The translations under genes were made by a program, and so were the position numbers. Under the pieces are notes generated by a model. It saw nothing but the letters and a program-made list of their open reading frames with translations. It searched no databases and was not told where the DNA came from. A stretch of DNA of 64,000 nucleotides from contig NW_025964365.1 in NCBI RefSeq assembly GCF_023055435.1, forward strand, positions 434,001 through 498,000, given 5' to 3'. This stretch comes from Haliotis rufescens. Taxonomy: Eukaryota. Below, piece by piece: positions 1 through 64,000 of the stretch (position 1 is the first letter of the stretch; each line of letters begins with the position of its first letter).

Positions 1-1039
1 AAACAGGCCCTGATATCTCAGATATCGCATATGCATCTGAAATAACACCACACATTTAGGGAATCGCCAATTGGTTACTCACCAAATGAAGGCGGAGTTT
101 GCCGATAACTGAGTCACCCTCATATAAAACATTGTAACAACATCAAACGAAGTCAGGAGAAGTAATAACATTTTCATTGCATCCATTGTAATAATACAAT
201 GGAGAACGAGGTTTACACAAAGGGATGCCGACATTCGTGATCTCATTGAAAAGTTTGGCCCTTCCATGTCAGACATTTTGATATGATAAATTAGATTCCG
301 CGCCCGAAAGATCTCGTTCAGATGTGACCTCCTCACTGAGGGGCATGTTCGTCGGCCATTGGATAAAAAAACAGTAACATGATTGACACTCGCCTCGCTG
401 ATATTTTGCATAGTCTCGCGTCATCATATAACTTTTATTTAATTATTCCCCGCACACTTATGCAATTTGTTCGCGGAAAATGCATGAAGAAAGTATGCGA
501 GCTTGTCTTCGTCACCCAAGGATCGACGTGTAATACTAAGAAAATCAAAAAAGCAACTCTCTAATTAAGTGGATAAAACAAGGATTGGTCGGCTCAGTAT
601 ATTATACATTTAGCATGTGTGTGGGGTGTCTATGTTAATCTGCGGCATGGTATTTCAGTGGGCTATCACTATTAAACTGGCAGACNNNNNNNNNNNNNNN
701 NNNNNNNNNNNNNNNNNNNNNNNNNNNNNNNNNNNNNNNNNNNNNNNNNNNNNNNNNNNNNNNNNNNNNNNNNNNNNNNNNNNNNNNNNNNNNNNNNNNN
801 NNNNNNNNNNNNNNNNNNNNNNNNNNNNNNNNNNNNNNNNNNNNNNNNNNNNNNNNNNNNNNNNNNNNNNNNNNNNNNNNNNNNNNNNNNNNNNNNNNNN
901 NNNNNNNNNNNNNNNNNNNNNNNNNNNNNNNNNNNNNNNNNNNNNNCTGACCTAACATATTATTTTGCATACTTAATAAATGTAGAATAAAGTAAAATAT
1001 AATATTAATAATGTTTCACAGATTATACAAAACATTCAC

Positions 1040-1177
1040 CTTGTCAAAGAAATGATCAACTTGAGCCTTTGTGAGTTGTCCTGGCTTTGCTTCAGTTGGC
1101 TGGGGTGGAGGAACGGTGAAAACTTCGGGGTAAGCTTCGTCACAATCCCCAGGGTAGCGCGTTGCTGTCGTCGACAT
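1040..1177 (-). CDS. PhyH-like Fe(II)/2OG dioxygenase, third paralog, coding exon 1 only (rest in gap or left of window)
   Basis: ATG at 1177-1175; 46 codons MSTTATRYPGDCDEAYPEVFTVPPPQPTEAKPGQLTKAQVDHFFDK, then GTGAAT donor. Near-identical to exon 1 at 12104-12241 and 21582-21719. No exon 2 recognised in 1-1039 (N-gap 686-946). Confidence 0.75.
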
Positions 1178-1609
1178 GATTGTTCCTCTACTATGATGTG
1201 TGACCAGTAATGCCTGTGTGCTTGTGAGTTGATTGCTGTTTTGAGTTTATCTAATTATCCGTATCACATCGGAAACACATTCATCTGAAATGCCTCGTCG
1301 TTGTTTCAAGCACTGCGCTCGGTAGGTATTGCCGTCTCTAACGACGTTTACATCCGAATGGACTAAGGCAAATATATGGATTCATACTATTTATGTTAAT
1401 ATGCGTGTGAATATACATATTGTGCGTTGTCTTAAACTTGTGTTTAAACTCAAGATACCTTAGATTCTATTTTAGGTGACATACATAGATTACATGTTAG
1501 ACTGCATGATTCCTTCCCGTGCTTTTGTATTTCTATCATATTTTAGAACACATCAGACTGTGAACTATAAAAACCCACGGTGCCCTGTTTACGTTTTTCA
1601 TCAAATTAA

Positions 1610-1757
1610 GGGGACGGTCGGGTAGCCTAGTGGTTCAAGCGTTCGCTCGTCACGGCGCAGACCCGAGTTCGATTCCCGACATGGGTACAATGTGTGAAGC
1701 CCATTTCTGGTGTTATTGCTGGAATATATCTGAAAGCGGCGTAAAACCAAACTCACT
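1610..1757 (+). mobile_element. tRNA-derived SINE family A
   Basis: A box TAGCCTAGTGG, B box GTTCGATTC, tail GCTGGAATAT...GCGGCGTAAAACC, ACTCACT end. Confidence 0.85.
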
Positions 1758-2059
1758 TAAGAATTGGATAACTTGTAATAAATAAGTTTGATACGATTTA
1801 GACGTTCATTTTTATTTGAGTACGTTTTGTTCAGGGGTGCTATTTTTATACTTTGTTGACAGAAAGTGAGATTGGTCGTTTAGAACATATTCCCCACGCG
1901 TCAGATATTTAATGAAAATTAAAAGACAAACGTTACTTACATCATAATAGACATTTACAACCCGAAAGTAGTAAGTGCGGGTATAATGCTAGTATGATCT
2001 AAGGTTTCGAACCCACAGCTGGCATATTCTGGTATGGCTAAGGGAGGCAACTATGCGAT

Positions 2060-2420
2060 TCTGGTGTTACGGGGATATTATGACAGGTGTTAAAGGTACA
2101 GAGCATGTACGACGTGTGTTGGGAGTATAGTATGACTGTGTTGTGAGTACAGTATGACTGCGTTACAGGTGCAGTATGACGGTGTTACAGGTACAGTATG
2201 ACTGCGTTACAGGTACAGTATGACGGTGTTACGGGTACAGTATGACCGTGTTACAGGAACAGTGTGACCGTGTTACAGGTACAGTATGACCGTGTTACAG
2301 GTACAGTATGGCCGTGTTACATCGTACAAGTACAGTATGGCTGTGTTCCAGGTTGAGAGTGGTTGCTGTTACATGTGGAGTGTGTCTGGTTGTTACAGGT
2401 CCTAAGTAACTGTTTTACAT
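2060..2420. repeat. 22-bp minisatellite (GGTACAGTATGACCGTGTTACA) with degenerate edges
   Basis: Units start at 2168, 2190, 2212 and so on. Confidence 0.9.
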
Positions 2421-4275
2421 CTATAGAGTTTGATTACACTGAAGCACATGTACATATGATGTCTCCTTGTGACTGTGTTTAAAATGTGCTTCTGTTCACC
2501 AGGAGTGGATAGGTACCCGGTCGGATGAGATGGCAATATCGTTAACTTTCTTGCACCTCACAGGCATGTTGGGGAATATACTCCCCGGGGAGCTGAGAAA
2601 TGATTGTTGACTGCACACTGATCCACTGATCGGGGTAACAATGTCGAAGCGCTCAGGGCAAGTTTATGCATGGAGTACAGCGCCACAGAAATGGACTATT
2701 ATTCTTTATCCAAGGTGCGTCGACCAGTGGACCTACATATTCGTCCTTGGACTTACGAAGCGTAAATGTTTAGCCACCTCCGGGCGAGTAAACATATACC
2801 TTTTCCGTTTACACGGAATAGAAATGATAGTAACGGAAACAGTTATAACATACTCAGTACACATGCCTTAAAACATAAATAGATTTCATGTAGCTATCCA
2901 TTATGTTCAATCTCATTAAAATCAGAATGATCTATTATATACTTCAGTGTGAAAGACTGAGTTTTCTGAAGTTGAGAAAAGTGATATTTTCTTTGCAGTG
3001 AAAAAAACCTTTGACGGAGAATTACCTTCCCTTAAATTTTCCCGCTTTATCGTAACTTTCAAGCCCGTACACAAACTTTTGACGTCTTTGTTACGTTAGG
3101 TCCACATTGACAAGGCAAAATAATGAAAGATAGTCATTTATGGACTTAATATCACTTCTTGCCGTTTGTTATTCTCTCGAATATGTTTCGTTAATTTCTC
3201 CTTTAACTCGTCAATCGAGGTTGTTCGTTTCGCAAAGCGACATTTTTGTTACTTGACCAGTGTGTATTCTTTCGCTTCCAACAGCGGTTTTCAAGAATAT
3301 TTTTTTGTTAAAATTGATTTTGTATATAATCATATCAAAATGTATGACAGAGAATTTTCGTGACTCTAAATATTTTTTGATACTTTTGTTTACATTTGTT
3401 AAGATTTGTAGTCGCAAAGTCCCTGTGCGTAAGGTAGGGAAAATTTACGTTTCAAGGTTTTACATTTGTAAAATATAATTTATTTTTCCGGGGGAAGACT
3501 AGACAAAATGTATATAATAAATAGGATATTTCATGTGTCTCGTGAAATATCATGTTTCTCTCATCTCGTGACGGGGGGTAAAAGGAGATATTTTCACTCG
3601 GGCTTACGCCACTCGTGAAACCTCCATAGGAGGTCGCGTCAGGTGAACTCTGAACGAACTTTAACCGCCCAGCCAAGAAGAAGGTTGTGTGCATTCTTGA
3701 GCCAATCAGCTCTCAGCTTTCTAAAACGATTCGGCTTAATAGTTTATCACCTCGATTCAGAAATTTCGATTCGTTCAAATGAAAAAACACAAAGAACACG
3801 AATATTCCTCCGGTGGTATTCTCTTTTGGATGTAGTTGGCGTGGCGGTCAGAAACGACAGGGTGTACATCTATGAAATGTATTCAACAATATAATGGCGC
3901 CGCTATACTTTCTACTTTCGGAATTTGTCGTGTTAGTTCTTTTTCGAGGTGCTGAAATCACATATGATGGTTCGAATGTTTCGATCACTTTTACCGAGAA
4001 TTTAGCAACATCGACGCTGATTGGTTCATTTACCTGACGGGACTTTCGTTGGCGCTGATCCTCAGATCCTCGAGCAGAGAGCTATCGCATCGGAGTAAAA
4101 CATTAACGAGACAGCATAATGTTGCCAGATGGTTCGTATCTCGTATCCCATGCGGGAGAGTTACTACGTTCTCTGTACCGTATTCACGTCAGTAATTACA
4201 AGTAAGCATAACAAGAATGATTTTAGTAGGAACGTCAGAGACGGAATTGTTGTGAACCCTACACTTGTACTGAAA

Positions 4276-4525
4276 GAGTGAGTGAGCGCGTTTGGTTTAA
4301 CGCAGCTTTGGACAGTATTCCAGTTATGTCACCGCTTGTCAGCCTAATGTGGGAGACAAGCCCGAAATTATGCAGGTCTTAGACGTTAACCAACAATCAC
4401 GGGCATGGTGCTGACGAACCTAGAAACATAATCAGGAACAATAGGGATTCGAACCCACGATCATAACTTTCTAGCATTCCTAAGGGAAGCTGCATGGGAA
4501 CAGCGAATTGCGGCGCCTTAGACGA
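4276..4525 (-). mobile_element. SINE family B (paralog at 15006-15251)
   Basis: Similarity to 57111-57388. Confidence 0.8.
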
Positions 4526-4990
4526 CAAAACAGTGCATAAATAATCAGGAGAGGTGTATCGACCACAGAACTTAAAACAAACATTTAAAAAAAGAGCAAC
4601 GAGAGTCAGAGGGATTAGTGTTAAAGATGGTATATGCTGGATATTCCTGGACAGTGTCTGGCGCTACAGCTATGTCTGCGTTAAGTATATTAACATCGAG
4701 GAGAGGTAACGTACGCGTGTCTAAATATGAATATGACCAACGTTCAACTCCAAATGACACAAATAACCAACATGAAGTAAATAATATATGTTTATTGCCC
4801 ATATGTTTCAAGAAGAGCGAACTAATGTTAATCCAGACCAAACAAACATGGCCGAATTATTCCAGGTACCCTACAACTTTGATGACGTAATGTAGGCGCC
4901 ATTATTGACATATGACACACACAGGATTGGCTACGCCATTTGCCATGACGACACAGTTAATACTGTCATTGTTGAAGTCCTGTTGCAAGG

Positions 4991-7900
4991 TTAGCTTGCA
5001 CGTATTCCCTTCACGAATTTAACTGTGTGTCGGTTCTCGTGCGTCATTTCCCACTTCTCCATATGGGGGCCCTGGATCGTGGTTTCGAAGGCATCGTCCT
5101 ACAACACATAGGGTTAATATACTACGACACCTTCCCAATGCCCGTTCATCTACCATTATCACCAAACGTGGTTAGGCCTGAGAAGTTGTTCGTTACGCCA
5201 TTTGTCTTTTAGGGAAACATTATTTACCGATCGCGGACGTATTTTAAGATTAGATTTTAAGAAGTATGTTATGTTACCTAAAAGAATTTTTAAATAAGGT
5301 CGGTTCATGATGGATCACACGAAGCCATTAAAAAGTGGTCAAATGTCACAAATGTTATATTTGCGATAACACTTCCTTAGTAAAGTATAGATTCTAGTAC
5401 TTTGGGGGGTTGAGTCCAATCCGGACTTACTTATTTACACTTGTCATAGGGGTACACAAAGTACGTGATCTCGACAACCAGTTGTCGGACTTTCATTTTA
5501 GAAAGGGTTAGGTCGCTGACTTTGTGTGCTGGCGACTAGGTGCCTCATTCTGGCAGTGTGGCTTCGATACCGGATAGGACTCAACCCAAAAAAGTACTAG
5601 AATCTGTACTTCACAAAAGAGTGCTTTTAGCAATATTCCAGCAATATCACGGCGGGGCACATCAGAAATAGGATTCACACATTGTACCCATGTCGGGAAT
5701 CGAACCCGGGTCTTCGGAGCGAACGCTGTAACCACTAGGCTACCCGACCGCCCCACTTCACAAAGGAAGCGTTATCCTAAATATCACATTTGTTACGGTT
5801 CATGATAGGTCTACAAGCAGTTTTTGTAAAGCACTTAGATTTACTGAACGAATAAGTCTTATCCCCGTTTCCAATGGGACTCATGAGTCATATGGGTACT
5901 CGTCAGCTTGACGTAAGCTATCTAATCATACAACCTGTCATGGACTACACAACAAGCAATTGTTAAAAAGCAGATTTGAAGATAGACATCACATTACAAG
6001 GATGATTATTTGATGAGGTTATGTGGGAATATAAATCATTTACAGAAAAATTATTATTCTAATGTGTAATTGGGGAAATATTGAAAAGATGTTCGAATTC
6101 GATTTTTAAAATGGCGCCTAATTGAAAAAGGCTGTTTACGGCCACGACACAATCAGTTTTGTTCAAAATGTAATGAAATTAAGCATTTGTTTTTCGAGTT
6201 GTGGCATTAAACACAAATATATATGTTCCTTGTTTGCTATAATTAAATGTTGACCTTTTTATTGCTGTGCTCATATGGTCTCTCTCAAAATACTCTTATC
6301 ATTGGTTCTGTAATCTTCTCCTTTGAAATTGCCATACCGAGGGAGCTGCACATCAATTTGGCACGTATGTTTCACCTTTTCATGACACCATATTTTGTTT
6401 CAATGGGGCCCCTAGTATGTTGGCTATATCGGCATGTTCATGTACATATGTTTACTATGTTTACATGTTCAAGTGTCTGTTTTCATTGTTTCAATGTTAC
6501 ATGAACCTGTATGTTTACAATGTTTCCATGTTCACCAGTAAGTTTACAATGTTTCCATGTTCATGTATATTTACAATGTTTCCATGTTCATGTATGTTTG
6601 CTATGCTTCCATGTTCATGTATGTTTACTATGTTTACATGTTCATGTATGTTTGCTATGTTTCCATGTTCACCTTATGTTTACTATGTTTCCATGTTCAT
6701 ATATGTCTACTATGTTTCCATGTTCATGTATGTTTACACTATTTCCATGTTCATGTATGTTTACACTGTTTCCATGTTCACTTTATGTTTACAATGTTTC
6801 CATGTTTACCAGTAAGTTTACAACGTTTCCATGTTCACCAGTAAGTTTACAATGTTTCCATGTTCATGTATGTTTACTATGTTTCCATGTTCATGTATGT
6901 TTACAATGTTTCCATGCTCATGTATGTTTACTATGTTTCCATGTTCATGTACGTTTACAATGTTTCGATGTTCACCTATGTTTACTATGTTTCCATGTTC
7001 ATGTATGTTTACTATGTTTCCATGTTCATGTATGTTTACTATGTTTCATTGTTCATGTATGTTTACTATGTTTCCATGTTCATGTATGTTTACTATGTTT
7101 CCATGTTCATGTATGTTTACTATGTTTCCATGTTCATGTATGTTTACTATGTTTCCATGTTCATGTATGTTTACTATGTTTCCATGTTCATGTATGTTTA
7201 CAATGTTTCCATGTTTACCAGTAAGTTTACAATGTTTCCATGTTCACCAGTAAGTTTACAATGTTTCCATGTTCATGTATGTTAACAATGTTTCCATCTT
7301 CATGTAAGTTTACTATGTTTACATGTTCATGTATGTTTACTATGTTTCCATGTTCATGTATGTTTACTATGTTTCCATGTTCATGTATGTTTACTATGTT
7401 TCCATGTTCATGTATGTTTACTATGTTTCCATGTTCATGTATGTTTACTATGTTTCCATGTTCATGTATGTTTACAATGTTTCCATGTTCACCTTATGTT
7501 TATTATGTTTCCATGTTCATGTAGGTTTACTATGTTTCCATGTTCATGTATGTTTACACTGTTTCCATGTTCACTTTATGTTTACAATGTTTCCATGTTC
7601 ACTTTTTGTTTTCAATGTTTCCATGTTCATATATGTTTACTATGTTTCCATGTTCATGTATTTTTACACTATTTCCATGTTCATGTATGTTTACACTGTT
7701 TCCATGTTCACTTTATGTTTACAATGTTTCCATGTTTACCAGTAAGTTTACAATGTTTCCATGTTCACCAGAAAGTTTACAATGTTTCCATGTTCATGTA
7801 TGTTTACAATGTTTCCATGTTCATGTATGTTTACTATGTTTCCATGCTCATGTATGTTTAATATGTTTCCATGTTCATGTACGTTTACAATGTTTCTATG

Positions 7901-10900
7901 TTCACCTTATGTTTAATATGTTTCCATGTTCATGTATGTTTACTATGTTTCCATGTTCATGTATGTTTACTATGTTTCCATGTTCATGTATGTTTACTAT
8001 GTTTCCATGTTCATGTATGTTTACTATGTCTCCATGTTCATGTATGTTTACTATGTTTCCATGTTCATATATGTTGACTATGTTTCCATGTTCACCTTAT
8101 GTTTACAATGTTTCCATGTTCACCTTATGTTTACTATGTTTCCATGTTCATGTACGTTTACAATGTTTCGGTGTTCACCTGCATGTTTGCTGTATTTTCA
8201 TGTTCATGTATGTTTACTATGTTTCCATGTTCATGTATGTTTACTATGTTTCCATGTTCATGTATGCTTACTATGTTTACTATGTTTACTATGTTTCCAT
8301 GTTCATGTACGTTTACAATGTTTCGGTGTTCACCTGCATGTTTGCTGTATTTCCATGTTCATGTATGTTTAATATATTTGCATGTTCACCTGTGTGTTTA
8401 CTATATTTGCACGTTCATCTCTATGTTTACTCTGTTTCCATATTCACCTGTATGTTTACTATGTTTCCATGGTCACCTGCATGTTTACTATGTTTCCGTG
8501 TTCACCTGTAAGTTTACAATGTTTCCACATTCACCTGTATGCNNNNNNNNNNNNNNNNNNNNNNNNNNNNNNNNNNNNNNNNNNNNNNNNNNNNNNNNNN
8601 NNNNNNNNNNNNNNNNNNNNNNNNNNNNNNNNNNNNNNNNNNNNNNNNNNNNNNNNNNNNNNNNNNNNNNNNNNNNNNNNNCAATAACCACATCTATCCT
8701 GGGATTACTATCGATACCTTTATAAGTAATATTCACTCTTTCCTTCTTCGTATTATTCAAACCAGACTAAATAAACAATACCTCTTTCTCTTCGTTCAAC
8801 ACTTCGGTTTTGTGTCTGTCCACAGACTCAAATGGCGACCAGTCAATCTTGTGGTCAGGCTTGGAGGGATCTCTCATCAGAATCCCCTCCTTCAGGCCGT
8901 AGAAGCCGTAAGGTTTAGCGGGATCCTGCCAACGCAGGTCCAAGCTCCACCGAATCTCGTTGGAAACATTCGGCAGACTGCATAAAATTAATATTTATAC
9001 CGTTATTTCCAAAATTAGGCGAATATGTCAATTGAGTTATATGGTTAAACGTATGTATTATGTATGCGCATGTATGTATATCAATAATAATAATTATAAT
9101 ACAATGCGTTACCTTGGTAAGTACTACGTTACCTTCTATGGGGGATCATGTTGTTGATCAAAAGCATCCCGCCGTAGGGAATTGGGCACAGTTTGATGTC
9201 TTTTTCCAGATCCACACCTGGAACAATACAGCAGTGTCTGATATCAACTCACTGGCACTCACCTTGGCACTCAGCTGACACTCGGTCATGTTCTGTCGGT
9301 GTAACATGATTCACAAGTCGGTATTACACAAATTTAACTCGCCTGATATAACAGTTAAACATATGTCTTGCGTAATATACATATTTAAGGCAGTGCAATA
9401 AGAATGGGATTCCCATCTTACCCAGAGTCTTCACCATCTCCTCCTCTGCAAGTTCCACATACCACGTGTCCGCCCAGCAGCACGTGTGACGACAGATGCG
9501 ACCTGGTCGGTGACCGCCGGATACCACCTGGGAACCAAGGAGGTTTGAATTACACCAAACAGTGAATGACATGTATAGTGCATTGGCTTTTCCCGAATAT
9601 CTTTGTTGGAAATGAATGAGTGGGTGACTTGGGTTTAAGCTTTGAGTAGTATCCTAGCATATCACGACGTGTCAGCTTAATGTGGGAGTAAAGGCCGAAG
9701 TGATGCAGGTCTCGGACGTTTACCACTTTGGTGAAACCCCGAGTACGGGTATGGTGCTAACAAACCTAGAAATAAAATCAGGGCGAACCGGGATGGGAAT
9801 TTCATACATTTCTTGCGTGCCGAATGGACAATTGGATTTATTGACGCTTTTTTCAGTATTTCAGTCATACGTTGGCGTGTCACACTAATGCATGAGAAAA
9901 GGCCAATGATTCTGTTTTAGTGAAGCCCATGATCACGGACTGTTTGCTATTTGCTAAGGGTCGTAACTGAAGGATTTGGACAAATGACAAGCGGACCCAG
10001 TTTGTTTCTTGAGACAATCCAGTGATTGACATCATGAGTATCAATGTAAGCAATTTGGATACGATGACATGCATCAACCAAGTCAGCGTCCCTCACCACT
10101 CGATCCCGTTAGTTGCCTCTTACAAGTATGGATTGCTGAAGACTTATTCTCTACCTTGATCTTCACGGGTCGATTAATACATAATATACAGTCTACATAC
10201 ATGATATTTAAATCTATGTATCGTTACTAACCTCCATGCATCCATTTTGAGCATTGGCATCTAGAAGCGGAACCCAGGCCGCTGGTTGCAGGACTTTGTA
10301 AGACTCGTTGTCAAGGTAACCAGAATCTTTAATGAAAACAAATCGTCTTATATCGTTATCAACATCAGCATTGTTGGAACGATCTGAAATAAATGTGTAT
10401 TAAATAAAGCAAAAAGTGAGTTCGTTGTAAGGTTACTATATGTTGAGATACAGCCTCTATTCACCTTGATGCCACGGCACAGTAGTGGCGTTGTTCTTTT
10501 GTGTTTTTGCCCGCAGGTTCCAAACTGGATGTCCGGCTATTTTGGGTCCAATCAGTTGTTCAACCAAATTCAAGAGTCGGTCATTGCTCCAAACTGCACG
10601 GAAGGCCTATCATTCGAAAGAAAAGTAGTCATGAGGGAGTGCGTTGGATTTGACGCCGCTTTGAACAGTATTCCAGCTTAATGTGGGAGGAAAGCCCGAA
10701 GTGATGAATGTGTCAGACGTTTAACGCTTTGATGAAACCCACAAGCACGGGTAATGTGCTCACAAACCTAGAAACATAATCGGGGCGAACAGGTATTCTA
10801 AGCCACAATCACAGGTTTCTGGCGTGCCCAAGGAACGCAACCCTGCGGCGCCTTAGACGACTAGGCCACCGGTGCTCCCAATTCGTAATGAACACATTGT

Positions 10901-12241
10901 TAATTATAATCGTAATACTGAAAAGAACCATTGTCCAAGAATGGTTTTAATCGACCTTTGATATCCACGTACCGGAGGAAATTTCCTTGCTTTATGTGAG
11001 AGTATATTGGCTCCGGGAAACGCTTTCTCAATAAACGACAAGCGCTCAAACATCCCTTTGTCCTCGTATAAATCTGAAAAGATACATACATTAATTAAAT
11101 TGTTTGTCTTTTTGTTTGTTTGTTTGTTTGTTTGTTTGTTTGTTTGTTTGTTTGTTTGTTTGTTTGTGTGTTTTACGCCGCACTCAGCAATATTCCAGCT
11201 ATATGACGGTGGTCTGTATATAATCGAGTCTGGATAATATAATCCAGTGATTGGCGTCATGAGCATCGATCCACGCAATTGGGATACGATGACATGCATC
11301 AACCAAGTCAGCGAGCCAGACCACCCGATCCTGTTAGTCGCCTCTTACAAGCATAGTCGCCTGTTATGGCAGGCATGGGTTGCTGAAGACCTATTCTCGC
11401 CCGGATCTTCACGGCTCGAATTAATTTGTTATGGGATCAGACAGAAAGCATAGATGAACGGATTTTATATCATTGTTGAACATGAATTTGTCAATCTAGA
11501 TAGCGAAAAAAGCATTGTAAATTGGAATATTTTAAAAGTATAACCTCGTGTTTCCTCTGTAGAAATAACATACTTTTAATCTTTCCTCCTTTGTACAACT
11601 TCTGAGCGAGTTCTTCAACTTGTTTCCCTATGGCTTCTCTGCAAGGATCCAGTTCCTCCTTGGAGAAGAACTTCTCCACTATCAGATAACCCTGGAGCAT
11701 ATCAAAATCTTTTAGAACAGATCATCGCTATAATGATTCTATTTCGTCTCCATTGTGAAGTAAATGTTGGGGATCGTGCATATTTCGGGGGGATATTTTA
11801 ATGTAATTGTATGCTCAGTCTTCACTACTAAACGATATCCCAGCAAGTATTCATGATCCTACCTTTTTGTATTCAGTATATACAGAAAGAACGTAAAAAA
11901 CACAATGGGGCAGATAATGTGAGTGAGTAAGGCTCATTTTCTACTCAGAAACCACTTAATACAAACAAAATTATGTAGCTAATTATCTTTTCAATCAAAC
12001 ACAGCCTTTTTGAATGTGTATTACTTCGTTAAGATGAAAAAAGGATAAATGATTACTTTACACACTAAATAAAGGTAGAATCATTTTATCCTCTAACATT
12101 CACCTTGTCAAAGAAATGATCAACTTGAGCTTTTGTGAGTTGTCCTGGCTTTGCTTCAGTTGGCTGGGGTGGACCAACGGTGAAAACTTCGGGGTAAGCT
12201 TCGTCACAATCTCCAGGGTAGCGCTTTGCCGTCGTCGACAT
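4991..12241 (-). CDS. Phytanoyl-CoA dioxygenase (PhyH)-family Fe(II)/2-oxoglutarate dioxygenase, copy 1, 9 exons, 362 aa
   Basis: Exons read by hand, all GT-AG and phase-consistent: 12104-12241, 11574-11691, 10973-11073, 10465-10606, 10232-10326, 9422-9527, 9133-9217, 8782-8977, 4991-5098 (1089 nt incl. TAA). Motifs: FFDKGYLIVEKFFS, VPWHQD (HxD iron ligands), AWVPLLDANAQNGCMEVVSGGH, IPHRSLPN (distal His), EIRWSLDLRWQ (2OG-binding RxS). Confidence 0.9.
5620..5754 (-). mobile_element. SINE family A
   Basis: RC of family A, flanked by direct repeat ACTTCACAAA (5608-5617, 5755-5764). Confidence 0.85.
6415..8542. repeat. 27-bp minisatellite (TATGTTTAC TATGTTTCC ATGTTCATG) in intron 8 of dioxygenase copy 1
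   Basis: Direct periodicity; runs into N-gap 8543-8681. It produces the spurious MFTMFPCSC-type ORFs. Confidence 0.95.
9615..9835 (-). mobile_element. SINE family B, partial, in intron 5 (paralog ~19111-19312)
   Basis: Similarity to 57111-57330. Confidence 0.75.
9997..10172 (-). mobile_element. SINE-like family D in intron 5 of copy 1 (paralog ~19480-19639)
   Basis: Match to 31879-32123 with internal deletions. Confidence 0.78.
10633..10881 (-). mobile_element. SINE family B in intron 3 of copy 1
   Basis: Similarity to 57111-57388. Confidence 0.8.
11105..11418 (-). mobile_element. SINE-like family D in intron 2 of copy 1 (paralog 20590-20863)
   Basis: Match to 31879-32123; expanded (TTTG)n tail. 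Confidence 0.85.
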
Positions 12242-13305
12242 GATTGTTCCTCTTCTACGATATGTGACCAATAATGCCTATACCAGTAATACCTCAGCCG
12301 CCACAGGGTAAATACCGTGATACGACGTTGTAACAAGCAATACCAGAGTGACAGGAAGGCAGGTGACAGGCTGGGTGTCTATAGTTTATCTCTAATTCTA
12401 TGACTTTGAACGAATCACATTCCTCAAGTACCTCGATAGTTACTTTTAGACACTGCTCGCTCTGTGTGAATGTTCCTAGATGAAGCCGTTGCGAAAAGCC
12501 CAAAGAGTTGCTGATGCTGAGTAGAGAAGATTTGTTATTTCATAGATGAAGAGATGAAGACATTTGCGTCTGAATTAACCAAGATGGTATAAAGAGTTCA
12601 TGTTATATCAACATGTTTTATATACTCGTGAATGTCGCGTATGTGCGTGACAAAGCGTTCGGGCGGTATCCCACTTTTAACACTAATGGTACCCTAGTGT
12701 CTTTATTACTTGCCCGTGAAGAGATCACCCGTTTAATAAACATACAGCTTTATTACACATTGTGTAATACCAAAACGCGTGCTCTTGTACTCTCGGAACA
12801 CGTTTCACGAACAAATATTGAAAGCTCTCAACATCCCTTGGCGTATTCAACGACATTGTGTGTGGAGATGATAGATCACTGGGAGGAGCTTATGCACACT
12901 CGATGACCCCAGCAACCTTGTTGCTAGGCTGACGTCACATGTTTCGCCGATGGATCTTGCAACAAAATTCAACAAATTACGTCATCGGGTATTTTGACGT
13001 CATTGTAAACTTTGAGGTGCAAGGCCCCGTTCCACAAGGTGATCGTACTGTAGCGCAACGAGAGTCTTTAGTCTAAGTTAAATTATGTGAGTTGTGATAG
13101 CCTTAGCACTACGATAATTTTGTAGGACGAACGCCTGAATTCTAAAGGTGGACCATTGTATGATATTAAATTCATACGTTTCAACTTTTGACGTGTTTGA
13201 AGTATTATTCTGTTAAACTCAATTGGATTATGCCATGGATCGTGTAGGTGTCAGCCTATTTACACTCAATAGTATAATTCTAAAAACATTATAAATGACA
13301 AGTAA

Positions 13306-13463
13306 TAAATAAAATACTAAACTCGCTCTCGTGTAAAACCAATTTTATGAAACTCGTGAATAGTTGTGGTATCTGACTCGCTTTCGCTCGTCAGATACCA
13401 GAACTATTCACTCGTTTCATAAAATTGGTATTACACGGGAGCTCGTTTAGTATTCTATATTTA
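13306..13463. mobile_element. Fold-back palindromic element (MITE-like hairpin, ~158 bp)
   Basis: Arms of ~70 bp are reverse complements (AATACTAAAC..GTGTAA..CCAATTTTATGAAAC..GTGAATAGTT..TGGTATCTGAC) around GCTTTCGC. Confidence 0.75.
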
Positions 13464-15005
13464 TGATCACTTTACCCTCGCACGTATTTCTCCACTATCT
13501 CACAGCCGGACCACTTGTTACGTTCCCTTGAAAACATACATCTGCTACGCCACCCCCAAACCCCTCACCCTCACCAACCCATGGTCATCATAGTAAGTTA
13601 AGCCATGACTTTGCAACTCGCCTTGTCAGCATCGTCTCGGCTCCGTCAAGGAGTGATTGGTTTAACGACGCTTACTCCAAGTTGACTCTATCAGCATTCA
13701 CAAGCGCATAATAAAGAAACGCAACACCAGCTTTATACTCACATAGTTTTACTTACTCTCAGCCCATCTATCAATACAGGACAGGATCAGACTGGCCAGA
13801 CTCGTCACTAAATAGGGAAAACTTAAAACGATTTGGATTCGACTCGATCGATTGCAAACCGCGATCTCCTCTCCTAATGTTAGGGTATCATTTTATGGTG
13901 TTCGGGCCTGGCCTGTCTTTATCACATGTCACAATACCTCATTTTAATTAGATAAAAGTTACATCTGACCATGAACTCATGTGTGTTGTAACCGAAAAAA
14001 TACCGAAGCCTACGTGCCAGATTGTTCATAACTCCGGGTGCTAAAAATGAAACATAACTTGCATCTCTGCTTGTTTCATTAACTAATGGACGATAAAATG
14101 GAACCAATCCAATGATAAATATGAAATGTCAAATATACACTTGTGATAAATGTGAAATGTCTTTTATCTATTAATTCCTTTCGAACTAAAGGTTCTCTGT
14201 CACTTTGTATCTCTAATGCAACTCCTCATTGCAGCTATAACGGTTTTATTTGTTACCATTTTCTAATGTTTTTGAGACGCATTTTAACCTTCTAATAATA
14301 CTGACTCCGAGCCGACTAGTCCTTGTTTTAGCCCCTTAAAACCGAACGCCAGGCATGATAACAACACGTACCATCTTTTAACGTCTCTTGGTATTGACAA
14401 GGAAAAAAGATTTAATACATATTTCGAAATTATCTTAGATATAAAAAGGATACTAACATCCGAAACTTATACTTTACACCATAATTTTCCGGGGGGAAAC
14501 TACACAAAAATTATATAATAAATAGGATATTTCATGTGTCTCGTGAAATATCATGTTTCTCTCATCTCGTGAAGTATGTGTGTGTGTGTGTGGGGGGGGG
14601 GGGGGGAGGGAATGTAACAATATAATGGCGCCGCTATACTTTCTACTTGCGGAATTTGTCGTTTTAGTTCTTTTTCGAGGTGCTGAAATCACATATGATG
14701 GTCCGAATGTTTCGATCACTTTTACCGAGAATTTAGCAACATCGACGTTGATTGGTTCATTTACCTGACGGGACTTTCGTTGGCGCTGAACCTCAGATCC
14801 TCGAGCAGAGAGGTATCACATCGGAGTAAAACTTTAACGAGACAGCGTAATGTTGCCAGATGGTTCGTATCTCGTATCCCATGCGGGAAAGTTACTACGT
14901 TCTCTGTACCGTATTCACGTCAGTAATTAAAAGTAAGCATAACAAGAATGATTTTAGTAGGAACGTCAGAGACGGAATTGTTGTGAACCCTACACTTGTA
15001 CTGAA

Positions 15006-15251
15006 AGAGTGAGTGAGCGCGTTTGGTTTAGCTTTGGACAGTATTCCAGTTATGTCACCGCCTGTCAGCCTAATGTGGGAGGAAAGCCCGAAGTGATGCA
15101 GTCTTAGACGTTAACCCACAATCACGGGCATGGTGCTGACAAACCTAGAAACATAATCAGGGATAATAGGGATTCGAACCCACGATCATAACTTTCTAGC
15201 AATCCTAAGGGAAGCTGCATGGGAACAGCGAATTGCGGCGCCTTAGACGAC
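15006..15251 (-). mobile_element. SINE family B
   Basis: Similarity to 57111-57388. Confidence 0.8.
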
Positions 15252-15923
15252 AAAAACAGTGCATAAATAATCAGGAGAGGTGTATCGACCACAGACCTTT
15301 AAACAAACATTTAAAAAAAGAGCAACGAGAGTCAGAGGGATTAGTGTTAAAGATGGTATATGCTGGATATTCCTGGACAGTGTCTGCCGCTACAGCTATG
15401 TCTGCGTTACGTATATTAACATCGAGGAGAGTTAACGTGTCTAAATATAAATGTGACCAACGTTCAACTCCAAATGACACAAAAAACCAACATGAAGTAA
15501 ATAATATATGTTTATTACCCATATGTTTCAAGAAGAGCCAACTAATGTGAATCCAGACCAAACAAACATGGCCGAATTATTCCAGGACGTAATGCAGGCG
15601 GCATTGTTGACATATGACACACACAGGATTGGCTACGCCATTTGCCATGATGACGCAGTTTATACTGTCATTGTTGAAGTCTTGTTGCAATGTAAGCTTG
15701 CACGTATTCAATACAGAAACTATTTCTTTCAGGGCAGCTAATATCACAGAGTGGATGACAGAAATATTATATTTCGTACTCGTGTTTCGTGAAATCATTA
15801 TGACAGTCACACTTCTGTGATTACGTATATGTACTTGGTCCAACTTAATACCAAACTTTCTTATCAAGAATTAATATGCAAAATATTCATCAGCATGGCG
15901 TCATGATAAAGTCAGCCTCCATG

Positions 15924-18900
15924 TCATGCCTTGTGCCAGCTGCTGTAAGACTTTCCCTTCACGAGTTTGGCTGTGTGTCGGTTCTCGTGCGTCATTTCCC
16001 ACTTCTCCATATGGGGGCCCTGGATCGTGGTTTCGAAGGCATCGTCCTACAACACATAGGGTTAATATACTACGACACTTTCAATATGCCGGGTCATCTA
16101 CCATTATCACCAAACGTGGTTTGGCCTAGTTTGTTCGTTACGCCATTTGTCTATAAGTGAAACATTATTTACCGATTTTAAGATTAGATTTTAAGAAGTA
16201 TGTTATGTTACCTGAAAGAACCTTTAGATAAGGTCGGTTCATGATGGAACACACGAAGCCATTAAAAAGTGGTCAAATGTCACAAATGTTATATTTGCGA
16301 TAACACTTCCTGAGTAAAGTAAAGATTCTAGCCCCATCCGGACTTGCATATTTACACTTGTCAGAGGGGTACACAAAGTACGTGATCTAGACAACCAGTT
16401 GTCGGACTTTCATTTTAGAAAGGGTTAGATCGCTGACTTTGTGTGCTGGAGATTAGGTGCCTCACTCTGGCAGTGTGGCTTCGATACCGGATAGGACTCA
16501 ACCCCCCAAAAGTACTAGAATCTGTACTTCACAAAAGAGTTCTTTTAGCAATAATCCAGCAATATCACGATGGGGCACATCAGAAATGGGATTCACACAT
16601 TGTACCCATGTCGGGAATCGAACCGCGTCTTCAGCGTGACGAGCGAACGCTGTAACCACTAGGCTACCCGACCGCCCCACTTTACAAAGGAAGCGTTATC
16701 CCAAATATAACATTTGTTACGGTTCATGATAGGTCTACAAGCAGTTTTTGTAAAGCACTTAGATTTACTGAACGAATAAGTCTTATCCCCGTTTCCAATG
16801 GGACTCATGAGTCATATGGGTACTCGTCAGCTTGACGTAAGCTATCTAATCATACAACCTGTCATGGACTACACAATAAGCAATTGTTAAAAAGCAGATT
16901 TGAAGATAGACATTACATTTCAAGGATGATTATTTTGATAAGGTTATGTGGAAATATAAATCATTCACACAAAAATCATTATTCTAATGTGTAATTGGGG
17001 AAATATTGAAAAGATGTTCGAATTGGATTTTTATAATTGCGCCTAATTGAAAAAAGGCTGTTTACGGCCACTACATAATCAGTTTTGTACAAGCAGTTTT
17101 GTTTTGCGAGTTGTGGCATTAAACACAAATATATGTTCCTTGTTTGCGATATTTTTTTTTCCTGTGCTCATATGGTCTCTCTCAAAATACTTTTATCCTT
17201 TTTCACCTTATTCACCTTTTCATGACACCATATTTTGTTTCAATGGGACCCCAAGTATGTTTACTATATCGGCATGTTCATGTTTACTATGTTTACTATG
17301 TTTCCATGTTCAAGTGTTTGTTTTCTATGTTTCAATGCTACAATAACCTGTATGTTTACAATGTTTCAATGTTCACCAGTACGTTTACAATGTTGCCATG
17401 TTCACCTGCATGTTTACAATGTTTCCATGTTCACCTGTATGTTTACACTGTTGCCATGTTCATGTATGTTTACAATGTTTCCATGGTCATGTATGTTTAC
17501 TATGTTTCCATGGTCACCTGCATGTTTACTATGTTTCCGTGTTCACCTGTAAGTTTACAATGTTTCCACATTCACCTGNNNNNNNNNNNNNNNNNNNNNN
17601 NNNNNNNNNNNNNNNNNNNNNNNNNNNNNNNNNNNNNNNNNNNNNNNNNNNNNNNNNNNNNNNNNNNNNNNNNNNNNNNNNNNNNNNNNNNNNNNNNNNN
17701 NNNNNNNNCCTCCAGTGTCCTAGGATTACTATCGATACCTTTTATAAGTAATATTCACTCTTTCCTTCTTCGTATTATTCAAACCAGACTAAATAAACAA
17801 TACCTCTTTCTCTTCGTTCAACACTTCTTTGGCGGTTTCGTGTCTGTCCACAGACTCAAATGGCGACCAGTCAATCTTGTGGTCAGGCTTGGATGGATCT
17901 CTCATCAGAATCCCCTCCTTCAGGCCGTAGAAGCCGTAAGGTTTAGCGGGATCCTGCCAACGCAGGTCCAAGCTCCATCGGATCTCGTTGGAAACATTCG
18001 GCAGACTGCATAAAATTAATATTTATACCGTTATTTCCAAAATTAAGCTAATATGTCAATTGAGTTATATGGTTAAACGTATGTATTATGTATTCGCATG
18101 TATGTATATCAATAATTATAATTATAATACAATGCGTTACCTTGGTAAGTACTACGTTACCTTCTATGGGGGATCATGTTGTTGATCAAAAGCATCCCGC
18201 CGTAGGGAATTGGGCACAGTTTGATGTCTTTGTCCAGATCCACACCTGGAACAATACAGCAGTGTCTGATATCAACTCACTGGCACTCACCTTGGCACTC
18301 AGCTGACACTCGGTCATGACAAAACCCAACTTGTGATGTTCTGTCGGTGTAACATGATTCACAAGTCGGTATTACACAAATTTAACTCGCCTGACTTACC
18401 TTTGGTATATCGACGTTGTCCTTGCACAAATTCTGTTCATGTAATGTTGTGTTTATGGTAGTCAAGAAGGCTGCTGTCACAAGCGTTAAAGGTGTCGAAA
18501 GTATACTCGTTTCTGTTACCCCTCTACACAGATAACACTGGCAATTATCCAGAAGCATTTACCCAAGGGGTGATTTTGAACCGTTTTGATAAATGAGAAA
18601 CCTATATTAAGGAGGATGTAGAGATATTTGACTTTTGTATATTTGTCCCTACTAATTACATTTTACAATTGCCAAGGAGTGAAAACGTGTTACTAGTATA
18701 GGATATTTCTTAGGTGCATTGATGAATGTAGTACCCTCCATGTCCTTTTGAATGCATACAATATTCACATACAATATTCACCAGTGAATGGGTATCGTAT
18801 ATGGATCAGTGTTTGTAAAGATAATACAATACGTAACGACAGTTAAACATATGTCTTTCCTAATATACATATTTAATTCAGCGCAATAAGAATGGGATTC

Positions 18901-21719
18901 CCATCTTACCCAGAGTCTTCACCATCTCCTCCTCTGCAAGTTCCACATACCACGTGTCCGCCCAGCAGCACGTGTGACGACAGATGCGACCTGGTCGGTG
19001 ACCGCCGGATACGACCTGGAAACCAAGGAGGTTTGAATTACACCAAACAGTGAACGACATGTGTAGTGCATTGGTTTACTAACTTTTCCCGAATATCTTT
19101 GTTGGAAATGAATGAGTGGGTGACTTGGGTTTAAGCTTTGAGTAGTATCCTAGCATATCACGACGTGGGATGTAAAGGCCGAAGTGATGCAGGTCTCGGA
19201 CGTTTACCACTTTGGTGAAACGACGAGCACGGGTATGGTGCTAACAAACCTAGAAACATAATCAGGGCGAACCGGGATGGGAATTTCATACATTTCTGGC
19301 GTGCCGAATGGACAACGGGTTTGATTGACGCTTTATACAGTATTTCAATTATACCATGGCGTGTCAAACTAATGCATGAGGAAAGGCCAATGGTTCTGTT
19401 TTAGTGAAGCCCATGATCACGGACTGATTGGGTGAGGGTCGGAACTGAAGGATTTGGACCCATGACAAGCGGACCTAGTTTGTTTGTTTGAGACAATCCA
19501 GTGATTGACATCAATGAAAGCAATTCGGATACGATGACATGCATCAACCAAGTTCCTCACCACTCGATCCCGTTAGTTGCCTCTTACGGCAAGTATGGGT
19601 TGCTGAAGACTTATTCTCTACCTGGATCTTCACAGGTCGATTAGTACATAGTATACAGTCTACATGCATGATATTTAAAGCTATGTGTCGTTACTAACCT
19701 CCATGCATCCATTTTGAGCATTGGCATCTAGAAGCGGAACCCAAGCTGTTGGTTGCAGGACTTTGTAAGACTCGTTGTCAAGGTAACCAGAATCTTAAAT
19801 GAGAACAAATCGTCTTATATCGTTATCAACATCAGCATTGTTGGAACGATCTGAAAAAAATGTGTATTAAATAAAGCAAAAAGTGAGTTCGTTGTAAGGT
19901 TACTATCTGATGAGATGCAGCCTCTATTCACCTTGATGCCACGGCACAGTAGTGGCGTTGTTCTTTGGTGTTTTTGTCCGCAGGTTCCAAACTGGATGTC
20001 CGGCTATTTTGGGTCCAATCAGTTGTTCAACCAAATTCAAGAGTCGGTCATTGCTCCAAACTGCACGGAAGGCCTATCATTCGAAAGAAAAGTAGTCATG
20101 AGGGAGTGCGTTGGATTTGACGCCGCTTTGAACAGTATTCCAGTCATACACAGCGTGTCAACTTAATGTGGGGGGAAAGCCCGAAGTGATGAATGTGTCA
20201 GACGTTTAGCATTTTGATGAAACCCACAAGCACGGGTAATGTGCTCACAAACCTAGAAACATAATCGGGGCGAACCGGTATTCTAAGCCACAATCACAGG
20301 TTTCTGGCGTGCCCAAGGAACGCAACCCTGCGGCGCCTTAGACGACTAGGCCACCGGTGCTCCCAATTCGTAATGAACACATTGTTAATTATAATCGTAA
20401 TACTGAAAAGAACCATTGTTCAAGAATGGTTTTAATCGAATTTTGATATCCACGTACCGGAGGTAGTTTCCCTGCTTTATGTAAGAGTATATTGGCACCG
20501 GGAAACTCTTTCTCAATACACGACAAGCGCTCAAACAACCCTTTGTCCTCGTATAAATCTGAAAAGATACATACATGTATTAAATTGTTTGTCTTTTTGT
20601 TTGTTTGTTTGTTTGTTTAACGCCACACTCAGCAATATTCCAGCTTTATGACGGTAGTCTGTAAATAATCGAGTCTGGATGATACAATCCAGTGATTGGT
20701 GTCATAAGCATCGATCCACGCAATTGGGATACGATGAAATGCATCAACCAAGTCAGCGAGCCAGACCACCCAATCCTGTTAGTCGCCTCTTACAAGCATA
20801 GTCGCCTGTTATGGCAGGCATGGGTTGCTGAAGACCTATTCTCGCCCGGATCTTCACGGCTCGAATTAATTTGTTATGGGATCAGACAGAAAGGATAGAT
20901 GAACGGATTTTATATTATTGTTGAACATGAATTTGTCAATCTCGATAGCGAAAAAAGCATTGTGAATTGGAACATTTTAAAAATAGAACCACGTGTTTCC
21001 TCTGTAGAAATAACATACTTTTAATCTTTCCTCCTTTGTACAACTTCTGAGCGAGTTCTTCAACTTGTTTCCCTATGGCCTCTCTGCAAGGATCCAGTTC
21101 CTCCTTGGAGAAGAACTTCTCCACTATCAGATAACCCTGGAGCATATCAATATCTTTTAGAACAGATCATCGCTATAATGATTCTATTTCGTCTCCATTG
21201 TGAAGTAAATGTTGGGGATCGTGCATATTTCGGGGGGATATTTTTATGTAATCTCAGTATGCTCAGTCTTCACTACCAAAATATATCCCTGCAAGTATTC
21301 ATGATCCTACCTTTTTGTATTCAGTATATACAGAACTCATCAAAGAACGGAAAAAAACACAAAGATAATGTGAGTGAGTGAGTGAGTGAGGTTATTTCCT
21401 ACCCAGAAACCACTTAATACAAACAAAATTATGTAGCTAATTATCTTTTCAATCAAACACAGCCTTTTTCAATGTGTATTACTTCGTTAAAAAGAAAAAA
21501 AATGATAAATTACTTTACACACTAAATAAAGGTAGAATCATTTTATCCTCAAACATTTTACATACTATACAAAACATTTACCTTGTCAAAGAAATGATCA
21601 ACTTGAGCCTTTGTGAGTTGTCCTGGCTTTGCTTCAGTTGGCTGGGGTGGAGCCACGGTGAAAGCTTCGGGGTAAGCTTCGTCGCAATCTCCAGGGTAGC
21701 GCTTTGCCGTCGTCGACAT
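15924..21719 (-). CDS. PhyH-family Fe(II)/2-oxoglutarate dioxygenase, copy 2, 9 exons, 369 aa
   Basis: Exons: 21582-21719, 21019-21136, 20458-20558, 19932-20073, 19699-19793, 18910-19015, 18161-18245, 17804-18005, 15924-16046 (1110 nt incl. TGA). Same motifs: GHPVWNLRTKTP, VPWHQD, QPTAWVPLLDA, IPHRS, IRWSLDLR. Ends KGKSYSSWHKA*. Confidence 0.92.
16539..16678 (-). mobile_element. SINE family A (paralog of 5620-5754)
   Basis: Same position in the duplicated unit. Confidence 0.85.
17256..17578. repeat. Paralogous, shorter 27-bp minisatellite in intron 8 of copy 2
   Basis: Same unit and flanks as 6415-8542; runs into N-gap 17579-17708. Confidence 0.9.
20100..20366 (-). mobile_element. SINE family B in intron 3 of copy 2
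   Basis: Paralog of 10633-10881. Confidence 0.8.
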
Positions 21720-22626
21720 GATTGTTCCTCAGCCGCCACAGGGTAAATACCGTGATACGACGTTGTAACAAGTAATAACCGAGTGACAGGCAGGCAGGTG
21801 ATAGGCTGGGTGTTTATAGTTTATCACTAATTATATGACCTTGAACGAATCACATTCCTCAAGTACCTCGATAGCTACTTTTAGACACTGCTCGCTCTGT
21901 ATGAATGTTCCTTGACGAAGCCGTTGCGAAAAGCCCAAAGAATTGCTGATCCAGAGTAGAGAATATTTATCACTTCAAAGATGAAGTCATTTGCGTCCGA
22001 ATTAACCAAGATGGTATAAAGAGTTCATGTTATATCAACATGTTTTATATACTCGTGAATGTCGCGTACGTGCGTGACAGAGCGTTAGGGAGGTAACCTA
22101 CTTTTTACACTAATGATACCCTAGTTTTTTTATGATCACTTTACCCTCGCACGCATTTCTCCACTATCTCACAGCCGGACCACTTGTTACGTTCCCTTGA
22201 AAACATACGTCTGCTACCCCCTCCAACCCCCTATTTCAAGTTAATAGATCCGTGTTGGTGATGTCTCTGAAAACTGGTTGTGTTTTAAAAACATCATATC
22301 AGTGGGTTAATATGAAGAAACTGTTGCTTACAAGTAATTTATTTAATAAACTAAATCAATTCACCAGTAGCATCTCCCCCAGCCGTGATATGGCTTGAAA
22401 ATTGCTAAAAGAGGCGTAAAAACATATTAATTCAAAACCAGTAACAGCAGTACATTATTGGGGAGGACGTGGACGTTTTAGAGGGTGCTGTTGATGTCAA
22501 AGCCTCTATAAGTTATCACAGAGCTATGTATAAACAGTGGAGTGCATTTTTCAACAGACATCATTTACCGATGACGTGTGGTGCCGTAATAGAGGCTGTG
22601 GTAAACTGAATGCAGTCATAGCAACC

Positions 22627-22690
22627 CATGGGCGGATACAGAGGGGGGTGGGGGGGGTGGGGGGGGGGGGGGGTGCTGTATCCGCCCATG
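22627..22690. mobile_element. 64-bp MITE with 15-bp TIRs and 5-bp TSD
   Basis: CATGGGCGGATACAG ... CTGTATCCGCCCATG around a G-run; CAACC on both sides (22622-26, 22691-95). Confidence 0.75.
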
Positions 22691-23092
22691 CAACCCATAA
22701 CTAAAGGGATTTTTCTGCCTGTATGAATGTCGATAAGTCTTGTGACTTTTTGTTTGTTTGAAGTTTTGAGTATATCAAGTGATATATTCCAGGGAAAACG
22801 GTCGGAGTTCGCACAAATCATAAAACCATGGTTCAATTCAGAACATAGTCGGGAGTGCACGAATAGGCAGACATGACATAACATGACCAGGAAAAGCAAA
22901 ACCACCCATTAGTTATACATGTAGTTTATTAGAAATAAAGATAAACTTATAAAATGATGCGCAAAAGAAATGGGTTTTTTATCAAATTTGTATGATTAAT
23001 TTCAGAGCTTTACACAAAATCAGAATCCCCCAATGGAAACTACTATGCTACGTCGTGAAACATCCAAGAACGACTTCCTGCATTCCTGTGTT

Positions 23093-23259
23093 GAGTGAGT
23101 GAGTGAGTATGGTTTTACGCCGCTTTTAGCAATATTCCAGCAATATCACGGCGGGGGACACCAGAAATGGGCTTCACACATTGTACCCATATCGGGAATC
23201 GAACCCGGGTCTTCGGCGTGACGAGCCAACGCTTTAACCACTAGGCTACCCGACCGCCC
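23093..23259 (-). mobile_element. SINE family A, full length
   Basis: TSD TCCTGTGTTGAG on both sides; (ACTC)n tail. Confidence 0.92.
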
Positions 23260-23314
23260 TCCTGTGTTGAGACTTAACAATACTGATGAAAGTCCATCTC
23301 TGTATTGACAAGGA

Positions 23315-23378
23315 GGTGAGTTTAGGTGAATGGTGGTTAAGGTCACGCCTAAGATTATTTCACTAATATAGCGACGTG

Positions 23379-23409
<31 letters not shown>

Positions 23410-23592
23410 CTGTCTGTCTGTCTGTTCTTACCAGTCCGGACTATTGCCGATTGCATGGTGCTGGCCCAGTTTAACATGAATGCCGAACTCAGACACAGTT
23501 TACTGACTCCGAGCCGACTGGTCCTCGTTTTAGCCCCTTAATACCGAACGTCAGGCAGGATAACAACAAGTATCATCTTTTAACGTCTCTTG
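23315..23592 (-). mobile_element. SINE family C, 5'-truncated (remnant paralog at ~14300-14392; another fragment at ~575-685 +)
   Basis: TSD GTATTGACAAGGA (23302-23314, 23593-23605). Confidence 0.85.
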
Positions 23593-23739
23593 GTATTGAC
23601 AAGGAAAATAGATTTAATACATATTTCGAATTTATCTTAGATATAAAGAAATACTCACATCCGAAACTTACTAATTTTTCAAATCGGACAATTCACAATT
23701 TGACAAGTTGAAGACATAATTATGCAACAAATTAGATAT

Positions 23740-24370
23740 AATGAAATCCCTTCCCCTGCCACAGATTGATGAAAGAAACAGTGAATTTTATAAGCAAAGT
23801 GTTATGCTTATCGTTTAATATCTCAGGACGACCTTTTACTTATCTCAAATAGTACATATTAACATTATGCCATTATATATAAAATGATGACAATTATCGG
23901 GGTACAGTTTTGTTGCTAAATATTTGAAACAGGTGTAGTTGTATTTTGTTCAGAAACTGGAAACTCAGAAGCTTCTGTATATCAGTTAATTGAGTGAGTG
24001 AGTGAGTGAGTGAGTGAGTGAGTATGGTTTTACGCTGCTTTTAGCAATATTCCAGCAATATCACGGCGGGGGACACCAGAAATGGCTTCACACATTGTAC
24101 CCATGTCGGGAATCGAACCCGGGTCTTAGGCGTGACGAGCCAACGCTTTAATCACTAGGCTACCCGACCGCCCCTATATCAGTTAATTGAGTTACATGTG
24201 TGAAGCCATAGAAAACAAAGAACGCTGTGGCATATATAAATGGAAAAACAAGCCGACACCTAACAGTGTTGGTAAATGACTCTGAAAACACTGTATTTGA
24301 ACGTGGGCGTTCCACAAGGCTCAGTTCTTGGTCCGTTCCTATTAATTGTCTATATAAATATCCTTAAATA
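23740..24370 (+). mobile_element. Highly decayed CR1-group LINE RT remnant, interrupted by a SINE
   Basis: DNYRGTVLL at ~23889 (cf. NYRPISLL), EAIENKE at ~24200 and VGVPQGSVLGPFLLIVYIN at ~24303-24359. Confidence 0.6.
23996..24174 (-). mobile_element. SINE family A, full length, young
   Basis: TSD TATATCAGTTAATTGAGT (23978-23995, 24175-24192). Confidence 0.93.
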
Positions 24371-24833
24371 ATAAATATAAATATACCTGATTATTTTAAC
24401 TGTTTTATAAAATTATTTACCAATATTAATGCCGCCTCCCTTAAACGAGCATCAAAAGATATTCTTTTCTCAAAAAGCGTTTGAATCAAATTTTGAAAGT
24501 ATAACTGATCGGGCCATGCGGTGGCTGACATACAATGTCGCGTTTTGTCGTGTCAGTGTCCTAGATTCGTGGATTCTAATCTTAGAATCGGCCTGGTTAT
24601 TACACTTGGTTTGTCAGCACTATACCCATTCACGTTCACCATGGTAAACAGTGGAAACCGTCTCCCATCTTCGTCACTTTGGGAGGTCCTCCCATATGAT
24701 GAATGCCTACTGCTATGTATCTGCACCACATAATTGTGTTCACCGCGAAACTCGACATACGACACTTTCAGTTAATGTCGCCAAAATGAATCAGATTCTA
24801 ATGCCCTGTCATCAGAAAGAGGTGTTAATATTG

Positions 24834-24909
24834 GAAATAATTCACGTTTTCTTTTATATATATATATATATATATTTTATATATATATAAAAGAAACGTG
24901 AATTATTTC
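24834..24909. repeat. AT-rich palindrome (inverted repeat around a (TA)n core)
   Basis: GAAATAATTCACGTTTTCTTTTATATA... and ...TATATAAAAGAAACGTGAATTATTTC. Confidence 0.85.
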
Positions 24910-24971
24910 AAATTTTACAAGTCGCGTATTGCTTACGGTGAGAGTAGGGCTGCATCCCTCTATAAGCTTAA

Positions 24972-25177
24972 TTTGCTTGTTTGTTGTTTAACGCTGCACT
25001 CAGCAATATTCCAGCTATATGATCCAGTGATTGGCAACATGATCATCGATCTACGCAATTGAGATACGATGACATGCATCAACCAGGTCAGCGAGCCGGA
25101 CCACCCGATCCTGTCAGTCGCCTTTTACGGCAAGCATAGGTTGCTGAATGCCTATTCTAACCCAGATCTACACGGGT
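24972..25177 (-). mobile_element. SINE-like family D
   Basis: Match to 31879-32123 with an internal deletion. Confidence 0.82.
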
Positions 25178-26204
25178 ATTTAATCCTTTGTAACTGTGAT
25201 GACCTGACTGCATAATTGTTATCTCGTTTCGTGACGCCATAGCTCTGTATGACATCATCAATGGCATCTCGCTGCATGTTTTTATACGTTTGATACAAAA
25301 TAAAAGAGAAATGGGGATGTTTCCTTATAGCTGAATGTTTTATCAGTAGGTGGTTATTTTTTTTCATGACGTTAATTACTACTAATTTTCCATTTATACA
25401 AAACTGAAAAGTGATTTACCCATGTGTCCCTATAGTAAAGGCTGAATTTGGCACAGCAGATTGCGCCAAGGTCAATACATTGCACACTGGCCTTTCACCA
25501 TTGAGAAGTATAAATTAGGTCGTGTAGATTTTACAGTCCTTATTTCTGAAAAGGTTACTCTGAATTCATAACAATGGACATCGTTCATGTGACATGTGGT
25601 ATAACTGAAGAACTGTTAACGCGCTCATCTATGTACTTGTGTACATTTGTTTATTCTATCTTGAAATAAAGTTGAAAATATATTATCAGTTCCATGACAA
25701 TATCAACAGTGAGCATGAACTGAGAACATGAGATAGAAGATAGATAACTTTATCATATAATGGACAGTGTTATCTTTGCGATATACCGAACAAGTAAATA
25801 TGCAAATGAGGTCACAGCGGGAACTACTCTTAATGATTTCTTGGCAATGTTATCTAAATATACTCTGATGGATNNNNNNNNNNNNNNNNNNNNNNNNNNN
25901 NNNNNNNNNNNNNNNNNNNNNNNNNNNNNNNNNNNNNNNNNNNNNNNNNNNNNNNNNNNNNNNNNNNNNNNNNNNNNNNNNNNNNNNNNNNNNNNNNNNN
26001 NNNNNNNNNNNNNNNNNNNNNNNNNNNNNNNNNNNNNNNNNNNNNNNNNNNNNNNNNNNNNNNNNNNNNNNNNNNNNNNNNNNNNNNTGCTTTTTCGGGC
26101 AAACATGTATACAAATCATTTACCTCTCATTGATACAAGAAGCTGTTCTCTTAAACATCGTACACAAAAGTGACTTCAGTAACTGAAAATACGTCTTAAA
26201 CATC

Positions 26205-26438
26205 GGGGTGGCCCAGTCGTCCAATGCGCCGCCATTCGCTGTGCAAAATTGCGTCCCTTGGGCACACCAAAAACCTATGATTGTTGGTTTGAATCCCGGT
26301 TCGCCCTAATATGTTCCTAGGTTTGTCAGCACCCATTTAACGTGGTAAACATCCAAGGCCTGTGTCACTTGGGACTTTCCTCACACATCAAGCTGACACG
26401 CCGTGATATAACTGGAATACTGTTCAAAGTGGCATTAA
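26205..26438 (+). mobile_element. SINE family B, diverged
   Basis: Similarity to 62937-63217. Confidence 0.78.
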
Positions 26439-27379
26439 TGTTACATCGAATAATTTAAGAGAGGCAAAATTCATTTTTAAATGATATTATGATAAAGGGA
26501 ATATTACTCTCCAATGTTTGCAGGATCGCATAAGGCATAATAAATATTTTCTTATTCTGAGTAATAGTATACGATAATATATCATACTGAAACGCGCTTG
26601 TCTGATAACCTCTATGTGTTGAAATGTTGTATATTTGGGTTTTTTTAATGTTAATTTTAAAATGCACCAATTGTCACGAGTGAACACGAACGCTCTAACA
26701 ATATACAATGTTCTGGAGGAAGGCGTGTGCGATAAAGACAATGCATTAGTTGTGGACAAGTGTCGTTTATAGAGTGTTTATCCCAGATAACGACGGCGAC
26801 GACCTTAACTGAGATTCAACACCCTTGGATGTTATCTCCACGTGTGCTTTTCATGACACGGCAGATGACCATGATACTGTTCCTGGACAACAATGAACAT
26901 ATTACTTTGTGAGGTTATTTAGAACAGGTGATGTGAATGTGTGTGTGCGCGCGCGTGCGTGCGTGTGTATGTGTCGCTAATTGGGCTAGTCCGGACGTAT
27001 GCTAGTTTTCTAGTGCTAGCCCACTAGCCCGCTAGAGATACCATATAAAATTATGTGTCAGGTCAAAGATATTTATTTCATGTAAGGCCTCCGATCCATA
27101 CACAAAGAAGTTATTTATAAGTAGTTTTACATATTTGGATATATATATATATATATATACTAATTTTTAACAATTTGTTTCTGAGAGAAATTGCATTTTT
27201 AACATACATGTATATAGCAAGTTTTAATATGAAGAGAGAAGAGAAATATAAGCAGGTGCAGGATAATGTGACAGATAGCATTCTGGTCTACACTTGTTTT
27301 TAGATCCAATAATGGGAACAACCTCTTCCGTCCTTTAAAATTTAGTGGACAGGGGTCAGACCATTATTTCTTCAATAAA

Positions 27380-27381
<2 letters not shown>

Positions 27382-27445
<64 letters not shown>

Positions 27446-27794
27446 TGTGTGTGTGTGTCTGTTTGTGTGTAGGTGTGTGTTAGCGTGTGTGTGTGTGTTA
27501 GCGTGTGTGTGTGTTAGCGTTAGTGTGTGTGTGTTAGTGTGTTAGTGTGTGTGTTAGTGTGTGTTAGTGTGTGTGTGTTAGTGTGTGTTAGTGTGTGTGT
27601 TAGTGTGTGTGTTAGTGTGTGTTAGTGTGTGTGTTAGTGTGTGTTAGTGTGTGTGTGTGTGTTAGTGTGTGTGTGTTAGTGTGTGTTAGTGTGTGTGTTA
27701 GTGTGTGTGTTAGTGTGTGTTAGTGTTAGTGTTAGTGTGTTAGTGTGTGTGTGTGTGTGTTAGTGTGTGTGTGTTAGTGTGTGTTAGTGTGTGT
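27382..27794. repeat. (GT)n / (GT)nTA compound microsatellite
   Basis: Direct inspection; runs into N-gap 27795-27925. Confidence 0.95.
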
Positions 27795-29103
27795 NNNNNN
27801 NNNNNNNNNNNNNNNNNNNNNNNNNNNNNNNNNNNNNNNNNNNNNNNNNNNNNNNNNNNNNNNNNNNNNNNNNNNNNNNNNNNNNNNNNNNNNNNNNNNN
27901 NNNNNNNNNNNNNNNNNNNNNNNNNTTCCCGTCCACATTAAATAAGTATTATCATCTCTTCTACAGTCTATTATCTTCTTGTACGTTGACAACAGCTCAT
28001 TAGCGAGATTGACTCAATGGATTGGGCATTAACAGGGTAATAAGTGTCGGGTCGGGAATAGCAATAGTCTGATAATTGAGTAGTGACGGCTTAGTAGTGT
28101 CTTTACAACACTGACTGTTATTCTATTCAAATTTACAATGTAATATATATCTAAGGGACCTAGGAAATGTATCTTGATAGCAGGTTTTCTACTTACATGG
28201 TTCTACTTATCAAACATAAACAAATAATTACATAGTGTGCGTGTTGAGACCAAAGGACAGCCTCTACATAAGAGGGTTTCCCACTTAAATCGTTTCTACA
28301 TAGAGACAATTCCATGCATAGCTTTGCACACTTTGACGTTGCTTAGCGCTCGTACATCAGGGGAAGAATGCATATCATGTGAAACAGGAATAGGCGATTT
28401 GTAGAGTTTTATTCTCCTTTAGCTCCCCCACCTAGAAAGCATGGCATATTCCAAAATTCGAAATGTCCGCCCAAATAAAGCCTCTTCAGGTTTCCTTACC
28501 TTTCGGTCATACCCTTCTCGACCACATCACTAAATGGCCTGGCGGGCCCGTGCGCGATATACGCATATGTCGGAAAGCGCACGTTAAAACCCAAACTAAG
28601 TAAGTTAGTAAGTTAGTAAGTAAGATAATTACAGATGCCGAAGCGTTCTCGTAGATTTTTTGAAAATATTATCCAACAAAAGAAAGTCGGATGCGGATTT
28701 AAGTGAAAATAGAAACTCGTACTTGTCGGACCGTGAACAAGGATCGCCTCACCTCTTATTCGCGAACGACAGTTACGTGTCTGTTCTCCCAAACAGAATA
28801 TCCCATTAAATCACATTGAGCTCTCAGGAAGGTTACAATAGACAGCTGGTTAACGTTTCCTTACCTAATGGCAGCATTGTTCATTCAGCTCACTTTGACT
28901 TCTTTGAGAGGCATTTAGAAGTTGGAGTACTAAAGAAGGATAAGATTAGGATAAGTAAGGATAAGACAACTTCTTTATAACAATTAGGAGCGACCGAAAC
29001 GAAATAAGATTTTGTCCATCCATAAATCTTATCCTTACTCACTTTGGGCCATTGCTCTAATATCATATTTGATAGTCACAGTATACATGTATCTAAACAT
29101 TAC

Positions 29104-29267
29104 AGGGGCGGTCGGGTAGCTTAGTGGTTAAAGCGTTCGCTCGTCACGCCGAAGACCCGGGTTCGATTCCCGATGATGGGTACAATGTGTGAAGCCCATT
29201 TCTGGTGTCCCCCGCCGTGATATTGCTGGAATATTGCTAAAAGCGGCGTAAAACCATACTCACTCAC
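29104..29267 (+). mobile_element. SINE family A, full length
   Basis: tRNA-like head with GTC at the anticodon position, A/B boxes, shared tail, ACTCACTCAC end. Confidence 0.92.
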
Positions 29268-29637
29268 AGAAACTGTTACAAACAGGGTATTCCATTCAAT
29301 TTAAACATATTTGCAACTGGTACGCGTCATAGTGGGTAATGTCTCCTTCAAACGGACACGTCGCTACAGGTCACTGTTGAAGGTCGTTGGAAGTACCTTG
29401 TTCAAACTGGTGTGTGCAGGTGGGTTGCCCAATTTCAGGCCAGATAACGGTGTGTGTGTCGATGAGCCTTGACCTCCACATGCGCACATAGCCTGTCTTA
29501 TCTGTGCTAGTTTCCAGCACACAATGACGTGAGTCCACCTGCTTTATGAATGGATCTATTTATTCATGACCCAGTGTCCCTATTAACGCAAAGATATCAT
29601 GCATCATAGTGCCCCAATATCATGGCCGCCATGTAGT

Positions 29638-29639
<2 letters not shown>

Positions 29640-29676
<37 letters not shown>

Positions 29677-30618
29677 CTACTACTGCTGCTGCTGCTACTG
29701 CTTACCGCCTCCGTGGTCGTGAGGTGGAGCGTCCGCCCGGAGAGCGGAAGGTCCGGGGTTCGATCCCCGGCCTCGTTATACCAAAATACGTTACTACTTC
29801 TACCACTACTATTACTGCCCCCCCCCCCCCCCCCCCCCTCTCCCCTTACTACTACTACAATGCTGCTGCTACTACTACTTCTCCTACTACTGTTGTTACT
29901 ACTACAGCTACTACTACTTCTACAACTACTACTACCACTACTGCTCCTCCACCTCCTCCTACTACTAATACTGCTGCTGCTGTTGCTGCTGCTACTACGA
30001 TTACTACTACAACTCCTACTACTACTGCTGCTACTACTACTACTACTGCTACTCCTCATGCTACTACTACTACTCCTACTACTACTGTTGCTACTACTAC
30101 TACTCCTCCTCCTCCCCCGCCTACTACTACTACTGCTACTCCTACTTCTGCTGCTGCTACTACTACTACTCCTACTACTGTTGTTACTACTACAGCTACT
30201 ACTACTTCTACAACTACTACTACCACTACTGCTCCTCCACCTCCTCCTACTACTACTACTGCTGCTGCTGTTGCTGCTGCTTCTACGATTACTACTACAA
30301 CTCCTACTACTACTGCTGCTACTACTACTACTACTGCTACTCCTCATGCTACTACTACTACTCCTACTACTACTGTTGCTACTACTACTACTCCTCCTCC
30401 TCCCCCGCCTACTACTACTACTGCTACTCCTACTTCTGCTGCTACTACTACTACTACTACTACTCCTACTACTGTTGCTACTACGTCTACTACTACTACT
30501 ACTGCTACTACGACTACTACTACTACTACTACAACTACAACTACAACTACTTCTACTACTAGTACTGCTGCTACTACTTCTACTACTACTACTTCTCCTA
30601 CTACTGCTGCTTTTACTT

Positions 30619-30664
<46 letters not shown>

Positions 30665-30677
30665 TACTGGTACTACT
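29640..30677. repeat. Imperfect (CTA)n trinucleotide array with an internal 288-bp duplication and a SINE head at 29704-29790
   Basis: Marker strings recur at 29883/30171 and 30111/30399 (offset 288). 29704-29790 matches the 5' end of the SINE at 61957. Confidence 0.9.
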
Positions 30678-31106
30678 TAAATTAATATATTTGAAATGAT
30701 TTTGCTTTGAAATTGAATGGAACATTAATGTAGCACAGAAGCCTTTATCGTTCCTGTTGGTGAAATTAACCACGTCTCCCAGTGAAAAGGAGCAGCATGG
30801 GATGTTTGAGGTGTACACGTGAATTTCAAACACCTAACTACAATGTTATGTTATATTTTAGAATTATACATTGCAACTAAAATTGGAACAGGTATACAAA
30901 ATTCGCTTGTAACACTTTAATTTGCATTTTGCTTACGTCCATTCTTGCCTGCCAGGTTGATAGTGCTGGCAATGGGGTGTTGTGGCTTTATAGGTGGCGT
31001 CACATGCCACAACGCACACATTCTAAACAACGGCGCTAAACATCCGACAGTCAGCAGTTATTGACCCCCTTCTCACGGCGTCTAAAACCCCGGTTATATA
31101 CTGCGC

Positions 31107-31692
31107 CTTCGCTTCTTTATGCTATTAAATAAGAGCGACAGAACCCTTTCCAATATACTGTGCCTGAGTGGGGTATTCATTTAAGCTGCGGCATGGTATC
31201 TCAGTGGGCTAACACTATAAATCAGCATCAGTCCATACTAGTACAAGCAGCCACACACCTACCTACGCACACGTACATGCACGTCGCTTCGCTTCTTTAT
31301 GCTATTAAATAAGAGCGACAGAACCCTTTCCAATATACTGTGCCTGAGTGGGGTATTCATTTAAGCTGCGGCATGGTATCTCAGTGGGCTAACACTATAA
31401 ATCAGCATCAGTCCATGCTAGTACAAGCAGCCACACACCCACCTACGCACACGTACATGCACGTCGCTTCGCTTCTTTATGCTATTAAATAAGAGCGACA
31501 GAACCCTTTCCAATATACTGTGCCTGAGCGGGGTATTCATTTAAGCTGCGGCATGGTATCTCAGTGGGCTAACACTATAAATCAGCATCAGTCCATACTA
31601 GTACAAGCAGCCACACACCTACCTACGCACACGTACATGCACGTCGCTTCGCTTCTTTATGCTATTAAATAAGAGCGACAGAGCCCTTTCCA
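31107..31692 (+). repeat. 180-bp tandem repeat x3.25, containing the 3' part of the family-C SINE
   Basis: Lines 31141, 31321 and 31501 are near-identical. About 134 bp of the unit matches 62126-62296. Confidence 0.93.
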
Positions 31693-31878
31693 GCTGCTTT
31701 CTAAGCTTTCAGACATGTAATTATTTGTTTAATATGAATGTGTAATAGTTCCAACGAATGTGGGGTATATAAACAGACGCCTTTATAAAACGTCTAAAAC
31801 TATCCCACCTAGATCTAGGCAATTAGGGTGGAGTTTAAGAGTACTGCTATTTATTGCACATAAAACAGGTAAACTGGT

Positions 31879-32123
31879 TTGTTTGTTTGTTTGTTTGTTC
31901 AACGCCGCACTCAGCAATATTCCAGCCAGATGACGACGGTCTGTAACTAATCGAGTCTGGACTAAACAATCCAGTGATTGACATCATAAGCATCGATCAA
32001 TGCAATTGGGACCGGTGACATGCATCAACCAAGTCAGCGAGCCTGATCACCTGTTCCCGTAAGTCGCCTCTTACGACAAGCATGGGTTGCTGAAGACCTA
32101 TTCCACCCCGGATCTTCACGGGT
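31879..32123 (-). mobile_element. SINE-like family D (starts ACCCGTGAAGATCC, ends (AAAC)n)
   Basis: TSD AG(G/A)TAAACTGGT; CTTGTCGTAAGAGGCGAC hairpin; tail GCTGGAATATTGCTGAGTGCGGCGTT. Confidence 0.88.
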
Positions 32124-32726
32124 AGATAAACTGGTCGCCATGATGTTAATCAGGGACGCTTCAGACGACTGGGCCACCACTGTGACGAAGAACGCACAGT
32201 CATGCTTGAGATGGAAACGTTCGTAAAATATTCTCTTGAACTGAACAGTGTAGAGTTTTAGTGTAGCTATCCACTGCATCTAAATATAATACACGTAATT
32301 TATGTTGTGGGAATGACACTGTTGTTTATTAGCGAGTGTAATACCTGTAGAGCTAATCCTCCATTCTTGATTCGATGACAACAGAAGAATTGTCACAAAA
32401 TTTAGAAGTGGATGTAATAATTTAGGTATACAGAACGTGCGTATGGGTAGTAATCAGATTACTGCTGAAGAAGTTTTATGTAAAAGATGTAAGGTGCCCG
32501 AGAATGAATTTTGTATCATGACAAAAGGGACGAATTTCTTCAACGAATTTGGGACTTGTATTCCGGCCTTGCTTCTCTCTACTTTAATATATAAACCAGA
32601 GCTAATTGTGAAATGTGCTAAATTTCTAATTTATGTATTAAAAATGCGGGACGAATTTAAATATGTAAAACTCATAATAATAATGACCTTCTGTACTATG
32701 GGTCTTTGGTCTCTACTACAAGGACA

Positions 32727-32766
<40 letters not shown>

Positions 32767-32830
32767 CATTAAAAAGATAGTGGTCAAGAGATTCATTAAA
32801 GTGGAATGAAAAGATGGCTTTTAAGACCAA

Positions 32831-35800
32831 TCAGATAGTCCTGTGATGCTCCATGTATGCACTGATCAGCTCAGTCAGATAGTCAGGTGCTGCTCCATGT
32901 ATGCACTGATCAGCTCAGTCAGATAGTCAAGTGATGCTCCATGTATGCACTGATCAGCTCAGTCAGATAGTCAAGTGATGCTCCATGTATGCAGTGATCA
33001 GCTCAGTCAGATAGTCAGGTGCTGCTCCATGTATGCACTGATCAGCTCAGTCAGATAGTCAAGTGGTGCTCCATGTATGCACTGATCAGCTCAGTCAGAT
33101 AGTCAAGTGGTGCTCCATGTATGCACTGATCAGCTCAGTCAGATAGTCAAGTGGTGCTCCATGTATGCACTGATCAGCTCAGTCAGATAGACAGGTGATG
33201 ATCCATGTATGCAGTGATCAGCTCAGTCAGATAGTCAAGTGGTGCTCCATGTATGCAGTGATCAGCTCAGTCAGATAGTCAAGTGGTGCTCCATGTATGC
33301 ACTGATCAGCTCAGTCAGATAGTCAAGTGGTGCTCCATGTATGCACTGATCAGCTCAGTCAGATAGTCAAGTGATGCTCCATGTATGCACTGATCAGCTC
33401 AGTCAGATAGTAAGGTGATGCTCCATGTATGCACTGATCAGCTCAGTCAGATTGTCAAGTGGTGCTCCATGTATGCACTGATCAGCTCAGTCAGATAGTC
33501 AGGTGCTGCTCCATGTATGCACTGATCAGCTCAGTCAGATAGTCAAGTGGTGCTCCATGTATGCACTGATCAGCTCAGTCAGATAGTCAAGTGGTGCTCC
33601 ATGTATGCACTGATCAGCTCAGTCAGATAGTAAGGTGATGCCCCTTGTATGCACTGATCAGCTCAGTCAGATAGTCAGGTGCTCCATGTATGCACTGATC
33701 AGCTCAGTCAGATAGTCAGGTGCTGCTCCATGTATGCACTGATCAGCTCAGTCAGATAGTCAAGTGGTGCTCCATGTTTGCACTGATCAGCTCAGTCAGA
33801 TAGTCAAGTGGTGCTCCATGTATGCACTGATCAGCTCAGTCAGATAGTCAGGTGCTGCTCCATGTATGCACTGATCAGCTCAGTCAGATAGTCAAGTGAT
33901 GCTCCATGTATGCACTGATCAGCTCAGTCAGATAGTAAGGTGATGCTCCTTGTATGCTCTGATCAGCTCAGTCAGATAGTCAGATGCTGCTCCATGTATG
34001 CACTGATCAGCTCAGTCAGATAGTCAAGTGATGCTCCATGTATGCAGTGATCAGCTCAGTCAGATAGTCAAGTGATGCTCCATGTATGCAGTGATCAGCT
34101 CAGTCAGATAGTCAGGTGCTGCTCCATGTATGCACTGATCAGCTCAGTCAGATAGTCAAGTGGTGCTCCATGTATGCACTGATCAGCTCAGTCAGATAGT
34201 AAGGTGATGCTCCTTGTATGCACTGATCAGCTCAGTCAGATAGTCAGGTGCTCCATGTATGCACTGATCAGCTCAGTCAGATAGTCAGGTGCTGCTCCAT
34301 GTATGCACTGATCAGCTCAGTCAGATAGTCAAGTGGTGCTCCATGTATGCACTGATCAGCTCAGTCAGATAGTAAGGTGATGCTCCTTGTATGCACTGAT
34401 CAGCTCAGTCAGATAGTCAGGTGCTCCATGTATGCACTGATCAGCTCAGTCAGATAGTCAAGTGATGCTCCATGTATGCACTGATCAGCTCAGTCAGATA
34501 GTAAAGTGGTGCTCCATGTATGCACTGATCAGCTCAGTCAGATAGTCAAGTGGTGCTCCATGTATGCACTGATCAGCTCAGTCAGATAGTCAGGTGCTGC
34601 TCCATGTATGCACTGATCAGCTCAGTCAGATAGTCAAGTGATGCTCCATGTATGCAGTGATCAGCTCAGTCAGATAGTCAAGTGATGCTCCATGTATGCA
34701 CTGATCAGCTCAGTCAGATAGTCAGGTGATGATCCATGTATGCAGTGATCAGCTCAGTCAGATAGTCAAGTGATGCTCCATGTATGCAGTGATCAGCTCA
34801 GTCAGATAGTCAAGTGATGCTCCATGTATGCACTGATCAGCTCAGTCAGATAGTCAAGTGATGCTCCATGTATGCACTGATCAGCTCAGTCAGATAGTAA
34901 GGTGATGCTCCATGTATGCACTGATCAGCTCAGTCAGATAGTAAGGTGATGCTCCTTGTATGCACTGATCAGCTCAGTCAGATAGTCAGGTGCTGCTCCA
35001 TGTATGCACTGATCAGCTCAGTCAGATAGTCAAGTGGTGCTCCATGTATGCACTGATCAGCTCAGTCAGATAGTCAAGTGGTGCTCCATGTATGCACTGA
35101 TCAGCTCGGTCAGATAGTCAGGTGATGCTCCATGTATGCACTGATCAGCTCAGTCAGATAGTCAGGTGATGCTCCATGTATGCAGTGATCAGCTCAGTCA
35201 GATAGTCAAGTGGTGCTCCATGTATGCACTGATCAGCTCGGTCAGATAGTCAGGTGATGCTCCATGTATGCACTGATCAGCTCAGTCAGATAGTAAGGTG
35301 ATGCTCCTTGTATGCACTGATCAGCTCAGTCAGATAGTCAAGTGATGCTCCATGTATGCACTGATCAGCTCAGTCAGATAGTCAAGTGATGCTCCATGTA
35401 TGCAGTGATCAGCTCAGTCAGATAGTCAAGTGATGCTCCATGTATGCACTGATCAGCTCAGTCAGATAGTCAGGTGCTGCTCCATGTATGCACTGATCAG
35501 CTCAGTCAGATAGTCAAGTGATGCTCCATGTATGCACTGATCAGCTCAGTCAGATAGTCAAGTGGTGCTCCATGTATGCACTGATCAGCTCAGTCAGATA
35601 GTCAAGTGGTGCTCCATGTATGCACTGATCAGCTCAGTCAGATAGTCAAGTGGTGCTCCATGTATGCACTGATCAGCTCAGTCAGATAGTAAGGTGATGC
35701 TCCATGTATGCACTGATCAGCTCAGTCAGATAGTCAAGTGGTGCTCCATGTATGCACTGATCAGCTCAGTCAGATAGTCAAGTGATGCTCCATGTATGCA

Positions 35801-38458
35801 CTGATCAGCTCAGTCAGATAGTCAGGTGCTGCTCCATGTATGCACTGATCAGCTCAGTCAGTCAAGTGGTGCTCCATGTATGCACTGATCAGCTCAGTCA
35901 GATAGTCAAGTGATGCTCCATGTATGCACTGATCAGCTCAGTCAGATAGTCAAGTGATGCTCCATGTATGCACTGATCAGCTCAGTCAGATAGTCAGGTG
36001 ATGCTCCATGTATGCACTGATCAGCTCAGTCAGATAGTAAGGTGATGCTCCTTGTATGCTCTGATCAGCTCAGTCAGATAGTCAGGTGCTGCTCCATGTA
36101 TGCACTGATCAGCTCAGTCAGATAGTCAAGTGATGCTCCATGTATGCAGTGATCAGCTCAGTCAGATAGTCAAGTGATGCTCCATGTATGCAGTGATCAG
36201 CTCAGTCAGATAGTCAGGTGCTGCTCCATGTATGCACTGATCAGCTCAGTCAGATAGTCAAGTGGTGCTCCATGTATGCACTGATCAGCTCAGTCAGATA
36301 GTAAGGTGATGCTCCTTGTATGCACTGATCAGCTCAGTCAGATAGTCAGGTGCTCCATGTATGCACTGATCAGCTCAGTCAGATAGTCAGGTGCTGCTCC
36401 ATGTATGCACTGATCAGCTCAGTCAGATAGTCAAGTGGTGCTCCATGTATGCACTGATCAGCTCAGTCAGATAGTAAGGTGATGCTCCTTGTATGCACTG
36501 ATCAGCTCAGTCAGATAGTCAGGTGCTCCATGTATGCACTGATCAGCTCAGTCAGATAGTCAAGTGATGCTCCATGTATGCACTGATCAGCTCAGTCAGA
36601 TAGTAAAGTGGTGCTCCATGTATGCACTGATCAGCTCAGTCAGATAGTCAAGTGGTGCTCCATGTATGCACTGATCAGCTCAGTCAGATAGTCAGGTGCT
36701 GCTCCATGTATGCACTGATCAGCTCAGTCAGATAGTCAAGTGATGCTCCATGTATGCAGTGATCAGCTCAGTCAGATAGTCAAGTGATGCTCCATGTATG
36801 CACTGATCAGCTCAGTCAGATAGTCAGGTGATGATCCATGTATGCAGTGATCAGCTCAGTCAGATAGTCAAGTGATGCTCCATGTATGCACTGATCAGCT
36901 CAGTCAGATAGTCAAGTGATGCTCCATGTATGCACTGATCAGCTCAGCCAGATAGTCAAGTGATGCTCCATGTATGCACTGATCAGCTCAGTCAGATAGT
37001 CAAGTTATGCTCCATGTATGCACTGATCAGCTCAGTCAGATAGTAAGGTGATGCTCCTTGTATGCACTGATCAGCTCAGTCAGATAGTCAGGTGCTGCTC
37101 CATGTATGCACTGATCAGCTCAGTCAGATAGTCAAGTGGTGCTCCATGTATGCACTGATCAGCTCAGTCAGATAGTCAAGTGGTGCTCCATGTATGCACT
37201 GATCAGCTCGGTCAGATAGTCAGGTGATGCTCCATGTATGCACTGATCAGCTCAGTCAGATAGTCAGGTGATGCTCCATGTATGCAGTGATCAGCTCAGT
37301 CAGATAGTCAAGTGGTGCTCCATGTATGCACTGATCAGCTCAGTCAGATAGTCAGGTGATGCTCCATGTATGCACTGATCAGCTCAGTCAGATAGTAAGG
37401 TGATGCTCCTTGTATGCACTGATCAGCTCAGTCAGATAGTCAAGTGATGCTCCATGTATGCACTGATCAGCTCAGTCAGATAGTCAAGTGATGCTCCATG
37501 TATGCAGTGATCAGCTCAGTCAGATAGTCAAGTGATGCTCCATGTATGCACTGATCAGCTCAGTCAGATAGTCAGGTGATGCTCCATGTATGCACTGATC
37601 AGCTCAGTCAGGTAGTCAGGTGCTGCTCCATGTATGCACTGATCAGCTCAGTCAGATAGTCAAGTGATGCTCCATGTATGCACTGATCAGCTCAGTCAGA
37701 TAGTCAAGTTGTGCTCCATGTATGCACTGATCAGCTCAGTCAGATAGTCAAGTGGTGCTCCATGTATGCACTGATCTGCTCAGTCAGATAGTCAAGTGGT
37801 GCTCCATGTATGCACTGATCAGCTCAGTCAGATAGTAAGGTGATGCTCCATGTATGCACTGATCAGCTCAGTCAGATAGTCAAGTGGTGCTCCATGTATG
37901 CACTGATCAGCTCAGTCAGATAGTCAAGTGATGCTCCATGTATGCACTGATCAGCTCAGTCAGATAGTCAGGTGCTGCTCCATGTATGCACTGATCAGCT
38001 CAGTCAGTCAAGTGGTGCTCCATGTATGCACTGATCAGCTCAGTCAGATAGTCAAGTGATGCTCCATGTATGCACTGATCAGCTCAGTCAGATAGTCAAG
38101 TGATGCTCCATGTATGCACTGATCAGCTCAGTCAGATAGTCAGGTGATGCTCCATGTATGCACTGATCAGCTCAGTCAGATAGTCAAGTGGTGCTCCATG
38201 TATGCACTGATCAGCTCAGTCAGATAGTCAAGTGGTGCTCCATGTATGCACTGATCAGCTCAGTCAGATAGTAAGGTGATGCTCCATGTATGCACTGATC
38301 AGCTCAGTCAGATAGTAAGGTGATGCTCCATGTATGCAGTGATCAGCTCAGTCAGATAGTCAGGTGCTCCCTGTAGTCACTGATCAGCTCAGTCAGATAG
38401 TCAGGTGCTGCTCCATGTATGCACTGATCAGCTCAGTCAGATAGTCAGGTGCTGCTCC
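32831..38458. repeat. 44-bp satellite array, ~128 copies
   Basis: Unit TCAGATAGTCAAGTGATGCTCCATGTATGCACTGATCAGCTCAG, period 44. Variation is mostly confined to one short patch (caagtgatg/caagtggtg/caggtgctg/aaggtgatg). Confidence 0.98.
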
Positions 38459-39060
38459 AAATGAATTTGTGCATCTCCTACTGTCAACTGGCTGTGTGAC
38501 TTTTATTGAGCAGCAGCTGATTACTCCGAACGACCATAGCCTCTGTCCTCTCATCGTTTAGCTGGAGCGTTTGGGCAGTCATCCATTCTTTCATTTCTTG
38601 TGTGCAACTTCAGTGTAAAAGTAACTGAAGTTACTTGGTATTCGTCCGCGTAAAATTAAAGGCTAATGTTATGCTTGTCGGTAGTATCCCCAAGGGGACA
38701 CATATATTCTAGTAACAAAATTGGGACGAGGACTCAACCCTGCGGGACCCCAAGGGGTTCAGTTCTCCGCTTCCACTTTAACAGACTGGGATCTGCCAGC
38801 CAGGTAGGACATGAAGCAGTCAAATGCCATTCCTTCGATTCCAGTCTGATCCTTCAGTGTGGAGAGGAGTTTGTCAAGACGATATTATTAAAGGCATGGC
38901 TCAGATGCCATGGACATGGTACGCCATATTACCGGAATCAACTGTATATCTCAGACCATTTAGCACCCTCAGTAACGGCGTCTCGTGCTGCGGTGATTGG
39001 AATTTGTCCAAAAGCTAATGTTTGGAGATGTCTCTTTGTCGAGGATTGTGATCATACATT
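38459..39060 (-). mobile_element. Decayed L2/CR1-group LINE ORF2 (reverse transcriptase) remnant
   Basis: Minus-strand translation with stops and frameshifts: LLDKFQS, ETPLLRVLNGL..VDSG, LSHAFNNI, GVPQG*VLVPILLLEYMCPLGD (38751 down), FYADE (38655 down), CTQEMKEWMTAQTLQLNDERTE. These match L2-type RT motifs in the right order. Confidence 0.85.
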
Positions 39061-40736
39061 CGCACTGATTGTGATCATTGGTTTGCCAACACACTGATTT
39101 GCACATCAACAATAATCAAAATTAATAGTGAGAACCTTCCACAATTTAATGAAACTGTCATATATCCAAATACCAGTGACACATATCTTTGATTCGTTTT
39201 GACAATTCATTCCTGTCTGTACTGATTTTTCACCATGTCTGCATGAAGAAGGAAGTCTTCGATAGCTCGTATAATTCATTCAGTATTTATAGTCAAAATG
39301 GAGATATAAATGTACGAAAACTGTAAAGCCTTTATTATTTTTGCAGTGTTAATATATGTTATTTGAACAAAACATAATATATCAAATATCAAAAATATTT
39401 ATTAGCTATTCTTACCAACGACGTGGGGAACGTTAGCCAACATCAGCAACGGGGATGGCATTGTGGGCGAAGTAGCTGCAGCCCGTTATGCCATGACAGG
39501 ATCCGCAGAGCGTGGTTTAGAATCCCCTTGTTTCCTCAATTCCGGTTATTCTCTGGCGTTTAATGTGTATTTGATTCAAGCCATTTAAACCCAGATTGTT
39601 ACGTATGCGATGTATATCAGTCAAGCGGCTGACTAATAAACCCGATGGGAACACTGCCCCAGTTTGACGGAGTACAACTTTAAGTACAATGTTTCGAAAT
39701 GGACTTACACCAGGGCATGGAACATAACCCTCCTTTAAGATGACACTCCGTGATATCGCTGGGAATGAAAGCGGCATAAAACAGTGTGAAGCTAAATTAA
39801 ACTGACAAAACACTTTCCATAATCATAAGAAATCAAAAGTGAAGTCTATTGTATGATTCCGTGTTTGTGGATCACTATCAATGATCAATTATCAAATAGA
39901 TATGATATCATGGGTTCGCAAACAAGAATCCTGCTCAAACGGTGGCACTCGTCACAACCACATGCAAAGGCAAGTAAGGAAAATGAAAAATAAATACGAG
40001 AACATACGATCAAAATAGGGAATAACCATATTTTTTGTCATTGATCAAATTTCGTAATGTCCTCCATGTGTCTACCATAAAACGTTTGGAACCATAAATA
40101 TTACGATTCTAATCGAACAACGTTTGAGGAAGAGTTGTCGTATGACCCTCTTTGAAATTGAAAAACAAATCAATGTAAAGCTGAAACCATTTTATTCGGT
40201 GATCTTGTGAAAACATTTCTTCATGTGTGACCAAGAGGCTTACCATACATAAAAATAAACGAAATATAGCTTAAGGTTCACACGCTGACCCAGGACATGA
40301 GTTATAGACAGGCGATACCACCCACCGGCCCCACCGGTGGCGACACACTATTGTAGTACTGTACATGGTACAACCCTTCTTATCTTGCAGGTTATCAGGT
40401 GTTTGTTCCGCGTCAGTAAATTCAATCAATAGTACGACAAAGCTTATAACACGCCTGCTCAACCGGTCACAAAACTAACCACACCTCGTACCTAGCGATC
40501 TAGGTGTTGTTCAGCTATTAACGTGAAATTGACTATAGACAGGCAAGCTATTGATCATAGTCGTTGTTGGAATGTATTGCTCGAATATCATGGCTATGAT
40601 CATTAAAAAAGAGAGTCTTTTAAAAGAGAACAACAGCAAGTCATGTCAGAAACATATGGAATACTGTAAGGGACATTCTCGCGATCTCGCATTATCGCGA
40701 CATCGACTTCTGGATAGGAGCGAAATATGCCAATAA

Positions 40737-41320
40737 CAAAGCTTCAGGTTCTCATTCATATGGGTGTCAAAGCTTCAGGTTCTCATTCATCTGGGTCTCA
40801 AAGCTTCGGGTTCTCATTCATCTAGGTTTCGAAGCTTCAGGGTCTCATTCATATTGGTGTCAAAGCTTCAGGTTCTCATTCATCTAGGAGTCGAAGCTTC
40901 AGGTTCTCATTCATCTACCTGTCGAAGCTTCAGGTTCTCATTCATCTTGGTGTCAAAGCTTCAGGTTCTCGTTCTTCTGGGTGTCAAAGCTTCAGGTTCT
41001 CATTCATCTTGGTGTCAAAGCTTCAGGTCCTCGTTTATCTAGGTTTCAAAGCTTCAGGGTCTCATTCATCTGGGTGTCAAGGCTTCAGGTTCTCATTTAA
41101 TTTGGTGTCAAAGCTTCAGGTTCTCATTCATCTAGGTGTCGAAGCTTCGATTTTGGAAACATCAAGGTGCCAATAGCTCCGTTTCATCTAAGTGTCAACA
41201 CTTGCGATTCATCCAGGTGAAAAGAATTCTCATTCATCTTGGTTCTAAGAGATCTCATTTATCTAGGTGTCGATGTTCTCATTCGTCTATATGTCAAGAG
41301 CTCTGTTTCATTTACGTGTC
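40737..41320. repeat. 31-bp minisatellite (CAAAGCTTCAGGTTCTCATTCATCTGGGTGT), ~13 good copies then degenerate
   Basis: Units start at 40737, 40768, 40799 and so on. Confidence 0.9.
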
Positions 41321-41932
41321 TCGAATCAACATCGTGTATACGCGATTGTTTAAAAGGCAAATGTAACCGATTACGTGAAGAAAGATGAATTGATATCCCA
41401 TTCACCAAACCCCACCTTATTTGAAATCAATATTGATACGATCGAAGAGTTTTGATACACGGGACGGGAACCAATGTCCATTTTCATTTAAGCACACATG
41501 TAAAGGTACCAATAATAGTGTATTTCTTTCCTCGCGTAATCAATTACATCTCCGTTTTAAACAATCGCGTATGCACGATTTTGTGATATTAAAACATTTC
41601 ATTTAATTAATTATCAGTTACTTCTTTGGACATACGTAAGACTTGAAACATGCATGGTCCGTCTCGTGACGATAATTAATTACAAATATACTCGAATAAC
41701 TTGAAGGTTTGTGTATGCTTCGCTGTGTACGAGATCATTTTTTGTTGCGTTATCGACCAATCAAGTTACGAATTCCATGATGGTTACAATGTTGTAGCAA
41801 CAGCCATGCAAATGACAAGGGAAGAAATACATTTGTTTGCTCAGACAACAGACTTAAAACAGTCGACGAACTAGTCTGTTGTCATTTCATGTCAACTTAT
41901 AACGGCAGAACCTTCGTCGAGTAATACATAAC

Positions 41933-43303
41933 ATGGCGGGAGTGTTTGAGAGTCTGAAGGGTGCCGGTGCCATTGGCATCGTTGTTCTTGTTCTTGCTCT
42001 TGTAGGGAACATATGTAACTGGATAGCCTTTACTACCGCAGCATGGGCTCGTGAATTTCCAGATACAAATAAGGAGACTTTCACTGGCTACGGGCTGTGG
42101 AGAATATGTGGAACAGGCACAGATACCGGCTTCGGTAAAGTTGTATCTGGATGCACCCAGATAGACGGAACCAATCTCGGTAAAGTATATTATCCTTTCA
42201 TTAAACAATATTCTATTATAGAGATATATAATATTTGATTAGAGTTCTCCTATTCATGGGGTGATTTATGGGGGGGGGGGGATGTTCGGACAATGACAAT
42301 GTAATAGTAAAACCCGGGAAACAAAGATGCACCAAGACCATAGCTGCTTCAATATATTCAAAAACCATTGGCCCCTTTGGGCACATTAATGATAACATCG
42401 TTCGCCTGTCACGCCGAAGATCAGTAAGGGTAAGGGTGTATGGTTTGGGTTTCAGCGTATTATGGCGCTGTTCAGGCTTTGGTATCAATTGGATTTCTGG
42501 GACTCAACGCAATGTGCCTCATCATCATCCTCAAGATATTCACAAGCAAGTGTGCCGACGTCTCCGACATCGATAAAGTCAACGGCATCCAAGCTATCGT
42601 TACAGGTATGGCGTCAAACAACTCACACTAACATTATTGATTCAGTTCAGTTTGACCTGAACAAGAAGTAAACAATACCTGAAGAATACAGTGCTTACCT
42701 TTTTCTTATATGATTCATGTTTTTTACCGTTTGTAATGTTAATCAATATATTGCACTAATGCATTTTTTGTGTCAGATTATAACAACTTGTTGTTGTTGA
42801 TTTTTGATAATTTAAAAACAATTCGAATGGTTAATTGACAATTGCTGATTACTAGGTCACACGTGTTCACATCACTTTATTTGATATGAGTATAATGCCT
42901 GTTTCTAGTTAAGACTACAACACTAACGATTTCACCTTTCATAGCATAGCCTAAATGATTATAACCTTGAAGTTTTTATGTCTACTCAAATGTAATTATG
43001 CAACAAGGAGCGTAATTTGAATAAACCAGTAAGGCCTGTTTACCAATCCCTTTCAAGTAAAGTTGAATAAAATATGTTTAATCTGTATCATTTCCAGGTG
43101 TTCTTTACTTGATCGGCATCATTATATTTGGTGCGGAATACGGCAATGGAGACAAACTTCGTAACGTAGTCGGTACCACTACCGTGGATGGCGACCTGGG
43201 CTACTCATTCGTCTTTGCTGTGTTCGCCATGTTGCTTGAGATCGTTGTCGGCGTTGTGCTTCTTGTGACCAGCCTCAAAGGTGGATCTGTGGCCGCCAAA
43301 TAG
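41933..43303 (+). CDS. Claudin/PMP22/EMP-family tetraspan membrane protein, copy A, 3 exons, 200 aa
   Basis: Exons 41933-42179, 42456-42605, 43098-43303 (GT-AG, both introns phase 1, 603 nt). Four hydrophobic segments; loop-1 signature W...YGLWRIC...C; AVQA at the start of TM2; LGYSF before TM4. Confidence 0.9.
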
Positions 43304-43797
43304 TAACCACTATATAAAGTCAGGGGGATTGGAGAATATTCTGCTGTGTTGTGGAAGGATGAAATCGACACAACAAATGTTGTCAAGTCAAGTTCCCCTG
43401 CAGGAAGTACTCCCACCCTGTGACGAGGCTTCACTTTGAATTCTTTACAATACCAGTGTGATGGTGATTTCCTTATATCCCCTTGAACAATGCTTGTCAT
43501 ATACAATATCCCTGTCGAATTTCTTGAATGAGATGCCAGCTACTATGACTGGAACTATGCAAACCAGACTTAACCTATTTTTCACCAGAAGTCTCACTTC
43601 AATGACGATGGGTACTATGCAAACTGTTTACCGTCGGAAAATAAAAGAAATGAATCAAATTGTTTTTACTTTTTCCCAATGAGTTTTGTCGTTTCTATTA
43701 CTTAGACGTTAATATTAACAATATCCATAAATGACCAGACTACAACACACCACACCACGCCGCGCCACGCCACGCCACGCCACGCCACACTACACTG

Positions 43798-44056
43798 ACC
43801 CGTGAAGATCTGGGTTAGAATTAGTCTTTAGCAAACCATGCTTGCCATAAAGGGGACTATGCTTGTCGTGAGAGGAGACAAACGGCATCGGGTGGACAGG
43901 TTCGCTCACTTGGTTGATGCATGTCATCTTATCCCAATGGATTGATGCTCATGATGTTAATCACTGGATTGACTGGTCCAAACTCGATTATTTACAGAAC
44001 GCCGTCATGTTACTGAAATATTGCTGAGTGCGGCGTTAAACAACAAACAGACAAAC
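43798..44056 (+). mobile_element. SINE-like family D downstream of tetraspan copy A (paralog 50774-51008)
   Basis: Begins ACCCGTGAAGATCTGGGTTAGAAT; ends GCGGCGTTAAACAACAAAC. Confidence 0.85.
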
Positions 44057-46799
44057 ACCATACAAAAGCGACATTAACCCTGTTGTGCTCTTTCAATGTT
44101 TTGAGATTGTAATAACCATAACATAGCAGACACAATACACTCTCAAATCGACCACGTACACCTTCACAACTGGTAACGTATACGTACACACAGAGCATAC
44201 TATGTTCCATAGCGTGAACGCTTGATTGAGATGTATTGTTGTCTAGTCTCCCATGTAAGTGGTCATGACATGAATAATGTGTACTGTGGAAGTATATAAT
44301 ATTTGAATACTTCTTGTTGTCAAGCCGGCTATTCTCAACCAAGTACCTATAGCATTCATACTGCCATATCACAGACAATCAGGTAATTTCGAAAACACAG
44401 CTTGCAGTTAAATATTGTGCTGAATAATGTGATTTGTTATAGTTATTGTTATGGTTATATCATGTATACGGTAATTGTATGAGCCATAGATTCAAATGAA
44501 TGTTTGCGCACTTATGACTTAACAAACATTGATTGACGATTGATTCTTAACCATTTTCTTACACTATTCGGGGTTTGGACCAATGTGACAAAATTTCAGT
44601 TTGGTAACCTTTCTTTTGCTCGTCAGTTTTATCTGTTAATATGTAATATGTATCACATGTACTTGTCGATCAACTTTATTTCGTAATTCAGGCCGCATTG
44701 CCCAAAGTGCAGATGAAAGAAGAATCATATTAAAGTCACATGCCCAGCGTGTTAGACACTCGCTATCTCATTATTTAAAAATCTTACATAAATTTAGACC
44801 TATAAAACTTACAACATTAATAGCACATTCATACAAAAAGGACATCGTATTCATCCTCTACTTAACGAAGGTTATTCGGGGTTTGGACCCAACGTGTCAA
44901 GCTGTCAGTTTGGGAACCTTTTATGGCTCGTCAGTTTTAGCTGTTGGATAACATGTATCATATGTACTAGTCGATCAACTTTATATTTCGTAATTCAGGC
45001 CACACTGCACATAGTGCAGATGAAAGATGAATCATATTAAAGTCACATGCCCAGCGTGTCACTTTAAATAGTTTACATAAATATAGAACTATAAAACATA
45101 GAACAATAATAGCACTTAAGTTATACTTATTTGCCAACGTAATTCTACCTTTATCATATTTCTGGAATGAGATAAGACAACTATTTCGATAGAGACTATA
45201 ATTCTTACATACAAAAAAAGACATTGCATTCATCTCCACTAAATGAAGGTCACTGTCTTTACATACTGAATCTGTATAAGGTATAGTTAACGCTGACTTT
45301 TCGCAAATAATGTTTACTCGACAGTTGTTTAGAGACTTTCGAAGTTTGCACATTGCTCTAACAAATCGTTTGTCTCTCGGTACAGTTATATAAAACACAG
45401 GTTATAGAAGATATTTTATATGAACAAAATGCACTAGAAAGACAGAAACCTCCAAACTTCGGTACAATATTTGGAACAAAAGTATCTGTTTAACGTCTTT
45501 TGAATGCATACAAACCTCTTCGTATCCCCTACATCAACCACACACACGCAAAGCCATGATTAAATAACATTTGTTAACATACGATGCCCTATTCACTTTA
45601 ATATTCTCCGCCAATAATTTAAACAGAACATAACTTGTGAAGGGGTATCGACTTGCATTCACTCACAAAAACTTAATCCAGTACTTCAGTGCCCTTATTG
45701 GCGTATTTAAAAACATAAATTTGAGACCAGATATTTTGCAGCTGCTGCAAAATCATGCAACAATGTCATATTTAAGGCCGTCAAGTACTTCTTTTTCGAA
45801 ATAAAATGAAGCTTAATTATTTTTTTCAAGAATATTCTTTTTCGATGAAATTCCAGCTGTCCATAGTAATACTGCGGTATGGTATCTCAATGGCCAAGCT
45901 CTATACATCCGTAGTTAGTCNNNNNNNNNNNNNNNNNNNNNNNNNNNNNNNNNNNNNNNNNNNNNNNNNNNNNNNNNNNNNNNNNNNNNNNNNNNNNNNN
46001 NNNNNNNNNNNNNNNNNNNNNNNNNNNNNNNNNNNNNNNNNNNNNNNNNNNNNNNNNNNNNNNNNNNNNNNNNNNNNNNNNNNNNNNNNNNNNNNNNNNN
46101 NNNNNNNNNNNNNNNNNNNNNNNNNNNNNNNNNNNNNNNNNNNNNNNNNNNNNNNNNNNNNNNNNNNNNNNNNNNNNNNNNNNNNNNNNNNNNNNNNNNN
46201 NNNNNNNNNNNNNNNNNNNNNNNNNNNNNNNNNNNNNNNNNNNNNNNNNNNNNNNNNNNNNNNNNNNNNNNNNNNNNNNNNNNNNNNNNNNNNNNNNNNN
46301 NNNNNNNNNNNNNNNNNNNNNNNNNNNNNNNNNNNNNNNNNNNNNNNNNNNNNNNNNNNNNNNNNNNNNNNNNNNNNNNNNNNNNNNNNNNNNNNNNNNN
46401 NNNNNNNNNNNNNNNNNNNNNNNNNNNNNNNNNNNNNNNNNNNNNNNNNNNNNNNNNNNNNNNNNNNNNNNNNNNNNNNNNNNNNNNNNNNNNGAAGTAC
46501 TCTGCACTAATGACCTCACCTTTATTTGAAATCAATATCAATGCGATCGTAAAGACCATTCTCTGATCTATTTGGTATGTTTATTCATAAATCCATTCGC
46601 ATAGTATGAAAACAGGGCAGGCTGCGTCCAGTTCAATGAAGCAGGCTTGTGAAGGCTCTACAAAGCAGTATAGAAACATTCCATTCCACTCGTTATGTGA
46701 AACATGCGTTGCCAGTAACATGATGACAAATATACTGGAATAACTTGAAGGGTTATGTATGATTCGCTATGTATGAGATCATTCTTTGTTATAATCTTT

Positions 46800-48695
46800 T
46801 CTGCACCCCGAGTTTCATATAACTGTACTCAGAGACAAACGCTTTGATGGAGCAATGTGTAAATTTCGAATATTCTCGGAACAACTTTCGACATTAATAT
46901 TATTATGTGAAAAATCAACATTACATATACCTTATACAAATTCTGAATGTAAAGACAGTAACCTTCGTAGAGGATGAATACGTTGTCTTTTTTGTATGTA
47001 AGCGCTATTAATGTTGTAAGTTTTATAGGTCTAAATTTATGTAAGATATTTAAAATGAGATGGCGAGAGTGTAACACGCTGGGCATGTGACTTTAATATG
47101 ATTCATCTTTCATCTGCACTATGTGCAGTGTGGCCTGAATTACGAAATATAAAGTTGATCGACTAGTACATATGATACATGTTATCCAACAGCTAAAACT
47201 GACGAGCAATAAAAGGTATTTGGTTGAGAATAGCCGGCTTGACAACAAGAAGTATTTATATATCATATACTTCCACAGTGCAAATTATTCATGACAGGAA
47301 CACTTACATATACATGGGAGACCAGACAACAATATGTGTCAATCGAGCGTTCACGCTATGGAACATAGTATAATCTGTGTGTACGTATACGTTACCAGTT
47401 GTGAAGGTGTACGTGGTCGAGAGAAAGTGTATTGCGTCTACTATGTTACGGTTATTACAATCTCAGAACATTGAAAGAGCACAACTATGTTTAATGTCGC
47501 TTTTGTGTGGTGTTTGTTTGCTTGACAGTGGTACTGAAGGGAGTACGTAGTTTGTCTCTATTCCCGTATTCCGCACCGAATATAATGATGCCCACCAAGT
47601 AAAGAAAACCTGGAAATTATATAGTGTAAAAATATCTAATTCAACACTTTACTTGAAAGGGATCGGTAAACAAGCCTTACTGGCTTATTGAAATTACGCT
47701 CACTGTTACATAAATACATTTGTGTAGACATAAAAATTTCAAGGTTTTAAATAACTTAGGCTATAGTAGGAAACGTGAATATATGAGAGTTGGAGACCAA
47801 ACTAGAAACAGGCATTATATATACTCTTTTTAAATAAAGTGATGTATACTCGTGTCGCCTAAATATCAGCAATGTCAAATAACCAATCGTATTGCATTAA
47901 AGTTATTATCAACAAAAAACACACCTGTAAGTAAGAGTGTTCATACGATAGGGGCGAATATATATTGAAAAACAAACGGAACTTCAGTCTTGATTTCCAC
48001 ATAGTCAACTTTTTAGGGTGCTTAATACAAGTTTTCATAAGGTGAGACAAAAAATGCATTAATGCAACAGCTTGAAAAACATAACAAACTGGAAGAACAT
48101 GAATGATTTAAGAAAGAGGGAAACACTATTTTATTCATGGAGCTTTTACTCCTTGTTCCGGTCAAACTGAACTGATTCAATTATGTTAGTGTGAGTTGTT
48201 TGGATGTTGTTGACTTTATTTGTGATGTAGCATTTTGGACACTTGTCCAGTGGAAGTCAGCTTGGCTCTTCATAACAAGCAGGAAATTGAGTTAGTTTGC
48301 TGTCTCCTAGCATGTACGCCCCCGATCCCAGCAAATCCGGAGACTGTAGAGAACTTTACAAAAGCTGCAGTCAAAGGTATCTTCCAGGTGAAGAAATATA
48401 TAGACATTGTGAAGAGACATTATATGTTCTGACATGTGAGTAGGGATAAACTTAACATAAAAATGCCCCTTTTCGTACACTTACAAATACTGTATTTATA
48501 TGTCTGTAACTCTCCTATGGAGGAATAAAGAATATATGTATATACCAAAGCCTGAACAGCGCCATACTACGCTGAAACCCAAACCATAAACTCTTATTTA
48601 CTGTTCGTCAACGTGACAGGCGAACAATTTCACCTTTTATCAGCCCAAAGGAGCTAATGGTTGTTGATCATATTGAAGCAGCTATGGTCTTGGTG
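46800..48695 (-). pseudogene. Inverted, deleted fragment of a tetraspan paralog (part of intron 1, start of exon 2 with TAG, intron 2, half of exon 3, 3' flank)
   Basis: Reverse complement of 48543-48571 is the exon 2 start CG TAG TAT GGC GCT GTT CAG GCT TTG GTA (in-frame stop). RC of ~47522-47609 is GFLYLVGIIIFGAEYGNRDKLRTPFSTTV (truncated exon 3). 46800-47520 is RC of the 3' flanks seen at 44050-45400 and 51000-52050. Confidence 0.85.
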
Positions 48696-48833
48696 ACAAT
48701 GTTGTAGCAACAGCCATGCAAATGACAAGGTGAGAAATTGCTTAGGAAACAGAATTAAAACAGTCGAAGAACTGGTCGGTTGTATTTTCATGTCAACTTA
48801 TAACGGCAGAACCATCGTCTAGTTATACATAAC

Positions 48834-50192
48834 ATGGCGGGAGTGTTTGATAGTCTGAAGGGTGCCGGTGCCATTGGCATCGTTGTTCTTGTTCTTGCTC
48901 TTTTAGGGAACATATGTAACTGGATAGCCTTTACTACCACAGCATGGGCTCGTCAATTTACAAATACAAATAAGGAGACTTTCACTGGCAACGGGCTGTG
49001 GAGAATATGTGGAACAGGCACAGATACCGGCTTCGGTAAAGTTGTATCTGCATGCACCCAGATAGACGGAACCAATCTCGGTAAAGTATATTATCCTTTT
49101 ATCAAACAACATTCTATTATAGATATATATATTATATTTGATTAGAGTTTTTTCTATTTATGGGGTGATTTATGGGGGAATATGTTCGGACAATGACCAT
49201 AGCTATGCTAATAGTAAAACCCGGGAAACAAGGATGCACCAAGAACATAGCTGCTTCAATATGTTCAAAAAACATTGGCTCTTTGGACACATTAATTATA
49301 ACGTCGTTCGCCTGTCACGCCGAAGATCAGTAGGTAAGAGTTTCTGGTTTGGGTTTCAGCGTATTATGGCGCTGTTCAGGCTTTGGTATCAATTGGATTT
49401 CTGGGACTCAACGCAATGTGCCTCATCATCATCCTCAAGATGTTCACAAAGCAGTGTGCCGACGTCTCCGACATCGATAAAGTCAACGGCATTCAAGCTA
49501 TCGTTACAGGTATGGCGTCAAACAACTCACACTAACATTATTGATTCAGTTCGGTTTGACCTGTACAAGAAGTAAACAATACCTGTAGACATTTGTACTG
49601 TCCTCTTTCCCATATCATTCATGTTTGCAATGTTCATCAATATTTTGCATTGATGCATTTTTTGTGTTACCTCATGATAAAACGTTGACCTAATTATGTG
49701 GAAACATCGTATGAACACTATCAATTCCCAGGTGTGTTTTTGTTTTTTGTTTTAAGACAATACGATTTGATAACTGACAATTGCTGATATTTAAGTGACA
49801 CGAGCAGACATCACTATATTTGAAATGAGTATAATGCATGTTTCTAGTTAAGCCTCCTACACTAACGTATTTATCTTTCATACCATAGCCTAAATTATTT
49901 TGTGTCTACACAAATGTAATTATGTAACAAGGAGCGTAAATTGAATAAGCCAGTAAGGGCTGTTTACAAATCCCTTTTATTTCCAGGTGTTCTTTACTTG
50001 ATCGGCATCATAATATTCGGTGCGGAATACGGTAATGGAGGCAAACTACGTGCTGCCATCGGTGGCACTGTCGTGGACGGCGACCTGGGCTACTCATTCA
50101 TCTTGGCTGTGTTCGCCATGGTGTTGGAGATCGTTGTCGGCGTTGTTCTGCTTGTGACCGGCCTCAAAGGTGGATCTGTGGCCGCCAAATAG
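48834..50192 (+). CDS. Claudin/PMP22-family tetraspan protein, copy B, 3 exons, 200 aa
   Basis: Exons 48834-49080, 49360-49509, 49987-50192. Intact frame; W...NGLWRIC...C and LGYSF motifs. Confidence 0.87.
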
Positions 50193-53100
50193 TAACCACT
50201 GTATAAAGTCAGGGGGACTGGAGAATATTCTGTTGTGTCGTGGAAGGATGAAGTTGACACAACAAATGTTGTCAAGTCAAGTTCCCCTGCAGGAAGTACT
50301 CCCACCCTGTGACGAGGCTTCACTTTGAACTTCTTATCTTGCCTTCTTTACAATACCATTGTGATGGTGATTTCCTTATATCCCCTTGAACAATGCTTGT
50401 CATATACAATATCACGGCCGAATGTCTTGAATGAGATGTCAGCTACTATGACCGGAACTATGGAAACCAGGCTTAAACTATTTTTCACCTGAAGTCTCAC
50501 TTCAATGAAGATGGGTATTATGTAAATTGTTTATTTTCGGAAAATAAAAGAAATGAATCAAAGTGTTTTTACAATTTTACAATTAGTTTTATCGCTTCTA
50601 TTCCTTAGACGTTAATATTAACAATATNNNNNNNNNNNNNNNNNNNNNNNNNNNNNNNNNNNNNNNNNNNNNNNNNNNNNNNNNNNNNNNNNNNNNNNNN
50701 NNNNNNNNNNNNNNNNNNNNNNNNNNNNNNNNNNNNNNNNNNNNNNNNNNNNNNNNNNNNNNNNNNNNNNNNNTTAGAATTGGTCTTTAGCAAACCATGC
50801 TTGCCGTAAAAGCGATCATGCCATAAAAGGCGACCAACGGCATCGGATGGACAGGTTCGCACACTTGGTTGATGCATGTCATCGTATCCCAATAGCGTGG
50901 ATGGATGCTCATGATGTTAATCACTGGATTGTCTGGTCCAAACTTGATTATTTACAGAACGCCGTCATGTTACTGAAATATTGCGGCGTTACACAATAAA
51001 CAAACAAACACCATACAAAGCGATATTAACCCAGTTGTGCTCTTTCAATGCTCTGAGATTGTAATAACCATAACATAGCAGACACAATACACTCTCTCTC
51101 TTCGACCTCGAACACCTTCAGAACTGGTGACGTATACGTACACACAGAGCATACTATGTTCCATAGCGTGAACGTTTGATTGAGATGTATTGTTGTCTAG
51201 TCTCCCATGTTAGTGTTCCTGTCATGAATAATGTGTACTGTGGAAGTATATAAAATATAAATACTTCTTGTTGTCAAGCCGGCTATTCTCAACCAAATAC
51301 CTATAGTATCCGTACTGCCACATCACAAACAATGATGTAATTTCGAAAACACAGCTTGCTGTCAAATATTGTGCTGAATAATGTGATTTGTTTTTGTTAT
51401 CATGTATACGGTAATCGTTTGAGCCATAGATACAAATGAATGTTTGAGCACAAATAACCTTACAAAACATTGATTGGCGATTGATTCTCAACCATTTCCT
51501 TACATTATTCGAGGTTTCCACCCAACGTGTCAAAATTTCAGTTTGGTACCGCTTTCTTGCTCGTCAGTTTTAGCTGTTGGATAATAGGTATCATTTGTAC
51601 GAGTCAATCAACTTTATTTCGTAATTCAGGCCACATTGCCCATACTGCAGATGAAAGATGAATCATATATTAAAGTCACATGCCCAGCGTGGCACATACC
51701 CATCCTATTTTGGATATGTCACCTAAATATAGACCTATCCAACTTAGAACATTAATAGAACTTAAGAAAAGACAATTGCAAACGTAATACTAACTTTATG
51801 ATATTTCTGTAATGAGACAAGCAAACTATTTTTCAACAGAGTCTATTTCTTACGTACAAAAAGTGCATTGCATTCATCCTCTACTAAATGAAGGTCACTG
51901 TCTTCACATGCAGAGTCTGTTTACGGTATTAAATGTTGGTTTTTCACAAAATAATGTTGACTCGAAAGTTGTTTAGAGACTTTCGAAGTTTACACATTGC
52001 TCAAACAAATCGTTTGTCTCTGAGTACAGTTATATAAAACTTAGGTTGCAGAAAGGATTAGATATTCACTACAAAGGTAGAAACCTCCAAACTTTGGTAC
52101 TATGTTTGGAAATAAATATCTGTTAAACGTCATCTTCATGCAATGGCCTATCCTCTTATAATTTAAGCAGAACGTAACTTTGGAAGGGGTATCGACTTGC
52201 ATTCAATCGAAGAAGCTTAATCCAGTACTTCCTTGCCCTTGTTGGCGTGTTGATAAACATACAATGACCATCAGTTTCACCCAGAACATCTTTTTGCTGA
52301 AGATTGCTGAATCATTACCCACTCCCCCCAAAAAGTTTACATTAGCATACTTGTATCTTTTCAAATGGGGCATGATATTTAATACCCCACACTTCAAAAC
52401 CATACATCAATATTCGAGAGATTTTAGTACTGTCTACAATTTCCTTTTCCAATAACATGAAGAGTAATTAAACTTTTTCAAGAATTTCGGGGAAACTATA
52501 ATTTATTCGAAAACATCCAAGCTGTCTGAGTGTAGTATTCATGTATAGTATGGTATCTCAATGGGCTAGGACTATAAATGCGTCAGTAGTCGAAACAGCT
52601 AATTCATAGAATAGTACTTTTTTCAGTCATTGTCCGTAGATATATTTAGATAATTATATCTACAATTACAGGTTGCAAAGTTGTGCTTACTACAATATTC
52701 AAAGGATGTTTGACGATACATTTCGTGCAGAAAACACAATAGAAATCTACAAAGAGAATATATTTTAAATATTTGGGACAACAGAGAGCATGGAATTTGG
52801 CGCTTTTCTATATGCGACCGTGACGTCATATCTTTTGCGTCACAGTGAGAGATATGACGTCATACTGGTGACGTGCGGTGGAGAACGAAAGCTTTGCAAA
52901 GCTTGCTTAGTTATCTTTAGGGGTAACTTATGTTAGCTGACCAAGTTGGCGTGCTCATATGCTTTCAATGCCTGTTATATGTTCGAGGGAAGTATTACAT
53001 AGGCACGTCGTACTGTAAACAAACTGCTTGCGCATATACAGCGCGATATTTTGTTTACAGGCTGTTGTCGGTAATTCCGTAATTTAACCCACTCAAAATA

Positions 53101-53670
53101 CTGGACTCAAACCATACCGCTTCTCTAAATAAAGATGCTAACACCAAAGAGTTTTTTTGATCATGGTAGAATAGAGATAAACACCTTAATATCTTGAAGA
53201 TTTATGTACGCGTTGCTGTGTACGGGATCATTTCATGAATGTTCCTATATAAGTACAATTATAGGGAACGCGACGTTTAATCCCATTTCACCGCACCTTA
53301 CCTTATTTTAAATCAATATCAATGCGATCGTAAAGACCATTTTTTAATCTTTTTGTAATGTTTGTTTATAAATCCATTCACATAGTATGAAAACAAGTTG
53401 GCAGGTTGAGACAAGATTTAGAGACGTCTCCATTTGAAATATGTATTGTCAGTCACATGATGACAAATATACTCGAATAACTTGAAGGTTTATGTATGCG
53501 TCGCTGTGTTCGAGATCATTTTTTGTTGCGTTATCGACCAATCATGTTACAATATGTTGTAGCAACAGATTTTTTTGCTTAGACAACAGACTTAAAACAG
53601 TCGAAGAACTGGTCGGTTGTCATTTCATGTAAACTTATAACGGCAGAACCTTCGTCTCCTTACACATAAT

Positions 53671-55143
53671 ATGGCGGGAGTGTTTGAGAGTCTGAAGGGT
53701 GCCGGTGCCATTGGCATCGTTGTTTTCGTTCTTGCTCTTATAGGGAACATTTGTAATTGGATAGCCTTTACTACCGCAGCATGGGCTCGTAAATTTACAA
53801 ATACAAATAAGGAGACTTTCACTGGCTACGGGCTGTGGAGAATGTGTGGAACAGGCACCGATAGTGTTGTATCTGCATGCGCCCAGATTGACGGAACCAA
53901 TCTCGGTAAAGTATATTATCCTTTTATTAAACAACATTCTATTATATAGATATATGTTATATTTGATTAGAGTTTTTCTATTTATGGGGTGATGTATGGT
54001 GGTAAATGTTCGGACAATGACAATAGCTATGCTATAATAGTAAAACCCGGGAAACAAAGATACATGTATCGTGAAACCAAGCCCATAGCTGCTTCAATAT
54101 GTTCAAAAAACATTGGCCCCTTTGGGCAGATTAATGATAAATCGTGTCGCCTGTCACGCCGAAGATCAGGAGGTAATGGTTTATGGTTTGGGTTTCAGCG
54201 TATTATGGCGCTGTTCAGGCTTTGGTATCAATTGGATTTCTGGGACTCAACGCAATGTGCCTCATCATCATCCTCAAGATGTTCACAAGCAAGTGTGCCG
54301 ACGTCTCCGACATCGATAAAGTCAACGGCATCCAAGCTATCGTTACAGGTATGGCGTCAAACAACTCACACTAACATTATTGATTCAGTTCAGTTTGACC
54401 TGAACAAGAAGTAAAAGAAACATGAAGAAAATTGTTTTAACCTCTTTCCCATATTATTCATCTTTTTCCCGTTGGTAATGTTTATCAATAAATTGCACTG
54501 ATGCATTTTTGTCAGCTTATAACAATTTGTATTTAGTACCAAAACATATTGACATAATTATGTGGAAACTCAGGCTGAAGTTACGTTTGTGTTTCAATAT
54601 ATATACTCGTCCCGGTCGTATGAACACTGTAACAGGTATATTTATGTTAATAATAATTTTAAAACTATACGAATGGTTAACTGACAATTGCTGATAATTA
54701 GGTTGCATGTGTACACATCACTTTATTTAAAATGAGTATAATGTCTGTTTCTAGTTTAGACTCCTAAACTAACGTGTTATTGTTTCATACCATAGCTTAA
54801 ATTATTTAAAACCTTGAAGTTTTTACGTCTACACAAATGTATTTATGTAACAGGGAGTGTAATTTGAATAAGCCAGTAAGGCCTGTTTACAATCCCTTTC
54901 AAGTAAAGTTGAATAAAATATGTTTAAACTGTATCATTTCCAGGTGTTCTTTACTTGATCGGCATCATTATATTCGGTGCGGAATACGGCAATGGAGACA
55001 AACTTCGCAATACATCCATTGCCGTGGATGGCGACCTGGGCTACTCATTCGTCTTTGCTGTGTTCGCCATGTTGTTGGAGATCGTTGTAGGCGTTGTTCT
55101 GCTTGTGACCGGCCTCAAAGGTGGATCTGTGGCCGCCAAATAG
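53671..55143 (+). CDS. Claudin/PMP22-family tetraspan protein, copy C, 3 exons, 194 aa
   Basis: Exons 53671-53905, 54199-54348, 54944-55143. Relative to copies A/B it has in-frame 12-nt (loop 1) and 6-nt (loop 2) length differences. Confidence 0.9.
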
Positions 55144-57110
55144 TAACCACTGTATAAAAGTCAGGTGGGATGGGAGCATGTTCTGCTGTGTTGTGGAAGG
55201 ATGAAGTCGACACAACAAATGTTGTCAAGTCAAGTTCCCCTGCAGGAAGTACTCCCACCCTGTGACGAGGCTTCACTTTATACTTCTTATCTTGCCTTCT
55301 TTACAATACCATTGTGATGGCGATTTCCTTATATCCCCTTGAACAATGCTTGTCATATACAATATCCCTGTCGAATTTCTTGTATGAGATGTCAGCTACT
55401 ATGACTGGAACTATACAAACCAGGCTTAAACTATTTCTGATAACAAATCTCAGCTTAATGTAGATGGATATTATGCAAACTCAACTATTTATCTAAAAAT
55501 AATTGAAACCATCAAAATATTTGAAAGGGGGTCACTATTTTGAAATGAAAGTCATTTTAATTTATTTTTAATTTAGACCTTTGGCTGTCATTAAATGTGT
55601 AATGATATTTGTACTAGGTTGTGTTCGTATAGCTGACAAATGATCGTTGCTCTCTTTATCAGCTCATGGCAAACCATACACCTGGTGTCCTCACTATTTG
55701 ATATTGGTTCATAAATATATGCTTTGGATATTGTCGGAATCGTATATTGATTCTAGATTGCTTATGATTATGGAAATAGTTTTGTATCTTTTATTTCTTA
55801 GACGTAATATTAATTTGTACCTCCGTGAATATAGTTCATATAAATAATTTATTTTACAGTCTCTTTTAGTGTTTGTCATAATTTGAAAGTAAATACAAGC
55901 TGAAGGTATGAACATGCATTGGCTTTGCGCTGCACTACATTACACTACATTACACTAAACCTCCTCTCCACTCCCCACCACGCCCCGCCCGACCCCACCC
56001 CACTGCACTCTACTCCAGTTATCTTACGTTGTATTATCTCTCTCTTTGTCTGTCGCGACTCCCTACCCCCCCCCCCCCCCCCCTTCCACACACACGCGCG
56101 CACGCACACACACACACACACACACACATTTTTCTCTTTCAGTCCCAACGTTGTATAGATATTATATTTCATTACACCTTAGTACGGAAAGTGTATTTGT
56201 TATTTGAATATGTTTTTAACGACATGTGTTATGACAACAGAGCAATGCTTACACATGACAGCCGAAACAAGCCCCACCTTCAACCTGTGTATAACACCTG
56301 GTCTACCTCATACTGGGTGTGTGCGTCTGGCAATGAAACTAGGCAGGTCGCGAAGACTGAGTAGAATATAATAGCCTCCTCTTTTGAGAAAAGCTGTCAG
56401 TGATATGCAGTTATATTGTGAATGGCACACGAATGTCTGTGTCAGGATTGTGCGTTCAGTCACCATGACATGGGTCGTCAAAACACGCCACATAACCTTG
56501 TCCTATCTCGCGGGGAGCGGTCAGTCCGATGATCATATTAAACATCTTCCTCTCGTGGTGGTGGGGGTAGGGGGTGAGGGGGGGGGGGGGGGGGGGGCAG
56601 TTGATTCTGCACGCGATTGTGCATTTAACTTTCCTTGTCATCGATCGACTTCACGTCCAGTTACATATGTGCACTTACACATTTACTCGTCGATTAACGC
56701 TTAAACTACCGCGGCAAGCATCGGAGTTTTAAAACATGTGTCAACTCGTGTTGATATTTTTCATATCAAAATATATTCTTTCAATCCTTCGTTAAAGTCC
56801 GCAACGACAGTTTCCCGACGAGCGACTGGTGTTAAATTGCAAAGCTGGCTCTTTCTTATTTACCATAGTCCGTTTGGCTACAAATGAGAACGATGAATTG
56901 CAAAATAACTCAAAATAGGGAAAAGTCTATTAAATGTAAGAAAAAACAAGTCAGACGTGCAGTTGTTAAACTGCATTCAGAAAATAGGTACCTGTCACTG
57001 AGACCTCAAAAGACTGGAATATACTGTGGCATGGTGTCAGTGTGATCCAGGACACCCCTCAAACTTATATAAGTACCCTCTTTTTACCAAGATGTCAAAG
57101 ACCGTCATAC

Positions 57111-57388
57111 GTGAGTGAGTGAGTTGGTTTAATGCCGCTTTTAACAGTATTCCAGTTATCTCGCGGCGTGTCAGCTTAATGTGGGAGGAAAGCCCGAAGT
57201 GATGCAGGTCTCAGACGTTTAACACTTCGGTGAAACCCACGAACACGGGTATGGTGCTGACAAACTAGAAACATAATCGGGGCGAACCGGGATTCGAACC
57301 CACAATCATAGGTTTCTGGCGTGCCCAAGGGACGCAACTCTGCACAGCGAATCTCGGCGCCTTAGACGACTGGGCCACCCGTGCCCCC
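57111..57388 (-). mobile_element. SINE family B, full length
   Basis: RC of 62937-63217; imperfect TSD AAGACCGTCATACG / AAGATCGGCATACG. Confidence 0.9.
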
Positions 57389-57508
57389 AAGATCGGCATA
57401 CGACTCGTGCTCAAAAGGTATTTTATCGTGGTTGCAATATACATGGGCGTTCGGTAAGCTTTTTATGGTAGACATGTGGAGGACATTTCCAATTTTGGTA
57501 CATCAGTT

Positions 57509-57675
57509 GGGGCGGTGGGGTGACCTAGTGGTTAAAGCGTTCGCACGTCACGCCGAAGGCTCGGGTTCGATTCCCCTCATGGATACAAAGTGTGAAGCCC
57601 ATTTCTAATGATCCCCACCTTGATATTGCTAGAATATTGCTAAAAGCGGCTTAAAACCATACTCACTCACTCACT
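57509..57675 (+). mobile_element. SINE family A, diverged
   Basis: Same layout; flanking repeat TGGTACATC. Confidence 0.85.
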
Positions 57676-60098
57676 GGTACATCCGGTACAAAAATGTCCG
57701 ATTCAGTTCCCTATTTTGACTTGTACCATATGTCCCCCTGGGTTTTTTTTCAGGTGATCAATTGACTTGCCTTTGAAAGTGTTTGTGTTGGATGCCACCG
57801 GTGAGTCAGGATACGCTCATCTTTTGGCGAACACTGGTGTCATCACTATTTGATAGTGGTTCATGCTTATGACACAGTCGGAATCTACAGTTGACTCTGC
57901 TTTTTGGGGAGATTTCTTATGTCTATTGAAACGGTTTTGAAGGCTTTATTATCAGTATAAAATCAAACTTCAACCCGAAGAACTTATACCTGGTAAAGGT
58001 TCTTGTAATGCAATATCTGTTGATTCCTTGGACGGTAAACTGTATTTCAACACGGCTTCATTCAAGCTGTGCGAACTCGCTGATAAGCAAGCTCTGGAGA
58101 GCAGCATTGAATATTATTATTATTTTTATAATTAAAAACTGAGTTCATTTTTTTATGAACTGGGAAAAACGTTAGTCAAGTAACCGACCGCCTAACGGGA
58201 TTACTCTGGGCTCACTTATACCTGTCGACATTTACTCGTCGATTAACGGCAAGCATCGGAGTTTTAAACATTTGTCAACTCGTATTTTTTATATTAAAAT
58301 ATATTCTTTCAATCCTTCGTTAAAGTCCACAACGACAGTTTCCCGAGGAGCGACTGGTATTAAATTGCAAAGCTGGCTCTTTCTTATTTACCATCACAGT
58401 CCGTTTGGCTACAAATGAGAACGATGAATTGCCAAACAACTCAAAATAGGGAATAGTCTACTAAATGTAAGAAAAAACAAGTCAGACGTGCAGTTGTTAA
58501 ACTGCATACAGAAAACAGGTACATGTCAATAAGACTTAAAGAAATACCTTAAAGGGTACATGATTAAATTGTTACAAAATACAAGTTATGGCAACTTGAT
58601 GTTGAAAAGCTAGAAAATGAATTCCTTTGACGCGAAACTGTCAACGAGATAGGGTCAAGATACTGGTCATGTGCTGGACTTCAGCAAGCAACAGCCCCAC
58701 CTATATATTTGTGACCATCACCAGTGACACAAGCAATTCCGACGACCATGGCTGTGACATGAGAGTCAGAATGCGATAAAAACAATTCATGAGACGACCC
58801 CTCTTATGCTGTTACCTCCTGTGCCGTTGCGTAGCGCGTACAGTACGAGAATCGCGCTGTTCCTCTTACCGTTATTATCCCCTCCGTTCAAGATGTCAAA
58901 GTGAACACATAACAACATGATAGTTTCTTAGACAACTTGTTCCAGTGATGGGAATAAAATGAACAAACAGCAGATATTGTTATATATAGAGTATAGAGAT
59001 ATATAGAGTATTCATTGCCGTGTACGGTATCGACATATTAAAGATTATTCCCGATTTTGAGTTATTTTGCAATTCATCGATCTCATTCGATGCCAAATGA
59101 GCTGTAATGTTTATGAAGTATTTTGTTGATGCAAAGCATGTTGCTATAGTCATGACCACCTCATTGTCACGTGCGCTTTCATAAGCACACATGTTATGGT
59201 ACTTAGGTCATTAAATCCTACACATATTTGTTACTAGAATGTCAAGACCATGCCCAAGCCTAGGCTAGATTAAAACAAGAATTGCAGTTAGATCCGCTAT
59301 CTGTCATAGATCTCCTAAAGCCAAGAGATGCAATAGCGAAGGCCAAACTGACTCTATTTCTGAGAGATGGACAGCTACTCGAACGTATATAAACAGAGCA
59401 GCCAAGGATAAAAATGAAATCATATCAATAAAAGAAAACAGAAATCATATCAATACAAAAACAGAAATTATGTGAATACCAAACTCACAATAAATATGTG
59501 TACCCTAACCACACACAGGAGTCCCAAAGAGGGACAGGTCTGCCGAAATTGCTCAGGCAGAAGGCGACCTCTTAAACACTTAATGCAACAACAACAACGC
59601 ACATATTCTCAAGTCAAACACACAGTGTATGAACGTTCTTTGGCCACCTTGCAACCATTGTCATACTGGATCGAAAACGTATGAACCCAAGTACAAGACA
59701 CGAAAAATTCATTTCAATCGATTATATTCCTTCTATAGAAACCCCTCTGCAACCCATAACAGTCACGCATTTGAAGCACAGAGCGGGTTTTCGGTTCTTT
59801 CATACAAACAGTTACCCGCACAAAAGAATTTGCTCAAAAGACTCGCACTGACATCTTAATATTGCAGTTGTGTACAGTTATTATGATATGACGGGTGTTA
59901 TAGGCTACAAAAAGCTGCATAGAACCTTTGTGTTGAATTCCTGTCAAGGCCAATAAGACATTCAACACATCCTTAATGGAATACCTATAACAGTAACTAA
60001 TGCCCCGATATTTTGGAGACGGACATACAGAGGGTGTTCATATTGATATGATACAGTTGGGGTTGGTATGTTATCTGATATAGCTGTCTAAGTGAGCC

Positions 60099-60345
60099 AT
60101 GACAGGTGTAGTGGAAAGTTTGAAGGCGGCTCCCCTGCTGAAACGGATCATCTTTATTCTGGTTCTTGTGACTCAGTTTTTTAACTGGTTGTCTTTTACC
60201 ACCCCTGCTTGGGCCCGACGCTTCACGACACTGTCCGGGAACGGCGATGACCACATCGGCTACGGCTTGTGGAGAAGCTGTTCAAACGTGGGAACAGCAG
60301 TCAATCCGATCCCAAATTGCTTTCCATTAGATGGCGCCAATCTGG
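60099..60345 (+). CDS. Divergent claudin/PMP22-family paralog D, coding exon 1 (downstream exons beyond window)
   Basis: MTGVVESLKA...NWLSFTTPAWARRF...GYGLWRSC...CFPLDGANL. Same 247-nt length and phase-1 GTAAGT donor as exon 1 of copies A/B. Confidence 0.85.
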
Positions 60346-61245
60346 GTAAGTGATCCCAGTATGCACATTCACATTTCCAAGTTGTCTCAAAATAATTACT
60401 AGGTGCATACTCGTTATATTTAATCCTACAACAAACTTGTACCCAATATAAGTAATTTCCAACAAGTATTATCTTGTACACTCGAAATCAGTTACATGAC
60501 TGAGTGAGTTAAGATAACCGTCACATCGGCAATATTTCAGCCATGTCGTGACGAGACAAAATTTGACATTAACAATATATATTTAAACTTTATAAAATTC
60601 TTTCGACGAAGGACAGTATAAAACTAGAATATCACAGATTTACGTACAACTAGTCAGTTACATGATCATTCGGTTGAATCTTAATTTGCACGTTGGAGTA
60701 ATATCCCTCTCAACTTGTCATGAACCATTTAATACGAATTCGATAACGTTTTAATTTGATCAGAATTTGACCCTAAAATCATCGATCTTAAATAAATTTT
60801 CATTATCGATATGCATTATATATGCATGTGCTCATACATATTATTGACATTGAAATGTAATAAAACGGTACCGGTGACATCTATTTACATGTAAATTGGA
60901 GATCATGTTGCTTTATTCTGGTATTCTATTGCTAAATAATTAAGCACGCAAATAACAGCTTCAACAATGGCGTCGTTGAAAAGACGGAAGTAAGACGGCG
61001 AGGGTGTAACGATGCCATTCACGTAGATGCTGGAATCAACTATATGCATTACGGTCCCCATGGCGACATGCATATTGTCAATGGCTTTTGTTGTTACCGA
61101 ATATTTACCTCTTTGGGAATAACCATGACCGTGCAGTACTTTGGCATGAGCTCTTTAATGACAGAACTTGATTAGTGTGTGCATAGCCCGCTATAGTGTC
61201 GTTGGTGGGAGGGTATTCAATTAAAATACATCACGTTGAAAGAGA

Positions 61246-61592
61246 GGTGAAATGGGGTTTAACGTCGCGTCCAAGATTATTGCACTTATATAGCGACGTG
61301 CATGTACGTGTGTGTGTTTGTGTGCCTGCTTGTACTAGTCCGGACTGATGCCGATTTATAGTGCTAGCTCACTGAGATACCATGCCGCAGTTTAACATGA
61401 ATACCCCACTCAGACACAGTATACTGACTCAGAGCCGACCAGTCCTTGTTTTAGCCCCTTAATGGCGAGCGCCAGACAGGGTGACAACAAGTACCATCTT
61501 TTAACGTCTTTTGGTATGACGCGGCCGGGGATCGAACCCCGAACCTTCCGCTCTCCGGGCGGACGCTCTACCACTAGACCACGGAGGCGGTC
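61246..61592 (-). mobile_element. SINE family C (tRNA head plus Meta-domain-like centre), full length, young
   Basis: 18-bp TSD ACATCACGTTGAAAGAGA (61228-61245, 61593-61610). Centre GTCATACCAAAAGACGTTAAAAGATGGTACTTG...CATTAAGGG resembles the MetaSINE domain. Confidence 0.93.
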
Positions 61593-61956
61593 ACATCACG
61601 TTGAAAGAGACAGATGTCGTGTGGAGGCGGAGCGACAGTACTGACAAAACATGGCTCATCCAAATTGAGACTTTTAACCTCTCGGCGTTGTTTGATTTAC
61701 GATTGGGTATTGGGCCCAAGTGTAAAGTATTATTTAAAATGATTTCACAGACTTAAACGCTTAAGATGATGAATGAAGACAGCGCTGAATGATGGGTTTC
61801 ATGTTTTAAATGTGATGTTTGGTAAAGATCCTGGTACCCTTATCAAGCAAGTGACTGAAATAATATTAAACATCTGTACGGAAAAGTCACATTTGAAAAA
61901 CTGAAAAATTGCATTTGAAATTCATGCATCAGGTGTCAATTGACACTACGTCTTAG

Positions 61957-62223
61957 GACCGCCTCCGTGGTCTTGTGTTAGAGCGTCCGCCCGGAGAGCG
62001 GAAGGTTCGGGGTTCGATCCCTGGCCGCGTCATACCAAAAGACGTTAAAAGATGGTACTTGTTGTTACCCTGTCTGGCGCTCGGCATTAAGGGGTTCAAT
62101 CAAGGACTGGTCGGCTCGGAGTCAGTATACTGTGTCTGAGTGGGGTATTCATGTTAAACTGCGGCATGGTATCTCAGTGAGCTAGCACTATAAATCGGCA
62201 TCAGTCCGGACTAGTACAAGCAG

Positions 62224-62285
<62 letters not shown>

Positions 62286-62354
62286 ATGCACGTCGCTATA
62301 TAAGTGCAATAATCTTGGACGCGACGTTAAACCCAATTTCACCTCACCTCACCT
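61957..62354 (+). mobile_element. SINE family C, full length, with internal (CA)n
   Basis: 13-bp TSD CACTACGTCTTAG (61944-61956, 62355-62367); (CACCT)n tail. Confidence 0.93.
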
Positions 62355-62555
62355 CACTACGTCTTAGTACCGCTCAATTATATTGCATGATGCATAAGAC
62401 TGCCATTTTCTTAAGTTCGTTTGTAAGATTGCCTTCATGAGTAGTCGTTCAGGCCATTTTGGCTCATATTCACCATTCATGGCGAAAGATCATATCACTG
62501 ATCGTTTTTATTTCTTATACTTGCAAGCGTACTTTTGATACAAACGTATGGCTAA

Positions 62556-62886
62556 GGTGAGGTGAAATGGTGTTTAACGTCGCGTCCAAGATTATTGCAC
62601 TTATATAGCGACGTGCATGTACGTGTGTGCGTGTGTGTGTGTGTGTGGCTGCTTGCACTAGTCCGGACTGATGCTGATTTATAGTGCTAGCTCACTGAGA
62701 TACCATGCCGCAGTTTAACATGAATACCCCACTCAGACACAGTATACTGACTCCGAGCCGACCAGTCCTTGTTTGAACCCCTTAATGCCGAGCGCCAGAC
62801 AGGGTCACAACAAGTACCATCTTTTAACGCTTTTTGGTATGACGCGGTAGGGGATCGAACCCCGGATCTTCCGCCCTCCGGGCGGT
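62556..62886 (-). mobile_element. SINE family C with shortened head
   Basis: RC match to 61957-62354; flanking repeat GGCTAAG. Confidence 0.9.
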
Positions 62887-62936
62887 AGGGCTAAGAGAAA
62901 ATTAATATCAATTTACCTTCATCTCTTATAAGAACA

Positions 62937-63217
62937 GGGGGCACGGATGGTCAAGTAGTCTAAGGCGCCGCGATTCGCTGTGCAGATTGGGTCCCTTGGG
63001 CAAGCCAGAAACCTATGATTGTGGGTTCGAATCCCGGTTCGCCCCGATTGTTTCTAGGTTTGTCAGCACCATACCCGTGCTCGTGGGTTTCACCGAAAGT
63101 GTTAAACGTCTGAGACCTGCATCACTTCGGGCTTTCCTCCCACTTTAAGCTGAAACGCCGTCATATAACTGGAATAGTGTTACAAGCGGTGTTAAACCCA
63201 ACTCACTCACTCACACA
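62937..63217 (+). mobile_element. SINE family B (tRNA-Leu-like head, V-domain-like centre), full length
   Basis: TSD CTCTTATAAGAACA (62923-62936, 63218-63231). GTCTAAGGCGCC and GTGGGTTCGAATCC boxes; CCCGTG..CGTGGGTTT...TTTCCTCCCAC centre; (ACTC)n tail. Confidence 0.9.
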
Positions 63218-63340
63218 CTCTTATAAGAACAAATACTTGCTCTTGCTCATTAGATTAAACCTTTAAAAACAGTTCTTTCATAACAAAATATAAAAGGTTT
63301 CGCTCAGTTAATAATTACGTTATGCGGGGACAAGCATGTA

Positions 63341-63587
63341 CGTCTAAGGCGCCTTATCTTGCGCTGCAGAATTACGTCCCTTAGGCGTGCCAGAAAGCTA
63401 TGATCATGTGTTGGAATATCAAATTCACCTTATTAGGCTTTTCAGTGTCGGTGTTCTTGTGGGTTTCACCAACGTGGTAGCGTCTAAGATCTGCATCACT
63501 TCGGCTTCCCTCCCACATTAAACTGTCCAGCTGTAATACAACTGAAATATTGTTCAAGCGGCGTTAAACCATGTCACTCACTCACTT
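63341..63587 (+). mobile_element. SINE family B, old copy
   Basis: Diverged match to the adjacent 62937-63217. Confidence 0.75.
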
Positions 63588-63754
63588 ACGTAACGCTAAT
63601 ATTGGCACTATAGGGTCATCACACCTTGTCCTTTTGTAAACTGCATCCTCTATGTCAGGGATGGATAATATAACATCGTCATTGGTCACAATTTCCAAGA
63701 AAGGGCAACCCAAACATGGATGTTATTTTGTTTGCTGAAATATATTGTCAATTA

Positions 63755-63928
63755 CAGTAAACTACGGTTATAACGAACTCAAAGGGGCCACAAATGTTAG
63801 TTCGTTATAACCGTAGTTCGTTATAAGTATATATACAGGATAAACACAGAAAATGCCCGGGCCCAAAAAATAGTACGTTATATCCGTCAGTCCGTTATAA
63901 GAGTGTTCGTTATAAACGTAGCTTACTG
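63755..63928. mobile_element. Tc1/mariner-pogo type MITE
   Basis: TA target duplication (63753-54, 63929-30); ~24-bp TIRs CAGTAA(A/G)CTACG(G/T)TTATAACGAAC; internal TTCGTTATAA repeats. Confidence 0.88.
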
Positions 63929-64000
63929 TAGTCGAAACACTTATCCACAGTCCACTAATTTGTTTAAGATCCTACATTTAAACTCGCAACATGAAATGTA

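Follow-up and report, generated by a model that had tools for sequence, protein, structure and literature searches.

An array of about 5.6 kb in the window, the 64-kb stretch of DNA analysed here (positions 434001-498000 of the 1.9-Mb contig C587, genome 1.33 Gb), consists of a 44-bp monomer that is almost certainly a slice of the CR1/L2-group LINE family whose remnants lie on both sides of it. The preliminary description had assigned the monomer and both flanks to one such family, on the same strand and in the right order, and this assignment was confirmed, as was the size of the array (32831-38459, minus strand, 128.5 copies with 94% matches). The array is held by at least four related organisms, and further arrays of the same segment occur at two other loci of the genome.

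The parental LINE family

Upstream of the array on the minus strand lies a decayed reverse transcriptase (RT) of a CR1/L2-group LINE copy (38460-39048), interrupted by stops and frameshifts. It aligned with family copy C583 in an nhmmer search (E 9e-50). The decayed RT described from the letters alone is real, with the motifs quoted for it scattered over three frames. A search with L078, a related and better-kept LINE of the same genome that matches PF00078, identified 107 related proteins. The long ones carry PF03372/PF14529 as well as PF00078, giving the full-length relatives the AP endonuclease and RT that mark the host class. An ORF2 profile was built from 22 full-length LINE proteins (850-1150 residues) out of the 107 relatives. 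This profile identified the RT domain in the window flank, with RT pieces at positions 549-745 of 968 and E values of 3e-7 to 5e-11 for those at 608-745, and gave nothing under E 1.5 on two control flanks. A Pfam search of the short open pieces of the window recovered RT in 0 of 3. The endonuclease part is missing from the window copy, and sequence 5′ of its RT remnant gave no LINE match. Two side observations concern related elements: L078 (197-1860, on C1) contains a short insertion near 1075-1230, and a small RT piece of another LINE lies on the plus strand of the window at 24288-24371 (E 5e-6 to the ORF2 profile).

The host is a CR1/L2-group LINE; the narrower label L2-like, used in the preliminary description, is tentative. 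None of the 107 protein hits was a named reference element. L2A and L2B are paraphyletic with Crack and Daphne according to the available text of PMC10294476.

The C-terminal order expected of ORF2 is retained in the window, with the monomer downstream of the RT domain at profile positions 884-902 and LKSHLF after it; the last unit runs in frame into GLKSHLFIPL*, as had been reported. Among the 107 relatives, LHWLP was present in 107 (a count partly owed to the query), G.AP.YL in 36 and LK[TS].LF in 51. LHWLP falls within the deleted part of the window copy and is retained in C583. The ORF2 end with LKSHLF and the start of the 3′ UTR (32764-32827, minus strand) matched the family profile with E 6.5e-8, and in a separate shuffle test 0 of 300 shuffles scored as high as the real sequence. 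The copy ends about 40 nt past the ORF2 end with no short 3′ UTR and simple-repeat tail; the family tail has been lost and a (TCTG)n tract (32727-32765) comes next. Family copies C223 and C1 terminate in (ATT)n. Both ends of the window copy are decayed.

BLASTN with the 5′ flank found one other copy, C583 (70-74% identity), which joins the RT part to one worn monomer through sequence missing from the window, and copies C68a, C1 and C46a connect the monomer with the ORF2 end. Among 18 aligned family loci, 8 hold one recognisable monomer in an equivalent context, the monomer-bearing single copies being C583a, C68a, C1, C46a, C323a, C68b, C79 and, in part, C334. In C223 the monomer is split by an inserted stretch of about 350 nt (L035, 1640-2000), and the others span only the part 3′ of the monomer. 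The LINE part was free of tandem repeats at all 18 loci, and a monomer dimer was present in 0 of the 8 single copies. The family comprises some 20 recognisable copies in 1.33 Gb, the best of the others being 69-80% alike, and no young copy was found.

Units, junctions and further arrays

The 127 whole units of the window array fall into 27 types and are mostly 44 nt long (119 units, with six of 41 nt and two of 40 nt). The monomer given in the preliminary description is present and is not the commonest unit, ranking third with 18 of 127. Translated in the register of the LINE, the slice reads QCIHGAAPDYLTELI, and 44 is not divisible by three. In single family copies the slice QCIHGAAPDYLTELI continues with SDY, so the final AY of the peptide first quoted is a product of the tandem junction. 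One 41-nt edge unit (38342-38382, minus strand) begins with CAGTGACTACA, the LINE's own 3′ continuation, and an identical unit occurs in the array on C13 described below. A block of 48 units (2102 bp) is duplicated as a higher-order repeat (33757-35860 and 35859-37962), with 29 differences in 2104 sites, and 36 of 79 unit pairs at an offset of 48 are identical. The 98.6% identity of the two blocks shows later growth of the window array, unless it is an assembly artefact. A hairpin as the cause of amplification was rejected (z from -0.71 to +1.65 in 7 of 7 folds).

Neither junction with the parental sequence is intact. At the 5′ junction (38454-38465, minus strand), the RT remnant meets a first unit shortened by 11 nt at its start, and about 378 nt of LINE are absent; the distance from the last shared RT block to the monomer is 384 nt in C583 and 6 nt in the window. 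At the 3′ junction (32822-32834, minus strand), a shortened last unit meets the ORF2 end with about 165-180 nt of LINE absent, the corresponding distance being about 166 nt in C68a, about 182 nt in C1 and 2 nt in the window. C46a and C68b are also shorter here, through deletions of their own. The collinearity reported earlier therefore holds for the order of the parts and not for their contiguity. Because both junctions are out of register, the birth of the array itself is not preserved at the window.

The same 44-bp monomer forms a second array on C13 (84 units, 3.6 kb) in unrelated surroundings. A genome search with an exact 31-nt pattern gave 120 matches and, among the matches listed, all were on C587 and C13. 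C13 retains an in-register 5′ junction, a 25-nt motif with four genome hits (three single copies and C13; control 0). Perhaps 45 nt more of LINE follow on this side, a weak gapless signal equalled by 20 of 1450 offsets. LINE sequence beyond the C13 junctions was found neither by shuffles (278 and 84 of 300 scored as high) nor by the profile, and no LINE 3′ part lies within 20 kb of the array. That C13 is the other haplotype of the window was rejected, as the 50 kb around C13 share only dispersed repeats with it. These 50 kb (34130001-34180000) hold 18 tandem arrays of period at least 20, against 6 in the 64-kb window.

The C13 array is centred on the ancestral unit and is the more diverse, with 41 types among 83 units as against 27 among 127. 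Three unit types are letter-identical in the two arrays, including the 41-nt edge unit with its three linked changes, whose components occur in 4, 10 and 29 of the 83 C13 units and together once in the window. The linked pair 19C+23T is found in both, common in the window and rare in C13, and no fixed difference separates the arrays. Mean substitutions are 2.1 within the window, 2.8 within C13 and 3.3 between them (about 7.6% of 44). The two 44-bp arrays probably share one origin, and we infer for their units either this common origin or later exchange. The diversity, ancestral centre and kept 5′ junction of C13 would fit its being the older site.

A third array, on C501, consists of 62 copies of an overlapping 52-bp slice and continues in register into 200 nt of the LINE 3′ part (E 1.7e-24; 0 of 300 shuffles). 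Its central unit, based on the 45 in-register units out of 60, departs from the family majority at 6 of 52 sites, five of them third codon positions. It is likely a sister lineage of separate birth. Parental sequence in register was thus found on the 5′ side only of C13, on the 3′ side only of C501 and on neither side of the window array.

A 26-nt core allowing up to three mismatches gave 274 matches genome-wide, of which 126, 84 and 59 fall in the three arrays; the remainder are three known single copies and two unplaced. A genome-wide satellite was rejected on this distribution (269 of 274 core matches in three arrays), though more diverged arrays could escape the search. The 44-bp unit is hence present at two loci and the 52-bp unit at one. 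The preliminary description had named two findings that would speak against it: a second locus with unrelated flanks was found, and a monomer from a different family was not. With about 12 kb in three arrays of 1.33 Gb, as read from an assembly (assemblies may under-represent arrays), this is not a classical abundant satellite.

Several further repeats were observed in the window. At 31107-31692, 1.1 kb from the array, a 180-bp unit is repeated 3.3 times with 98% likeness; it is cut from a dispersed repeat matching 20 single places in the 217 kb examined and is a second TE-slice amplification near the 44-bp array. Related 27- and 29-bp arrays with nearly equal downstream sequence (6508-8541 and 17288-17578) perhaps belong to a dispersed element carrying a minisatellite. 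A pair of similar stretches, each about 450 bp long and almost equal in translation (49123-49575 and 53971-54414), is either a local duplication or a dispersed repeat. At 29640-30677 lies a tract of (TAC)n type that shows a higher-order periodicity of 288 bp.

Age and origin of the array

Parts of the 5′ flank are present in 20 of 24 sequencing runs listed, from organism A and organisms B-D, and the junctions were compared in short-read contigs of four runs, one per organism. The 3′ junction is spanned by contigs of B, C and D (32774-32889, 32776-32862 and 32774-32858), and the B contig continues through a tandem join. One contig of C (38409-38721) crosses the 5′ junction and continues past the first tandem join. 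At this junction the contig of B reaches 15 nt across and that of D comes to its end; under a rule of 31 letters on each side, the 5′ junction is spanned in one of the three other organisms. Loose contig ends from all four organisms contain the 52-bp join, and those of C also the C13-type junction. It follows from the spanned junctions that the birth and at least the 3′ deletion predate the split, and the array is very probably older than the divergence of the four organisms. The amplification had been called recent, which is contradicted by junctions with a tandem join in other organisms. Homogeneity of the monomers, taken earlier as a sign of recency, reflects later growth (94% identity, 98.6% between blocks) and not the birth.

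The flanks of the other organisms differ from the window by 3.3-5.7% (five long pieces), which dates the split only loosely because haplotypes within A differ at 12 of 182 sites. Both haplotypes come from run X5 (organism A) at 38794-38975, and most listed letters of the second one agree with B, as either an old shared polymorphism or introgression would explain. The same run has no contig cover at 32776-32823, and such a hole proves nothing. Another 430 nt of flank (38706-39137) are missing from contigs of B and D, so deletions are ordinary at this locus. Summed contig depth over the monomer was about 35,000, 5,800, 1,700 and 1,000, against 13-43 on the flanks; this hints at smaller arrays in B-D, depth being no copy number.

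The units appear to have changed less than the flanks. The central 44-bp unit, picked after the fact, shows 0 of 49 differences from the majority of single copies, as against 10 of 64 in the 3′ flank of the window (Fisher P 0.005), the majorities being drawn from 8 or 9 copies, some recruited by likeness to the monomer. The commonest units differ at 2 of 49 sites (two commonest against the 3′ flank, P 0.065), and the 52-bp unit, a lineage that departs from the majority anyway, at 6 of 52 as against 19 of 67 in its flank (P 0.04). A late birth in an already decayed copy is therefore unlikely, and an early birth requires array change slower than neutral turnover predicts. An early birth fits the repeats described in the available text of PMC3389668, which start in young elements, and slow unit change would fit "frozen" satellites, a term in titles cited by PMC10048060, whose available text also reports weaker homogenisation at array ends.

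It is possible, if somewhat unlikely, that a 60-bp stretch within the coding end of the LINE has given birth to minisatellites repeatedly and that the arrays act as time capsules, with turnover purging changed units. Should this speculative reading hold, the arrays would keep coding sequence of extinct LINE lineages while the single-copy flanks decayed by 16% and 28%, and the known ancestor and dated orthologues would make a biased, conserving satellite turnover directly testable. A hotspot was not established as proven fact: with one array chosen in advance, a second birth among some 11 other copies has an estimated chance of about 1 in 11. The 216,582 bases examined hold 29 other arrays.

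Direct repeats bound the unit in a single copy. In C79, CAGTG occurs twice, 44 nt apart, within an 11-nt repeat with two mismatches (CAGTGCATACA / CAGTGACTACA), and the 52-bp unit has GGAGC at both ends; five bases are the lower limit of the 5-20 bp considered. These family copies often show 9-of-11 matches at other spacings as well, and the direct repeat therefore accounts for the register and not for amplification at this spot.

We tentatively favour an array begun long ago by slippage duplication of a 44-bp slice in this LINE copy, then copied to C13, with its edges deleted. The CAGTG words 44 nt apart would have mispaired in a copy still near the family sequence and doubled the slice, and slippage and unequal exchange could then have produced a longer array with variants. 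An early piece with little 5′ flank may next have been copied to C13, and two edge deletions, of 378 and about 170 nt, would have followed at the window. These steps would all precede the split of organisms A-D, and later growth would include the 48-unit block duplication. The window is preferred as the birthplace because LINE sequence lies on both sides and chance insertion at a homologous spot would be negligible for a family with so few copies in 1.33 Gb. The original claim of a slice of this very copy thus holds for the family and only tentatively for this copy as the birthplace, since C13 shares variants and retains the 5′ junction. No function is proposed; the array is regarded as neutral, self-amplifying DNA.

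An unlikely alternative has the array born elsewhere, at C13 or in a lost younger copy, and copied in by homology-guided, error-prone break repair that deleted both sides. This would be consistent with junctions that are deletions ending within terminal units, a host flank that has moved further from the family majority than the central unit, and the greater diversity and kept 5′ junction of C13; the parts of the shared edge unit are also frequent at C13 and come together once in the window. Homology guidance should, however, leave at least one in-register junction; moreover, no young copy was found (best other family copies 69-80% alike), no LINE 3′ part was detected up to 20 kb from C13, and 19C+23T is common in the window and rare in C13. 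Retrotransposition of an element already carrying a few tandem units, giving a long copy at the window and a short 5′-truncated copy at C13, appears distinctly unlikely. The same register, near-consensus seed and different flanks agree with it, many family copies, like C13, have their start 15-80 nt upstream of the monomer, and the route is named for LTR12 repeats in section 3.3 of PMC3389668, in its available text. With arrays about 7.6% apart as against 26-30% between host and C583, however, hardly any change could have accrued in either array, no dimer occurs among the 8 single copies, and C13 lacks the 3′ end that retrotransposition requires.

Independent birth of the two 44-bp arrays, in the same register through the same direct repeat and with units exchanged later, seems similarly doubtful. 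The 52-bp array shows that the segment was amplified at least twice, and C13 may represent a separate short copy, but the shared linked variants and lack of fixed differences demand that the later exchange ran both ways. Highly improbable is the version first proposed, a recent amplification at a single locus between intact parental flanks: 94% unit identity and the 98.6% identical block duplication do indicate recent growth, yet they are set against a second locus, deleted junctions and a tandem join in other organisms. Slippage in this LINE copy followed by transfer to C13 remains, tentatively, our preferred reading.

Comparison with known tandem repeats

In a search of open-access text, neither this repeat nor any L2-derived satellite of this animal group was the subject of a listed paper. 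The process is known, and the locus is a well-documented case of LINE-ORF2-derived tandem repeats. It was first presented as a rare snapshot of satellite origin, a view not supported here, as both parental junctions are deleted and such cases have already been published. By itself the locus adds little to what is known, and its value is that of a test case: single copies reveal the ancestral unit, overlapping slices have likely given rise to arrays twice independently, and the locus is shared by four or more related organisms. It can be asked directly whether units diverge from the ancestor at the neutral rate and by what route arrays reach a second locus, questions for which three arrays with a readable ancestor are better suited than a single locus.

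The closest likeness is to human TE-derived minisatellites. The available text of Ahmed and Liang (2012, PMC3389668) reports 7,276 tandem repeats cut from TE copies in the human genome, 601 of them from L1, including 300 minisatellites flanked by direct repeats of 5-20 bp (the Haber and Louis model) and 185 multi-locus clusters, with hotspot regions in AluS. These repeats began in young elements and later grew by local duplication. As here, repeats are sliced from inside TE copies, with direct repeats and multiple loci. The human cases in that text mostly have two or three units, whereas the present arrays have 128, 84 and 62; unlike them, the present arrays derive from coding DNA of a low-copy, long-dead family, and related organisms date the junctions.

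Satellites from LINE-1 ORF2 include PROsat of Phodopus and Pvc 20 of the seal, and the available text of the review by Zattera and Bruschi (2022, PMC9659126) also lists chicken HinfI, from part of ORF2 and the 3′ UTR of CR1, and the cetacean common satellite, from the L1 3′ part. As in the present case, their monomers stem from a non-LTR retrotransposon, namely from its ORF2 or its 3′ part. The link described there is likeness of the monomer or a part of it, whereas here the entire short monomer is a slice that is still flanked by remnants of a parental copy. The large tandem repeats related to mouse L1 form kilobase arrays of partial ORF2 and 3′ end at several loci (PMC3218096, available text). 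They are similar to the present arrays in deriving from part of a LINE ORF2 and occupying several loci, and differ in their large, low-diversity monomers and in coming from an abundant L1 family.

Follow-up and report, generated by a model that had tools for sequence, protein, structure and literature searches.

A tandem array of claudin-superfamily genes in the red abalone, with likely gene conversion and a divergent, predicted extracellular loop tip

The array and its products

Six intact claudin-like genes (A to F) and one inverted, broken copy make up a tandem array in the red abalone, Haliotis rufescens, where it is a single locus in the assembly. The window, meaning the whole 64-kb stretch of DNA that was analysed, contains A, B and C, the broken copy and the first exon of D; the rest of D, together with E and F, lies beyond it. 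Positions below are those of the window, except in the last line.

41933..43303, plus strand: copy A, 200 aa; exons 41933-42179, 42456-42605 and 43098-43303; LOC124121483; spliced contigs found
42053..42055, plus strand: codon 41 of A, GAA (Glu); the codon is CAA in B (48954-48956), AAA in C (53791-53793) and CGC in D (60219-60221)
43163..43183, plus strand: loop-2 tip of A, codons 155-161, carrying the selection signal
46790..48695, minus strand: inverted broken copy, from part of intron 1 through the 3' flank
48571-48542, minus strand: start of exon 2 of the broken copy, first 30 nt only, with an in-frame TAG; an unrelated insert comes next, then intron 2
47609-47524, minus strand: exon 3 remnant of the broken copy, stopping within loop 2; 3' flank after it
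48834..50192, plus strand: copy B, 200 aa; exons 48834-49080, 49360-49509 and 49987-50192; LOC124121484
53671..55143, plus strand: copy C, 194 aa; exons 53671-53905, 54199-54348 and 54944-55143; LOC124121489
54199..54393, plus strand: exon 2 of C and the first 45 nt of intron 2, with zero silent differences from A; likely conversion tract
60099..60345, plus strand: exon 1 of copy D (236-aa protein; LOC124121478)
Contig coordinates ~498030-510210, downstream of the window: D exons 2-3, intact E and intact F

The gene models for A, B, C and D have GT..AG introns, and the predicted proteins equal the NCBI proteins in four of four cases, where the annotation is "uncharacterised". Identity among A, B and C is 90-92%. 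Copy C stands apart in a loop 1 shorter by four amino acids and a loop 2 shorter by two, the latter with an N-T-S sequon. The loop-2 peptides differ between copies, the version in the broken copy being read on the minus strand. These peptides, the states of codon 41 and the difference counts for exons 1 and 2 had been reported by a sequence-only reading of the locus, and all were reproduced. The broken copy lies about 150 bp upstream of the B start codon, and its diagnostic bases are present in all three same-species DNA runs. A genome-wide Pfam search scores exon by exon, and yields no copy number.

The A type is transcribed and spliced, as contigs in RNA-like runs document. No B-type piece was found among the matches listed from four such runs (contigs; tissues unspecified). 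Exons 1 and 2 are near-identical between copies, and silence of B is not inferable from a gap in contigs.

Membership of the claudin superfamily, proposed from the sequence, was borne out. Three of three proteins score above the curated cut-off of Pfam PF00822 (52.2, 49.8 and 58.1 bits against 26.7). An AlphaFold2 model (pLDDT 75, pTM 0.72) has four membrane helices and a five-strand extracellular sheet, and aligns 173 residues with claudin-15 at Z 15.5 and rmsd 3.5. Structural scores are level among claudin-15, TARPs and MP20 (Z 14.9-15.5). A single-sequence PDB search reached E 0.12-0.36 at best, and the Atlas contains no model. The loop-1 motif W(X>8)GLWXXC(X8-10)C, as given in the available part of PMC3879130, is present as W38, G54-L55-W56, C59 and C74. 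Cysteine spacing is 14 in A and B, which exceeds the consensus, and 10 in C. PDZ ligands typically end in a hydrophobic residue; A, B and C end in SVAAK, and have no such ligand. Many invertebrate members of the superfamily also lack one, according to the same portion of PMC3879130. The products of A to F are PMP22/claudin-superfamily tetraspans, and the structural scores bring them no nearer to claudins than to TARPs or to MP20.

Gene conversion and divergence of the loop-2 tip

All six genes have a counterpart in the black abalone, H. cracherodii: a trio matching A, B and C, which lies on one 70.6 Mb sequence, and D, E and F. The split between the two species is placed at least 4.3 My ago in the available text of 10.1101/2024.09.16.613283. 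The family had been called young; this holds for A, B and C and not beyond them, and even these three are older than the black-abalone split. In H. rubra and H. asinina, word-limited searches returned no full-length A/B/C-type protein and did return their D, E or F. Separately, one exon-1 protein fragment groups with A, B and C.

Conversion of the membrane core, suggested by the sequence-only reading, gained support from two directions. Exon 2 of A and C differs at one nucleotide in 150, and the tract that includes it shows zero silent differences over 36 synonymous and 45 intron sites (P<=0.0015 at rates of 0.08-0.18). In addition, the grouping is by species at sites 27 (III vs MMM) and 73 (GAA vs VVV) and by copy at seven other informative sites. 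Judged from these patterns, gene conversion among A, B and C is likely. The membrane core of the proteins is also constrained.

The loop-2 tip behaves differently from the core. Site models were fitted to the three coding sequences of A, B and C with our own implementation rather than PAML. The site-model check proposed earlier, run here as M1a against M2a, gave an LRT of 9.27 (p=0.0097, omega2 4.6), a value reached by 0 of 52 null simulations with regional rate differences and by 0 of 52 without them. The test gave p=0.04 when double and triple hits were allowed, and p=0.42 when codons 155-161, picked post hoc with the data already seen, were removed. Introns show only weak clustering of adjacent changes (P 0.14 and 0.54); in coding sequence it is a little stronger (P 0.03), so multi-base mutation accounts for only part of the signal. 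Across six proteins, residue 155 takes five states, and residues 159 and 161 take four each.

Against intron yardsticks the omega of the tip is 2.0-3.9, and that of the whole of loop 2 is 1.0-2.0 (p 0.90-0.03). When loop 2 is given its own rate, omega falls to 0.8-1.0 (p 0.64-1.0), because synonymous differences in loop 2 are also high (pS 0.25-0.44). The signal of positive selection appears real but modest, confined to codons 155-161 of loop 2 and vanishing against local synonymous rates. Of the diversifying selection first proposed, this modest signal is supported, and selection read from exon 1 and its loop 1 is not.

The two species supply a second comparison. In the loops, 27 of 219 residues differ between red and black abalone in A, B and C as against 12 of 286 in D, E, F and G (p=0.001), a count that scores conversion events repeatedly and that falls to about 20 A/B/C loop changes by hand without them. 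In the cores the figures are 16 of 348 and 13 of 451 (p=0.25). The neutral red-black distance is derived rather than measured, and at 0.05 the loop excess disappears. Between the species, 5 of the 45 residues in the D tail have changed, as have 13 of the 202 in F. Runs of two other species show an A-type loop 2 with hardly any change.

Taken together, the material is explained as a tandem six-gene array with a broken copy, in which A, B and C are likely converting and a seven-codon, predicted extracellular loop-2 tip has diverged, probably under positive selection; to this explanation as a whole we would give an even chance. Unequal crossing-over would have produced A, B and C before the red and black abalone separated, and short conversion tracts would since have kept TM1, exon 2 and some of TM4 and the 3' UTR alike. 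The tip would have escaped conversion and changed its amino acids again and again. An epithelial membrane is the most likely location of the proteins, in an adhesive or junctional role; there the exposed tip, by analogy with the variable region of claudin ECS2, would most likely contact something from outside, for instance a pathogen adhesin or a pore-forming toxin.

A serious competitor, which we rate as a substantial possibility short of an even chance, keeps the same array and the same conversion and lets the tip drift. Here, an unconstrained, disordered tip (residues 150-161 have pLDDT under 50 in the model) would evolve at omega near 1 and evade conversion mechanically once diverged, with B and C partly redundant and heading the way of the broken copy. 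The omega of 0.8-1.0 against the local rate speaks for drift, as does an omega of 1.04 against the intron-2 core. The tip, at 0.49 changes per site against 0.27 for the intron-2 core, has a value that 6% of intron-2 windows reach. Loop 2 varies in length and sequence throughout mollusc relatives, pN/pS for the loops is 0.6-1.15 by a counting method, and the broken copy within the array interrupts the region upstream of B. Against drift, allowing multi-base hits leaves the site test significant, and simulations with neutral loops fail to reproduce it; none of A, B and C has been lost or broken in either species over at least 4.3 My (the date again from the available text of 10.1101/2024.09.16.613283); and loop change between the species is about three times faster in A, B and C than in D to G.

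A bolder version of selection, which we consider unlikely, would make the array an arms-race set of receptors. Three loop-2 types would have been kept for more than 4 million years despite ongoing conversion because the tip docks a pathogen adhesin or pore-forming toxin, and silent or broken copies would act as donors that refresh the expressed copy. Within the species, five of six loop-2 contigs from three DNA runs match a reference copy and the sixth is one base off (contigs drop variants). Loop-2 types look fixed per copy, and not hypervariable within the species.

Channel partners, loop-1 charge and alleles

A role as auxiliary subunits of ion channels (TARP/gamma-like or LHFPL-like), with loop changes tuning channel partners, is quite improbable. 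The PDB profile search does place TARP gamma-2 (E 1e-11) ahead of claudin-18 (2e-9), and TARPs form most of the top Foldseek rows. The PDB is, however, rich in TARP entries, the structural scores tie, and A, B and C have neither a long cytoplasmic tail nor a PDZ ligand.

In exon 1, A and B differ at 8 of 247 nucleotides, all nonsynonymous and none synonymous (E/D, V/L, A/T, E/Q, P/T, D/N, Y/N and G/A), with six of the eight in residues 34-86. A-C and B-C each show nine nonsynonymous and six synonymous differences. Under neutrality an 8:0 ratio has P=0.09-0.10, and A-B is the most extreme of the three comparisons; A-B divergence in exon 1 (3.2%) also lies below that of intron 1 (8.6%) and intron 2 (13.6%). 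The pattern is thus real but within chance. The counts stand, and their use as evidence for selection was rejected: a site test on exon 1 alone gave p=0.50, and loop-1 omega against introns is 0.4-0.7.

The same exon carries residue 41, whose E/Q/K/R states had been read as a charge switch; that residue 41 tunes paracellular ion selectivity, as loop 1 does in vertebrate claudins, is very improbable. The residue does lie on the first loop-1 beta strand of the AlphaFold2 model, E and Q are retained in black-abalone A and B between two species-homogenised sites, and loop 1 carries a net charge of -1 in A, as against +1 in both B and C. Against this, B and C do not differ in that charge, the cracherodii C copy has Leu at the position, and L, T, A, N and others occur there in close relatives. 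Introns are equally rich in three-state sites (11 of 693, against 2 of 235 in exon 1). In a register set from the conserved Trp and Cys, the pore-lining sites of claudin-10a/b (PMC10970694) would fall at residues 43, 44, 62, 73 and 75, and 41 is not among them. Among the mapped positions, charge occurs only at D44 of A, and an A-like contig has N44. For worm claudins, PMC3879130 reports no evidence that they control paracellular ions. Residue 41 looks like a site of ordinary variability, away from the positions known to set selectivity, and the proposed switch is not supported.

That the assembler placed alleles or haplotypes in tandem as A, B and C, or that copy number varies strongly among animals, is barely credible: the carrying contig is 1.9 Mb and each of three same-species DNA runs yields two of the three loop-2 types, but the introns are 8-15% apart against an intraspecific diversity near 1% in black abalone (available text of 10.1101/2024.09.16.613283), three corresponding copies stand along the 70.6 Mb black-abalone sequence, and a missing type weighs little since contigs drop variants. 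Because all six genes have H. cracherodii counterparts, A, B and C are not uncollapsed alleles, the outcome that had been named as fatal to the original proposal, but true paralogues. In the assembled contigs the A type is missing in two of three runs and the C type in one. A and C have both loop flanks in common, so the assembler may have lost one branch; the missing types were not read as A/C allelism or as copy-number polymorphism, although some such polymorphism may exist.

Significance and comparison with known systems

Mollusc members of the PMP22/claudin superfamily are almost unstudied. Literature searches found no paper on this cluster, and the main texts of PMC13229213 and PMC9936805 mention neither claudins nor epithelial membrane proteins. 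If the tip is selected, it marks a ligand-targeted host surface in a farmed species and an endangered, disease-hit one, and offers a seven-residue target for swap experiments. If it is not, the locus is a birth-and-death array of the ordinary kind, patchily converted, and illustrates clearly how small sets of paralogues under conversion can seem to be selected.

Red and green opsins (PMC3924837) resemble A, B and C in having species-shared beside copy-specific sites and a peak of divergence in coding sequence. In the opsins, however, the flanking introns stay homogenised, whereas in the abalone array the divergence of intron 2 is close to that of loop 2; the loop-2 peak is therefore not diagnostic.

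The vertebrate claudins (-4, -10, -15 and -19) share fold and topology with the array proteins. Variation in their ECS2 is likewise focused between TM3 and the last strand, a site of toxin specificity in the available part of PMC5028891. The array proteins differ from them in an identity of 12-14%, the lack of a PDZ-type end and predicted selectivity positions that are mostly uncharged. The claudin-4 residues that bind enterotoxin in ECS2 (D146, L151 and S154) have no recognisable sequence match, in a segment of low model confidence.

The pfam00822 proteins of C. elegans (CLC-1 to 5, NSY-4, VAB-9 and HPO-30) also belong to the divergent invertebrate part of the superfamily. Several of them lack a PDZ ligand, and HPO-30 has been linked to toxin resistance; the portion of PMC3879130 that describes them reports no recent duplicates with selected loops. 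Nematode claudin-like proteins form the nearest Atlas clusters to the array proteins (0.94).

Another close comparison is with a mollusc PF00822/PF13903 clade of PMP22/EMP/MP20/claudin proteins, which in Patella, Aplysia and Mytilus carry the annotation "epithelial membrane protein 1-like" or "CACNG5-like". Its members are 34-42% identical to the array proteins, with which they have the W...GLW-x2-C...C signature and the fold in common. A, B and C depart from this clade in replacing its T-S-P tail by SVAAK, and in being a recent local triplication with conversion.

The gene array and its paralogues

The gene array is real. Genes A, B and C are three close claudin-like copies, and a fourth gene, D, begins within the window.

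Features of the window
41933-43303, + strand: gene A, three exons, introns GT..AG
48834-50192, + strand: gene B, three exons, introns GT..AG
53671-55143, + strand: gene C, three exons, introns GT..AG
60099-60345, + strand: exon 1 of D, the fourth gene of the cluster
46790-48695, - strand: broken copy, inverted between A and B; exon-2 remnant with a stop, an insert, and a breakpoint within loop 2
32831-38459: 128 tandem copies of a 44-bp unit, 94% identity
3885-12706 and 14616-22133: unrelated local segmental duplication, 86-94% identity, containing 27-29-bp minisatellites
29587-30833: trinucleotide-repeat tract, 288-bp higher-order unit; its long open frames are of low complexity and unlikely to be a gene

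The window occupies G000:C587:434001-498000 of the assembly. Re-reading of the gene models and copy comparisons bore out every sequence statement of the sequence-only reading. The models of A, B, C and D are identical to NCBI proteins named for Haliotis rufescens, and the flanking DNA outside the window holds the remaining exons of D and two additional intact genes, E and F. In the assembly search, long matches to exon 1, and to intron 2 with exon 3, were confined to this locus. Five weak, sub-cut-off PF00822 exon matches at G000:C13:38.6-45.4 Mb suggest other family members on that contig. The broken copy sits about 150 bp upstream of the B start codon, parting B from the upstream stretch that stays uninterrupted in A and C, and may affect the B promoter.

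The copies might, of course, have been uncollapsed alleles of one locus. Instead, their introns differ pairwise by 8-15%, and H. cracherodii (black abalone) also has three close copies, one carrying C's 2-residue loop-2 deletion, together with D, E and F. By sequence comparison, A, B and C are real paralogues. The triplication is therefore older than the red/black abalone split, put at 4.3 Ma in the available text of 10.1101/2024.09.16.613283; at the rate given there, intron distances would imply, roughly, tens of millions of years.

At least the A type is expressed. Contigs joining exon to exon across an intron occur in all four RNA-like runs; a single A-type contig spans all three exons in two of them, and a 74-nt piece of C-type loop 2 occurs in one. 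A very abundant transcribed short repeat (43790-44060 and 50774-51000), 3' of the A and B 3' UTRs, dominates RNA depth. Intron 2 holds a separate dispersed repeat of ~120 bp, unlike this one.

Protein family and probable gene conversion

The cluster proteins exceed the PF00822 cut-off in a Pfam search and carry the loop-1 signature of the superfamily. Their predicted model comprises four helices plus a sheet of five strands; prediction quality is poor at residues 150-161. To this extent the claudin-like identity first proposed stands. However, claudins are no nearer than their relatives: claudin-15, TARPs and MP20 are equal in structural comparison (Z 14.9-15.5), a profile of 44 sequences places TARP gamma-2 marginally ahead of claudin-18, and the PDZ-type C-terminal end looked for in the cluster proteins is absent. 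Thus, these are superfamily members, but not demonstrably strict-sense claudins. Limpets, Aplysia and mussels have relatives at 34-42% identity.

Gene conversion, which the sequence-only reading had suggested as possible for the membrane core, is supported by these alignments, where the black-abalone side consists of protein sequences. Nine sites discriminate the two histories; two (27 and 73) group by species, and seven (41, 53, 156, the deletion, 160, 171 and 191) favour grouping by copy. At sites 6 and 110 the A and B states are exchanged between red and black abalone, and A and C have zero silent differences across exon 2 and the following 45 nt.

Possible selection on the extracellular loops

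Diversifying selection had been proposed for both predicted extracellular loops. For loop 1 the proposal is not supported. The excess of 8 nonsynonymous to 0 synonymous changes between A and B in exon 1 has P 0.09-0.10, the other two copy pairs show 9 against 6 each, the site test restricted to exon 1 gives p=0.50, and loop-1 omega (dN/dS) is 0.4-0.7 with intron yardsticks.

Nor is the E/Q/K/R charge switch at codon 41 supported. The codon has four states among six proteins and a posterior of 0.98 in the whole-gene fit, but three-state columns are equally frequent in introns, and loop 1 of B does not differ in charge from that of C. Residue 41 also lies outside the claudin-10 pore sites, which by motif register would map to cluster positions 43, 44, 62, 73 and 75. 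One A-type RNA contig has T43 and N44, so a charged D44 is not fixed. The claudin-10 sites are those listed in the available text of PMC10970694. Asn53 in B (48990-48992) adjoins the GLW motif N-terminally; it is Tyr in A and C, and Asn in black-abalone B too.

Loop 2 is different. Among the three copies, codons 151-163 show 0.49 changes per site, against 0.27 for the intron-2 core, 0.15 for intron 1, 0.085 for exon 1 and 0.033 for exon 2. Fitted with purpose-written code, M2a improves on M1a for A/B/C (p=0.0097); no neutral-loop null simulation reached the observed value (0/52 with uniform rates, 0/52 with regional rates), and p=0.04 with double and triple hits allowed. However, p=0.42 without codons 155-161, the loop-2 tip. 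Against selection, too, omega falls to 0.8-1.0 when loop 2 is given a separate rate, and divergence is equally high in 6% of intron-2 windows.

Between red and black abalone, 27 of 219 loop residues differ in A/B/C (one hand-counted across an alignment gap) and 12 of 286 in D/E/F/G. The A/B/C expectation is 11-13 at a neutral distance of ~0.023, derived from the rate, date and diversity in the available text of 10.1101/2024.09.16.613283; the count is partly inflated by conversion, and a distance of 0.05 leaves no excess. The signal is modest and narrow, and we lean slightly towards positive selection at the loop-2 tip.

Between the same species, copy F (G000:C587:507011-510212; L009:3011-6212) also differs a good deal, by 13 substitutions plus an indel of two residues (8 in loops), and the loops of D have zero differences. 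The loop 2 of C carries an N-T-S glycosylation sequon (55009-55017) missing from A, B and black-abalone C; that of D retains N-x-S in three species.

Among the contigs listed for three same-species DNA runs, B-type loops and the broken copy appear in all three, C type in two and A type in one. Five of the six intact-type loop-2 contigs listed equal the reference at listed sites; the sixth has Ala159, as in black abalone. A run with another species label contains an A type differing by a single synonymous change, alongside a B-like type carrying L154, V155, A156, F157 and V161, of which F157 and V161 are common to the broken copy. The loops thus look like stable copy-specific types, with most change in the B lineage; such contigs are no measure of allele diversity.

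Possible mechanism and known systems

The array, fold, splicing and core constraint are established features. Duplication may have come through unequal crossing-over, with patchy conversion that loop 2 would escape. A literature search of titles and abstract openings found no published study of this cluster, and the main text of PMC13229213 and PMC9936805 does not mention it. The proteins are candidate epithelial adhesion or junction components, and the loop-2 tip a putative binding surface for an outside ligand, by analogy with the ECS2 variable region, discussed as a determinant of toxin specificity (PMC5028891, available text), and with worm HPO-30, tied to toxin resistance (PMC3879130, available text). 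The cluster is unlike the red/green opsins, as the available text of PMC3924837 presents them, since here that 6% of intron-2 windows matches the divergence of the tip.
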